Positions 1-64,000 of a stretch of 64,000 nt of DNA are shown here, piece by piece (within the stretch, counting starts at the first letter, position 1; the number at the start of each line of letters is the position of its first letter). Source of the DNA: Takakia lepidozioides. Its lineage: Eukaryota > Plantae > Bryophyta. A program made the position numbers and the translations under genes. Under the pieces are notes generated by a model. The model worked only from the letters and a program-made list of their open reading frames with translations, made no database searches and was not told where the DNA came from. The DNA lies in contig CM060733.1 in the NCBI GenBank assembly GCA_030704615.1, positions 6,076,001 to 6,140,000 of the forward strand, read 5' to 3'.

Positions 1-3000
1 GAAACTACATGCAGTGACCATTCTAGTGTCCATCTGATACATAATTTCTCTTGATGCCTGCTCAGCAAGCTACAACTCTGTAAGTTACAACTACGTATGT
101 TTCCATGCAACTTATCCCTGCTGCTTATAGAGAAATGTTGTAGCACACCCAAAAAAGAGTGGCCTTCTACCAAACCAAGCAGACATGAAAAAATTAAAGG
201 AAATGTAAGCAAAAGACAAGAAATTTGGGAGGTAGGTTTGTTGGACAGTTGCAGAAATGTAATTCCTGAATTTTCTCTTCGGATCTCTATCAGATCTTCG
301 CCACATCTGCCCACGCAAGGACTCACCTGAATCGAAGAGCCTTTGAGAAGTTGCCTTTCTGGTTTCTTCAAAAACGGTCCACTTGTAACCCAGACTAGCA
401 ACCGAGTATTCTAAATAGTAGGTTCACCCAGATATACAAGCTCTATGGCCACAAGGCTACGGCAAGCTAAGTCTTATGGGCACATTCTTTGTCCTTCTCT
501 CTCTCTCTTTCTCTTCTCTCTGTCATGTGGAGACCGAAGCATTCTGTTGATAGGGACAAAGGCCCTGATATATTGATAAGAAAGGGAGAGAGAGAGACAC
601 AGAGAATGGACTCATGAGACTATTTTGCCCTAGCCTTCTAGCTATAGATCCCCCGCCCAGGGAACTCTACAGTTTAAGGAAAATAGTAACATGAAACTAC
701 ATGCAGTGACCATTCTAGTGTCCATCTGATACATAATTTCTCTTGATGCCTGCTCAGCAAGCTACAACTCTGTAAGTTACAACTACGTATGTTTCCATGC
801 AACTTATCCCTGCTGCTTATAGAGAAATGTTGTAGCACACCCAAAAAAGAGTGGCCTTCTACCAAACCAAGCAGACATGAAAAAATTAAAGGAAATGTAA
901 GCAAAAGACAAGAAATTTGGGAGGTAGGTTTGTTGGACAGTTGCAGAAATGTAATTCCTGAATTTTCTCTTCAGATCTCTATCAGATCTTCGCCACATCT
1001 GCCCACGCAAGGACTCACCTAAATCGAAGAGCCTTTGAGAAGTTGTCTTTCTGGTCTCTTCAAAAACGATCCACTTGCTAACCCAGACTAGCAACCGAGT
1101 ATTCTAAATAGTAGGTTCACCCAGATATACAAGCTCTATGGCCACAAGGCTACGGCAAGCTAAGTCTTATGGGCACATTCTTTGTCCTTCTCTCTCTCTC
1201 TTTCTCTTCTCTCTGTCATGTGGAGACCGAAGCATTCTGTTGATAGGGACAAAGGCCCTGATATATTGATAAGAAAGAGAGAAAGGGAGAGAGAGAGAGA
1301 CAGAGAATGGACTCATGAGACTATTTTGCCCTAGCCTTCTAGCTATAGATCCCCCGCCCAGGGAACTCTACAGTTTAAGGCAAATAGTAACATGAAACTA
1401 CATGCAGTGACCATTCTAATGTCCATCTGATACATAATTTCTCTTGATGCCTGCTCAGCAAGCTACAACTCTGTATGTTACAACTACGTATGTTTCCATG
1501 CAACTTATTCCTGCTGCTTATAGAGAAATGTTGTAGCACACCCAAAAAAGAGTGGCCTTCTACCAAACCAAGCAGACGTGAAAAAATTAAAGGAAATGTA
1601 AGCAAAAGACAAGAAATTTGGGAGGTAGGTTTGTTGGACAGTTGCAGAAATGTAATTCCTGAATTTTCTCTTCAGATCTCTATCAGATCTTCGCCACATC
1701 TGCCCACGCAAGGACTCACCTGAATCGAAGAGCCTTTGATGAGTTGCCTTTCTGGTCTCTTCAAAAACGGTCCACTTGCTAACCCAGACTAGCAACCGAG
1801 TAGTCTAAATAATAGGTTCACCCAGATATACAAGCTCTATGGCCACAAGGCTACGGCAAGCTAAGTCTTATGAGCACATTCTTTGTCCTTCTCTCTCTCT
1901 CTTTCTCTTCTCTCTGTCATGTGGAGACCGAAGCATTCTGTTGATAGGGACAAAGGCCCTGATATATTGATAAGAAAGAGAGAAAGGGAGAGAGAGAGAG
2001 ACAGAGAATGGACTCATGAGACTATTTTGCCCTAGCCTTCTAGCTATAGATCCCCCGCCCAGTTTGGGCGGAAATATAGGGGACAGGCGCTACCTTTTTG
2101 ATGGACTCACTCCAGTAGTGTTATTTACCTTGATATAAGCAATCTTCCCAAAGCTAATTCTTCAGTATCTTGTGAAGGGGTTTGCAACCACTCAAATCAA
2201 AACTACGTCCGGCCTCTCACAAAGTGTTGTTGGGCCAAGAAGACTTCTGTTTTAAACAGTGTCAAGCCAGGCACCTCGAGGGTTTTACTACGGCTACAGG
2301 AACTCTATAGTCTAAGGCAAATAGTAGCATAAAACTAGATGCAGTGACCATTCTAGTGTCCATCTGATACATAATTTCTCTTGATGCCTGCTCAGCAAGC
2401 TACAACTCTGTAAGTTACAACTACGTGTGTTTCCATGCAACTTCTCCCCCTGCTGCTTATAGAGAAATGTTGTAGCACACCCAAAAAAGAGTGGCCTTCT
2501 ACCAAGCCAAGCAGACGTGAAAAAATTAAAGGAAATGTAAGCAAAAAGACGAGAAATTTGGGAGGTAGGTTTGTTGGACAGTTGCAGAAATGTAATTCCT
2601 GAGATTTCTCTTCAGATCTCTATCAGATCTTCGCCACATCTGCCCTCGCAAGGACTCACCTGAATCAAAGAGCCTTTGATGAGTTGCCTTTCTGGTCTCT
2701 TCAAAAACGGTCCACTTGCTAACCCAGACTAGCAACCGGGTAGTCTAAATAGCAGGTTCACCCAGATATACAAGCTCTATGGCCACAAGGCTACGGCAAG
2801 CTAAGTCTTATGAGCACATTCTTTGTCCTTTTCTCTCTCTCTCTCTCCTCTCTCTGTCATGTGGAGACCGAAGCATTCTGTTGATAGGGACAAAGGCCCT
2901 GATATATTGATAAGAAAGAGAGAAAGGGAGAGAGAGAGAGACAGAGAATGGTCTCATGAGACTATTTTGCCCCAGCCTTCTAGCTATAGACCCCCCGCCC

Positions 3001-4383
3001 AGGGAACTCTATAGTTTAAGGCAAATAGTAACATGAAACTACCATTCTAGTGTCCATCTGATACATAATTTCTCTTGATGCCTGCTCAGCAAGCTACAAC
3101 TCTGTATGTTAAAACTACATATGTTTCTCATGCAACTTACCCCTGCTGCTTATAGAGAGATGTTGTAGCACACCCACAAAAGAGTGGCCTTCTACCAAAC
3201 CAAGACACAAGCAGAAGTGAAAAAATTGGAAATGTGAGCAAAGACAAGAAATTTGGGAGGTAGGTCTGTTGGACAGTTGCAGACATGTAATTCCTGAATT
3301 TTCTCTTCAGATCTCTATCAGATCTTCGCCACATCTGCCCTCGCAAGGACTCACCTGAATCGAAGAGCCTTTAATGAGTTGCCTTTCTGGTCTCTTCAAA
3401 AACGGTCCACTTGCTAACCCAGACTAGCAACCGAGTAGTCTAAATAATAGGTTCACCCAGATATACAAGCTCTATGGCCACAAGGCTACGGCAAGCTAAG
3501 TCTTATGAGTACATTCTCTCTCTGTTCTCCCTCTCTCTCTCTCCTCTCTCTGTCATGTGGAGACCGAAGCATTCTGTTGATAGGGACAAAGGCCCTGATA
3601 TATTGATAAGAAAGAGAGAAAGGGGGAGGAAGAAAGGAGAGAATGGACTCATGAGACTTTTTTGCCCTAGCCTTCTAGCCATAGACCCCCCGCCCAGTTT
3701 GGGCGGAAATATAGGGGAAAGGCGCTACCTTTGTGATGGACTCACTCCAGTAGTGTGATTTACCTTGATATAAGCAATCTTCCTAAAGCTAATTCTTCAG
3801 GTTTGCAACCACTCAAATCAAAACTACTCCGGCCTCTCACAAAGTGTTGTTGGGCCAAGAAGACTTTTGTTTTAATCAGCATCAAGCCAGGCACCTCAAG
3901 GGTTTTACTTACAGCCACAGGAACTCCATATTTTAAGGCAAATAGTAGCATGAAACTAGATTCAGTGACCATTCTAGTGTCCATCTGATACATAATTTCT
4001 CTTGCCTGCTCAGCAAGCTACGACTCTGTATGTTCCAACTACGTATGTTTCTCATGCAACTTATCCCTGCTGCTTATAGAGAAATGTTGTAGCACACCCA
4101 CAAAAGAGTGGCCTTCTACCAAACCAAGAAACAAGCAGAAGTGAAAAAATTAAAGGAAATGTAAGCAAAGACAAGAAATTTGGGAGGTAGTTTTGTTGGA
4201 ATTACATTCAGAAATGTAATCCCTGAATTTTCTCTTCAGATCTCTATCAAACATCTGCCCTCGCAAGGCCTCACCTGAATCGAAGAGCCTTTGAAAGTCC
4301 TTTCTGGTCTCTTCAAAAACGGTCCACTTGCTAATCCAGACTAGCAACCGAGTAGTCTAAATAGTAGGTTCACCCAGATATAC
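1..4383. repeat. Tandem array of ~0.69-0.94 kb units (about 6 copies, runs off the left edge)
   Basis: The anchor gaaactac/gatgcagtgaccattctag recurs at about 1, 693, 1394, 2332, 3034 and 3953. Long units carry an extra ~240 bp (about 2062-2295 and 3697-3920) that short units lack. The array ends where cccagatatac is followed by unique sequence at ~4383. Confidence 0.97.
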
Positions 4384-4551
4384 ATAGTCAGACTGTGCCC
4401 CACATGCATAACCTAATTGTTAACATATGGGGCTAATTCCGTTTTCAAGAATTTCAGCATACATATGTCGAACTCCCTGGAAATGAATTGACATCTGCCA
4501 ACTGCCAACAGGACTAACTTCGCTGTTAAGAATCCTCACCAGCGCTCATGT

Positions 4552-4905
4552 GTCTACTCTGAAGCGCCAATGAATCTGTACAGACGTTCACACGGTTTAT
4601 TCCTTTGAAACAGTGACCGAACGCCACCGCTAACATGAACGATTCCCTCAAATGGCGTAAGGGCCTGGAGGGTTACCCAGTATACGGTGACTCGAGAATA
4701 AGTGGACAGATAGGGGAGCACGAAAACAAAATTTAAATGTGTCTACTCTGAAGCGCCAATGAATCTGTATAGAAATTCACACGGTTTATTCCTTTGAAAC
4801 AGTGACCGAACGCCACCGCTAACATGAACGATTCCCTCAAATGGCGGAAGGCCCCGGAAGGTTACCCAGAGAGCGGTGACTCGAGAATAAGTGGACAGAT
4901 AGGGA
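4552..4905. repeat. ~190-bp direct tandem duplication
   Basis: gtctactctgaagcgccaatgaatctgta...agaataagtggacagataggg occurs at ~4552 and ~4741 with few substitutions. Confidence 0.9.
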
Positions 4906-4994
4906 AGCGACATGTATGCCAAATGTGGGTGCATTGAGGATGCAAAGGGAGCAAATCTAAATAAAGAATCCAACAGATGGGACCGAACCACACC

Positions 4995-5249
4995 TCTGGT
5001 AGAACCGCTGCAGATGGCTTGGTGAGGCCCACCTCTGCTGCCAAAACAGCTTTGATTCTGCCCGTCACCATCTCGTTGGTGTGGTACGGTACTGCTTGCA
5101 CAGATCTCCTTCGCCCCTTCAAAGGCCGGAGGAGAGGCGAAGCTCGGTGGAAAGAGAGTGCGGAGCAAAGAGGCCTGGCAAGGCGAGCGTGGAAGGGCAA
5201 GGAGATGATGGTGAGAGCAGCGGTGCGAGCTGCTGCTACCATAGCCATT
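4995..5249 (-). pseudogene. Probable first exon of an organelle-targeted protein gene whose downstream exons are caught in the tandem array
   Basis: MAMVAAARTAALTIISLPFHARLARPLCSALSFHRASPLLRPLKGRRRSVQA...AAVLPE is Ala/Arg/Ser-rich and acid-poor, like a transit peptide, and is followed by a GT donor (gag|gtgtgg). Exon-like segments with ag...|gtgagt and ag...|gtaaat borders lie in each repeat unit on the same strand. Product not recognised. Confidence 0.45.
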
Positions 5250-5359
5250 TCCCTGCCTTGGGACGACCAACAATGGCCCCGTCTACACCTGCCCAACTTG
5301 TCATCCGATCTACTTGATTCATCAATAAATCTACACACTTTGGAGATGGATGGATGGAT

Positions 5360-5632
5360 GATAGCCATCACTATCATCTCCTGTATTAGTGTAGTTATTA
5401 ATGGGGTTTCTTTTTTTAGATAAAGGGGTTCACCTGAGAGCTCATAATCATCACTATCATCTCCTGTATTAGGTATGAATGGGATTATTTTCCCCTTTAT
5501 TAATGGGGTTTTTCTTTTTAGATAAAGGGGAACACCTGAGAGCTCATAATAGTGTAGGTATTAATGGGGTTTTTCCCGATTTTCCCCTTTATTAATGGGG
5601 TTTTCTTTTTAGATAAAGGGGAACACCTGAGA
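5360..5632. repeat. Three imperfect ~100-bp direct repeats
   Basis: ttaatggggttt...tttagataaagggg..cacctgagag occurs three times. Confidence 0.8.
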
Positions 5633-6134
5633 GCGACAGCTCTAATGGGATTCATAAACAAGCCACTCGTCAGGTAACTTAGGGCTTAGGGTAAAAGGGG
5701 CTCCTGTTATCTATTTAGTTTCTTTTTTTGCTTCTTTTTTTTCTTTTCTTTGTTTGGCGGGGCGCCTCTGTGACCTGCAGAGTGGACGACTGGACCTTCG
5801 AGAGGGGGGGGCCTACTAAATTTTATTTATTTATTCTATATTTCGATATGGATTAGCGTATGCGCCTAAAGAGAGGCCCTCCGGCAGGTCCGCGGGTCTG
5901 CCAAGTGGGGCATGAGGAGACCCTCCATGTTGCAGACAATCCGGCCGAGTATGGACGAACGAACGTCCTTTTGACGAACGCTAAACAACGTATAGACGAA
6001 GAGAGGGTGTCCTTGCGTTTGAGAGAGTCTGGGTGGGGGGTGACCCTCTCCCTTTGCGGGCCCCGCGATGCATAATAATCTAAAATGAGAAGCAACCATG
6101 TTTTCATTCAATGGTTGGTTCCGAATGTTTGTAG

Positions 6135-8319
6135 GACAGTCACACTCCGGAGGAAATTGGAACACTGAACTATGGGGTTACCTTTCCGGTGTCTGGGCAG
6201 GAGAAGGCGCTGGCAGAGTTGATAAAATACTAGAACAGTATTCTTTCTTTTCTTCCCCTTCTCTTGTTCATGGAGACAAAACCAGAGATGAGCTGGTAAA
6301 ACGTGCACAGGAAGCAGGAGAGAAAGCGGGGGTGGAAGCCGAGTCTCCCTACATTGTACCTAAAGATCAGAATACCTAGTGCTATTGAAGGTCCACATGA
6401 TGATTTTGGAGGAATGGTTTTACCCCCAGAAATGGTCTCCAGCGATGGAAAGAAGGTACGGACATAAAGTACTAGTCTCAAAAGTTGCTGAACTTTATTC
6501 TCCCCAAATAGGCCGATGGTTTTTTTTTTTCTTTGCTGTCTGTGTTAGGAACAAATTACCTTTAGGGCATATTCATTGCTAGTGTTCAACCCTCCTCGAG
6601 CTGGCGGAGGGATTTCTTATTGGATTGAGTCTGGTATAGACTCCATACTACAAAGCACGATATTTACTCCAGAATTGCCACTTTGCCTAGGAATGTGCCA
6701 CATGTCACTATACTTAGCGGTCACGCAATGGAGACACGCGACACAGTGCTCAAGGATTTTTCTGCATCTTGCTGGAGTACCTCATTTTCCTTTCCATGCA
6801 CCTCCCTTCATAACTCTGGAACCAACACATTAAGGGGGACCATAAACATCGTCTAAATATGTATACATTGTTAAAATCACATTGCTGATGCATTGCAGTT
6901 CTGATCATTTTTCAGATCACAGAACAAAACCAATCCAATTTTTGGACTACTATGGCTCCCAATGTTGATGACTATGGGACTAGTACAGCAAGGGGAATTG
7001 CAACAGGGTCAGGGCATATAATAAAGGGTATTTCTGAGAGACTCAACAGTGGCCCAGCTGGAAAGTGGTTCTATTTACATGAAGAGTAAAATAAAGCCAA
7101 AGGACAAACCCGGCCAAATCAGCCCTCGATCTCTTCGTAACCTGCACTGGTAACCCGCTCTCCCTCTATCTCTCTCATTTGGTTCTCATGAGTTATATTA
7201 TGTCCTATACGGCCTTTGGTGTGGGAAAGAAATATCTCCTTTACATCTCCTTCTCTCTTGTAAGAGGACAGGGGAAAAACCCCAGATCAAAGTTCAGTAG
7301 CAAATTCTTCGCAAAACACCTCAGCCTAGAAAGCATAGGGAGCCACACAGGCTTGGCCCAAAACAGAAGCTCTCAGTAAACAAGAAGCCAAAGAAGCTTC
7401 CATAACTAAAATTGAAGACAAACAAAGCTATACCCCCATCTGTGTTGCATTTTGTGGGATCCCCTTATTATATTACTGATTGTGGCCACCACTTGGGCTA
7501 TGCTGATACTTCATGTGGTTTGATGTGAAATGTGCAGGGTGAGGAAGATGAGGGCAACAGACCATGTGGCCGAAAGTGTGCTGACTGGTGTAGTGCTAAC
7601 CACAGGATTTTTCATGGGTTCAATTATATCTTCAAAAGCCGGCAAAAAGTTCTTCAACTGGTACCTGGAGAGGTGGCCCTTGTTTCACTTGACGCCTTTG
7701 AAAAGTGGAGAACCACTTTAGGGTCGTGATCACTCTCTGCTTCATGCTAGCCTTCACCCTGGTGATTCATGGTGTCTTGAACATATTGGCTTCCACCGGT
7801 ACCGAATTCCAATGATGGCCAAGGGGTAGAAATTTTGTGGATTTTTTCACTGTGGCTTAGAAGGTAGATTTTAAAACCTTGACACATTGGGGCCTGACAA
7901 TCTCACCCATCGATTGCATGGGAGTGAACACTGGATTGGAGGTGTATCTATCATCTAAGATCCAAGTGAAGAACACAAAGCCTAATGCAAGTCTAATGCC
8001 CCAAAAAACTAGGCCATTTGTGTTTGAGGATTGTGTTCCACTTTCTGGTTTTATCAGGAACCGTCCACATATGTTATGCAAGCTTTTCATTTTGACACAA
8101 TGCATTGACTGCAGATATGGAGAATTGGCTGACCAGGTGACAGAAGAAACTATTGCAACCGCTGGGCACTTGGTTTCTACAGTAGGGACTGTCACCAAAT
8201 TGCAGAAAGCCCTCATGCCAGAATACGGCGCCACAAAATTGACCAAAACTGGTACGATGAAAGCTGCAGGAAAATCAGTTTTCACTGGAGGGGGAAGAGC
8301 AAGTAATCTCACGCTCTGA
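6135..8319 (+). pseudogene. Senescence/dehydration-associated (ERD7/spartin-family) pseudogene, 5' part missing
   Basis: Exon ~6135-6455: TLNYGVTFPVSGQEKALAEL/frameshift/DKILEQYSFFS. Exon 6916-7149: FWTTMAPNVDDYGTSTARGIATGSGHIIKGI. Exon 7538-~7705: RVRKM..ESVLTGVV..GFFMGSIISSKAGKKFF/frameshift/LVPGEVALVSLDAF. Exon 8115-8319: YGELADQVTEETIATAGHLVSTVGTVTKLQKAL. These match the ERD7 senescence domain in order. Several frameshifts, and one expected exon not found. Confidence 0.88.
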
Positions 8320-10577
8320 GTGGCTTAGATGTAAATGGGACACAACTGCACAATATTGTTGGGTTTCACAATATCAGGGGTATTCATGATATATGGGTTG
8401 GCATTGACATCATGCTGCAACACATGATGGTAATCATGGCAGCTGCGTACCATACATTATGTTAAGTGGAGATTTACTGCCAGTCAAACTTGTTTGAAAT
8501 GGGTAAGACGAGTGTATCTACACTACCAGAGAGTCCGACAGAGAAACTGTATAATGCCTTCAGGAGGCTCACAGAGGACAAGAGGAAGCAGGATTCAAGG
8601 AAGTGGGGCCCCCAACAGGCAGCCCCAAAACACGGGATTCTGTAAAGTCCAGAGGCCTCATATTGATATGCAGCCAAGCATTTTTAGTTCTCACAATGAA
8701 GCACTTCAGTGAAAGAAAGCAAAGATACAGATAGGTGTGGGGCAGAGATAACAGGATGTGCAAAATTAAAATCGAGTTAGCAAGAGCTGTTTGTACTTTT
8801 CTTGGTTTGTAGCAGTGCCAGCTGCCTTGGCAGGATGATGATCTGTCGATCCGATTTCTTTCCATATGTGGGCTTTCATACTTGAACTGGAACAGACTTG
8901 TGAACATTGGCTTGATCAAGTGTGGTGCTTGTGTGGGAGACTGGTTTTATGCTGCTTGTCACATGAAGATGAGTTCAGAGATGACTGCAACTCCTTCCGG
9001 ATCCTCAATACATGAAACCGCTGTCCAACCCAACTCACAATGTTGTGAAGTTTCAGCCTACGTCTAGCCATTTGTTGTTGAACACATGCTACCTCAACAC
9101 AGCAAAGATACATAGTTCTATCAGAGTTGCTTCATATATTTGATAGACTCTGAGGTGCATATCTTCGTTTCGTTTGTTGGCTCTAACTTAGGGCAGAGAC
9201 TTTGCATCATGTTGAAGTGAATGGAGGATGTCTGGTCAACTGTGCTTACACCTGTCAAGACTACTATTAGGGGATAAGAAACACATGTGGAGTCCCAAAT
9301 TTCGGATGCCAACGATATCACTCAACAAACAATTTATCCAATTTAGAGGAGATTCAGTTTTCAGCTTTGGGTGATCTTTCAGAGCAAATTGATACTTTCA
9401 AACAGTTTGTGGAACTTTCACTACTACATCCTCTCTGTTCACCAGGTATTTGATGCTTGAAGGCTGGTTATGATTTCATCCATTTCTAACTCTTGCTTGA
9501 GTTGAGATACATTGGTGACCTGGCACAGGAATTGTGGTGCTTCCATTTGTACTGTCATCAAAAGATCATATGAACTGTGCCTTGTGGACACTGCTGAAAC
9601 CAAGAAAATATTCAGCTCTTCTGTCAACCTAAGTGTATTTCTTCTTTAGGAAGGCAAAGCTTAGGCTGGCAAATCACCATCACTTCAGCTGTAATGCCCC
9701 TTGGGTGCACATTGATGTTGATCTGGTGAAATTTTGTACCATTCTTTCTCAAGATCTAGGAATCTACCAGAGATGTGGTGTTATTTCTGTGATACAAGGT
9801 ATGATGTTTATCGGCCACTGCATAGTCACTACCTTAACAACAGAACTTACACATACATTTTGGACCATTTTTTACAACCTGCTGTTTTCCTCATATTGCA
9901 TGGAACCTTGGCACTGAAAATTTTGGCATTTGAAGGGCAATTCAGATCAATGTGCCAGCACGGTTTGTCCATGGTATCTAAATGAGCGACCAGGCAGTAT
10001 CACCGTCATAAGCTTGGGCCAGAAATCAAGCACTAGAGTGTCACATGTATTTTTAAGACGTGAAGATTCAATCAGCATCCGTTCTTGCAGTAGCCGATAT
10101 TCAATCAATACCTACAGTGTTTAATACATGCACAGCTTTAGACCTAGGACATTGCACCAATGATGAAGAAGAGTCTAGCTAGTCAAAATGGGAGGTTGTA
10201 TACAGGTTTCCACACTGTAGAACAGGTGAAGCACTCAATCATACCTCTTGGTCACTGCATTCTGCTTCATCCTTTCCTGTCAAAGTCAACCAGGACAACC
10301 CTGAAATTGATCCTCCATAACTCAAAAACCAACATGACCCTCCCAATCCATTGCATAGGCAATAGCGCTTTCAACATGACACAATGGCAAGTACAGAACC
10401 CTGTACCGAAAGCATCCAATAACATTTCCATCACAAAGCCAGATAGGCTGAGGCTCTTGAGATACAAAGAGATTGGAAGTGTCACTCAAAGACACACACA
10501 GAGCTAAACATTTGAATCTGTGCATACTAACTACGGGGGGAGAATAATTATCGCTTGAAAGCATACCTCCAAGTCGA

Positions 10578-11492
10578 TCATTCCAAATTTGGGGGAGGTT
10601 GAAACGGTTGACTCCCCACATCAACTCCTCCTTGCATGCTACTCCAATTGTCGAGCACGTGCTTTAGGAGGAACAATTGCATTCGAAAGGCGAGCTCTAA
10701 AACATTCAAGCCCCCGGGCAATTTATCCAAGTGGGACAGGTTATCCAACATAGTGAGGAGCTTCTTCTTCATGGGAGGGGTCATGGTCTCAATTGGTTGA
10801 TCTAACAAGACCCTGACCTTTGGACCGGATGCAGCTCCATGAAATGTTGGTTGAATTTTCTGCTTAAATGAAACAGAAAAAACATGAGCAGAATCGTTCC
10901 TCGCACTGGCAGTCTTCAAAGTAGTGAGATACAAAACCATTTCCATCCTCAGTTCCCCCATGGCTGCATCTATGCCACCAGGCCCCAGGGAGAATCCCCT
11001 ACTTTGAATATCCTGTACGTACGCTTTCTCTGCATACGCCATACTATAGTCGCACCATGCAGTCTTCAAACCGTGCTCTTCATCTTTGGGAAGACGGTAA
11101 TGATACCATATCAAAGATTGGTAGGACAGTGATAAGACTCCCTTCTCAAAGGGACCAAACAGAACGCCATTGTCAGACAAGACCTCAACAAGGTGTTGGT
11201 CCTGCAAATGATATGTCAGGCGCATCTGCAACGTTTCCAGTAGGTCTGCGGCTGCTAGCAGTTTTGGATTGCAAAGGTCGAAATCTTTCCAAACTTCGTA
11301 CTGATCTCTCCAGAACTGAGTGGAAGTATTGGGCCCCTCTTCTTCCTCAAAGTTCAACTTCTTCATCCAAGTTTTGAAAGGCTTGCTTCCAGAGCCCGCC
11401 TTTTTCATGGATATCACAGTAAATGCCGAATCGTCCAGCTTTAGAGACGCAATTTGCTCTCGATCGAGGGCGCTAGACGCCATGTAGTACAC
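10578..11492 (-). CDS. Unidentified 304-aa open frame, probably a large exon of a degraded gene continuing to ~9.1 kb
   Basis: Uninterrupted 915-bp frame with protein-like composition. Further exon-like, stop-riddled segments lie downstream on the same strand (~10.2-10.5 kb and 9.1-10.1 kb). No domain recognised. Confidence 0.45.
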   Translation of the reverse strand: MYYMASSALDREQIASLKLDDSAFTVISMKKAGSGSKPFKTWMKKLNFEEEEGPNTSTQFWRDQYEVWKDFDLCNPKLLAAADLLETLQMRLTYHLQDQHLVEVLSDNGVLFGPFEKGVLSLSYQSLIWYHYRLPKDEEHGLKTAWCDYSMAYAEKAYVQDIQSRGFSLGPGGIDAAMGELRMEMVLYLTTLKTASARNDSAHVFSVSFKQKIQPTFHGAASGPKVRVLLDQPIETMTPPMKKKLLTMLDNLSHLDKLPGGLNVLELAFRMQLFLLKHVLDNWSSMQGGVDVGSQPFQPPPNLE

Positions 11493-11880
11493 CTCGTCTG
11501 CAGGTCCGTGTGCGTTGCAACTCTGAACAACCTACTCTCATAGGAGAGTCATCAAATTCGTACGCCTTCTGGGCTGAAAGTAGCCATCGATATGAGCAGA
11601 GATTCTAAAGGGGAGAGAGGGATCACAAGAGTAGGAAAAGTTCGCTGGTCGGAGACATTTAGCGTAGAGCAGGAATAGGGCGTCACGCCATCGTAGACAG
11701 GTCATCGTCGTCAATTGATTTGGGACCTGCCCGTACTGCCCGAAAATAAAAACCGAAACAAAGTTCAAGAAGCTTCTCTTAACGGAATACGGAGAGAATG
11801 TACTCGCAAGGCTGAGTGCTGTAGGGGATTTTAACAAAGACTAAGTATGTGTGTGTCGGAAAAGATTCGATCTACACTAT

Positions 11881-12012
11881 ATGGCGCCGAAACAATGCGG
11901 GTCTGTGCTTCAACAATGTATCAATGCTCCCGTGGAGACCGTTTGGTCGGTGCTAGGCAGGTTCGATCGTCCCCAGTCCTATAAGCACTTCGTTGGAGAC
12001 TGTTGAATGCGC
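11881..12012 (+). pseudogene. PYL: PYR/PYL/RCAR abscisic-acid receptor (START/Bet v1 fold) gene fragment
   Basis: Translates as [43 protein letters not shown], matching the PYL N-terminal consensus QC.S...Q.I.AP...VWS.VRRFD.PQ.YKHF...C. There is an in-frame TGA, and the gate/latch region is absent. Below the ORF-track length cut-off. Confidence 0.85.
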
Positions 12013-12420
12013 ACAGTCTTGCAGTGGAAGGCTCCTGCAGAAATGGGCAGATATACATCAACCAGCTATGTAAAGATCAAGTTTTTGTGAGTATATAGGT
12101 GGCTTCTGTTTGAAACCCACCTCAGAATACAGCAAAAACTTCGGCCAAAGGTCATATCCCAGCATAAAATGCACCAGCAGGTCAGTAGGAGCACCCTAGT
12201 AGAAGCATGTAGATGTTGACTGTAAAAAGATAATACTGGTCTGTACAAGGATCAAGAATGTCTTTCTTGTTCCTTCTATTTGAACACTAGAAATACCAAG
12301 TAGGAGGCATTCACACACAGCCTATGAGGGTGTGTTGGGCCTACTACAACCTCAAATAAGTGGCTAGACACATCTAATTGCAAGAGTGGGGTACAACAAC
12401 TTTGCAATTATGATGATAGA

Positions 12421-13900
12421 TTAGCATCTTCCAAGAAGGAACTGCCAATCGAGCGGAGAGCCATAAAGAGCCGTCACTGGTGTCATGGCGAACCCTTGGA
12501 CAGCCCCCTGTTTGGTACCAGAGCAGAGTACTTCAAATGTGGCAGATAGGGCAGAAAGTGGATCATTATGTTTGACAACCTGAATGAAAAGGTTTCAAAC
12601 AGATAAGATCTGAAGACCTCCATTAGAAGCTTCAAACAAGTAGACATCTACCACTTTCCACAGTCCTTCAAAAGAAACAATAGAAAAGGAAATTTTCCTT
12701 ACAAGTGACGAACCTTGTAATTGTTTTTACTTGGCAACACCTGATCACATAGAGCATATCAAGATGGATGAGCTCATACCCCAACCCTAACCCAGCAGTA
12801 TAGGGGGAGGGAGAGAGAGAGAGATGGTGATGCTGGTGCTAGATTGTTGTGTAACTCATGGAATCTGTTAAGTTCACCATGTTTGATACACTTGGAATCA
12901 ATGTCATGCTTTGTGGTATTCATTTATTAAGTCCTAAGCAGGTGATGAATTGCAGATATAGTTGATGGAAGTTCAGAATTTGTATGGGGCTCTGACATCT
13001 TGGCACTGGTTTGGACAAACGAGACATTATGGCCCAGCATGCTTTGTTTGGATTGAACACCTGAGTGCATTCGTGAGTTTGTGGGTGCAAATCTGACGGA
13101 GGTAAAGTGTGGAACACTGGTTGTCGGCCAGATATCAAAACACATCCAGCAGACTTTACACCAACCAAAACTAAATACCTCAAATATTGCGTGATCCAGG
13201 AGCTTAATGACTTGTATCATGTTCCTGCTGAAGTTTGCCAATACAATCTTTCAGCCTACCCAGTATGGATGTGGATCAATGCAAGTTTGATCCAATTCCA
13301 TGATGGTGGCAAAGGTAAGGGCTCTATCTTCTCATTTTTATGTCTCTCTTTCATTAACTGATCGGGCACATCAATAGCCAATTATGCACACATATGCAAA
13401 CAAAAAGAAAAGAGGAAAGAAATGATACTGTATAGTGTCCACTGAAAGCCCAAGTTCTTATGAGACAGCTGCTGGAGAGAGAAAGAAGGATACTTCATAT
13501 TGTATCACAGGGGGCCCTCGGGAGCGGAAAACTAGTAGAACAACAAGCAACCAATTCAGAATACATAAAATGATGCTGGAAGATGAGCAGGTAGGCTGCC
13601 AGGCACTTAGCTTCTGCCAAAGATTGGGAATCCATAAAAGAGTAATATGTGCCTCTGATCCACACGGAGTATGCACGACACACGAGGAAGAAATGGCACT
13701 GTCTCCACTTCCTGGGTTGTACAGACATGCCAGATTCTAGCATTATATGGTCTGTCACTCCAAAGTCTTGTCTCAATCTGCAGGGTTTGAAAACCAACAA
13801 AGTAAAGAAAACCAAAGAACTTCACAAGTTTGGCTAGAAGGCACAGTACTCATTACCATTTAGGGATTATTCCAGTTGTCAACTCTGCCCAGAAGAGAAT
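12421..13900 (-). pseudogene. Exon-like fragments of an unidentified gene
   Basis: cattcag|VVKHNDPLSALSATFEVLCSGTKQGAVQGFAMTPVTALYGSPLDWQFLLGRC* (~12578-12421) looks like a terminal exon. Upstream segments have splice-like borders but contain stops. Confidence 0.35.
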
Positions 13901-13957
13901 ATGTTGGCAAGTCAATTCGTGTGTGGAGTTCATTGTGGACTCTCAAACCAATCGAAA

Positions 13958-14385
13958 TATAATCAGACTCCTCTCTCTGCCCTTTGGCCATATAACAATA
14001 ACAGATTTAATAATTTATTTTTATATTTTAATCATCTTTTTAGTTATTTTCAGTTTTCATCTTTTTAGTCATCACCTAAATTAGAATCATTAAAATTTAT
14101 ATCACTGTATGAATTAAATCAACACATATTTATTATTAAAAATAATCAAAAGTTATTCAAAATTTAATTTTTATACAATCATTCACTTGTAACTACACAT
14201 TGCTATTAAACATGTAACAATCGAGTATGTTATAAATATATATATGTTTAAAGATCTATCACACAACTTTCAGTCTCACTTTCATTTTCTAAACATCTAA
14301 AGATCGGACATGTAACAATCTAATTCTAAGTATTTTCAATCTATTTTTTCTTTCTGTTGTAATCAATTAAGAGAGTCTGATTATA
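13958..14385. mobile_element. MITE-like element, ~430 bp
   Basis: Perfect 13-bp inverted ends tataatcagactc (13958-13970) / gagtctgattata (14373-14385), with TA at both outer edges, flank a very AT-rich non-coding interior. Confidence 0.6.
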
Positions 14386-14899
14386 CGCAACATTATCAAA
14401 AACTGAGGAAGATGTACATAAACATTGGAAGAGGCTAAGCGAGATCATGAGAGACTGGAAAACTCTAAAAGATTGTGAAAGACTTTGAAAAGACAACAAT
14501 ATATCGAAAGCAATAGAGTGGAAGACAGTGAAAGATTATCAAAATTCACAGATGGAGATTGTATGAGTTCGTTGTGAAGTTAACATACCTATATATACCC
14601 TCTAAGATAATACTATTGAATGATTATATAAAAAATAATCATCTCTACCAGCTTTATTTATTAATCTAAAAATATAGTAATAGTAGCTATGACAGTCAGG
14701 AAAACTGAATATTAATCACATACCCATAATGAATTTAAAGTAACCGACAAAATCCATTCATTACAAAGACTTCATAGAATATATGGGTTGTCATTATTTA
14801 TTACAAACAAGAAAAATCTATTTATAATAAATATCATCATAATTATTCATCCGTCACATCCATATCTTTATTGCAAATGAAGCTTTAGATCCCTACGAC

Positions 14900-16240
14900 T
14901 TTAAAGCCGCTCTCAAAAACCCATAGAGCGGAAATATATATATATGGGAAAATAGAAAGATATAAATTGCGACCCTAAGAGTCCTAAGAGGGGGAAAATG
15001 GAAAGATATAAATTATTATTTATAATCGCCCTTAGGAATCCTTAGGGCGGCTTTAAGAAGTCCTAAGAGGGGGAAAGTGGAAACATATAAATTATTATCT
15101 ATAATAGCCCTTAGGACTCTCCTTAGGGTGGCATAAGAGGGGGGAAATGAAAAGATATGAACTATTATCCTAATGAGTCCTAAGAGGGGGAAAATAGAAA
15201 GATATAAATTACTATTTATGATCGCCCTTACGACTCCTTAGGGCAGCCCTAAAGAATCCTAAGAAGAGAAAAATGGAAAGATATGAATTGTTATTTATAA
15301 TCGCCATTAGGACTCTTCAGGGCAGCCCTAAGGAGTCCTAAGAGGGGGAAAATGGAAACAGATATATCAGTATTTATAATCGCCTACGAGTCCTTAACCT
15401 TAAGAAGTTCTAAGAGGGGGAAAATGGAAAGATGTAAACTATTATTTATAGTCCATCTTAGGATTCCTTAGATCTGCCCTATGGAGTTCTATGAGGGGAA
15501 AAATGGAAAGATGTAAATTGCTATTTATAGTCGCCCTTAGGTCTCCTTGGAACGGCCCTAAGGACCCCTAAGGAGTCCTAAGGGAAATGGAAAAAATAAA
15601 CTACTATAACAAATGTATCAGCTTTATCAATCACATGAACTATTTATTGGTATGTACCGACAAAATTTGTAGGTTGTCACCATTTATTACATTTGAAACA
15701 AAATTTTGTTCTCGATAAAATAGAATATAACAAAATACAATAGAACTGTCTCTCAGTTCTACTCTTTTACCTTCGTTTGTGTTTCTTCTTTGTTTTTGTT
15801 ATTTGTTTATGATTATTTGTTCTTTCTGTTGTTTGGCAAAATAGAGTTGTTTCTTCAATGGAAAGATGTAATTGTCCTTAGGGCGGCCCTAAAGAGTCAT
15901 AAGAGGAAGAAAATGGAAAGATGTGAATTATTATTTATAATCGCCCTCAGGACTCATTAAGGTGGCCCTAAGGAGTCTTAAGATGGGGAAAATGGAAACA
16001 TATAAATTCTTATTTATAATTGCCCTTATGACTCCTTAGGGCGGCCCTAATAGAAAAATCCTTGGAGCGGCTTAGAGCGGCTCTAAAGGATCCTTAGAGC
16101 GAATGCAAATAGCAATATAGTTTATTCTGTTTTCTTGCTCTAAGTAATGTTAAGATCAAATGTGAATAGCCATTTAGATTTTTTTGTTTTTCCGCTCTAA
16201 TAAATCCTTAGAGCGGCTCTAAAGGATCCTTAGAGCAAAT
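14900..16240. repeat. Array of ~78-bp units, each containing a long palindrome
   Basis: Consensus cttaggactccttaggg-cgg-ccctaaggagtcctaag (17-bp arms) followed by agggggaaaatggaaagatataaattattatttataatcgcc, in about 10 degenerate copies. The array ends carry inverted ctttaaagccgctct / agagcggctctaaag. Confidence 0.85.
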
Positions 16241-17254
16241 ACAAATAACAAATTGAAAGAGGGGGGAGATTGGGGCAATGTAGCTCCGCGTTTTGCGGTG
16301 AGAGAAAGTGATAGAGATAGACGTTCAACGGTTCATTTCCCCTTGCATCTCCTAAGTTTAACACCTTGGAGCTCCTCAAGCACCAAGTCTCCTCAATAAA
16401 ACACCCCTAACTGCACCAGCTAGCCTAAATCCTCCCTAACAAGCTCTCTATCGCCCAAAATGAACACCATCGCCCTACACCTCTCCTCAGAGCGCTTCAG
16501 TCCTTCTCCGTTGAAAAATGAGAGCCAAGGATATTACGATATTATGGGCAAAGGCCCTGAAAATCTATTTAGAAATTAATATATTTTATTTGAAAATAGG
16601 GGACACCGCCAACTTGGAGCTCCTCTTTTTTCTTTTCTTTTTTTAAGGAAAAGGGGAGGTAGCCCTTGGAGCTTTATTGGCTCTCTTGTAGAGAGAGACT
16701 TTGCAACATGTTGAAGACAATTGAGAAAATGTGGTCAAAGGACCTTACACCGTGTCAAGGCTCCGATTGGTGTGTTGTGCTGAGTCATGCCACTTAGTCT
16801 TACCTTCCTCTTATGTTTTGCCAAAGCAAAGCAAGAGAGCCCATTGCCGTTTTAGGCTTGTTTGAATTATTTAAAGGGAAAAAAACAAGCGGCTAGTTGC
16901 GTAATGGCTCCACCCTAATCACAAAACTGAAATGGTAGTGCTGGCGGTCTTGATAATAATGAATTAAATACAAAAAAATAAATGGGAAAAAATAAAATTG
17001 AATGTAGAAGTCATTATGATCAAAATGAGAGAAAATGAATATAATAGAACTAAAGGGACTGAATGGGGGGACTGAATAGTAATTAAACTAAATAGATAAA
17101 TTTGAAGGAACTGAATATAACAAACAGTCTCTGATAATCATATTGTTGAATGACGATATTTAACAACATGGTTTGGTAATTTCAAAGTTATATATATATA
17201 TATGTTACTGTCCAATATGCCTCTATAACTTCTGATATACATTGTTGGTTAGGT

Positions 17255-18105
17255 GTAAACTAAAAATCTGAAGTTTGCAAAACTGAAAATTGAAGTCTGT
17301 AAAACTGAAATCTTTTTTAACTGAGATGTCTGAAGGAGTAGCTGACTGTAAACTGAAAACAAAGGTCTCTAAAACTAAAAACTCAAGTCTGTAAACTGAC
17401 TACTGAAAACTGAAATCTGAAGTGTGTAAAACTGAAATCATTCGTAGTTAAGAAATTAAATGATATGTCTGAAGGACTGGCTGAAAATCGTGCTGTAAAT
17501 TGAAAACTGAGGTCTGTAAAACTGAAATCAATGATAGTTAAGAAATTAACTGAGATGTCTCAAGGACTGGATGAAAATCTTGTTGTAAACTGAAAACTAA
17601 AGTCTATAAAACTGAAAACTGAAATCAATGGTAGTTAAAAAGATAACTGAGATGTCTGAAGGACCGGGTGAAAATCTTGTTGTAAACTGAAAACTGAAGT
17701 CTGTAAAACTGAAATCAATGGTAATTAAAAAATGAACTGAGATGGTGGCTAAATTTTTTGTTGTAAACTGAAAACTGAGGTCTATAAATTGAAAATTGAA
17801 GTTTGTAAAACTGAAATCAATGGTAGTTAAAAAGATAACTGAGATGTCTGAAGGACCGGGTGAAAATCTTGTTGTAAACTGAAAACTGAAGTCTGTAAAA
17901 CTGAAATCAATGGTAATTAAAAAATGAACTGAGATGGTGGCTAAATTTTTTGTTGTAAACTGAAAACTGAGGTCTATAAATTGAAAATTGAAGTTTGTAA
18001 AATTGAAATCAATGGTAGTCAGAAATTTGCTGAGATGTCTGAAAAACTCGCTGAAATCTTGCTGTAAACTGAAAACCGAAGTCTGTAAAACTGAAAACTG
18101 AAGTA
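17255..18105. repeat. Minisatellite built from (A)AACTGAAA motifs, with ~90-100 bp units and a ~191-bp higher-order duplication
   Basis: ctgaaatcaatggtagttaa...actgagatgtctgaaggac...gttgtaaactgaaaactgaagtctgtaaaa is repeated; 17620-17810 is nearly identical to 17811-18000. Confidence 0.92.
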
Positions 18106-19399
18106 TGAAGCAGCAGCATCCAACAAAGTAGACTATAGATGTAGAAAGTCAAAAACTCCGAGCAAATCCGAGTAAGTCCTAGCATATGCTAAATGATCGC
18201 AAAGGCTGAAGCAGGATAGACATGAAACAGTTCTATAGTCTAGTATGTTGTAAGATCTAGGTCATCTACACACAGCAGAGGGCGCTCTCGCTTGAGTGCT
18301 CCTACCATAGCTTCAAATTTAAAGAGAGAAAATGATTTGCAACTAGAGAAGAAGAGGCATAGCAAGAGAAAATAAAGGAGTTTGAGATAAACATAATTTC
18401 ATCTTTATACCTTCATAGGGAGTAGTTATCAATGACCTAAATGAAAGACCTTTATAAAAAAAAAAACTGTAAGTAAAAGACCTAAATGAACATGTTTTTT
18501 TGTGACGTCCTTTCATATGGGGTAATTATGAATGACCTACATGAAAGACCTAAAAATGAAAGACCTACAAATAAAAGATCTAAATGCTTGTAACGTCTTT
18601 TCATAAAACTAATGCTCAAATTCTACCAAAGCGAATAAATATTCGGGGCGTGCAAAGGTTCGATCCCAGAACATCAAGTCCATGCCAATTATTAAGCATC
18701 GTGGAATACTAAAGTCTATATATCAGAAGTTTTGTTCCACTAATTTTTTTCATGAAACTAATGCTTATTTGACCCAGAATCATCTAGATGACACATATTG
18801 TATTAACTTGTGGAGGTATATCCTCCAAATTCGGGTGTAGGTACCTCTAAATGGGTGTTTTCTAGTGTAGGTGTTTTCTGGTGCAAGTATTATCTAGTGC
18901 AGGTATTATCTGGTGTAGGTACATCAGGATCTTGGCTCTTTTCAGCACTGATGCGTGGTCTCCTCTTGAGAGAGGAGCCAATAAAAACCCTTGGGTGCCC
19001 GAAGGCTGCCATAAGGCATGTTCACACGGAGGCCATGCTGGATAATTCATGAACTATGGCACTATGAAGAAAAAACCATATGAGCAGGCTCATGGAATGA
19101 GCCTCATTGCCTCTGCAACCTCAAAATAGCGAGCCAATGCCATAACAAATATGAATCGATGCAGTCAAGCCCAGAGGGCCCTAGTCCTTGAGTACTCCTA
19201 CCCTGAGATGTTGCCCGAATGAAACTAGCAAACACTATGGCCTAGAACAAGAACCAATGAAGTAACTAGAAGAATTAAGGAGAAGAAGAAGGTGAGGTGA
19301 GGAGGGAAAGTGGGAGGGGAGGGGAGGGGGAAAGCCCTACGGGGACCCTCCTCTGAAGACTGAAAATGAGGCCTTTCTACGAGGAAGAGCTTGCCCCCC

Positions 19400-20930
19400 A
19401 TATAAAGCTCCCCCTACATCTTTTGACTTCGTTGATGAACTTAGAGTCAGGGCCCCAGGAAGAGGCAAAGTACTAAATGCCCGCCATGAGTATCTGGTTG
19501 GCGGTCAAGGCTCTTGATCCAGTGATGGATAGGTGGAGAGATCCCCAGTAGGCCAGCTACCTTTTGAGAGTTTAAATAGTAGCGCCCATACGCTAGTCTT
19601 CGGTAGGGTTGATGCCAAAGGTATGCCCAAGCAGCATGGTGGGCTCACCTTCTTTCAGCCAAACTAAGCCAAGGTGATCCCCCCAGGTGGGAACCAGTCC
19701 TCCTACTATGGAGGATTTGGAGGTATCTCCCAGTCCAGCAGGGCCTTGGTTTTGGACCAGTTGACTCTAAATCCACATACGTCACAAAATTGCAGGAAAG
19801 TCTCTTCGGCTGCAGTCAGGATAGAGGGGGTTGCCTCCAAAAGCAGGAAAGTGTCATCAACAATCATTGAGTCCTTGACTTGACGCCATAGCTAGGTTCT
19901 AGGATTCTGAAGCTTCAAGCCTTTCACCCTACAGTTATCCTCCAGCATGTAACCCAGGGCATCTGCCACAAATAGGAAAAGGAGATGGGCTAGAGGGCAC
20001 CCTTGCGCCCTAACGGACCTCTAAAGCGGGAATGGCTTGGAAAGATTCCCGTTGATGGTAACCTTGCTTGTGGCACCGTTCAGCAGAATAGTAACCCATT
20101 GGCAGAAACCCGGAGACAGCCCAGCTTTTTGAAGCACTGCAAGGAGAAAGGTCCAGTCTACCCTGTCAAATGTCTTCTCAAAGTCAAGAAGCCAGAGAGC
20201 CAGGGCTTGACCTGACTTGGTGGTGAAGGAGGAAGCTTCTTGGGCAAGGAGAACATTGTCCAAGATAGACCTTCCTTTGATGAAACCCGTTTGTCCAATC
20301 CTGATCATTGTAGGGAGCAGAGATTGGATGCGAAGAGCAAAGGTCTTTAGCGATGATAGGCTACGTTACGGAATGTGATCGGTCTGTAATTGCCTATAGA
20401 AGCCTTGTCCCCTTTCTTGAAGAGCAGGATTATGACCCCTTGGGTCATAGACTCCGGCATTTGCCCTCTGGCTTTAATCCCCTTTGCCATTTTGAAGAAA
20501 TCATCAGCTATGGTGGACCATATGGCCTTGTAGACTTCCACAGGCATCTCATCAATCCCTGGAGCCTCGTTGTTACTCATGTGGTTGAGAACCTCTTCAG
20601 CTCGAGTGCAGTAAAATCAGCATCCAGGGTCAAGGAGTCAACTGGAAGAAGCTTTTGCGGGAAGGATTGAAGGCAATCCCTTAGGTGGATATGGTAGTGA
20701 GGGTCCTTGGGGACAGTCTGGAATAGCGATGAGAAGTGGTGAAATGCAGAATTGCACATCTCTCTGGGGTTGGAGGATTTGAGTCCTTGAGCATTTGAGT
20801 ATAGTTCAGAGATGGATTGGGTAGCCCTTTGCAACTTCATTTTTTGACAGAAGTATTTAGACATCTTCTCACCTTTAGTAGAACAGTTGATGCCCGCGTG
20901 AAGCTTCATTTTGTTTTTTAGAAGGAGATT
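19400..20930 (-). mobile_element. Degenerate L1-clade LINE, ORF2 reverse-transcriptase region
   Basis: APGIDEMPVEVYK, IILLFKKGDKASIGNYRPIT, QTGFIKGRSILDNVLLAQE, LDFEKTFDRVDW, then RQGCPLA..LF and a degenerate (F/Y)ADD. Broken by frameshifts and stops. Confidence 0.92.
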
Positions 20931-20993
20931 GTAACTGTCGAGGTAGGTAGCTCCTCTTCATGTTGGAAAAATGTTATGTATGAGAATTTATTA

Positions 20994-21110
20994 TAGGGTA
21001 ATGCCCTGAGTGGAGGGCATTACCCGATTTAAGGGCTTGACGCCAAGGACGGTAGCCCGAGGGTAAGGCCCAAAAATCCGGGAATGCCCCACACAAGGGG
21101 CATTACCCTG
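20994..21110. repeat. Short GC-rich inverted-repeat cluster (possible DNA-transposon end)
   Basis: gggtaatgccct-gagtgg-agggcattaccc forms a 12-bp stem, followed by a related gggaatgcccc...ggggcattaccc. Confidence 0.5.
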
Positions 21111-22097
21111 CGTAAAGAAATGCCATTTAAAAATAAATAAAAATATCTAATGGCCGGTGCATCTGCATTTCGGAATGCACTTGAGGGAGGAGATGGGTGC
21201 ATTCCCGCCAGGTGGAATGGTGGAATAAACCCCGATGAATTTTACTTTTTTAACGGCACAATAAATACAAACAAATGTTTTTGGCAGTGCTTTACGTGTT
21301 GATGAGATATTGTGCTAGCCCCTAAAGGATGGCGCGACCCAATCGGATCGCGTTGCCACAATATAGCTTTCATGGATGACAGTGGATGGTAATGGACCCT
21401 AAAGATAATTTGTACAGGTTTTGGTGGAGCACATGTGGGAATTTACAGTGCTCTAAAATAATAAAAGCTATACTCCCTAGAAATTTCCAAAGTGCCAGGG
21501 CCAGAAATCCGTTGTCCACCACCATTGACCTGCGCATTTGGTAGGCCAAATGGGCAATCTAGTAACTAACATCTAGGGCTGAAAAGTTTCAAAGTTATCA
21601 AAGTTTTGGACAACGCATTATGTAACAATTTGTCCCCAAGATCTCACATACAAAGCACCGTGATTTTTGGGGGAGGCACTCCTTTAGGTGCCATATAATC
21701 AGATTATGGAGGGCATGTGTTTGGGAAAATTCAATTTGATACTTGAATTTTATTTCATGCAATTTTGGAATACATCTACATATTGGGACAAATAAATTTT
21801 TATATACTCTCCCAAATGCAATAGTAAAATTGTCTACATTTTTTAGAGGAAGTGGATGTAATAGATATGCACATAAGTACAAGGTTCATCCATATGGATG
21901 ATTAGGATTAAAAAGTTACACCTTCATCCATGACGCTATGCACTTTTTTTTAGTAGGCCCACCAAAGCTAGTAAGGAGTATAATTAGGCAGCAATATCTG
22001 CTAATATGCAATTGCTGAGCATTCATCAAACAAAGGTTGTCTTTGATTTGTAAAAGCCTTATATTACTCACAAGGTCCCCAAACCTTTGGAGATAAT

Positions 22098-22235
22098 CAA
22101 GATGTAGCCCAATGGTAATGGGCACAAACCATCTCAAAAGTGGTTGCGGATTCAATCCACTGATGGTTGTCACAAAAGTGTCCGCCTACTTGCTGGAAGC
22201 TAATATCCCTTGGGGACACAATTTTTTTTTTATTG
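22098..22235 (+). mobile_element. tRNA-derived SINE (family 1)
   Basis: A-box-like tagcccaatggtaa, B-box-like ggattcaatcc and a T-rich tail. Homologous to copies at 22301, 37964 and 59931. Confidence 0.65.
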
Positions 22236-22300
22236 CTTCCTTGTAAAGGCGTAATTAATTTTTTTTTAATTTTTTTTCTTACTCTTAATTTGATTGGCAC

Positions 22301-22356
22301 CAAGTTGTAACCGAGTGGTAATGGGCACATACCACGTCAGAAGTGCCTATGGGTTC
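22301..22356 (+). mobile_element. 5' half of a family-1 SINE, cut at its B-box by an LTR
   Basis: caagttgtaaccgagtggtaatgggcacatacc...tatgggttc aligns with the 22098 and 59931 copies, then switches to TGTCA at 22357. Confidence 0.65.
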
Positions 22357-25260
22357 TGTCATGGTTTTAGTCATGGTTGTCTAGAATTACCTACTTCTAG
22401 TTAACTAGGACATTTTAGATATTTATATTTATATTTTGTGTGTTGGGACTTCATTTGGTCTCACATGTCAAGTGAGGTGTCGAGCCTCACTTGAGACATG
22501 GAGATAGGTTTTCCCCTTGTGAGTGTTGAGGAGGCTCATCTTCTTGTAGTTGAGCCTCCATGAGCTTCTCTCACCTCCATAGCTCTAGGTATTGAGAGAG
22601 AGTGTGTTGAGGGCTTTGTAGGGTGGATTCCTTTAACAAAGGTGCCCTTGGCTTGACTTAGTTTATGTGATAGAGTGGATTTCACTTGGAAGGACTAGGG
22701 CTTGTTCTTCATGTGATTGCTTCATGCTTTGAGAGCTTTCATTGTCTTATACTTCTCTCATTTCTCATCTCTTATCACTACAAGAAGATCACCTTATGCT
22801 TGTGAGTGCGGAGTGTAAGGATTAGTTTTGCACTTGTATTTTAAAGAGGTTGAGAGCTAGGAGAATTTAGCTCTTATATCACAAGGTTTGCAAAGGGTTG
22901 CAAGGAAAGGTGCTCGAGTATTGCATGCACCAAGGAGTTGGAGAGCTTGAGAAGAAAGCTCTTGAGTCACAAGATTTTGCAAGGATTGTAAGGAGGAAGT
23001 CTTGTGTTTGTGGAAGCATGGATTCTAGGGTTTGAGAATCATTTGTATGCGTTATGGAGTCGATGGTGTGCGCCATGGTTTGTGGAGAGTGACTAAAGGT
23101 GCATGTGTGGAGCATGCTCGCTTGAGTTTGTAAGTTCAAGTTTGAGAAGGGAAGCTCTTGAACTAGCAAGAGGTGAAGGCCTTTGAGATCCATTTGTGTG
23201 TGAAGTGGAGAGGTGTTGATTCATGTTATGATGAAGGAGAGCAACACATAGGCCAAGAGGTCATGAAACATGCATTCAAATGACCACGGGGAGCACATGG
23301 ATGATGGATTGGTGCAAGACCCCAAATGAGGCATATGGCGTGAGAGTGGGATCCAAGGCGGATTGCTTGGGAGCATTATTGTAAGTGACAAGCATTGCTC
23401 CTACACATTGAGATAATTTGTGTTGATTTGGAGCAATTGTCAAGTGATGAGGAGACAAATGCATGATTGCTCGGCAATTGAGATATGGTAGTTTGCAATC
23501 AAATCCCAAGGACTAGAAGGGGGATTGATTTGGTGGACAATGACTTGCAAGTTGAGTTGGACCACTCTTGGTTGCATATTGGGGTAGAAGAGAGCAAGAA
23601 GATGCCTCTTATGACCACCTAGAGACCATATTTTTGCTTGAGTAGAAGCATAGAAGTCAAGGACTTGCATTCTAGCTCTTCATTACAAACCCTAGTAGTG
23701 TATGCTCAGACTATACCTCTGTTAGTATACCAAACAGGATCTTGTCCCTTTGACTATACCTCGGTCTGGAAAGTTTGAAGGTCCCACATGGATGGAACTG
23801 CGGCACCGCATTTCCGTCCCACAGCTCCAGGCCTCATATACAAAACGAAAATGCGGTGCCGCATTTCCGTTCTGGAATGTTGGAAGGTGCGACTCGGACG
23901 GAAATGCGGTGCCGCATTTCAGTTCCAATGGTTCACGATTTTCAGTCACAACGGAAATGCGGTACCGCATTTCCGTTCTAGAGAGTATGAAGGTCTCAAA
24001 TGGACGGAAATGCGGTGCAAAATTTTCGTCCCTCCGCTCCATGCCTGAGATAGAAAACGGAAATACGGCGCCGCATACCATATGTGAACCCTAATGTGAG
24101 ACTATACCTCTGTTAGTATACCAAACATGAGCTTGTCCATTTTACTATACCTCTATTGAGGTATCACCATATGTGAACCCTAATCAGCTCAGACTATACC
24201 TCTGTTAGTATACCAAACAGGAGCTTGTCCCTTTTACTATACCTCTATTGAGGTATCACCATATGTGGACCCTAATCAGCTCAGATTATACCTCTGTTAG
24301 TATACCAAACAGAACCCTCATTTTCAGACTATACCTCTGTAAAGGTATCATCAACATAAGGGACCCTAGCAACCTCAGACTATACCTCTGTTAAGGTATC
24401 AACAGTGAAAGGACTTAGTGAAATTTAAGGGCCTTTGGAGGATTGTTTGGAAGATATTTGAGGGCCCTTGGAGGAGTATTTGGAGGATCTTTGGGGTCCT
24501 TGGAGGAGTGTTTGGAGTATCTTTGGGGTCCTTGGAGGACCCTTCGAGGAGCTTTGGTGGACAATGTTGAAGAGCTCTTGAAGGATTGATTGAGGGATAC
24601 TGAAGGATACTTGCCACGGCCATACAAGCGAGTGGATAGAGACAGGAGGAAGAGTGGTGGGATGAGAGCATTCTGGGGTTAGGAATTGCTTTAGTTTCTC
24701 TTCTCCATAGTCTTTCACCCTCTCTGTAGGCCAAAACCTTTCCGTAGGTGGAGGCAAGAGTCAGTCCGGGTTTGGGCTGGGGTGTCCTTGCAGGAGCGAC
24801 ACTGTGAAGTGTTTTTGGTGTGGGGGAGTTGCTGTCTTGATTTTCTTATGTTTGGATCCCCTCCACACCTGCATGCTTGACTGTGCGCCATGTTAGCTTT
24901 GTGTGGGCGCTTGTTTTCATAGGAGGTTGGTCCGGATTGGAAATGCGGTACCGCATTTCCGTTCCACCTTCACATACCTTAGTTGATGAACAGAAATGTC
25001 GTGCCACATTTCCGTTCGGGAAAGTATAAAGTCTCACCTGAATGGAGATGCGGTATGTCGGAAGGTGCGACTTGGCCAATCCTAGAGTATGTTGTCGGTG
25101 GTGAGGCTGGAGTGATGACCAGCAAGACCACCAGTGTTTCTTCTATGGTGAGGCTGGGTTGATGACCAGCAGACCATAGGAGTGCTTGCGGTGGATGCAG
25201 GTGCAGGTACAGGTCTACGTTAGAAACCTATTATTCGTGCTTGAACTAGTAGCCGCAACA
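22357..25260 (+). mobile_element. LTR-like region upstream of the gag gene (probably composite)
   Basis: Starts TGTCA and shares blocks (ggaggctcatctt, ttggcttgactt, ttatcact.caaga.agatca, gcatgtgtggagcatg) with the minus-strand LTR at 35605-37963. Contains internal tandem repeats. The tentative end is ...gccgcaACA at 25260. It lacks the sequence that starts the 3' LTR at 32808. Confidence 0.6.
23700..24400. repeat. Tandem repeats ctcagactatacctctgttagtataccaaacag, interrupted by a palindrome array with 53-bp period (23793-24080)
   Basis: ctatacctct-based units of ~45 and ~92 bp. The near-perfect palindrome cggaaatgcggt(a/g)ccgcatttccg starts at 23793, 23846, 23899, 23952, 24005 and 24058, with further copies near 24938, 24991 and 25043. 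Confidence 0.92.
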
Positions 25261-25343
25261 GGTTCTTTACCCGGTTACCTTGTAGAAAGTGGGGATTAGA
25301 GACAGGTTGACAACCGGTTGGGTTGTGAGTTTTCATCACGGAG

Positions 25344-26800
25344 ATGCCACCAGCTGCTGAGGGGAGTGCCGGTACAAGCACCAGCGATACTAGTGGGTAC
25401 ACAAAACAAGGTGTGCGGTTTAGGCCACTTTCACCTTCAGTGTCTTCTGAGGAAGGTTCAGACTCGGAGTCAGGAGGATTCTCGCCGAGGGTGCAAGTCA
25501 TTTCCGTGCCATTATTGTGGGACACGATGGAGGAGATGTATGGAGCTACCAAGGGGCCACGTAGGTACTCTGGAGCTGTGGGCACCATCGAGCTTGATAA
25601 CCTTTTACAAGAGTTTGACAGTTGGTGCGATTTGCAGCAAATGCGCAATCCACAACTGTTTACGCCCTTTATGGCGTGGAAGGGGCTATTCCAGCACCTT
25701 GAGGGGCCGCCCATGGATGATTACCATGAATTTAGGCGGGGACATACGGTGGAGATTGAAGAGTGGCGAGAGTATTGGTCACCTAACTATGTCTCAATCA
25801 CTAGAGGCACAAGGGCAGCGGTGACACCAGCAACTACACAAACATCTCCAACTACAAGCACTAGTAGTGGAACAAGTAGTGCCGGTACTTCTGCAGGTGG
25901 TACCAGTTCAAAAGGTGCTACTACTTCTCCTGCCACAATTACAACACATGTGCCTAGATTCAACCCGGTGGTGGAGTTCTTCCAGGAGTTGCGGAGGAAC
26001 TACCAAGGTGTACGGACAGAGAAGCTGCGAAGTTTGCAAGACTTCCAGCGCAAATCCAGTGAGAGCTTGCGAGAGGCCTACACTCGTATGAGGCGCTTGA
26101 TAAGTGTGACCCAAGGGGTTACTGAAGCTCAGGCAGTCCAGTTCTGGTATGGAATTTTGGACAAGGAGCTCAAGAGAAGGGTACGGGATGCAACCCTGTT
26201 ACAAGCGGCCCAACCCACATTAGCGGATGTGTTTTTGTTGGTTGAGCGGATTGAGCTCAACATGGTGGAGGAGCGAGTTGTTACCATTGGATTTGACAAG
26301 GACATGCCTGCACGAGGTGCAGCTGCCAGTCAACAGGTACAAGGGACTGCCCAACAGCGTGGTCAGGGGATCTAAGGTTGCCCAACCCAAGTTCCATGGA
26401 GCTTACAGGGGACCTCAGGTGCAAAGGCCCGTGGCATCTTTTGCAGGCCAACAGCAACCAGAGGTGATATGTTGGACATGTGGAGGACCTCATGTCAAGA
26501 GAGATTGCCCAGAGAGTGGCAGAAGGCCGGCACAAGCACAGCCTGCACAGTTGCAGTGTGGGCATTGTGACAAGTATGGGCATGGAGATGCCCAGTGTTA
26601 TGACTTGCACCCTGAGTTGCGCCCAGGCCAGTTCCAAAAGAACAATGGTGGCCGGGGGCGAGGTGGACCAGCCCAGAGAGGACGAGGTGGTCGGGCACGA
26701 GGTGCAGGCCAAGGGCAAGCTCAACATGGCCAAGGACGCGGAGGTCAGGGTGTTGACCAAGACATGGCCAACCGGCTTCAGCAGCTAGAGCAGAGGCTCG
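25344..26800 (+). pseudogene. gag: Gag (capsid-like domain, two zinc knuckles, RGG-rich tract)
   Basis: Gag signature LQDFQRKSSESLREAYTRMRRL...FWYGILDKELKRRV. After a frameshift near 26370 come CWTCGGPHVKRDC, CGHCDKYGHGDAQC and GGRGRGG repeats. Confidence 0.88.
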
Positions 26801-27519
26801 CTGCCATGGCTACAGCTCAGGTGGTACCGGCTCCCAGGCGGGATGGTCCACCTCCTGCTCGTGAGGGAGGAGATATGGGAGGCATGGGATTCATGTGCGG
26901 AGCAGCACTACCACTAGTGCATGTGGAGTCTGCTGCAGCCGTAACTCAAGGAGTAGCACGAGTTCCTGAGCCACGAGGTGCAGAGGTGGAATTGGAACCA
27001 CATCGTGGGGAGGCAAGCCATCAGGCGAGGCTTCCTCAGTCATTCACATTGGCGGAGACAGTGTCGACGCCATCCATGGCACCTCGCCCGACTGTTACCG
27101 AGGCGGAGGTCACTATGTCATTGGGGAGAGCTACACGTGCAGCACTGACACCTGCTACCAAGGCTAGTGCAGCCGGTGTGTTATTGGGGGCAGCCACCTC
27201 TGTGTGTCAAGCCCCACTGTTCTCGGCAAGCATGATTGCGACGCTGGGGGTAAGACCGGCTGCAGTGTTCAGACTAGCAGCAACACTCTACGAGAGTGGG
27301 GAGATCACTTCATCTTCTGCGGAGTTACTGGAAGGTGTAGTGGCAGAGGGATCCTCGGATTTGAGGGTCAAGACTGCCACGGCTGCGCCATGGCAAGCTG
27401 CAGCTACCAGGTTGACGGAGCTGCCAGCTAGGCCAACCTTTGAGCGCGCCATGGTGACACCTGGAGTTGTCTTGTTAGACAACCAGGGAGGCATTTTCAC
27501 TTTGAGTGGACCGGCAGAC

Positions 27520-27830
27520 AAGAAGTACCGGCCACTGCGGGTCTTGTTGGACTTAGGAGCTCAGCCACTGATGTTGGGCAGAGCTGCTATTGCAGGTTTG
27601 GGCCTCATGGAGGCGGATATGGAGCCTTGTCCTTTCCAGATACAGACATCTCTGGGAGGATCAGAGCAGGCTCGGGGCATGACACGGCGTGAGTTGGCCA
27701 TTGGACTATAACCAGATCATCCTGTAGATGGCTCAGTGATGCGAGCCAAGGCCATTGTGACAGACGCGGTCTCTTACGATGTCCTTGTTGGTGGGGCAGT
27801 GTTATATCCCATGGGCTTCACCCTGGACTT
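27520..27830 (+). pseudogene. Retroviral-type aspartic protease
   Basis: RVLLDLGAQ (DSG expected; GAC TTA GGA is one C>T change from DSG) and downstream YDVLVG. In-frame TAA at 27709-27711. Confidence 0.75.
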
Positions 27831-28264
27831 TTGGGAGGAGTCAGCATCCTATAGGCCTGGATGGCAGTCAGGGGATGGTCATCGTGCACAGCTCCCTGTG
27901 GACATTCATTGGGGGTATTGCGGCTGCCCAGCGGGGCAAGATGCCAACACTAGCCGCCTTTACAGCTGCAGTTAGTTGGCCTAGAGAGTTGCTGGAAGGC
28001 AATGCCCATGCAGAGGATGTGCCACCTCCAGCAGAGCAGGATGACATGCATGGTATGGCGGAGTTGCCTGCCATGGTTGCTCACACTCCATTATGGGGTA
28101 CGAGCAAGGATTTGCAGCAGGCTGCTGATGGACGGGTACAACAAGCCTGGGTAGAGGCCTTCGTACCGTCAGGAGAAGAGGAGAGTGTGGTGATTGCACC
28201 AGGACCACCTCAGTTGTCGCCATTGGACACCACACCTCTTGTGTGGCAGTGCCCGGATGAAGAC

Positions 28265-29130
28265 ATATGCCTTCTGGACTTGTTTGGCGGGATCAGCACT
28301 GGATTGGCTGCAGTACTGCAGGCAGGTGTACGAGTTCAACGTTACCTGTATGTGGAGAGGGATGAGACTTCACGACGCGTCTCACTGCGCCATGTTGCTC
28401 AGTTGGTACAGCAGTACCCTGATTTGTTGCCAGTGTCTGCAGTTTGTGGATACCAACAAGCCTTACCAGCAGACATTTCATTGCTGGGGGTGCAGGATTT
28501 GGAGCGGGTTGGCTCCATTGATCTGGTAGTGGCAGGTTGGCCCTGCCAAGGGCATTTATCAGCCGGGCATGGCAATGGATTGCGAGACTCGAGGACGGGT
28601 CTGTTTTGGGAGATGGTGCGAATTTTGCGCCACTTGCAGCTTCATCAAGCTGTATCTCCAGCATACATCTTGGAGAATGTGCCACTGATGGGTGATTCTC
28701 GGGCCAGGCTGATGGCCAGTGTGCATCAAGTCCGGTCGTGGCTTGGGTCAGCAGTGTTGCTGGATGCAGCTGCAGTGGGGTCATGGGCTCATCGTCCACG
28801 GCTATGGTGGACTAACTTCATGCCACCCGCACTGCTCAAGCGTGCATTTGATGGGGTGCAGCGGGTAGCACACCTCACAGTAGATAGCATTTTGGACACA
28901 GGGAGGCAGTCTCAACGTGTGAGACATGATGACCGTTTGTCTTTGGCAGTGGTCAACAGGGTGGATCAACCACGAGCAACATTACCTACACTGCTTAGCT
29001 TCCCGGGATCCCATGCTTTTCGGGATGGTGGACCTGGCCTCTTGTGGGATAGTCAATTGCAACAATTAGTGGAGCCCGTCGTCAGGTGTTGGGGCAAGCA
29101 ATGGATCTCAATTGCTTGACCTGGATTATC
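28265..29130 (+). pseudogene. C5-cytosine DNA methyltransferase domain embedded in Pol
   Basis: Motif I LLDLFGGISTG, II YLYVERD, III ADI, IV DLVVAGWPCQG (PCQ at 28541-28549), V GLRDSRTGLFWE, VI ILENV (28673), VIII AHRPRLWWTN, and X RRQVLGQAMDL in the next frame (from ~29077). Motif IX is missing at the frameshift. Confidence 0.93.
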
Positions 29131-29565
29131 AGCTTGGCTATGGCTGAGCAGCGCAGAGTACGGAGTACACTTCCCTTCATGGTCTCCCTGCCTACCGAGA
29201 TGGTACAGGCAGCGAGTGGGGGCGAGCAGGTGAGGACCACGAGGTGCAGGCCGCATCCATGGCACACGTGGGAGGTGCTCGAGGTTCAGAAGGAGTTGGC
29301 AGCCAAGGCGGCGGTGATGGATCAGGTTGGGGATTTTTCTCAGATTGAGGAGGTCCTCAAGGATGGGATGATGGGGCAGGATGAGACATTGTCACTGACA
29401 GAGGAGGTAGTGGTCACTGCTCAAGAGGTTGCAGCATAGCAACCACGGGACGCGTCTTCTACCTCTAAGCCTGCTGGACTCAAGGTTGCAGTCACGGAGG
29501 ACAATTGGGAGCCTGATGTTGGACCTATAGTCACCGGAGGATAGAGACGACGTATACGGCGATTT

Positions 29566-30935
29566 TTGAGGGCTTACAGGAACTGCTTTGCCTTCAGTTT
29601 GAAGGACTTAGGAGCACTGAAGGGTCAAGAGATTCGCATTGAATTGGCTACTGACACGCCAATCTTTCGGAGACCCTATAGATATAGTGACATGGAGAGG
29701 TCCTTGATTCAGATGAGAACTCATGACCTTTGGGAGGCTGGTTTGGTGGAGCTATCTGGGGGAGAGTATGCTTCAGCCACAGTGATGCCAACCAAGAATG
29801 ATGTCTTTGGCAATTGGATGGAGAGACGTATGTGCGGTGATTACCGGCCTGTAAATCGTCAGACCAAGTCCGATAGGTATGCCATGCCAACACCAGAGGA
29901 GATCTTTGATGCCATTGGGCATGCCAAGGTCTTTAGCACGTTGGATTTACGATCCGGATATCACCAGTTGCCGATCAAGGAGGCGGATAAGCAAAAGACA
30001 GCATTCTGGGGGATCAATGAGCACGGGAAAGATTGCCTATACCAATGGCGATTCTTACCATTTGGGCTTAAGAACGCTCCGGCAGAGTTTCAGAGAGTCA
30101 TGGACAGGATTCTAGCAGGGGTGGGGAGTTGCTCGGTGCTACATAGATGACATCATCATCTTTAGTGCTACGGTGGAAAAGCATGAGAGACACCTTCAAG
30201 GGGTATTTGAGCGCTTGAGGGCGCACGGATTGAAGTTACATCCGGGAAAGTGCAAGTTTTTCCACAACCAGATTAAGTATCTGGGTCACATGATATATCC
30301 TGGAGGATTGGGGGTACAGCAGACTAAGGTAGAGTCCATTGCACAGGTTCCACACCCCACGGATGTGAGCCGAGTTCGAGCTTTCATGGGGTTGGCAATT
30401 TATTATAGACGGTTTGTTAAGGGATTTAGTGCCATTGCAAAGGCTCTAACCAAGCTGACCAAGGTGGACCAGGAGTGGCAGTGGGAAGATGAACAAGAAC
30501 AAGCTTTTCAAGAGCTCAAGGCGAGGTTGACCTCCGCGCCCATCTTGAGACGACCTATCAGGGGGTGTCCTTTTCAGCTGCATACAGATTGGAACATGCT
30601 GGGGCTTGGAGCGGTGCTCACACAGGTGGATGATGAGGGAAGAGAGTTCGTAGTGGCTTATGCTAGCCGCTCGAACAACGTTGCAGAGTCTAAGTATAGC
30701 TCATATGAGGGAGAATGCTTAGCTGCAGTGTGGGCCGTGGCACACTTCAGGTGCTATCTATACGGCAATCTCTTCACCCTTGTCACGGATCACCAACCAC
30801 TCAAGTGGATGATAGAGTCAGACAAGCTTACGGGGAAGCTTGCACGGTGGGCACTCATCCTTCAAGAGTATGACTTTCAGGTGGTGCATCGACCGGGTTT
30901 GGTCAATCGCAATGCAGATGGGTTGAGTCGCAATC
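29566..30935 (+). pseudogene. pol: Reverse transcriptase and RNase H
   Basis: RMCGDYRPVN, FSTLDLRSGYHQ, PFGLKNAPAEFQR, frameshift near 30125, YIDD at ~30140, YLGH. RNase H motifs LHTDW, ECLAAVWA, TDHQPL and NADGLSR. Confidence 0.96.
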
Positions 30936-31279
30936 CATGCACGAGCCAGCAGGATGACACTGGAGCTCGGTGGCATGGTGAGACGGACGAGGAGATGGTG
31001 CCCGGATGGCATGCATCTGCATTTCTGTGTATCTTGGCAGCGGAAGGCCAGGTTGGACCTGCAACAGGGATGACTGTAGATCAAGTGTCCAAGGACCCTG
31101 AGGCCAGCAATGAGCAAGGTGGCTCCAAAGATATACATGAGGATTCAGTTGTGTTGGACTACCTCCGCACTGGAGACACTCCAGCCACTGTGACTGCCAA
31201 GGAGAGGGATCGGATCCTACAACGAGCCAAGAGGTTCAAGTGGGAGGATGGTCGAGTGAGGATTGTGCCTCACCCAACA

Positions 31280-32550
31280 CAGCGGGCACGGTTAGTGCGG
31301 CATGCCCATGAGGAGTTGGGGCATTTTGGGGTGCGACGCACTCATAGTCTACTGCAGGGGCAGTATTGGTGGCGTGGTATGCACACAGAGGTGCAACAAT
31401 TTGTGGCTAGGTGCATGGTGTGTGTGACAGGGTGCGTGCTTCATTCAACGCCCCTACTCCACAATTGCACCCTCTTCCGATCATGGGATTGGGCTACAGG
31501 TGGAGTCTTGACTTCGCAGGGCCGTTGCCACTGACCATGCGCCACAACAAGTACGTGTTGGTGATGGTAGAGCACTTCTCCAAGTGGATTGAATTGGTTC
31601 CATTGCCTGATAAGGCTAGTGAGAGAGCTGCGTATGCATTCTTGGATTGTGTGCTTAGCCGATTCGGTGCTCCAGCTGAGGTACTCACGGACCAAGGGAG
31701 AGAGTTCTTGGGGGAGTTTCAGGCTTTGTATGACAAGGCCTTAATAGACCACCGCACCACTTCTCGGGATCATCCTGAGGCCAATGGCTTGGCAGAGAGA
31801 GTTGTTCAGACAGTAAAGAGGGGTTTGCGCAAGTATGGCTTGCAGAAGGGACACCTAGGAGATTGGGACCTTCAGTTACCCTGGTTAGCCATGGGCTACA
31901 GGTTCAGCAAGCAAACATCACTTGCCTCCTTCTCACCATACTTTCTTCTCTTTGGCCGAGAGCCGGATTTGCCTACATCCATTCGCAGAGAAGCTGCTAC
32001 AGTTCTTAACCTTGACGATCCGGACGTATGGGCACGTGCATGTGAGCAGCGTGCAGAGTTGTTCAAGAAAGTCATGCCCATGGCTTTCGAGAACCTTGCC
32101 ATTGCACAACATCGTGATACGTTGAGGTATGCTACCATACGTGGTGGGGGCTATCGTCCTGGGGTTCGGAGATTCAACCCTGGTGACTATGTTTATCTGC
32201 AGCAGACTGCTCCTATGACCTTGGATGTGACTGCAGGACGTACTATTTTGAGGGTTCGAGAGGTGTTGCCCTCAGGAGTCATGATCTTGGAGGGTCGGGA
32301 TGGCATGATTTGGAAGGACCATGTGCGTAATTGCGCGCCATGTCACCTTCCAAATGTTGATGGAATGGTTGACCCAAACCTGGCAGTGGTACCTGCAAGT
32401 TTGAGGTGCATGTTGTGTGGGTCTGCTAGAAAGGTAGCCACCATGCTGGTGTGTGATCAATGCTCTAGAGGTTGGCATATGGGATGCTTGACTCCACCTC
32501 TTGAGATGGTTCCTGATGGGGATTGGTTATGTCCGCATTGTATTGGATAG
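31280..32550 (+). pseudogene. Integrase with C-terminal PHD finger
   Basis: HHCC zinc domain HEELGH...CMVC (frameshift in a gt run near 31420); catalytic WSLDF, TDQG and AERVVQ. The C-terminus CMLC..VCDQCSRGWHMGCLTPPLEMVPDGDWLCPHC (32407-32541) is a C4HC3 PHD. Confidence 0.95.
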
Positions 32551-32796
32551 TGGGAGTAGATACAACCATGGAAGGCTAACAAGAAATGCAAGGCCAAGCT
32601 ACTAGGAGACCAACACACGAGATCCTGACTCAAGTTCACAGATTGCAAGACGACAACTAACGATGGGGTTGCTCTTGTACCCGGCCTCTTGGTCTATAGA
32701 GTTTGAGTACAATAGGGACAGTGATAGAGGACTTAGTACGGCTGTGGCTATTACATCTTGTAGCTATCTAGAGTTAGAGGGACCTAACCACCAGCT

Positions 32797-32806
32797 AGGG
32801 GGGCGA
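32797..32806 (+). promoter_or_regulatory. Polypurine tract
   Basis: aggggggcga immediately before TGTGG, ~250 bp after the integrase stop. Confidence 0.75.
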
Positions 32807-33190
32807 TTGTGGTATAGCTTTCTAGGATTGTGTGCTTAGATTGTGTGGTGGACAGCGATGTATGTTGTGGCACGATGCTTAGGTGCACGACAGCATTGTG
32901 GTATAGCTTTCTAGGATTGTGTGCTTAGATTGTGTGGTGGACAGCGATGTATGTTGTGGCACGATGCTTAGGTGCACGACAGTTCAATCCACCAATTGGT
33001 CTCATAAACTGTGTCGTGCGCATACATATCGCTACACAACTACATCGTTGTCCAAAACCACACAACACATGTGCACACCACACACTAGTATACCACTAGT
33101 CCAGCCACTAGTCTAACCACTAGGCTGCCACTAATCAGTCACTAGGCTGCCACTATGCTGTCCACTATGGCAGTCACTAATCCACCACAA
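32807..33190. repeat. Start of the 3' LTR duplicated in tandem (89-bp period), then an inverted related copy and an 11-12 bp ccacta minisatellite
   Basis: 32807-32893 is identical to 32896-32982. 33009-33097 is an imperfect reverse complement of it. ccactag..-type units run from ~33094 to 33181. Confidence 0.85.
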
Positions 33191-33339
33191 TGCATTGTGC
33201 CAGACAGATCAATCGGAGGTCAATGGAAAAGGGGGCCATACCCAAACCACCTTATGGAATTACACAGGTTGACAAATCCTGAATCATGTCACCTTCCATT
33301 TGTTGCATATGCATTAATGAGGTGGATTCGATGCAACGT

Positions 33340-34889
33340 ATGTGTGTAATTCACTAATTGTTGGGAGGGGGGGGTGCATAGGTATCGTGGGATGCACTGA
33401 TTGGGGGAGAGATTGATGCCGCAAACAAGGCCAAATTTGACTGGGCATGCGAAGCAACAACAGTCCGCCTTGACAAGCACGAATCCACACACAAGTGGGG
33501 CGCCGGCAGATCCAACGGTTATATCTTGCGATTAGTAAGTCGTACTTCCCTATGGATTTTGTTATGTCTTCTTTCTTGCTCCATCATCGCGAAGAACTGA
33601 CTTTAATTTGTGGCATGTGTAGCAACGCGCGTTTGAGAGGAAGCCATCTTCGGTAGAGTACAACTATGCCAATGAGCATGGTTGGCAATCCCTCATGAAG
33701 AACATGGCCAACACGGAGGGGATGAGTGCACTACAGTGCACTAGTATGGATGAGGTCGGGGGTCATGGCCAGGGATTGGATGTGAACTTTGTGGGACTTA
33801 GGGGAGCGCCGCCTCATTTAGGTGCTCTGGCAAAGGACGCGGAGTCATCAAACTCATTGGATAGCTCTGAGTCCTCCACTGAGGATGAGGATGAGGATGA
33901 GTAGTCATAGTCCATGTAGGTCCCAGGGTCAGCCTACTGAACCCTTGTGAGTTTTTCAGCTCATTTCCTGTAAATATATTTCCATCTTTTCATCTTCCAT
34001 CTTATTCATGTGTCGCACCGTTCTTACCCTCGATTCATGCTTGCTCAATTGTGTACCTGCTAGATCAGCGATATGGAACTGTAAGGTCTCATATCCCCAA
34101 AAACAAAACCAGGCAAAAAACAAAAAACCACCCCCAATTCACCCCCAAAATCAACCCCCAACACCCCCCCCCCCCCCCACCACCACCAGGCTGCCCTCGC
34201 GACTGCATGATGTCGCCAATGGCGACGTGCTTTTTGGGCGGGGGTCGCAAGCTGCGACGGTCGGACATCGCAAAACCCATTTGCGGGCGGCAACGCCCGA
34301 CACCCCCTACGACGTGTTTTTTTGGTTCGGGGGTCGCAAGCCGCGACGCCCTGGCATCGCGGAGCCCGCCACCCTGCCTGCGTCACGTTTTTTTTTTTTT
34401 TGATTAAATATAAAAAAAAACAACGCCAGAGCGTCGCGAAAACCCACGCCCGGGCGTGGCGGAGCCCGACTCTTGCTCCTGCTGTTTTTTTTTGCCTCGC
34501 CCAATAGTCGTTTGGCGTACCACCCCCTTACGCCACGTGTTTTGGGTTTTAGGATGGGACTCGAAAAAAAAGGGGATGCGACGCCGCGCTGGCGCCCCCA
34601 CCAATGCCATCGGCTGGAGGGCCGCGACGGCGAGATGTCGCTCGAAGGAGGCCCCTGCCATCGGCGCGGACGGCATGAAAAGCGACGTCCGGCAGTCGCG
34701 GGAGTTGGGGCGGGGGCTTGCGACCCCCATACGTCGCATTTTTGCGACGCCATTTTGGCGACGCCCATGCGACTGCCGGACGACTGTCGGGCGACGCAAA
34801 TTCTGCGCCTGCCCCCTGCTCAAAATCGGCGTTTTCCCGACGTTGCGGCGTGGCTCGAGCGTCGCAAAGGCCCCCCTTTTCCTGTAGTG
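33340..34889. mobile_element. One end of a CACTA/EnSpm DNA transposon inserted in a gag gene
   Basis: Terminus ...ccccttttcctgtagtg (CACTACAGGAAAAGGGG on the minus strand) at 34889. Dense direct and inverted gcgacg subterminal repeats at 34190-34870. Two exon-like segments (+) end in an acidic tail SSTEDEDEDE* at 33904. Other TIR not found. Confidence 0.85.
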
Positions 34890-37800
34890 TTCGATCGACA
34901 ACACATTGAAAGCCTGAACATATCCCCGAATGTCATCCGTTTGCTTCAAATTCCTCATCTTGTCTCGGGCAAGCCAGGATGCGTTGAGGGGCACAAACTG
35001 TCTTTTCATAAGTTCTTTGAACCTACTCCAGCTCAAGGTTTTTGGGTTTGGACCTTGGTCATGAAGGCGTTTCTGCCACCATTGTTGGGCATAGCCCCTC
35101 AAATAGGTGGGAGCCACTTCCACCCGATCTTCATTACTCAACTTGGCCGCCCAGAAGTACTGCTCTAGCTCCAAGAGCCAGGTGTTGAGTGCCTTCCGAT
35201 TTCAGACGCCCTCGAAGGTGCCGGGTTCCTTAGGCTTCACCTTAAACTTTGCATTAGTGGAAGTGGCAGTAGCCGCCATCAATACGTCTTTCAACGTCCC
35301 GCCAATCTGCGCCAACAACCCTTCCCAAAAGGTTGCTGGCATGGGAGACATCTGTTGGTATGGCGGAGCCTTTGGGAAGTCCTCGGGCTCCGACTCCCAA
35401 AATTCCTCCCGTTCTTGAGCGGCCTCGCTTTCAGAAGCATGAATCGTCTCTTCCAAGTGCCGCTTCGGTGACACATCGCCCCCACCGGGCTCACCAGGAT
35501 CATCATCTTTCGGGCCGTTCCGCTTTCGCTTTGTCTTGCCCGACCCCATGATGAGGCCGATCTCAAGCATGATCGCGTACTGAACTCTAAGCTCTGATAC
35601 CAAGTGTCGTGCACCTCCCTTCGGTAAGCTCCCCTTCACGTCATAGTTACTCGCTTTGATGCGCGCGCCTAACTCCCAAACTGGCTGCCGGGCCAACTCG
35701 GAGCTTCGGCTGCTCACGGGACATAACGGTCCCCCTTTGCTCCTCCACAAGACCCTCGCTCACTTTGGGCCTAGTGGAAATTCCCTTTGGTTGTTGGCAG
35801 TCCGGAACAGCTCCCCACACCTTGGTCGCTTTCCGGCTCGCACGCTTACTCACTAGTTTTTGGTCACCAACGGGCTTGCACCGTTCTTGGGGTTACTACT
35901 CCCTATACATACTTCTTTGACTGTCCACGGGGGTTTCACAAACAACACCGTCCTTTTATGACAAACCACCACGAAGACCCTTGACTCCCGGTGATGAGTC
36001 GCGGTGAGTCTTGGCCCACCCACCACGGCCCCAATGGACAGTGATGAGTCCCAAGACTCCCCACGACTTCCACCACAAGGTCTCCGCCCCATGGTGAGTC
36101 CTATCCACCCCCACTAAGATCCACTAAGCTACCACCACCTCTCATGGAACCACCCCCACCGCAACTCGGTGTGCGGGGTTCCACCTAGTGAGCGCCTTCG
36201 CCTCCTTGAGTGCCTTGGGCACTCAAGCGTGCTTCAGCCCCGTACCTATTGTTGCCATTGCCCCCACCACAGGGGCAGCCCCTCTTGTGTCCCGACCCCC
36301 TTGCCCTCAAGGCAAAGGGCCGCGACATGCTTGCAACCAAAACTAAGTGCACAAGCTTCCCTTTAACTCCCAAAACATCGCCATTGATCCCTATGGCGAC
36401 TAGCCAAACATGGCTGACTTCCAGCCCTAGTAGGTAGTCATTCACGCACTTTCCTTGACCATAGCATGCCCCTTCGCACCTAATCCAGCTCCTGCACATG
36501 CTGCTTCAAGAGTCGTGCTCTATCTAGGCTTGAAGTTGAAACCCCAACTCAAAACATGCTCTACAAGTGCTTTTCTTTCACCCAAGTGGAAACCAGCCCT
36601 AGCCCTTCCATTCTAGCCTCTAAAGCTTGAAAACAAAAGCCTCAATGGACTGAAGACATGCTCCACACATGCCCCACTCTCACCATAAGAGAATCAGCCT
36701 CTTTGCTTCCTTTCATGCACCCACAAACCTGAAAATACAAGCCTTCAACGGGCTGAAAGCATGCTCCACACGTGCCTTACAGGGAAACCAGTCCCTTCCT
36801 TCCTTTCTTGCACTCCCAAATAACAAGCCTTCAACGGGCTGAAAACATGCTCCACACATGCATTGCCCTCACATAAGGGAAATCAGCCCTTCCCTCTTCA
36901 TTGCTTGCCCTCCAAGCTTGAAGATGAAAGCTTCAATGGGCTGAATGCATGCTCCATACATGCAACCCCTTTACACAAGAGGTATCAGCCCCCTATCTTG
37001 GCTCCTTGGCTCGTTGATGCTCTCTAAAACAAGACTAAGCAATCTATAGCCTTTGCCAAGCTCCTGCAACCCTAAGGTTTACATTTCCAGCCACAAGACA
37101 CTCCCCTTGTGATGCATGAGCTCCTCTTCCAAGCTTTGAAACCCTAGGCACATTCCATGGCCTTGCCGCACCTCTTAGCTCCTGTTCCAGCCCTATTCTT
37201 GCCATGGCAAGAGCCCTTATATTGCTGGAGTTTCAGATTGAAACTTCCAACTCAACATAGCCACAAATGCATTGGCTTGCATACAAGGAAAACTAGCCCT
37301 CTCTCTTCACTTCTACCTCCTCATGAGCTTGAAGTTGGAGCTCCCAATAGCTGCGACTTGCATCTAACACCTTCGCAGCTCCACACTCACCACACGTGGT
37401 TGCCACAACATTGAGCTATGCAACACCGCTCTTCACCATAGGCTGCCCGCCTCTATATCCATTGCAAACCTGAAACCTGTTCGCCTTCACACCCTATCCG
37501 CTTTGGATAGGCTCATGCAATGATCCCTGCTCTTCTCAAGATCTGCAAAGCAGTTGCTTCTCATCTGAAAACACACAAGTGCTAACAACTAACTCGTATC
37601 TAGCACTCACAGATACGAGCTGATCTTTCTTGAGTGATAAAGAAGAAGAATACAATCATAAGCTCATGCGAGCTCACAAAGCTGAAGCATAAACTCATGT
37701 ATATATAAACTCATCACTCAAATACAAGTCAAGCCAAATGCACCCCACGCCATGGGATTCCACACTACGGCGCCATAGCTAGGCGTGGTGAGGCTCATCA

Positions 37801-37963
37801 ACTCGAGAAAGATGAGCCTCCCGTGCTTGCCATGAAGATAACCACTCCAGGGTCTAAATCTGCCTTGACCTCTGGATTGATACTTGGGCCAATCCCAAAT
37901 GTCAATATGTAAAAGCTAGCTATTTCCTAGCTAGTTTCACACTAGTGGTGAAATAACTTGACA
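34890..37963 (-). mobile_element. 5' part of a second Ty3/Gypsy element: LTR (37963-35605), PBS and truncated gag
   Basis: LTR TGTCAAG...GCACGACA (~2.36 kb) and PBS TGGTATCAGAGC (35602-35591). Gag starts at ~35549 with KPKEPGTFEG*...WLLELEQYF...YLRGYAQQWW...SWSRFKELMKRQF...LKQTDDIRGYVQAF, and is cut by the CACTA end at 34889. Confidence 0.92.
35591..35602 (-). promoter_or_regulatory. Primer-binding site, tRNA-iMet
   Basis: TGGTATCAGAGC two bases after the LTR-terminal CA. Confidence 0.93.
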
Positions 37964-38012
37964 ACTGAATTGTTGTCACAAATCACAAAGATGTCACAAA
38001 GGTGTTCACCTT
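37964..38012 (+). mobile_element. 3' portion of a family-1 SINE abutting the LTR
   Basis: actgaattgttgtcacaaa...tgtcacaaaggtgttcacct matches the post-B-box part of the 22098 and 59931 copies. Confidence 0.55.
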
Positions 38013-38079
38013 CAGTTTCCTTTCTTTAAAAAAAAAAAAAAAAACTGAATTTTGAAGATTTGTGAGCGGTCGCTCCCGT

Positions 38080-41000
38080 GTTTTTTATTTTTATTTTTTT
38101 TAAGAGAACAGGGGGCAGTGGCCCCAGAAAATTTATTAAAGTAAGTAAAAAATATTCTTACAGAAGGCCATGAAGGCAGTAGAGAGAGGTTCCACTCCGA
38201 GCCAACAGTGCAAACAAATAGAGTAAGAAAAGAAGGAGCTAAGGCAGAGCTGAGATGCAGATACAAGGCACTACTGCACTAGTGCTAGCCTGCAAAACAC
38301 AGAGAAAGGCAAGATGGAGCAGAACTGCAGAATCAAAGCACTACAACACTAATGCTAGCCTACAAAACAAAGAGAATGACAAGGTGGGGCTGTAATGCAG
38401 AAACAGACACTACTGCATTAGTGCAAGCCTACAAAACAGATAGAAAAGACATGGAACAAATTCCTAAGAAGAGCCTAAGAGCACTGAAACTACATGTTGT
38501 TTCTCTTCTTTTTGGGGGCCTCAAAAGACAATTGAGTCTTGGACTTCGCTTTCGTAAGCCTCTGCTTGTGCCTCCAATTGACCTGTGCTTCTTCCGCATC
38601 CAAATTAAAGGAGAATGCCTAGTACTGACAAAGCTACCAGTAGGTAGGGATGTCTTCTTGCCACACAATTTGAGACTCTATAATTCTCCTGCAGAAGAAA
38701 CCACCTTTACCCCAAGAGCTGTCGAAGGTTGCGAGGAGCTGAGTCTTTCTCCTATTTCCACATTTGGCAATAGCTGTCACAAGAACACACCAGGACTTAC
38801 GAGCTTCAGACTTTAAGTCTGAGTGAGGTAAGAACAAAACCTTTTGCAGACAGGGCAGTGCATTCTGGAACACAATTGAACACCTTATTTTCCATATATG
38901 CCAGAGAACAATGCCTCTGAGGGACTCCCAAAAAGGACAGGAACATAACACGCCCCCATCCTTAATATTGAGAAGAAGAGTAGAAGCAGAATAGATAAGA
39001 TCTTTGTCTCCAGAAAACATAGAGAAAAGTAGCACGGGCCCAAACAGCGGCAGCAAAGGGACAAGCTGAAATAAGGCAGTGCTCTAGACCTCCGGAGAGT
39101 TCATACTGCACGTAAGACAAAGAGAGGTAGGGTCAAAGATGTAGCTTCCAACAGGAAGAATTCTGTTAGCAACCCTCCATAGAAAAGATGAAATCTTTGC
39201 AGACCTGTGCTTATTCCAAATATCTGTCCAAACCAGATTCCAAGGAGCAGAATGCCCCAAAAGGTGAGCCCATTTTTTGGTCCATTTCCCAAGTCAAAGG
39301 TATGTTTAGGCATCAACAAAGAGTTGCCCAGCTTTACCGAATAGGAAAAAAAAAATTGTCATGCTTTTTGGGCATCCACCGCCATTCACCGGGATCGAAT
39401 TGAAGGAATCTCACCGGAGTAGAGAGAAACCAATAGAAGGAATTGTTGTAATGCTAAAGCTCAACAGGAGGGGACGGGTTTATTTACCAAAGGTGGAACA
39501 TAGAACTCTGATATCGTACCAGTCAGTATTGACAAGAAGATGAGCTTCTTGGGGGCAGGTCAAGATGTCGTTTCCTTGCATACTCAAAGTTGTACCCCTG
39601 AAGTGGTCTCTGGCCAAGGCTGTAGCATACATGACCTTTGGGCCAGCCCCAGAGGAAAACCCCAGCCATCTAGGAAGTTTCAGGTGTTGACGATTGAAGA
39701 AAAGGTGTAACCACTCTAGGGAAGGCTACCCATGATGGTATCCCACCCTAAGGCTACCCTTCTGGAGGAAAAACCAACTACAGCAACATCAGAGAAATTG
39801 CAGAGCCTGAATCTACATCCCAAAAATGTAGAAGATGAGACAGACCTGCATGCTCCCACTGAAGACCATCTTTTAGAGCAATGGACAAGGTCTTCTAAAT
39901 CTCAGTTGTAATATTTACTAAACAACGGCTGTCTGATAACTTCATCAAATGTAGAAGGCATCGTTTGAACAAGGAAACCCCTCAACTTCCACCAAACCGA
40001 CCAAATAGTTTGCCAAGCTTTTGACCCAACTCCAGGGTTAACATTCGTGGAACCACCTTGCATGGCCCACTTGAGGGAAGCAAGCCACAAGGGGCTTGTT
40101 TTTGGAGTTGCTGCAGTGATATGGTGCCTAACTAATCTACTCTAGGGATTCTCAAGGAGGGTGAAGACCCTTGGCACCTATTTCGCTAACAGATCCACAA
40201 TCTGGGATTGTGGGTCAAGAACTCCAAGGCCTCCATGTTTCTTCTTTGACACGTTTGCACCCAGCTGACAAGAGTCCTTTTATTTGCAAATGCTGAAGTA
40301 ACACCCCAAATGAAGTTGCGAACCATCGATTTAATCTTGATGATGGAAGTCTCCGGAGACCAGACCAAAGCAATGAACCATGTTGAGGTAAGAATGATTT
40401 GATTGGCTACTAGTGCTCTGCCTAACACAGTTAAATGAAGTGAACTCCAATATGCAAGCTTTTGCTTCAACCTAGAAAGAACATCCGCAAAGCAACACTC
40501 ATCAGTAAGGCCATGGCCAATCTGATGACCTAATGACTCATGCATCTGCCCATCACATAGCCATTTAAGCCCCAAATCCTCACCCCAAGGGTCACAGTGA
40601 GATGATCTGGAACCCGCTGGTAGGATGCTCTAAAGCCCCACAGACTTCTCCCAGTTAATCTTCAAACCAGAAGCTTCACAAAAACACATGGGTGGAAGAA
40701 CTAAGTAGTATCATCAGCATATAGGGATGATCTGATGGAAGAGGAAAGGTTCAATGATGGGGAGTGGGGGATAATAAGACCTAGTGAGTCATTCCTTATA
40801 TCCATGAGGTGACCCAATCCATCAGCTGCAATGAGAAAAAGGAACGGGGCTAAGGGGCAGCCTTGTCTAAGAAAATTTGAAGAGAAGAAATGATTTTGAA
40901 ATAGCACCATTAATTATCTTCACTCTACTTGATGCAGATGAGAGAAGGATACCAATCCAAGACAGGAAATTGCCGATAACACCCGCGGCTTCCAAAGCTC

Positions 41001-41590
41001 CAAGGAAATATTTCCAATTTATGTTATCAAAGGCCTTCTGGAAGTCAATCATCAGCAGGGCTAAGGGTTGCTAAGCACATTGCGTCGTATGAAGGGATTT
41101 ATTAGTGAGCAAGATGTTGTCAAGAATCATCCTGTTTTTTAGGAAGCCGGTTTGCTCAGGTCTTATGAGCTTGGGTAGCAGGGGTTCCAGCCTCAATGCA
41201 AGAGCTTTCGCCAAGATTTTACTGTACGTGGAGTTCAGCAATGTGATCGGCCTGTAGTTTGAAAGGTTATCACGATTCTTTTTTTTCGTAAATAAGAGTG
41301 ATCACTTGCGAAAGCTGAGAGGGTATGATCCCTTTCTGGAGAATGTCGTTGGCCATGTTTAGGAAGTCTTCCCCTAGACATTCCCACATTCCTTTGAAGA
41401 ACTCCATTGGCAGACCATCAAGTCGAGGGGTCTTCATGGAACTTAATGATTCAGTTGCTTGAAGAAGTTCCATGGTTGTGACAGGCTTGGAAAGCGTAGC
41501 TTGATCAGCAGCAGACAGCAAGGAAGGGAAGGATTTGAGGACCTCTGCCTTGGAATCTTCAGAGCCAACACCCTCTCGCATGGAAAAGAG
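38080..41590 (-). mobile_element. 5'-truncated degenerate L1-clade LINE (RT, C-terminal Cys-rich region, 3' UTR, A-tail)
   Basis: KTPRLDGLPMEFFK, IDFQKAFDNINW, LRQGCPLAPFLF, LYADDT, GRALVANQII, LWHIWKIRCSIVF. The 3' UTR has ~69-bp repeats (38268-38440), an AATAAA and a T-run on the + strand near 38080-38100. Confidence 0.93.
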
Positions 41591-41594
41591 AGCG

Positions 41595-41783
41595 TATTTT
41601 CGTTTTTTTTTTCCTTAAAGAGAAAGGGGAGGTAGCCTTTGAGAGCTTTATTGATGATTATTGAAGGGAAAAAATTAAACCCTTACATGCCAGAAGGCGG
41701 CCATGAGGCAAATACACGGAGACCGTGATAGATGATCCGAGGAGCAATACACAACTGATTCGAAACCAGTCGTTGTTGTTGTT

Positions 41784-41829
<46 letters not shown>

Positions 41830-43690
41830 CGTTTTGTGAAAGGGGATGAGGCCCTTGTTAGTTTTATTGAATATTATTTGAAGGGAAAAAAATTAAAACC
41901 CTTACATGCCCGTAGGCTGCCATGAGGCCTATCCCACGATAAACGTGTTGGAGAATCCATGAGAATAGAGACCGAATGCCTGCCATGAGGCAAAAAGAGC
42001 TGATTTTTGTCTAGGACCTAGATCTGAAGGAGCGCCCAAGCTAGGGATCTGACTTATGAGGATGAGACTGATGGCGAAAAAAGGGGGGCGGTAAGACCAT
42101 TATGACCAAGGTGACAGGCGGATCGTTGATGAGGAAGACCAAACAGAAGCTCTGACTAAGGGAAACACTGATTGCATGGAATCTATCCTAAGAACTGTAA
42201 TCGAGCTCGAGAGGCCACCTTCACATGTTTCCAGTTGATGTTTGATTTGTCAAATTCCAGAGATGCCGAAGATGAGGGACCAATGCCTCCAAGGGTCGGG
42301 AATTCCTCGAGGCCACTCGCATGAGCCTGCTCCAGTGCATCTGCAAATGAGTCCGTCCCTCCTCCACGTGTCCTGGAAAATGGCGAGGATGGTGAACTGG
42401 CGTTGAGGCTTCCTGGCGACCTCTACACACATTTTTGCCCAAGCCAGTTTAGCAGGAACCGTCAAGTCAAAAAACACTTGAATGAGGATGGCGGTGGCCG
42501 AGGTATTGTGAGAGTCCAAAGTCCATCTGCATCTGGCTTTCCATAATTGCCATAGAGTTGCAGATCTTAAGGTTTCAAAAACTGGACAGTCTGAGGCCCT
42601 GGATTTTTCGTTGTGATTGTAGTTGAGAAGCAAGGCAATGGGTCCCAAAGGGGGTTGTCCCCAAGGGCGATAGAAGGGTAGGACTAGGTGCCATATCATC
42701 ATTGGGGCAATGCAGAAAAGAAGGTAGTGTTCCAAGCTTTCAATCGTATCTATTGAACAACATTTGCATAGGAGAGCGTCCTGGAATCCTAGATATTGCC
42801 CTACCTTCAATACCCTGTTGGCTATTTGCCAGAGAAAAGCACTGAGCTTTGCTGGTTTTTCCTTGTCCCAGATCAGACTCCAAATACTGTTCCAATTTTC
42901 CATTATAAAGCCCGCGTGCCCCCATCTAGTGTTCCATTTGACATAAAAGGAACTGGTTTTGTTAAGTGCCCTGTAAGCCTTTTTCGAAGAGAAAGCAAAG
43001 AAGGGCTGGGGGGAGGTTTTGAATTTCCAAAGCCATTCAGCCAGGTCTATATGCTGATTTTGCAGTTGATGGCCTCCAATCCAGGTGAACTTTTCTTTTG
43101 CCACCCAGGCTGAGGTGGGGGACCCCAATGGTTGAAGTCTTTTGAATCTGAGCTCCATTGACTGGCCTTGCTCTCGCCGAGGGGGTAATGGCTTCTTGAG
43201 GACTCAGAAGAGACAACATTCCAGAGAAGGGGTCAGCTAGGAACCTGTAACCTATGAGCATTGCATTCTGTATTGCGGTAACATAAAGGATTTGGAACTC
43301 CCTGTCTTCAAACATCACCCATTGGGTTGGCCTTATTGGGAGATCACTTGCAGCAAGCAGCGTTCTCCAAGGGTCTGGGACAGAGGCTAGGACTAGATGA
43401 ATTCCGGAAGTCAGTCTGCGGGAACCCAAAGCATCTTGGAGAGAAGCTGGCGTGCTGATCCAGAGGTCACTTACTTTGCTAATGCCCCTAGTCTCCCAAG
43501 CCGTACACCTTTTGGCTTGCTCTTTCTCTAGCGGGGATGGATTGGCCGAGTTGAGGAAGAGTTGTTGTCTGAGGGTTTCTTGGAAGGTAGTGGGTGCTTG
43601 CTTGATCAAAAAAGGCCTAAACCTGTTCCATGCTCTCCATATGGAGGTCCATAGGGGAGATCCCGCTATCTTGTGGTTGAAACCTTGAGA
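41595..43690 (-). mobile_element. Second 5'-truncated L1-clade LINE with long poly(A) tail, plus an extra short 3'-end copy
   Basis: zf-RVT-like region FSSKKAYR...WSLIW...KLSAFLWQIANRVL...CKCC..ESLEHYLLFC...LWQLWKARC (42250-43158). T-run at ~41785-41829. Related 3'-end sequence is repeated at 41600-41710. Confidence 0.92.
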
Positions 43691-44146
43691 AGATAGTGGG
43701 TATTTTCCTTTTCAAAGGGCCCTGTTTCGTCAAAGGAAAGAAAAAAAAAAAACAACTTAATCGGACCGTCTTCCAGTCCTCGCTTTGTCCAATTTTCCAC
43801 GAGTTTCATTGGACAGCAGTGCCACGATGGCAGCGTCCTACTTTGCCGTGCAATGAGTGAAGCCACTCTTGATTCGCCACGCGGCGAGTGGTCCTTAGTG
43901 AAATGGTCCCACTCTTTCCCGCTCCCCGAGACTGAGAACGCGATCGGAATTGGTGGTTACGATGTGTCATGGCCGGGGGATTTTTTCTTGGCTGCGCTGC
44001 GAGTTCTGTGAGGCAGATCTGAGTTTTGGTTTCTCCCAAGGGAGGCGAGTGGTTGTTGTTGTTGTTGATGTTGCAGAGGCTGTAGGTCCTGGTACTAAGT
44101 TTGTGCAAAGAGGAGGAGGTGTCTGGAGTGTCTTTATCTGTTTCTG

Positions 44147-46940
44147 ATGGCGGCAATATTTCTCCATCCTGCGCGTGGGTGGACATCAAGCGTGCAAGCT
44201 GCATCCTCTCAGGAACAGCTTAGTCAAAGTAGGCGAACTTGTCTTAGGAGTTGTTGCAAACAAAGGCAGCTCGGCAGACGCACAGTTCTGCTGGAGAGCG
44301 AATTGATAAGGAATAGACGCGGAAATATGATGGCTGTGCAACATGGAGCACAGAAGCGGTTACTGGTGGACGTTAGAGCAGGTTTCGAAGAACTAGCTCA
44401 CAACCAGGCAAGGACAATTGCAGACAGTTTTGTGACTTATGTAGCCATTGACTGGTTCATCGATGAACCGTGGGAGATAAGCGAATATTTAGCCTATAAC
44501 AACATTACTTGATTTGTCACTTCGTGTGTCCAATCCAAATGCGAGAGTTGTGCAAGTAGCGTGTAGAGGAGCGTTCGGAAGTGAAATTCAGTCCTTGTGC
44601 AGGGATATCACTTGGAAGAGTGATGTTAACCGAAATTGAGTGTCCACCTATGTCTGCCTATTGGTGCGCCGAATTCTCGAATAATGAAGTTAGAAGCTGG
44701 CATGTCATAATAATGGCTGCCATACAGGTAAGTAGTTGTTAATGTGGAATGCTTGTCGTCTTAAGTTTAAGCATTGGTCGAAGAAGGACTTCATTGTGAA
44801 TCAAGAGATTTGCTATAGGGGAAATTGGACCCCGGACTGGGATCTTGCATTTTTCTTCCTTTGATTACTCAAAGAGCAGGTGGCGATTTCTAGCCACTTC
44901 AGCCTGTGATACAACACGTTGTGTCTGCTATCCTGAACCTCTGCCCTCTTAAGCCTGTCATGCGCATTATGCCTTGTAAGTTGTGTGCTAAACTTGGCAC
45001 ACCTGTAGTTCTGGTATTGTTGCGACCTAATTGACCATGTTTTAGGGAAAGAGAGGGTGGAATTATGTTATTCATGGTAACCTCACATTTTAGTGAATGA
45101 CCTCACATTTTGCTGCGTCTTGACTTGTAACTACTCTCTGTCAATGTGGACAGATTCTATGCTCTTCAGTTGCTGCAGGCATACTAGGGCAGCTCACAAA
45201 GCCCTTCTCCTCAGCTGTGTCTGGGAAAGGGTTCAACTGGAAGCTTGTGACTAAGTCTGGTGGTATGCCTTCCTCCCATTCTGCTGTAAGCACCCCTTCC
45301 TTTGCTCTTGGCTCCACGTGTCACACTGTTAGGAGTGAGTGTTTGTTAAGATAAACTGGCAATCACTCCATTGTGTTTTATTTGGCAAGCAACACTCTCT
45401 CAGCAAAACCTGAGGTTGAAATTGTGATGGATACTGTGCAGCTTGTGACCGCAGCTGCAACAGCTATTGCTTTTGAAAGGTATTCATGTGGATGATTTAC
45501 TTGAGGTTGCTATTGATACTTGTGTCAGATGTGTTTTTTCCTTTAAGAAGTTGCTGTTTAGTAGTACTACGGCTTACTACAGGTGCTACAGCCTTGTTAG
45601 GCCCAGGTAGTTTGTCTTGTGAAGTTACCTTACAAGAATGTTCATGCCAATGTTGTGCATTGTGCTTTACAAATTTTGGCTGAGTATGTGGGCACGGGGG
45701 CCCCTAAAGCCAGTCAAGTCTCTGCCCTGTTGGAAGCTTTGGATCAATGTATGCAGTAGAGCACACCCTCAGATAGTATGGACAGTCAACAAACTTGCTT
45801 CCTGCGCTAATTAGCTTTGTTTGCATGGTGGTGCTGGCAGGGGTTTGTCTGATGGAGTGTTTGGCTTGTCGATGGTGCTAGCAGGGATTGTTATGTATGA
45901 TGCCCAAGTAAGTAGCAACTATCAATCATTCTCATGAGATTTGTAGTGAAAGTACCTCTCATGAGTTGCAAGATCAAAGAGTTCAGCGCTCCTACTGACC
46001 AACCTCAATATTAGTGATCCACTGTCACATTCGACCTTTGGGCACAATTATGGAGATGCCTAGCAGAAGTGAGGGGTCTGAGCTGGGAAGAGTTGACTCC
46101 AACCTTAACTTCCTGTCCAACATGGAATGAGTGATGGACACTCATTTCTGCTTGTCTCTAGAAGCCATGCCTTCACATTTCTATGCTGCATCATCCGTCA
46201 TAGGCTGCTGTCAAATTTTACAGCTACCAGCAGTCAAATCTATAGTTTCGGCACTTAGAGGATCCCTGTATGGTGTATGAACCTCATCTGAAAGAGGCAT
46301 GTGTTGAAGTCTATGCACACTGCATTGCTGCCTCTCTAAGCTGTAGAGTTGTAAGTGAAGCACCGGGTGCTCAATCTCCGACTTGATGCAGGGGGTGAGA
46401 AATGCAGTTGGAAAACAAGCAAAAGTTATCAACACAATGGTGGTCACATATATGCCTGTGCCTCATTCTCGAACTGCCAATACCTCCTTGGCTCCCTCCC
46501 CTTCTGCAATTGGTTCAGAACTTGTCAGTGGCCCTGTGAAAGCTGAGCTGGCTTTTATGGCAAGTGTTGACTCCCCAGCTCCAACACCAAGAGTCTCATC
46601 AGCCACAGCAACAATGTACAAGGGTGAAGATCAGCCCGCAGAGTCTTGTGCAGTAGAAGATGCCTCATCCAACAATTCAGAATTGCCAGAACTTGCTAAT
46701 GGAGCAGCCAATGCAACTAATGGAGCCTACATCAGACCAAACAAATTCTTCGAGATGGCAGAACAGCTCCCAAGCATGAGGGAGGGTCAAGTTGATATAC
46801 AGGAACTAGGGTCCCAAGATGGGTGGCGCAACATACCATTGAAGGAATCCATTGGGCACACAAAACTAGAAGTCTTTGCTGGAGGTGTGTGGGGGGTTCT
46901 GATCTCATATGCTCTTCACTCCACATTTGTTAACCATTGA
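44147..46940 (+). CDS. DUF212 / divergent PAP2 (acid phosphatase/vanadium haloperoxidase-related) membrane protein, probably plastid-targeted
   Basis: Exons 44147-44407, 45154-45285, 45442-45479, 45841-45907 and 46392-46940 splice in frame. Motifs ELAHNQ, GQLTKPF, SGGMPSSHSA, IVMYDAQGVR, LKESIGHT..EVFAG. Intron 1 uses a GC donor. Confidence 0.92.
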
Positions 46941-47679
46941 GGCTCCCTTCTTCTTGTGTTGGCATTAGTTGTGGTGTGCTTGGTTAGACAAGTTACATAC
47001 AATCTATTCGACTAAGGAAATTGAAGTTCTTGTAGAGCATCCTTCTAGATTTGAGAGTTTTCAAAGGACCTTTCAGCTCACAATGTAGGCAAGTGCTACA
47101 AGTGATAAAAATCAACCGACTAACATAATTGAAATCCCAGAGCACTGGACTCAGCAATTTACCCTTGTATCAGGTTGGTATAATGGAACAGAAATAAACA
47201 GGTAGCATTTTCTTGTTGGTGACTTGGCCAAATCAACATATTGATCAAAATAAAAAATTGGTCTTTCAGCATCTAACAAATGTCACCGAGCGATCATGGA
47301 TTCAAAGCTATAGGGGTGTATAATAGATTGCACCCATTAGGAACAAACCAGCTATATAAAAAAAATAACTTGGTATTTGCTGCCCCAATTATGGTGTCCT
47401 CTTTCCCACCGCTAGTATGAAGAGACCTCTTTTTAAAAAACTCCGTCTTCCACACCCTTTTTTGTAGATACACAAAAACCTGTTAGTTATACCAATCTGA
47501 TGCAGTTAGTTATCTGCTTATATCTGATATACTGTTCTCTGTAACTATCAGAAACTAATTAGTACAATAGACCTGCAGATGAGTTGCTCTCGTAACTTTC
47601 AATATCTTTGCTCTGGTCTGCTAACTAAATGGGCTTTTCTTCAGGGTCTCCCAAACATGCGGAAAGAAAGGCCTTGGAC

Positions 47680-50600
47680 TTACTCATGATGATAATCAAA
47701 CACCTGAAAATCATTGTAGAGCAAAGTCCCTTCCTTCTGATAATGCAACAAGTAATAACATTGCTCACAGAAAAAGCAAGGGCTTGAAGGGGCTAGCTTG
47801 TCCCCGTAAGTCACTTTGCGTGCCCGGTAAATAGCACAGATGGAACATTTGCGGTGCCGTGCCCGTGGATGCCATTTTAATAGAGGGTAAGCTGTGATAT
47901 CTTGAATGTCCTCTCCATGGGTCAATCTCACGTCCCGAATCACCAGCACATGCTTGCAATCCCCCTGATACAAAATGCTTAGGTGTGGGTGTGTGTGAGA
48001 GAGAGAGCGATCCTTCTTCATAGGTTAGGGCATTGCAGCCCCGCCATAACAAGAGACCCAACTGAAAAACGGGATACACAAAGAGGGTGTTTTTGTATGC
48101 AACTAGTAACAATGTGCAGCATGATAAATTGGAAAACATAGTTACCTGATGACAGTAAAGGTACTGCGCTCCAATGCGGAATTGTAAATCTAGAAAGCAT
48201 GTGTCAGCCATGCTGGCTGCCCTGCAAGAGAATTGAAGTCCCATAGTACGCACAAACAGGTCAGTCCGAAGAGAAACCAATTCATCAATACAGTGAAAGA
48301 ATGAACTGGTTGGATGTTCGAGCCACGGAGAGATGTCCCTCTCCCAATCTATATGGCAGATGGCAAACTGCCTGCTCCTTTTCTTCTCTCATCTTCTGGA
48401 TAGAATGTTCAATTCGACCATAGCAGCCATGTTGAAATTATCACTATATCTCAATTCAAACGCACTTCAGAATGAGTGTGGGAGCCCATTTAAGTAGACA
48501 ATTGTACGTCACCAAATAAAGATGAAAAGGGGGAGATTGGCCAACTTCACAAGCTGATGTCACCACTACCACATTGAATGTTAAATCTCCGGAGGTTGTT
48601 CTGCCACAAACCCTGATTGAGAGAGAGGGAAATGAAATGGTACTTTATAATGTCCGCGGAAAGTTCAAAGAGCTTATGGGACAAAATGGAAAAGAAAAAT
48701 GAGAGAGGAAACAAAACCAGAGCCAAAAAAACAACTACTGCACGAGGGATTGTCTAAGGGTCAAGGTCTCGTGCAGGTAAGCTGCCAAGCATTGAGGGAG
48801 AAAGACATACCTGAAAGTAGGGAGCCCACTGCTGTCAGCAGGTGCATTTGGTAAACCCCGCACTCTTCTCACATCTGTAGACCCTCCTACCAATTTCCAC
48901 CTTTCTGTGGCTTCTTGTGTTTCATGTGCCCACTTTATTATGGGCATGCTGTAGTCGATAGCTTTTGGATCCCTCATATCGTTGTAGAACACATCCTGTG
49001 ATCATATTCAATGTGGTCCATTAGGTACAGTACATGTATCTGGATTAACCAACAATGCAAAATAATACCAACATTTACAATCATATATTAGATACCCAAC
49101 CAAACCATGCATCAGCATGCCCCACTACATTGCAACTCCATTTAAAGGCGATCACAGACATCTCTCAAACCCCAGGGCAACACGACCCTGGAATGATGGT
49201 CCAATAACCACGTAAACGTAGGCAGATTATGGTAAATCAGGGTAGGAGGGAACCTCGATCAGAAAGTAGCCTGATGGCACTTTCAACTTGCTCTTCTCTG
49301 CCAATTCATCAGTGAGACAGTAGATGCGGTCCCGCAGAGCTGTGAGAGGTTGACTCCCAAGAAGCAAAAACTCCTGTGTCTGCATCTCATCCCAGCCTAT
49401 TATATTGCAAAAACTCTCTTACTCTCTCTGACAAGGCTTGGTGTGAGTTTTCCTACAACTGTAACTGGGATGCGCGTAAACAAAAGCGATTCAATCAGCT
49501 AAAAGCAAAGCTATGGATCTCAACTAAAATTTTCCACTGTAGAGGGATTAATACTGGAGTTACCGCATGGTCCTCCATACTGGAGCATGGAGGACCATGC
49601 TCTGCGATGTAATTAGGCCGGCCTTGGAGTACGCATCTGCTGTGTGCATCCACAATTGCAACCATGCTAAATCTCTAGAATGCACTCAGGTTGAAGTGCT
49701 CAAAGAAAGCATGTCAAGCTTGTTGTAGAACAGCTAATGTGGCTGTTCGGGACAAGTTTGGCATACCTCCCTTAAGCTCTTGATGTGACGAATTCAAGGT
49801 CAGATGGTGGGGTCAGTTGAATTGCATGCCTAATACCAGATACCCTAAAATATTCGGAAGCAAGACCGTCCTGTTAAACAGGCTCAGTCTTGGCAGAAAA
49901 GGGTAGAAGAGATTTTCAAGTATCTGAATATTAGTCCAGAAGAAATGACCCTACTGGATGAAGCTGACCTGGAGCGGGTTGATTCCAAAGCCATGTCTGA
50001 TGCCTGTCCGATGAAAATGAGGATAGGCATAAAACTTCCCTGAACTTGTTTCCAGTCTGTGACAAGGGCAAGGACCTTAAAGATGAACTGAAGGGCCTTT
50101 ACCTTCCACACTGCACTGATTTACACTCGAGGCGGGGAACCTACCTTTGAACAATAAACAGACGCAGAGAGGAAAAGGTGATGTAATAGCCCGATGTATG
50201 GGAAACCTGAAGACAATATCCATCTTCTGATAAATTGTCCAGGATATTCTCACCAGAGAGTGACCCCCTTCAGGAACATCAAGAACATGTTCCTGCAGCT
50301 CTGTTCACCAACTTCGAAAATCTCGAGGCTGAGCCTAAAGCCCTGGCCCTGTTGGGGTCTACCTTTTGGGCTACTCACACACAGGAAGTTGATGCTTGTG
50401 TGAAGGGTTTTCTAGAGGATATCTGGAAAGTCCGAACTAATTGTCTTTACCAAGGTAAGTCACACTACCAGGTGAGTCCTTCACAAAGGTAGTTTCTACT
50501 CCCTATGTTTCCGTCCCAACTCTATGGCCACAAAGCTACAGCAAACAAAGTCTTATGAGTACATTCTCACATGGCTTGTCTGCGGCCGCAAAGCTATGGC

Positions 50601-53299
50601 AGGCAACGTCTATGACGTAATCATCAACATCTCTCTTGAACACTTGTATACACAACTGTCAGCAAGGGCAAACCTTGTCATGCTTTCTGAGACTGTGGTA
50701 GAGCTCCACCACAAGCACTGCTTCTGTTGGCTTCACTGCTTCCATCTCCTCATTTTGTGGAGCAGCTATAGTGGGAAACTGTCTCCATATACCCACCCAC
50801 AACCAGAAATCTTTTAGTAGTTCATAGATAGGGAGGTTGGGAGGAGACATATTCAAGGCATGCATTTATAGATACAGGAATATATTTCTAAGCAAAAAAC
50901 ACCCCTGCTTATACCTTCAATGTGGAAGTGAAGAACTTCAGTTTGCGCAACTGCTTCTTATGTTCACGATCTGCTGCCTCACGCTCCTGCTTGAAACTGT
51001 AAGCAATTGTATCAACATTCTTGGCCAAATATCTGACCTGTGAGCAACTAAAGGGGACTGCACAGCCAGAGATTTAGAGAGAGGGGGAAACTAAGAAATC
51101 ATTGGACCATAAGCACTGGATCACTGAATATTTTGGTTACTGGAAAATGACTCAAATTGTTGACAGTACCGCAAAGAGTGTAGGTTAGCATTAGCTTTGG
51201 CAGCATCCCTCTCCTGCCTAATTTTTGCCAATGTCCCCTCACGGCTTGCAGCTGCAGCATCCTGCAAGGCACAAAAACTCGAACACAGCCTGAGTGATGG
51301 ATACAGAGAGAGTAAGCCTAGGAAATTCTTGCAAGCTAACTGTGTGGTGCAGGTTGTAACGTTGTAACCATGCACACAACTTTCACTCTGGGCTTTGTTT
51401 CCTCTCACAGCTAGGGGTGCCGAGCTTGGTCATAGTTATGTATACTAGTGTCACTGTTCGGCTGAAGTCCCGGGAAAGATGAGGATATGAAAACCTGCAT
51501 AGGCTGCACACTAAGTATTGAACACTAATCTCCGTGCAAACATGCCAACGTGCCCACATGATTGGGACAAGCAGCCCAAGTGCAATGTGCCTATCTGCTC
51601 ACAACCCTTGCTCTTTCTGTGCCCCTTTCCTATACCTCTCACTACAGTAGAGAAGATATACCAGCGCAAATTTAGCAGCTCTTGCAGTTCGATCAAAAGG
51701 CCTCCCTCTCTTCTTTGACTTTTTTGGCCGTAGACTCTCCCTGTCCTGCACTTCTTCCCTGGTGCCTGGCCCTGATCCAATCCCTTCCTCGAAGGCAGCT
51801 TGGTCACCTTTTAGTTCCGGCAGGCCTCCTTCTGGAAGGTGCCCTCTCTCTTCATCAACCTCAGTTCCCTGAGGGTGAGTCACATTTGCAACTGACTGTG
51901 GCAGTGATGCAGATAACAGGTGTGTGGCCTCTCGAGGTCCAATTTGAGGTGTGGACTTGTCACTTGCTGAAACCAGCACTGCAATGATCTCCCCTTGATT
52001 GGATGTGCCTCCAGATTCTTCCTGTTGTATATCCTCCAAGGCTGTGTGCACCTCGAGGCCCTCTCCTCTGCTGCCATCTGTCAATGGGTTATCATGTACT
52101 GGTAACAGCTGTGTATGAGCTTCAGATTCAAGTTCGTTAGTGGAAATTTCGCTTGGCAATAGCAGATCTGCAACAGTCTCCCCAGGACTGGCTGCTACGC
52201 TCTCTCCAAGCAGTTCTGTGTCCTGTTGTTCGCTTTTTTCAATAAGAGCCGGCGTTCCCTGTTGCAATTAATGTACCAAAACTGAGACCAGCACCTTAAC
52301 AACTCCTTGAGCAACAAAGTATCTAGAGCACATAGTCAGAATTAGAGATCTACAAAAGAGACCACTGATGGGAGAGAATGAAGAGAGAAACGGTGGCAGT
52401 ACTTGTATGCGAGCCTTTTCCCCCAAATGTGGATGGAACAAAAGAGTGAGATGGCCTTGAGCACAGAGGTAAGGCAAAAAGCAAAGAAGAACGCTCGTAG
52501 CAGCAGGTATCCATGAGCAATATAAACACTCACCTGGAAGACCTCGGCCAGTGCATCGTCTACCAGCTGCGCGTCCGTCACAATCCTCAGGTCCTCCACT
52601 CTTTAGTCATTGGGGGAAAACCGAGAGTTACTACATACTTATAGAAGGTAGATTAGAAACTTCGCAAATAAAGGACAACCATTCAAACTACAATACAAAT
52701 TGGAGCAACTATCGGTCTAAACCATCGTCATACCAGAGACGGTGAGTGAGTATGTCCATGCACTTCGTATGCCCTTTAACAAGCAAACATCAACCATTCC
52801 ATACAAGCATAGCAAGCCTCAACAATCACGACCGTGAACGCTCAGAAAACATCACAACGAGCCTCCATACCACCAATGCAGCGAACTTACGAGATGTCGA
52901 TGTCATTTTCTTCCAGGGAGGTATCACTGAAATCTGAATCAAGGGCCTGCAAAGGCTCCAGATCTTGCTGTCAGAAATAGCTACGTTACCGATTGGCAAA
53001 GATATACTTATGGTCTCCTAACATCAACCATCCCCCCTTCCCCACTCTGTAACACTTACACAAACCGTCTAGGAAGAGAGGGAGGGAGAGAATAGGACAG
53101 AAGTCTATTAAACTGCATCTCCAATGTCAGACAGAGGAAAAGAGAAAGAGAGACGTACAGACAGAAGAGTGAGCCAAGAGTGTTGGAGGTCGCGCACACG
53201 GATGAGGCCAGAGACGAACCCTGGAACAAACAGAGGGCCACCTGGTGCGCACACTCCAACCCCTGCTTGCAACTCGTCTTCGCCTTCGTCTGTTTTCCA

Positions 53300-53305
<6 letters not shown>
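47680..53305 (-). CDS. SRD2: snRNA-activating protein complex 50-kDa subunit (SNAPC3/SNAP50, plant SRD2)
   Basis: Eleven in-frame exons: 53305-53159, 52967-52891, 52600-52534, 52258-51662, 51261-51170, 50996-50915, 50778-50674, 49379-49254, 48995-48811, 48221-48146, 47964-47680. Motifs GGPLFVP, TQEFLLLGSQPLTALRDRIYC, SGYFLIEDVFYNDMR, YLYCHQGDCKH, CSIC...PCFFCEQCYYLLHY. Confidence 0.94.
49700..50635 (+). mobile_element. Degenerate 3' end of an RTE-like LINE inside SRD2 intron 7 (antisense to the gene)
   Basis: Fragments CCRTANVAVRDKFGIPPL, VRWWGQLNCMPNTRYPK, EDNIHLLINCPGY and LALLGSTFW...FLEDIWKVR resemble non-LTR ORF2 C-termini. The 3' UTR has a duplicated ggcc.caaagcta motif. Confidence 0.65.

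Positions 53306-53336
<31 letters not shown>
53306..53336. repeat. (CT/GA)n microsatellite directly upstream of the SRD2 ATG
   Basis: About 15 CT units adjoin the start codon at 53305. Confidence 0.9.
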
Positions 53337-53339
<3 letters not shown>

Positions 53340-54606
53340 CCCTACACCCCGCCGAGTGCATCTACGTGACAAGTTTATGGCAATCAGATTTCATTCTCTC
53401 TTCGCCAAATGCACGTCCTACGTCCAGCGTCCCGGCTTCCCGGTCTGTCTCTCTGGAAAGCGTCCGAAATTCCATGTATAACAAACACGAACTACATCGC
53501 CATGCTTCTCTCTCTCACTCACACACAGGTAAGTGATTGGAATGCAGGCTTTTCATTACAATGAGTGCTAAAACTCTCCCAGGACGTGTTTGTGCGTGAT
53601 GCTCTGCGATTCGTTCCACAACATTGCTGTAATCCACGTGAAGCTGTTATCTGGGAGTTTGATCAGTCGTCATTCGTCAGATTTCATCAGCATCAAGAGA
53701 GTAGCGCAAACATGTGGATTGTGCGAGATAAGTCTGTACGCTTTTGTTTGAATAGATGGAGGCGGGGAGTGTCGGTGAGAGCAACTCCCACTCCCCTGTA
53801 ATGTTGAATCGTGATTTCGCGGCATTTGTCTCTTTCATGGAAGATGTAGAGTAGACCTAGTTCTGAGGTTTGCTAACTCGAGTGGAGGGAAGAAGATCAT
53901 GCCTACTCAATGATCTGGAGTACGTAAGCATTTCAGGTTTGATTCCATGAACTTTGCGTCCGAGCTGCTTTTCAGATTTCCCCGTCTAATGAGGATGCCA
54001 ACCTCTTTTGCCCGTCGTCTCGTTAGGCAGCACTTGAAATGAGCTGCTGTATCGGCAGAATCCTTAATCAGGTTGAGCAAACTCCATGATTGACAAACAT
54101 TGGCATGTCGTGCGCATGGTAAGAGACTGAGCACGCTATCTATATCGACGGATAACCTGACATTTTGGTCCGGTTTGAAAAAGTGTTGCAGTGGCAGGAC
54201 TCGTATTGTCATGTAATCTCCTCTCCAACTCTCCAGATTGTGATCATGGAGCAGCAGATCATGCTTGGAATCCTGATAAACACCTTATGTTGGCGTTCCA
54301 AATATCTGAGGGGAAGCTACTAGGTTTGTAAATGCAGACTGGAAGAAACATTTCACCAACCGCAATGCCTCATGCAATCTTGCACTTGAAAATTAGTTCA
54401 GACTGATTTTTTCAAATTGATATCATAAGTCAATCACTTAGGAGTTTGTACTCAGTTTTTCCACGGCGATCAAAAGATCTCCTTGCCGCCACCTTATAGA
54501 ATTTGAATAGGTCTAGTTCACAAAACATGTCACTGGAGAGATCGTTCCCACTGTGACGTGAATCACTTTGGATGAACAACATTACACTAAAAACTCGGAG
54601 GTGTTA

Positions 54607-56135
54607 CTAGTGCTTCAGCTTCTTAGCAATGCCAGCAATATACTTGCCCTGATGAAACGCTTGCTCCAACTCCAGTTTGCTTGGCTGCCGTGATCCGTCA
54701 CCAGCAAATGTGCCTGCACCATAGGGCGATCCTCCCTTCACTTGCTCCAGCTCAAACATACCCGCTCCAAATGTGTAGCCAATTGGCACAAATATAAGCC
54801 CATGATGAACCAATTGTGTTATGGCTGTCAACCTGTAAACTCAAAGACAGAGAAAGGAATGAAGAGCATCCAAATAAAATTAACTTTGAACAAAGATAAC
54901 TGTCGAAAAACGAGGCACTAGAAAGAGCAAGTATCAGCACATTGGTTGTTGGAATGTCTGTGTAGAGGAGAAACCCCCTCCTGGAGGAATTTGATACAGG
55001 GTATCAGCATGCAAGCTACTCCAGAGATCAAAGATTTATAAGATTACATTTCAGCGGACGACCTTCCCACCCATTTAGGGTGAGAAAGTATGTTGAGCAT
55101 AATATCACAACAATAGAGATGGAAGTTGAAGTGCCTTCTTACGCTAAACCATTGTGAGAGAGGAAGGTAAACTTACGCAGTAGTCTCTTGGCCTCCACCC
55201 TGGGAGGCAGTGCTGTAAAAGAGGCCAGCAGGCTTGCCTGCCAGCGACTGTGCTCTCCATAGACCACCAGTGGCATCCAGGAAGGCCTTAAACTGTGCAG
55301 CCATCATGCCATAGCGTGTGGGGAATCCCAAAATGAGCCCATCAGCATCTGCCAATTGCGATGGCCCAATTATTGGGACCTCCGACTTGGGAGGAGCGCT
55401 CATCTTTGCAAGCACATCTTCCGGCAGTGTCTCGGGCACCTGTCAGTATTCAACCATCTGCTTAGACAAATGCACTACTGGCCACTTTCTTTGCAGTTTT
55501 TCCAAAACTCTCAGCGCATACTGATCCATTGCTGATCAGCACATGCAAAATTCAAAGCTCTATCAGAGATTATAGCACTTAAAGGTTGGCTCTCCCGTAC
55601 GCTTATGATCAACAAATCTACAGAGTCTCTTTGAGCATGTCGAGCAGAAAAAGAGCATAAATGGCAGACCTGCCACAGAGTTGCCTGCACTCCCTCCACA
55701 GCATTAGCACCCTTTTGGATTTCCTCTGCCAGCTTCTCTACATGGCCATACATGGAGTAATACCTGCACAGTCAAGACATGTCGTTGGTAACAGAAAATT
55801 TTCAGCTCCTTCCGAACCACTGTTTGAAATTAAGACATTATGATTACCGGAATGAGGTGAAAGAATAACAAGAGTCACGCTTGGAAAGAAGATATGCGGC
55901 ATGTCATGTGAAAGGAGAAACTAGTAAAAAACCTTCAAAATCAATAGCACGAGATAGTTTCCAGCAACAGCAAAAAAAACACTTAGCAAGCAAAATAAAA
56001 TTCGTATACAAGCAGAAATAACAGAGGAATCCAAAAGCATTGAGAGGGACAGAAGAGGAATCCAAAACCATTTGCAAAACAATACATGAGAAACACTTAC
56101 ACAATGTATACTTTGGTGGGGAGGGTTGGGGCCAT
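54607..56135 (-). CDS. FQR1: Flavodoxin-like NAD(P)H:quinone oxidoreductase (WrbA/FQR1 family)
   Basis: Exons ~56135-56101 ([12 protein letters not shown]), 55763-55670 ([12 protein letters not shown]), 55439-55177 (VPETL...GFPTRYG...[13 protein letters not shown]) and 54832-54607 ([11 protein letters not shown]...GGSPYGAG). Confidence 0.97.
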
Positions 56136-58024
56136 TGTCACATGAGTAAGGAAAGAGATTGTTCAAAAAATGCTGGACTTTAGAGTCCCTAAATTGTTTT
56201 CTTAAAAAGAAAGGCCTCTGGAGTATGATGCACAGGTGTGTCTCCTTTTATGGCCCACAATCACATAAACAAGTTTACTAGGTCCAGATTGGAGGTAACA
56301 CGTAAATATCTGCACTAAAATAGTCACTGCGCGTCTGCTGCCACACAAACACTAACCTGAACTTAAACGTTCCATTTTGAACTCATTTCATGCGAATGTG
56401 TTATTTTTAACTCACTACTAGATTTTCTTAAAACAAGTTTGGCAATGAAAAATCTATATCGAGCACGACCGGTTTGAGAGTTACAATATTGTCTCTAATT
56501 TTGATTTGTTTGGATGTCTAGTAGATTGTAGGGAGATGTGCACACAGAGAGAAATATGTTATAGTTATTGTGGCAATTCCACTTCTGAAACTTGGACTCA
56601 AATTTTCGATGAGGCTTGGTATTGACGTTGTATCATGTTTGTGGATCGAATTGCCAAAGAGGGCATAGAAATAGTCCAACCATTTTGGATTCTCGTCCAC
56701 AACAACAAGTTAACCAAGCTGGAAAGAGAAAGAATGGACCAAAGAAAGTCTTTGAAAGAAGGGAGCCTCTTGGTGTCATAGTGTGAGTTTGGAAGCAACT
56801 TGCATTCTCCACATATCATGAGAAGTTGTTAACCAATTTTTACCTCAACTATATATTTCAATCCTCCATTGGCTTCTTACATTTCATGTCATACACCCAT
56901 TTTATCATGTGCTTGCTCAAAATATATAACTTTCGAGAACTCGTATCATATTAACTTGGAAGAGAGAAAACTCTGGCCAAAGCCGGCGTAACGAAGAGCC
57001 TCTTTGCCTTGTGGTTATTGTGCCATTTCGAGGGTGGGCCCTATGAGAGAACAGATAGTTGTGAGGTGGATTTCTTTGAAGCATTTGTGGCTGGGGGTAT
57101 TGAAGTGATGGGGGTATTGAAGTGGTTTTGAATCGCATTAAGACTAGCATTGTGGATGCCTCCTCAACTGGTGCCGGCAGTGAGCAGCCCGTCTTCCATT
57201 CTCAACGTCTGATATATAGCAAGGATAACAGCGCATATTTTTCACGTTTTAGGAGGGTAGACGTGTCTGGGTAACGTCGATCATGGCAATATGGTGACAT
57301 TTGGGGAGGGGGTGGAGGACGGGGGAGCGTTTATTGGTAAACTTGTAATGGGCAGGATGTTTGGATAGAGGTTGGTAGGGCACTTGCATGGTGGATGTGG
57401 TGTAGCCATGGGAGCTTTGTATGGTCCGGGGATCTACGCTAATATGTTCCGGCGTCAATGAGTGAAAACCAACGGGTTTATGTGTGTCTAATGAGCAATT
57501 TATGAATGTGCCACATAACGTGATTGTGTAGGGTTTATGCGTATACGGTGATGCGCAATCGAGAAGGTGTGGTCAAGTATCTCATTCCTGATGGGCATGT
57601 GGTATGTTTTGGCAAAAAGATATGTTTATATTGGTGCCCCATATCTTGTCTTTTAACCACACTTCTAGGGTGAGAATGCCACCGAGTATTACATAATGAG
57701 GTTAGATAGCATAGGAGCATGCTCACGTTGTCGTTTGTGACCATTAGAAAATATGCTATACATTTTGGGAATAAGTAAAAAATATGCTATGGCAAAACAG
57801 CACACGAGAGACATTCTGAAACTATTCCAAATTTAACCTAGCTATCGCGGATTACTGAAACCTAAGCATTGTTCATGACTGTGCTTACTCCATTCCAACC
57901 CCCGGTTTAAAACTTTAGTATCATATTCAGGTGAATTTTCTCATTTGCAAACAGATTTAGGAGCTGAATATACTATCGTACCTGCCTACGCAGTCCGACA
58001 ATAATTAAACCAAAAAACATGTTG

Positions 58025-58135
58025 TATATATATATATATATATAACTCTCCCCTGTGTTGGAATTCCTAGCAATTCAAACTCCAGACCTGCTCTCGTAAA
58101 CCATTGCATGCTACCATTGAGCTATTCACACACGT
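58025..58135 (-). mobile_element. tRNA-derived SINE-like remnant (family 2) with (TA)n tail
   Basis: The minus strand reads gaatagctcaatggtagc (A-box) ... gagtttgaattgc (degenerate B-box), followed by a TA run. Confidence 0.45.
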
Positions 58136-59930
58136 GTGCATTTGTTAGACTTTTCTAAATTATATATAATGAAAACTGTCGAATCTGCAGAAATTCCAAA
58201 AAGACTGCCGAACCTCTTCTTGAAGAAAAATTAATTATTCCGACGGAGCCATGATGAATAGCATGGGCAAGTACAGTAGTAAATTTCGCAATATCCCAAA
58301 ACTTTTGCAGCAAGACTTTTTGGATGATATTCTTTCTGGAGATTTTTGGAGATTGTTAATGATAACACCATTTCTCCATGAATACGTAATCTACTTGAGA
58401 AGCTAATAAGCAAGTCGTTGCCTCCGTTGCCCATGCTAAAGTACACATCAGAAAGTGGACACAGTTCCAGTTCTACATCACAAATTATCAAACCACTTAT
58501 GGTATACTAAAGCGGCCACTCACGTGCAAATCAGACAAACAATCTAATTTTGATATGCCCAATATTGTGGCCCTAGTGATGTCATTCAATGAGCATCCTT
58601 GAATATGTACAGTACACTTGCAATTATATAATCCAATAGCCTAAATGAAATCCAATTATACCCTAAAGGAAAATTTAAGCCTCATTCGCATTTAGTGCAT
58701 ATAACGTAAACTAATAACTCAGATCCCTAAGAACTCTCATTGTTCATAATACGCAAGCTTGAAAACAACCAGTCCCTGGCTGCGCCTATCTTACTCGATA
58801 CTACTTTTTACTCTACATAATTCAACCCCGAAAAGAGGTAGTAGCTGCAAGATGAAGTGGCTCATAGTTACGCGAGCTTAGGTGGAGTCCTCTCTCTCTC
58901 TCACATGTATGCTGGATGTCACCCATATTTTAGCCAATGTAGCTATAAATGGAATCATTGGATCAATAGGTATCTTTGAGACTTTCAAGCCTTTATGAGA
59001 GGTTTAATGGGCAACCCCAGTTAGAAGGATCCACGAATTAATGGCATTGGTTCCCTTGTTCCCCACAATGCTACTCCCCATGCTAGCTTTATGTTGGATT
59101 ATATTACGTCAAGCCAATCTTGCCATTTTTTAAAAATCACAATTGGATCAATTGGCGAAAGAGATGACTCTGGCCAAGGCCAGCGTAAAAAAAACAGCCA
59201 CTTCACCTTGCGGCTACTGCCCCTCAGGGGTGGGATGAATTGGCCACCTTATAATATGTGGGTACTAGCCTTCTGTCTTGGTTATTTTTTCCAAGACAAA
59301 CCGTTAGTAAGATTTATAAGGCTTCCTCCCATTTTATTTAATATGTAGTGTAATTAAAAACTATTAAATTATCCGTTAAGTCACCCTCTTCAAGTCACCC
59401 TCCCTTCCGCCCCTTGACATCCCCACAAATGCCTCTCGGCACGTATCCGTTAAGTCCATCTAACACAATACCAAAAAAGAAACTAGGGACGGCAATAGCA
59501 TGACCCCCACAAAAGTGCGGGCCTGACCCCTTTATGTGTGCGTGGGCCCCGCCCCAGCCTCCTGCCCGCTTACAATGCGCCATGCCACGTACTCGGATAG
59601 AAATGACAAAAACAAAAACAGGATGAAACGCGTAGGTTCATTTTTGTGCTATTTTGAGTTTGGTCCTCTTTTTTTTCCCCTTGTATTTTAATCGCCTAAT
59701 CTGTTGACATTTATTCCACTTCAACCTGTCTTTGGGCTAAAATGGCCTAACTCACCCTCCATCCCCTCGCCTCAACGGATAACTCTTATGTCTAGACAAG
59801 CCGCGTGATATGGGACGAGGCCTCCTTCATAATTACCATCGTTAATTAGTCAATACCAAAAAAATTCAAAGAGTTACATAGTTATAGAATCATTCTTAGC
59901 CATAAGATTGGTCATCTTTAACTAGACAAT

Positions 59931-60085
59931 CAAGTTGTACCTCAGTGGTAATGGGCATAAACCACCATAGAAGTAGTTATGGGTTTTGATGCACCGATTG
60001 GTGTCACAAAGGTGTCCACCTGCCCACTCGAAGGCAATAGCGCTTCAGGTTAAGAGACACCATAAGTTACGCTTCCGTTGGGAGG
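59931..60085 (+). mobile_element. tRNA-derived SINE (family 1), uninterrupted copy
   Basis: caagttgtacctcagtggtaatgggcataaacc...tgggttttgatgcaccgattggtgtcacaaaggtgtccacct, homologous to the 22098 and 22301 copies. Confidence 0.6.
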
Positions 60086-60411
60086 CGTCATACTTCTACT
60101 TTCCATCTTCAACTACCATAGAAAATTCCAAGAGATGATCACGTGAATAGGTTTTCCTGTTATGAACATGATCTCTGTCGGTGCAAGCTATCGGTGACTG
60201 TGGACAACACCTCACGTGCCGACACCATCTTTCAAATTGTTAATCATAGAGGGCACAACCATACCAATATCAATACAGAAAACGTGGTGAGATAGAATAT
60301 GACATCACACCAGCATGACCAAACATCCGATTTGCACAAGACACGTGATCTTCAATCAACATACGCCAATTTCATTGTTGAAGCAACCAGGACTAAACAT
60401 GATATATGTGG

Positions 60412-60607
60412 AGTCTAGCTAGGAGAGTACTTGGATTGGGCCCACCAGTTCCAACCATTACAATCGTCGTGGATGGACCAAGGGCCACTCATTGATTTGG
60501 AGAATGCAGTCTAGCTAGGAGAGTACTTGGATTGGGCCCACCAGTTCCAACCATTACAATCGTCGTGGATGGACCAAGGGCCACTCATTGATTTGGAGAA
60601 TGCAGTC
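60412..60607. repeat. Exact 96-bp tandem duplication
   Basis: agtctagctaggagagtacttgg...tttggagaatgc occurs twice with no visible mismatch. Confidence 0.95.
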
Positions 60608-61094
60608 CATCTAGTGGGCCTAGTAATTGTGAAATGCATAAATTATGTTGTTGCTTGTTACCATGCACTCTAGTTTCGTAAACTAATAAAACACATGGTG
60701 AGCCAACCGCACACACATTGCACACTTTTAAATTCATTCTTATCATAGGAATACGCGGTTGATCTCCAATAGCTCGCTCTAGGTCACCTTATAAGCGGTC
60801 ATGGGTTCCAAACCATATAGGTGTATGTGGGATGATCCAATGGATAGCCCAATCGTTAGGGCATAATATTACATCACTAGTGGGTGGGTTCAAAACTGCA
60901 TAAGTGTGTTATATGGTGTCACTTGAGCACTCGATCCTGAAGGCATACTATGTTTCAATTAAACACCCAATTACTTAATGTGTCGATACCTAGGGCCTGT
61001 CAAATCCTTGGGGAAGGTTGCCAACTACGTTGTCCATTGCCTTACCTTAATTATGACCATTAAGAGGAGTCTATGTTCCAAATGGAAAGCAAAT

Positions 61095-62091
61095 GAAAGA
61101 GTAGCCCTTCAAGATAAAGTGACACCATAAGTTATTTTTGCTTTGGCAAGAGTCTTCATCTCTCTCTGCAACTTGTCTCCATAGATTCCTTGTCTATGGG
61201 CGGTGCACATGGAACCTAATGGTGCACATTAATTGGGTCTCGTTTGAGTGTACGATTCTATTAAGGACCTATGCATATTTGTTTTGGCATTAATTGTGCA
61301 TGTTGCCATGTGCACCCATGACAAAGTTATGGAAGTTTTCCGTTGATCTCAACAACATTGACTCCATCTTGGCTATTCTATCTTGGATCAAACGTTCCTA
61401 GGTTGCTTTATTTGGCATCGATATTTCATCGATGTGGTAACTGAGTGACTTCCCTACATTTTCTAAACATCTATTGATGTACAATAATGGATATCTTCAT
61501 CCACTAGCCTTGCAATTTGAGATGGATTTGACCACCCCCACGTGCAACATATTATATATCATAAGTATTATATTGACCCATTGAAAGAGTAGCCCTTCAA
61601 GATAAGGTGACACCATAAGTTATAATTGTTTTGGCAACAGTCTTCATCTCTCTCTCTCTCTCACTTGTCTCCATAGATTCCTTGTCTATGGGCGTTGCAC
61701 ACTGAACCTAATGGTGCACATTAAATGGGTCTCGTTTGAGTGTACGATACTATTAAGGACCTATGCATATTTATTCGGGCACTAATTGTGCATGTTGCCA
61801 ATCATGCCATGTGCACCCATGACAAAGTTATGGAAGTTTCCGTTGATCTCAACGACATTCACTCCATCTTGGCTATTCTATCTTGGATCAAATGTTCATA
61901 GGTTGCTTTATTTGGCATCGATATTTCATCTTTATTTCATCGATGTGGTAACTGAGTGACTTCCGTACATTTTCTAAACATCTATTGATGCACAATTATG
62001 GATATCTTCATCCACTAGCCTTGCAATTTGAGATGGATTTGACCACCCCCATGTGCAACAGATATATCATAAGCTACGTATTGACCCATTG
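61095..62091. repeat. ~490-510 bp tandem duplication
   Basis: tgaaagagtagcccttcaagataa...attgacccattg at ~61095 and ~61582, with small indels. Confidence 0.95.
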
Positions 62092-62697
62092 TTCACGAAA
62101 TTTGTATAAAGGTTGCTTCTTGAAATGGTCTACAATGCCCTTACATGATCTATTAGAGGCATTAGTCTACCCTATATTGAGGAGGGTCACGGTTTTGAAT
62201 GTAGCATCTTTGTACTTTTAGGTCCTCACAAAAGTGTGGGTATCAACCAGTGTGGTGTGGGTACAAATCCTGACCCTGGGTATCCGACGGGTTGAGATTC
62301 GGTAACCCGGCCACAAGTTGGACCTATCTACTGGATCCAAGACCCGCCGTTTTAGAGGCAAACTTAGAAGTAGAATATGCAGTGTCGGTGCAATACGCTT
62401 TGGCATAATCGTAGGCTTGATTTAGTACAGCCCATTATGATGTCCAGCCAATCAGAGGCTGTAGAGATGCTCATTATGCTCTTAAAGTTATCGCTAGCTT
62501 GACTTTGTAAAAGACCATTAAGGTCTGGAATCTGGAACCTCTAATTGGCAAAATGGCCAGCGAATTGCTTATTCCACAATACACAAAATAAAATATGGCA
62601 CTTACCTTATACTTGCGCAGCCTCACCTCCCTCGCTTGAGCTTCTCATAGGTAATGCTCCTCCTTCTCTCTCTCATTTGGTTTTTTGTTGGCTCTGT

Positions 62698-63040
62698 CCC
62701 GCAAGGGATAGAGGCATTGTGGAGACTTCTTGCCTAGGCGGAGCTAGGTAGAGAACGGAGAACTAGGCTTATCCATTAAGCCTAGAGAGAGAGAGAGAGA
62801 ACCTACTCTTTAGAGGGTTGATGGGACCCGCAAGGGATAGAGGCATTGTGGAGACTTCTTGCCTAGGGGGAGCTAGGCAGAGAACGGAGAACTGACTTAT
62901 CCATTAAGCCTAGAGAGAGAGAGAGAGCCTAGTCTTTAGAGGGTTGATGGGACCTACAAGAGATAGAGGCATTGTGGAGACATCTTTAGAGAGAGAACTA
63001 GGCTTATCCATTAAGCCTAGTCTATGGAGGGTTGATGGGA
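62698..63040. repeat. ~125-bp tandem repeat, about 2.7 copies, with GA tracts
   Basis: caagggatagaggcattgtggagac...ttatccattaagcctag...gagggttgatggga is repeated. Confidence 0.92.
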
Positions 63041-64000
63041 ATGATTCATGAAGCCTTGGAAACAGTATAAAACAACAACCACAAAATCACCAAAGGACAC
63101 AGCCTCTTGTGGCGGAGCTGCTTGTTTGTTTAGGGTGTGGTGTGCGTTTTTCTTGGTATAGTGACCTATGAGGCATATTTAAAGTTTCAGCCCAACGGCG
63201 AAGAAGTTGGGATGGGAAGATGGATGAAATAAGTAGTGACAGCGAGAGATGCAATGTCATCCATCCCGAGGTGGTGGAGAAGGAGGTTCTTAGGGCATCC
63301 ACGCGCTAAAACTTAACCTAATAAAATCAATCCATGCAATAAACTAAAGGGAAAAAAACCAAATGTAAAACCCTAAGAAATCTACTCGTCTCAGAACATA
63401 AAAACCTCTCAACGGTGAGTGTGCCCATCAACCCATGAACACCACTAAGTGCACTAAAATAAGACCACAAAAAACGATTTTGACACTCGTAACAGATGCA
63501 AATTCCGAAATCCCTAGAATTTCCGACACCCCTATCCGCAACAATCAAAACCCTTCTGCGAGACCTAAAACCCTAATCACCCTCATTAGCACCAAAAACA
63601 ATCCACTGAACTGCAGTAGCTCATTCGTAAACCGTTACGAAGCAATGCAAAAGGAGGTAGTAATTGAAACACATGGCAAAGTACTTGAAACCGCGATGGA
63701 TGTGTGAGGCCTGCAGCAGGGAAGCGAAGAAGCAAGTCCTGCAGCGATTGCACAGATGCAAAGAGAGAGAGTTGTTTCTGGAGTGTGTATGCATCTTTGA
63801 CTAGAGGACGCGGCGAGATTCGAGTTACAAAGTCTACCTTCATTTTTGTCTATGTGGTCATAACAGAGGGTCTATTTGGGTCCTGCTTCTTGTGTGCATT
63901 GGTGAGAGTGCCTTGGAAGGAAATTGTGAGAGTGCCTTGGAAGGAAATTGTGAGAGAATCTGGTGGCAAGAAGTGTTCTGGAGGTGTAAATTTTGGAGGT

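Follow-up and report, generated by a model that had tools for sequence, protein, structure and literature searches.

A DNMT3-like methyltransferase domain upstream of a conserved stop codon in a decayed Gypsy retrotransposon of Takakia lepidozioides

The window analysed here, a 64,000-nucleotide stretch of the Takakia lepidozioides genome (contig CM060733.1), contains a Gypsy retrotransposon with a C5 cytosine methyltransferase (DNMT) among its coding domains, which raises the question of whether the DNMT is an integral part of the element and what it may do there. The role of retrotransposon-borne methylases has been open since 2018, and examples have so far come only from hard-to-manipulate algae. 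A preliminary description had taken the host for a land plant; an intron-containing DUF212 gene in the window, whose closest named relatives are from Ceratodon and Physcomitrium, confirms this and points to a likely moss.

Coding domains and state of the DNMT

The element occupies positions 22357-32981 on the (+) strand; it belongs to a multi-copy Gypsy retrotransposon family, and this copy has decayed. The Gag region (25344..26775, +) contains two zinc-knuckle-like motifs, shows a weak PF03732 (Retrotrans_gag) match, and is 64-65% identical to Marchantia P0075/P0076; its frameshift near 26373 is private to the window copy. In the broken aspartic protease region (27400..27900, +), the catalytic motif at 27550 is altered (DLG versus DSG/DTG in relatives), and a stop at 27709 and a frameshift near 27900 are present. 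None of the protease frames in the window itself has a Pfam match, so the identity of this region rests on its relatives, which match Asp_protease_2. Pfam matches to RVT_1, RT_RNaseH, Integrase_H2C2, rve, and PHD follow PF00145 on the same strand, i.e. reverse transcriptase (RT) and RNase H (29545..30940, +; PF00078, PF17917, and PF17919), with a private stop at 29542 and a frameshift near 30128; an integrase with an H2C2 zinc domain and an rve core (31130..32340, +; PF17921 and PF00665), with a private frameshift near 31418; and a C-terminal PHD finger with the stop codon (32398..32550, +; PF00628, E 1.8e-10). The solved sequences nearest to this PHD finger are those of CHD4, PHF12, KDM5B, PHF21A, and ATXR5, which are readers of unmodified H3 tails. 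The PR-RT-RH-IN order of Pol is that of Ty3/Gypsy elements (Metaviridae). A search with PF00145, RVT_1, and rve, which the preliminary description had proposed, gave matches to all three in window frames, and the PF00145 match and the domain order uphold its placement of the DNMT between the protease and RT.

The DNMT domain (28256..29250, +) is DNMT3-like, with motifs I-VIII intact. PF00145 matches the frame at 27761-29116 (E 1.5e-10; 41.4 bits, cut-off 22), and motifs I (LFGGI), IV (GWPCQ, Cys at 28544), VI (ENV at 28673), and VIII (HRPRLWW) lie in one intron-free frame. At 29077, approximately 76 nt are absent, motif IX among them, and motif X is found in the next frame (contig X7 record 22, with loose contig ends). 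The earlier list of motifs therefore stands for I, IV, VI, and VIII but not for X as part of the same frame, and motif IX, which is present in relatives, has been lost. Because its DNMT lacks these approximately 76 nt, the window copy is dead and cannot make an active enzyme.

In the family at large, the domain has been maintained. The catalytic Cys and the EN motif are retained in 13/13 long relatives checked. The dN/dS values of the DNMT are 0.12 for L066/L068 (dS 0.25) and 0.15 for L066/L070, and other between-family pairs with finite dS range from 0.12 to 0.19, showing purifying selection between families (Ka/Ks < 0.2); values inside the decayed main family are 0.43-0.86. The nearest solved sequence is DNMT3A (E 5e-9), followed by DNMT3B, DRM2, and M.HhaI, and the predicted structure of the DNMT of a natural relative, L003 (pLDDT 76, pTM 0.80), best matches the DNMT3A fold (E 5e-17). 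Viral collections yielded a single phage DNMT at 34% and nothing for P0161, and the ESM Atlas yielded only generic, phage-rich PF00145 clusters. These data also bear on the proposal that the domain acts on RNA, or binds nucleic acid in the particle without catalysis. The evolution of the DNMT is more rapid than that of RT (dN/dS about 0.15 versus 0.05), GWECQ replaces GWPCQ in 56/150 distant relatives, and the Klebsormidium domain was inactive in yeast, a result that its authors call inconclusive (PMC5890265). However, the domain retains the catalytic Cys, ENV, and RxR, and both sequence and fold are nearest to DNMT3 and not to DNMT2; we regard such a role as very unlikely.

Terminal repeats and target site

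The preliminary description had placed the element at 25344..32982. Its 3' side holds, but the real start is at 22357, as indicated by the repeats, joints in other copies, and the target-site duplication. The 5' terminal repeat A1 (22357..22777, +; TG...CA) belongs to a set of split direct repeats and is supported by the joints 32893->22356 and 22775->32894 found in other copies; its layout is the same in loci L016, L028, L049, L061, and L080. It is followed by a long 5' internal region (22778..25343, +) that contains tandem repeats of 92 nt and 106 nt as well as palindromic ones, and no canonical tRNA primer site was seen after A1. A polypurine tract (32797..32805, +), found ahead of B1 also in L016, L028, L061, and L080, precedes the 3' repeats B1 (32806..32893, +) and B2 (32895..32981, +), the latter identical to B1 and ending in CA. 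Other family members carry an A2 copy directly after B1; the window copy lacks it. A B-A-B 3' end seen in five loci, together with the junction evidence, amounts to a DIRS-type repeat structure. The internal B1/A2 junction sequence, CA-GC-TG, resembles an unprocessed end-to-end junction, and the repeat layout may represent a circle with two repeats that was opened within the repeat, at an attachment site.

The element is flanked by a 4-bp target-site duplication, GTTC (22353..22356 and 32982..32985, +). The left copy lies inside a short tRNA-like interspersed repeat, which has uninterrupted paralogues at 22091-22211 and 59924-60045; contigs of X9 read across the empty site. ARAGORN identified no tRNA gene, and Rfam gave only sub-threshold hairpin matches. 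Exact 4-bp duplications were found in five of the seven copies examined (window, L028, L050, L059, and L061); that of L032 has one mismatch, and that of L036 is ambiguous.

TG...CA ends and a target duplication in the range of 4-6 bp are Gypsy hallmarks. No canonical LTR pair is present in the window, where split direct repeats are found instead; this and the primer-site result weaken the designation 'canonical Gypsy' and leave the Gypsy-type enzymes standing. Elements of the PAT/Ngaro/TOC1 type have split direct repeats in the order A1 ... B1 A2 B2, and the window family shares this layout but differs from them in its DDE integrase and 4-bp target duplication. Membership in DIRS/PAT/Ngaro was rejected, as the frames scanned contain an rve integrase and no match to a tyrosine recombinase. 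Troyka elements, which are restricted to animals, were also rejected: they have CG...CG ends and a 3-bp duplication, whereas those found here are TG...CA and 4 bp.

The stop between the DNMT and RT

According to the preliminary description, the DNMT lies inside Pol and is separated from RT only by frameshifts and stops of the decay type. Neither point can be maintained. The TAG at 29437, in the readthrough-type context TAG CAA CCA (UAG-CARYYA; 29437..29445, +), is a conserved family feature, present in 53/53 loci showing both sides, always as TAG/TAA-CARYY, and in five separate lineages. A single family accounts for most of these loci, and some are duplicate assemblies of one site. For the host's own copies, the conservation rests on the window copy, the loci of other hosts, and the absence of the stop among 40/1346 listed differences. 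The linker protein is merely 26-54% identical between lineages despite the kept stop and CARYY, and across the window at large CARYY follows 20 of 1775 TAA/TAG triplets. Because this stop separates the DNMT from RT, the DNMT forms the end of the Gag-protease frame and is not part of the RT-integrase portion. The arrangement is seen in the natural open copy L066, in which a 1369-codon Gag-PR-DNMT frame, one stop, and a 1047-codon RT-RH-IN-PHD frame follow one another in the same phase.

UAG-CARYYA with the same frame downstream is present in the window, L003, L066, L068, and L070. CARYYC, the form of the main related family, is present in 46/53 loci; it departs from the TMV consensus at a single base, and the third codon there is AUG. 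TAA occupies the site in 15/53 loci and is probably due to post-insertion decay. The first in-frame Met past the stop is at codon 3, 5, 14, 48, 85, or 117. The sequence context, together with the absence of any conserved AUG, makes it likely that the stop is read through. Retroelement readthrough is known from MuLV and from Sirevirus env, and it occurs between gag and pol in Tca2 and VdLTRE5 (PMC3441728). The TMV-type (Type I) motif, UAG-CARYYA, was defined in PMC5382211; compared with that type, the main related family has CARYYC and not CARYYA, and the stop in the window would set Gag-PR-DNMT against RT-RH-IN-PHD, downstream of the protease.

Splicing or re-initiation could instead bypass a genuine conserved stop. 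Marchantia gene models skip the linker, and four of them (P0078, P0082, P0084, and P0086) join the DNMT region to RT; these could be prediction artefacts or reflect real splicing, being models only, with Marchantia DNA outside the comparison. In the main related family, an AUG lies three codons past the stop. However, the same frame and CARYY are kept across lineages with an otherwise diverged linker, no AUG is conserved, and the first Met is within RT in L066 and the window. The possibly-RNA contig X9 record 28 is also unspliced across the stop, a weak indication given that X9 may be DNA. We consider bypass by these routes improbable and readthrough the likely mode. In Closterium and two further elements, the DNMT and RT share one frame with no stop; therefore, a high DNMT dosage is not needed in every branch.

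Relatives, origin, and possible role of the DNMT

Relatives carrying the DNMT were found in Marchantia, Calypogeia, Sphagnum, Closterium, and Mesostigma. In 44/62 related loci, the DNMT follows the protease at a near-fixed distance of 367-376 nt, and one 5009-nt contig under another organism label covers DNMT through PHD. The DNMT and RT trees broadly agree; the DNMT tree was rooted on a single, distant phage sequence and is poorly supported at its deep nodes. The searches retrieved no sequence named Klebsormidium, and in the tree, from which host DNMT3 was also absent, the window DNMT groups with Closterium elements. The summed contig depth (X1) reaches about 1e6 across the element and 46-72 on the unique flanks; it is not a copy number and shows only that the family is abundant and that coverage of DNMT and RT is of similar magnitude.

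The DNMT is thus integral to the family, as the preliminary description had proposed. The alternative that a host retrocopy inserted once, into this Gypsy copy alone, is refuted: dozens of loci use the same slot, as do named proteins from Marchantia, Calypogeia, Sphagnum, and Closterium, the two trees broadly agree, and the element DNMT gave no match to DUF3444, which is found in host DNMT3. Nothing speaks in favour of such an insertion, although the loci were fetched by their DNMT, so that DNMT-less sisters could not show up.

The link to the elements of de Mendoza et al. was correctly drawn, and the suggested independent family is unlikely, since the repeat structure, the DNMT3 affinity, and the Closterium and Mesostigma relatives place the element in the lineage of KnitGypsy-Dnmt3 of Klebsormidium nitens (de Mendoza et al. 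2018, PMC5890265; also 'streptophyte Gypsy-DNMT3' in bioRxiv 10.64898/2026.05.21.726589). As far as the accessible text of these sources goes, the two share the Gypsy domain set, an intronless, unrearranged Dnmt3-like domain in a polyprotein, the DIRS-type repeat structure, and purifying selection on the DNMT (Ka/Ks < 0.2). The window element differs in its land-plant host, its high-copy family, and its C-terminal PHD finger, the last set against a KnitGypsy-Dnmt3 whose PHD and ORF layout were outside the comparison. A DNMT located in the Pol ORF with RT was taken as a criterion for identity with KnitGypsy-Dnmt3; because the conserved stop (53/53 loci) separates the two here, we file the window element as a variant and not as the same element. 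SymbioDIRS-Dnmt3, SymbioLINE-Dnmt, and EpiLTRs, in the portions of PMC5890265 and bioRxiv 10.64898/2026.05.21.726589 available, likewise carry a cytosine methyltransferase, there in Pol and proposed to methylate cDNA. They belong to other element classes or DNMT clades (the EpiLTR DNMT is sister to DNMT4), whereas the window element has a DDE integrase and no tyrosine recombinase, DAM, or chromodomain. Green-lineage Gypsy elements with a PHD finger include Gypsy-7a_cRei and REM1 of Chlamydomonas (bioRxiv 10.1101/2022.06.16.496473), for which the accessible text describes no DNMT and gives Gypsy-7a ordinary LTRs.

For the role of the DNMT, we lean, by a little over even chances, towards the following reading of this broken copy and its family. 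Gag-protease-DNMT would be the abundant product ending at the conserved leaky stop, and RT-RNase H-integrase-PHD would be made solely via low-rate readthrough. Many methylase molecules, at near-Gag abundance, would be packed per particle along with Gag, and the protease would release the DNMT domain. Methylation of new cDNA inside the particle, ahead of integration, would be the likeliest function. A new copy would then arrive methylated and would probably escape recognition as naked foreign DNA or throttle its own expression, and the PHD finger would direct insertion away from active promoters.

With the same architecture, the DNMT might act in trans on host chromatin, Gag-PR-DNMT or the released domain entering the nucleus to methylate the element's integrated copies or competing elements. 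The predicted dosage is high, as would suit an enzyme that acts at numerous targets, the catalytic residues of the domain are conserved and it is under purifying selection, and moss host DNMT3 is described as a de novo enzyme in the available part of PMC6453930. This is nevertheless unlikely: the DNMT itself carries no targeting domain, the PHD finger belongs to the integrase product, in many relatives the DNMT lies after RNase H and ahead of integrase, where its dosage is that of Pol, and the Klebsormidium methylome shows nothing unusual (PMC5890265). The same study credits SymbioDIRS-Dnmt3 enzymes with de novo CG methylation and reports no methylation in yeast by the KnitGypsy-Dnmt3 enzyme. 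CpG depletion of the elements (o/e 0.28-0.70) cannot separate self-methylation from host methylation.

KnitGypsy-Dnmt3 is treated as an acquisition in the K. nitens lineage in PMC5890265, whereas the window family has relatives as far away as Closterium, Mesostigma, and, with a change in the place of the DNMT, Scenedesmus. In related elements, one of them named from Scenedesmus, the homologous DNMT follows RNase H and precedes integrase; this speaks for an old family of the green lineage and not for a capture confined to Klebsormidium. In both positions, the DNMT is in a packaged polyprotein. Mesostigma P0258 clusters with this post-RNase-H group although its DNMT follows the protease. Tentatively, and at somewhat less than even chances, a Gypsy lineage with split direct repeats may have carried a DNMT3-like enzyme since before the chlorophyte/streptophyte split and moved it between two polyprotein slots, with land-plant members using a TMV-type leaky stop to reach roughly one methylase per Gag in the particle and thereby methylate cDNA before integration.

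Gypsy-borne DNMT3 has been known in Klebsormidium since 2018; the land-plant copies, the readthrough stop, and the chlorophyte arrangement are apparently new, as our literature search found no report of them. The wide green-lineage spread suggests an old strategy rather than a Klebsormidium oddity, seemingly lost in seed plants, which were absent among the named matches of a non-exhaustive search. Bryophyte proteomes label such domains as host DNA methyltransferases, and DNMT counts can thereby be inflated. The conserved stop adds mechanistic information, since it predicts capsid-level methylase abundance, which fits work inside the particle. With the family present in mosses and liverworts, including many Marchantia polymorpha gene models, the question of what these methylases do reaches a genetic model, and the old-lineage reading, if true, would be testable in that plant.

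DNMT in a Gypsy family

In the Pfam search, the element (22357-32981, + strand) contains, in order, a weak PF03732 Gag match, a protease region, a DNMT domain (PF00145, E 1.5e-10), RVT_1, RNase H, the zinc and core domains of integrase, and a PHD finger. A single frame without introns, starting at 28256, carries DNMT motifs I, IV, VI, and VIII. A DNMT catalytic domain within a Gypsy element, on the same strand and without introns, as reported in the preliminary description, was thus confirmed, with PF00145, RVT_1, and integrase core profiles all matching. The nearest solved proteins by sequence comparison are DNMT3A and DNMT3B, and a model of the complete DNMT of a natural relative (metagenome locus L003; pLDDT 75.8, pTM 0.80) matched DNMT3A best (E 4.9e-17, TM 0.63/0.75). 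The PHD finger is closest to those of CHD4, PHF12, KDM5B (PHD1), PHF21A, and ATXR5, which are readers of unmodified H3 tails.

The DNMT domain matched 73 of 4,218 candidate proteins of similar length and 36 of 7,996 longer candidates. Named matches belong to Marchantia polymorpha, M. paleacea, Calypogeia fissa, and two Sphagnum species (identity up to ~70%); M. polymorpha supplies 17 of the 36 long matches, from several assemblies in which loci may be repeated. Of 221 candidate stretches in metagenome contigs, 127 were confirmed; the 80 best, retained as loci, share the domain order of the element. Since the DNMT was the bait for locus choice, sister elements lacking it are invisible to this survey. 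Between families, dN/dS is 0.12-0.19 for the DNMT (pairs with finite dS) and ~0.05 for RT and RNase H; inside the decayed main family, the DNMT value is 0.43-0.86. The shared domain order and the between-family ratios bear out the earlier view that the DNMT is integral to the polyprotein and not a later insertion, and it is an old component of the element family. In locus L080, two additional DNMT-RT elements, both heavily decayed, at 2800-4500 (-) and 17200-18700 (+) of that locus, lie next to a main-family copy, indicating several family ages in one genome.

A conserved stop between DNMT and RT

The window's copy is dead. Comparison of 20500-36000 with contigs of four public runs, covering the best-supported 40 of 1,346 letter differences and 15 of 208 joints, indicated that other copies are largely free of the frameshifts near 26373, 27900, 30128, and 31418 and of the stop at 29542, and that the window's copy lacks ~76 nt at 29077; in the alignment, this gap takes out motif IX. 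The proposal that only such decay separates the DNMT from RT was not supported: one further stop, 3' of the DNMT, divides the polyprotein and is conserved. Among 82 sources surveyed (81 loci and the window), 53 cover motif X as well as the start of RT, and each of these carries a stop at the equivalent position (TAG in 38, TAA in 15), directly followed by CARYY; across the window, CARYY follows 20 of 1,775 TAA/TAG triplets. In metagenome locus L066, a Gag-PR-DNMT frame of 1,369 codons is followed by this single stop and then by an RT-RH-IN-PHD frame of 1,047 codons in the same phase.

Approximately 49 of the 53 loci belong to a single family, and the DNMT of this family falls beside named Sphagnum proteins in the tree. 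The 53 are not independent, and the evidence for the stop is therefore its retention in five lineages, between which the linker protein is only 26-54% identical. The full CARYYA follows the stop in the window and in loci L003, L066, L068, and L070, and tobamoviruses use UAG-CARYYA as their type I readthrough signal (PMC5382211). No conserved AUG was found after the stop in the stop-bearing loci compared. Long Marchantia proteins and other long relatives end ~80-170 residues past motif X, as expected if the same stop is present there, Marchantia being represented by protein models alone; four Marchantia gene models fuse the DNMT region with RT. From these sequences, we infer that the stop is probably passed by readthrough.

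Repeats, insertion site, and surroundings

Among the 15 best-supported of the 208 joints in other copies, 32893 is joined to 22356 and 22775 to 32894. Split direct repeats with the layout A1...B1-A2-B2 fit these joints, A1 being 22357-22777 and A2 being absent in the window copy. The 3' end in the related family is B-A-B in five loci, a shortened B-A in three, and B alone in 10. At the internal junction between B1 and A2, the sequence is CA-GC-TG in the window's family and in metagenome loci L061 and L016, and the layout may correspond to a two-repeat circle opened at this junction. The element begins with TG and its last bases are CA (32981), with GTTC on either side; exact 4-bp target duplications were found in five of seven copies examined. 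The insertion lies within a short tRNA-like interspersed repeat, other copies of which are uninterrupted in the window; this SINE-like sequence occupies 22091-22211, 59924-60045, and 22301-22356, the last continuing from 32986. Many loose ends in other contigs start at 33012, which marks another repeat's boundary immediately right of the element. In the element's 5' region, 23704-24393 and 24931-25054 carry arrays made up of a palindromic repeat containing CG and of tandem units of 92/106 nt, with predicted hairpins (sub-threshold Rfam matches) that are possible packaging or methylase-binding sites.

A DUF212 (divergent PAP2) gene with introns was identified at 45151-46940 (+), with exons near 45151, 45839, and 46359. 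Its 16 protein matches name Ceratodon and, by cluster, Physcomitrium, and no other lineage; identity to these is 51-54%, whereas the two mosses share 79%. A long insertion is common to the gene and the mosses. The host is likely a moss that falls outside the group of these two. The Gag of a different, abundant retrotransposon (34404-35759, -; PF03732, E 3e-12) is broken by a GC-rich stretch (~34190-34890) that is not CpG-depleted, and LINE-type fragments occupy 38634-43711 (-), with a zf-RVT match at 42250-43203. Tandem units of ~700 nt, 90-100% alike, fill 1-4400, with one related stretch near 50500; AT-rich minisatellite arrays lie at 14975-18113. An open frame of 317 codons (10578-11531, -) had no match in the Pfam search, and weak matches to a Senescence domain (7861-8316, +) and SNAPC3 (47765-48388, -) are probably host exons or fragments.

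Green-lineage relatives and a possible role

In a full HMMER search, 154 clusters passed E <= 1e-30 and 589 passed E <= 1e-10. Among the best 150, the DNMT lies between RNase H and integrase, or immediately before integrase, in 61 and before RT in four, 85 being too short or partial for this classing; across all 150 of these distant relatives, motif IV is GWECQ in 56. Twenty clusters were looked up, eight of which carry organism names (Scenedesmus, Closterium in six, and Mesostigma). The Scenedesmus element has the order RT-RH-DNMT-IN-PHD; in the Pol proteins P0202, P0336, P0105, and P0106 (Scenedesmus and others), RNase H and integrase flank the DNMT.

FastTree trees of the DNMT (171 sequences, 314 columns) and RT-RH (55 sequences, 459 columns), which exclude near-identical cluster members and matches below 250 (DNMT) or 330 (RT) residues, broadly agree. 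The window clusters with Marchantia, Calypogeia, and Sphagnum sequences (support 1.0). The elements with the stop fall into a single RT clade (0.998), whose sister comprises Closterium and two further single-frame, stop-free elements (1.0; joint support 0.83), and elements with the DNMT after RNase H form a separate clade (0.92-0.97). A single ancient DNMT capture in the family is likely from these sequences but not proved, because deep nodes and roots are weakly supported, host DNMT3 and Klebsormidium are absent from the trees, and the Mesostigma protein P0258 is misplaced.

KnitGypsy-Dnmt3, a Klebsormidium nitens Gypsy element with DIRS-type repeats, has been presented as an acquisition of that lineage (PMC5890265); three supplements of that paper contain no mention of Marchantia, Sphagnum, or readthrough. 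The accessible parts of bioRxiv 10.64898/2026.05.21.726589 and of PMC12344493, including one supplement of the latter, mention 'streptophytes' alone and name no land-plant copies. The de Mendoza group's tree figures may already include Marchantia sequences. Full-text searches, covering few subscription papers and not Repbase, turned up no account of copies in land plants, of the readthrough stop, or of the arrangement seen in chlorophytes. The element is real and is a variant of an already known rare kind, with three features for which these searches found no printed precedent.

In LTR elements, the particle in which cDNA is synthesized is built of Gag and anything fused to it. Because the stop lies 3' of the DNMT, each Gag would bear a protease and a methylase, and RT and integrase would arise solely by readthrough. 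Methylation of cDNA within the particle has been put forward for DIRS elements (PMC5890265). In the present family, such methylation would be the simplest use of the methylase; the inactivity of the Klebsormidium domain in yeast, which was judged inconclusive (PMC5890265), speaks against it.

Follow-up and report, generated by a model that had tools for sequence, protein, structure and literature searches.

The window, i.e., the whole stretch of 64,000 nt of Takakia lepidozioides DNA analyzed here, contains a Ty3/gypsy element of 10.6 kb at 22357-32981. The element starts with TGTCATG at 22357, ends with CACGACA at 32981, and has the 4-bp TSD GTTC on both flanks. In the 5' to 3' direction the domain order is gag, zinc knuckles, protease-like region, DNMT, RT, RNase H (RH), H2C2 finger, integrase (IN), and PHD finger. 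The features, all on the + strand, are as follows:

22353..22356, +, left TSD copy GTTC (matches 32982-32985)
22357..22780, +, A1 terminal repeat, begins with TGTCATG (right end approximate)
25329..26375, +, 5' part of gag, frameshifted at its end (weak Retrotrans_gag match, E 0.0018)
26224..27711, +, zinc knuckles and aspartic-protease-like region, broken by a stop, with DLG at the active-site motif position
28250..29150, +, DNMT3-type C5 cytosine methyltransferase with motifs I, IV (PC), VI (ENV), VIII, and X; motif IX lost
29437..29445, +, conserved in-frame stop TAG-CAA-CCA between the Gag-AP-DNMT and RT-RH-IN-PHD frames
29545..31423, +, reverse transcriptase, RNase H, and integrase H2C2 finger; stop at 29542, frameshifts near 30125 and 31418
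31411..32406, +, integrase core (D, D, and E present) and C-terminal domain, SH3-like by eye
32407..32541, +, C4HC3 PHD finger without cage Trp or acidic wall; H3-A1 pocket and R2-binding Asp kept
32808..32892, +, B1 terminal repeat (TG...CA), 3' of a purine tract
32897..32981, +, B2 terminal repeat, identical to B1
32982..32985, +, right TSD copy GTTC

The window copy is dead: gag, the protease, RT, and the H2C2 finger are all frameshifted, the frame is interrupted by a stop at 29542, and DNMT motif IX has been deleted. The stop at 29542 is private to this copy, as about 289,800 of the 290,700 of X1 depth read otherwise. Motif IX was lost via a deletion with a frameshift near 29078, and contigs of runs X1, X5, X7, and X9 have additional sequence at 29077. 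The element family is very abundant, with 43,533 contig pieces from run X1; a search of viral contigs found no relatives. The gag of the window copy is 54-63% identical to that of loci L012, L034, L038, and L068. Its protease-like region has no Pfam match; the homologues P0243 and P0241 have DSG/DTG at the active-site motif.

The A2 repeat, located between B1 and B2 in relatives, is missing from the window copy. The full layout A1...B1-A2-B2 was found in eight of the 19 loci examined (L004, L008, L009, L012, L014, L046, L053, and L063). The TGTCATG start motif recurs in L009, L012, L014, L034, and L068, 4-bp duplications are readable in L008, L009, L012, L014, and L034, and one contig of run X7 has the end of the A1 region immediately 5' of B2. 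The integrated form (L009, L012, L014, and the window) shows TG...CA ends, a 4-bp TSD, and a palindromic B/A junction. A two-LTR circle opened at its internal junction would give such a form, which would be unusual for a DDE integrase.

The PHD finger at the end of the integrase

The ORF at 31411-32550 (379 aa, stop-to-stop) matches Pfam rve (E 8e-14) and the PHD family PF00628, the latter over aa 333-377 (32407-32541) with an E value of 1.8e-10 and 41 bits against a cut-off of 24. The motif reads CMLC...CDQC...H..C...WLCPHC and is followed by two residues and a stop. All eight zinc ligands are present, and Gly takes the place of the cage Trp two residues before the zinc His; both had been pointed out in an earlier note on this DNA, which described an intact C4HC3 PHD at the end of the integrase ORF. 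A homology search gave 552 near-length integrase-PHD homologues and 387 longer ones, with named homologues from Calypogeia, Marchantia, Sphagnum, Klebsormidium, Haematococcus, Pleodorina, and Tetrabaena. PF00628 is present in all 120 longer homologues listed (the query contained the PHD), and the occurrence of a PHD at this position is not due to chance.

An AlphaFold2 model of the PHD with a 54-row alignment reached a mean pLDDT of 82; a single-sequence fold of the C-terminal domain plus PHD (pLDDT 40) was unusable. The best Foldseek matches of the model are the PHDs of DPF3b, ATXR5, BAZ2B, UHRF1, and BAZ2A, most of them at an rmsd of 1.0-1.4 A, and phmmer against the PDB ranks CHD4, PHF12, KDM5B, KDM5A, ATXR5, and BHC80 on top. 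There is no ADD entry among the best 60 of 83 PDB matches. These rankings, together with the retained A1/R2 residues described below, support the KDM5-PHD1/BAZ/UHRF1 class, in agreement with the likeness to KDM5-PHD1/BAZ-type fingers that had been noticed before. Against loci of the same clade (clade A), the PHD shows a dN of 0.23-0.36 with a dS of 0.7-1.0, and the DNMT a dN of 0.26-0.29 with a saturated dS; both domains are under purifying selection.

Histone-contact residues

In KDM5A PHD1, H3 A1 is held by L309, P331, G333, and W335, R2 by D312 and D315, and K4 is contacted by E305, L308, and the backbone of V291-Y294 (10.1101/715474). Neutralization of the matching acidic pair in BAZ2A lowers the H3 affinity 17-fold (PMC5415848). 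We scored these positions over the PHDs of the family, 215 of 241 of which could be parsed; 26 incomplete ones were dropped and four of another lineage set aside, leaving 211. The cage Trp occurs in none of the 211, so that the window PHD, with its Gly, lacks the aromatic cage of the ING/BPTF/TAF3-type H3K4me3 readers. The A1-pocket positions are well kept (L309 class in 209/211, P331 in 202/211, and W335 in 193/211), as is the R2-binding D312 (199/211). Because of these residue counts, we conclude that K4me3 is not read through a cage and that the A1/R2 site is kept in the family.

Aligned to KDM5A/B, the window PHD retains L309, P331, G333, W335, and D312, i.e., the A1/R2 features of KDM5-PHD1 and BAZ2, and lacks the acidic wall and D292: it has V/A at KDM5A E305/D306, S at D315, and A at D292. 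The acidic wall is found in 108 of the 211 PHDs overall, with a strong dependence on the group (84/120 of the chlorophyte-type, 24/63 of the others, and 0/28 of the window-like PHDs). The same window-like PHDs keep the A1 pocket and the R2 Asp in 28/28, 27/28, 28/28, and 27/28 cases. Their net charge is basic (mean +1.3), which is unusual in a binder of a basic tail. PHDs of the window subfamily have thus lost the side chains tied to a K4me0 preference. The earlier note had proposed selectivity for K4-unmethylated H3; for the window subfamily this has become less probable, yet it is conceivable, since backbone contacts could still give some preference. A predicted complex of the PHD with Zn and H3(1-30) scored 0.33 (mark 0.34) and is evidence neither way.

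The DNMT and the stop codon between DNMT and RT

The window DNMT matches PF00145 (E 1.5e-10), and DNMT3A/B/C account for 29 of 30 rows of its PDB matches. Across 91 family DNMTs the catalytic Cys, ENV, and RxR are retained in 87-89. At the position of the catalytic PC dipeptide, P is present in 40/91 and E in 40/91, with the Cys in 87/91. CpG depletion was considered as a sign of self-methylation and rejected: CpG o/e in the element is 0.41-0.56 compared with 0.47 for the window background, and since the depletion equals the background, base composition gives no hint of self-methylation.

In the window element about 1,100 codons separate the DNMT from the PHD downstream of it, and RT/RNase H and a stop fall within this interval. 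In all seven clade-A loci that are in frame, a stop stands at one codon and is followed by CAA CC; these seven are close kin, and the linker in these loci is 411 nt compared with 477 nt in the window. Three further clade-A loci (L042, L045, and L059) are out of frame and were not scored. The type I readthrough consensus is UAG-CAR-YYA, and UGA-CGG is type II (PMC3542737). TAG-CAA-CCA in the window fits the type I context exactly; this exact CARYYA context is found only there, as the other clade-A loci read CAA CCC or CAA CCT. L039 has the type II context UGA-CGG after the DNMT. Record 17 of run X5 and record 19 of run X9 differ from the window by one letter over 29420-29471, and because this sole difference sits at 29457 both keep the stop. 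Consistent with a product that ends here, the ORF1 proteins P0243, P0245, P0248, and P0256 (Marchantia and Calypogeia among them) end 94-100 aa past DNMT motif X. The stop is not universal in the family: the linkers of the moss-B clade are open (L009, L049, L051, L060, L071, and L072), and in P0132, P0135, and P0335 the frame continues from the DNMT into RT with no stop in between. A search for RNA structure 3' of the stop was negative (z 0.13).

Readthrough and reinitiation are both conceivable routes to Pol; in either case the frames of the window subfamily group the DNMT with Gag and the PHD with Pol, and the conserved stop makes it likely that the two are separate proteins. Even without a stop, a retroelement protease would be expected to cut the polyprotein. 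The suggestion that the element recreates the ADD plus catalytic logic of DNMT3 is therefore not upheld for the window subfamily, given the stop, the intervening RT/RNase H, and the expected cleavage, as well as a homologue with the PHD and no DNMT (P0407, below). Such a cis logic fits the chlorophyte-type members better.

Co-occurrence of the two domains and position of the DNMT

Co-occurrence of PHD and DNMT across the family, a check proposed in the earlier note, was addressed by two homologue searches with queries containing neither domain (an RT/RH query in the case of the loci). The RT/RH query yielded 80 metagenome loci, 76 of which are in the family. The DNMT is upstream of RT in 46 of the 49 loci with enough flank, the PHD follows the integrase in 50/52, and both domains are present together in 32 of 35 testable loci, the exceptions having unrelated sequence in place of the missing part. 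These loci are not independent, because they belong mostly to two moss-like subfamilies and include duplicates. Among 150 cluster representatives of the proteins, 30 have a DNMT; 26 of these reach far enough to be judged, and 24 of the 26 have the PHD too. The two exceptions are P0418, with half a PHD before a change of frame, and P0313, which ends without one. The check thus came out positive in both sets.

The reverse association is looser. P0407 is a complete Gag-AP-RT-RH-IN-PHD ORF without a DNMT, and P0238 and P0221, also without a DNMT, are nested in the chlorophyte clade of the RT/RH tree. In the 418 stored proteins the DNMT lies between RNase H and the integrase in 61 and before RT in 10. 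In chlorophyte-type proteins it is found between RNase H and the integrase in a single ORF, at a median of 220 aa from the integrase core. The 26 pre-RT DNMTs form one clade (support 0.95 in an unrooted tree). On this evidence the PHD is the constant add-on of the family and the DNMT a movable passenger, located before RT, between RNase H and the integrase, or absent.

Several chlorophyte-type proteins (P0189, P0205, P0230, P0234, P0165, and others) have a Tudor-like stretch after the PHD, recognized by eye and without a Pfam match. It is followed by an amino-methyltransferase-like domain, with DP..G.G in 30/59 and SP(P/W)F-type motifs in 22/59. PF02086 gave weak matches in two of 26 proteins, and there is no methyltransferase among the best 60 PDB matches to P0189. 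A role as N6-adenine or N4-cytosine methyltransferase is possible for the tail domain, which would then differ from the Dam of the EpiLTR elements discussed below. DNMT, PHD, and this tail occur together in 36 of the 418 proteins.

Two other observations concern integrase-associated PHDs elsewhere. A separate Gypsy lineage (P0386, P0406, P0411, and P0413) has a similar PHD between RNase H and the integrase, and P0411 also carries Dam. The best match in the ESM Atlas is an 80-member integrase plus PHD cluster, with Mollusca the commonest phylum among 24 recorded members; it may be the present family or a parallel one.

Comparison with known elements

The published description of KnitGypsy-Dnmt3 (de Mendoza et al. 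2018, PMC5890265) combines a Gypsy Pol with a DNMT3-type domain that lacks introns and with split direct terminal repeats in a DIRS-like layout. The window element shows the Gypsy order with an rve integrase, an intronless DNMT3-type domain, and split terminal repeats (A2 absent), and on these features it can be assigned to the KnitGypsy-Dnmt3 family, called Gypsy-DNMT3 in a recent preprint (10.64898/2026.05.21.726589). Proteins of K. nitens carry the same IN-PHD as the window element: the integrase-PHD proteins P0010, P0044, and P0106 are 55-56% identical to it. The main text and three supplementary files of PMC5890265 never mention the PHD, which Fig. 4c of that paper may show, and the parts of its text consulted report no bryophyte or chlorophyte members, no two DNMT positions, and no stop between DNMT and RT.

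An analogy is found in chromoviruses (MAGGY, Tcn1, Chlamyvir, and others; PMC6317226), which likewise place a histone reader at the integrase C-terminus of a Ty3/gypsy element. They differ in the fold of the reader, a chromodomain as opposed to the cage-less PHD here, and apparently in their RT/RH clade. We found no chromodomain match in the family proteins; the one match among 418 proteins, obtained with a narrow profile of our own, is the outgroup P0331. An RT/RH tree built from 187 sequences separates 100 family rows from the rest with FastTree supports of 0.95-0.99, and L070 and P0331, the only two Pfam-confirmed chromodomain elements, fall outside. Since this tree is unrooted and has no named references, the phrase "PHD instead of chromodomain" in the earlier note can be kept as a positional analogy, the same place at the integrase C-terminus, and not as evidence that one domain replaced the other.

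PHDs on retroelements have been called widespread (PMC6673714), and Grau-Bove et al. list PHD and Chromo as the commonest TE fusions; the portion of REXdb consulted does not mention PHDs. A PHD as an accessory domain with a proposed role in steering insertion is known from Gypsy-7a_cRei, REM1 of Chlamydomonas, CR1/L2 ORF1, and Chlamys PLEs (PMC9940879, PMC8557442, PMC6673714), and Gypsy-7a_cRei inserts into intergenic sequence 2.6 times as often as by chance. In the accessible parts of these accounts none of the four is listed with a DNMT, unlike the window element. The legend of Gypsy-7a_cRei gives the order RH, PHD, INT, so that by description it fits the RH-PHD-IN lineage above better than the present family.

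EpiLTRs (preprint 10.64898/2026.05.21.726589) resemble the window element in that a single LTR element encodes both a histone reader and one or more DNA methyltransferases; they differ in their parts, which in Cymbomonas and Euglena are a chromodomain, Dam, and a DNMT4-like enzyme, and the preprint states that they are distinct from Gypsy-DNMT3. In animal DNMT3A/B, too, a DNMT3-type catalytic domain is paired with a zinc finger whose class binds unmodified H3, but theirs is ADD; in the window the finger is a canonical C4HC3 PHD on the integrase, and a stop, RT, and RNase H lie between it and the DNMT. Gypsy-DNMT3, PHD-bearing retroelements, and reader-plus-writer LTR elements (EpiLTRs, 2026 preprint) are therefore in print. 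In the openly available paper texts searched, we found no description of the IN-PHD and DNMT3 pairing on a Gypsy element. The present analysis adds to these the stop conserved between DNMT and RT, the loss of the acidic wall in a particular clade, the alternative placements of the DNMT, and the domains that follow the PHD in algal members.

Possible roles of the PHD and the DNMT

Our preferred reading, to which we give about an even chance, is that IN-PHD tethers the integration complex to nucleosomes via the free H3 N-terminus and that a separate, Gag-linked DNMT methylates the cDNA of the element. The stop would be leaky, so that Gag-AP-DNMT would be abundant and RT-RH-IN-PHD scarce, and IN-PHD would be freed by the protease. 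The PHD would contact H3 at A1-R2; it would not favor K4me3 and, in the window subfamily, would discriminate only weakly among K4 states. The DNMT would act on the cDNA inside the particle, as proposed for such elements in PMC5890265, and IN-PHD would dock the integration complex on nucleosomes through the H3 N-terminus. Methylation of cDNA is favored over targeting of the genome because the stop predicts Gag-like amounts of DNMT in the particle.

We consider it improbable that, in the manner of ADD in animal DNMT3, the PHD recognizes unmethylated H3K4 and guides or activates the DNMT of the element. In the window subfamily the two domains are divided by a stop, RT, and RNase H, the K4me0 residues are present in 0/28 of its PHDs, P0407, P0238, and P0221 have the PHD without a DNMT, and ADD is absent from the best PDB matches given above. 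The tight co-occurrence of PHD and DNMT does speak for such a link, which would be most plausible in chlorophyte-type members, where the DNMT directly precedes the integrase and 84/120 PHDs have the acidic wall. Protist, algal, and plant DNMT3s lack ADD (PMC12344493), so that a substitute reader is conceivable. The loss of three acidic H3-contact positions and the net positive charge raise the different question of whether the ligand in the window subfamily is H3 at all; the PHD might instead bind a host protein, the ends of the cDNA, or some other region of the integrase, and atypical PHD targets and plant PHDs without H3 binding have been published (PMC10124903, PMC9640981). We judge this unlikely, as the near-invariant A1 pocket and R2 Asp are hard to explain without an H3-like N-terminal ligand.

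IN-PHD could also act after integration, staying on the new copy and recruiting the separate DNMT or host silencing, with self-silencing as the outcome. Purifying selection on both modules and the CHH and CHG methylation of KnitGypsy-Dnmt3 copies (PMC5890265) agree with this, but host pathways explain the CHH/CHG methylation and CpG decay is not above background, and we give such a role only a small chance. The location of the element in a nested-TE block, which the earlier note cited as support for targeting, does not discriminate. Post-insertion selection predicts a TE-rich location equally well, so the location is uninformative. This argument has been made in PMC6673714.

If the PHD tethers integration, the family would represent a second, cage-less solution to chromatin targeting beside the chromodomain of chromoviruses, extending from chlorophytes to bryophytes; the stop that separates DNMT and RT is relevant to what retrotransposon DNMTs do. 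In Marchantia many family copies are annotated as genes, and chromatin maps exist. A broader picture, more speculative and as a whole unlikely to be right in all its parts, is a green-lineage-wide retrotransposon family in which the PHD is the standing integration tether and the writers are shuffled. The algal one-product form with DNMT3, integrase, K4me0-type PHD, Tudor-like stretch, and amino-methyltransferase-like domain would read nucleosomes and write two marks at the landing site. In liverworts and mosses a leaky stop would supply abundant particle DNMT that pre-methylates the cDNA, and the PHD would have dropped its K4 sensor in step.

Surroundings of the element

The element sits within a short repeat whose A/B-box spacing is tRNA-like, and the insertion point is the GTTC of a B-box-like motif (22310-22356 and 32986-33000). 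An intact unit of this repeat lies at 22114-22158 and a related copy near 59924-60045; ARAGORN calls no tRNA in it. This insertion is a single case, the flanks of other loci being unlike it. The window also contains a second Gypsy gag fragment on the minus strand (34404-35759; PF03732, E 3e-12) in a region that is much less CpG-depleted (CpG o/e 0.82). Repetitive DNA is also present (1-4400, 14975-16061, 17257-18113, and 23700-24400): an array whose unit measures about 700 bp, two blocks of AT-rich minisatellite, and, in the long leader of the element, repeats in both direct and inverted orientation. Further downstream are a LINE-type zf-RVT fragment and exon-sized DUF212 and SNAPC3 matches (42250-43203, 46359-46940, and 47765-48388); the latter two place host genes within about 14 kb of the element. 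Separately, near-canonical N-termini of histone H3 are encoded by 38 viral contigs (L081-L118), and in several of them the tail contains insertions.
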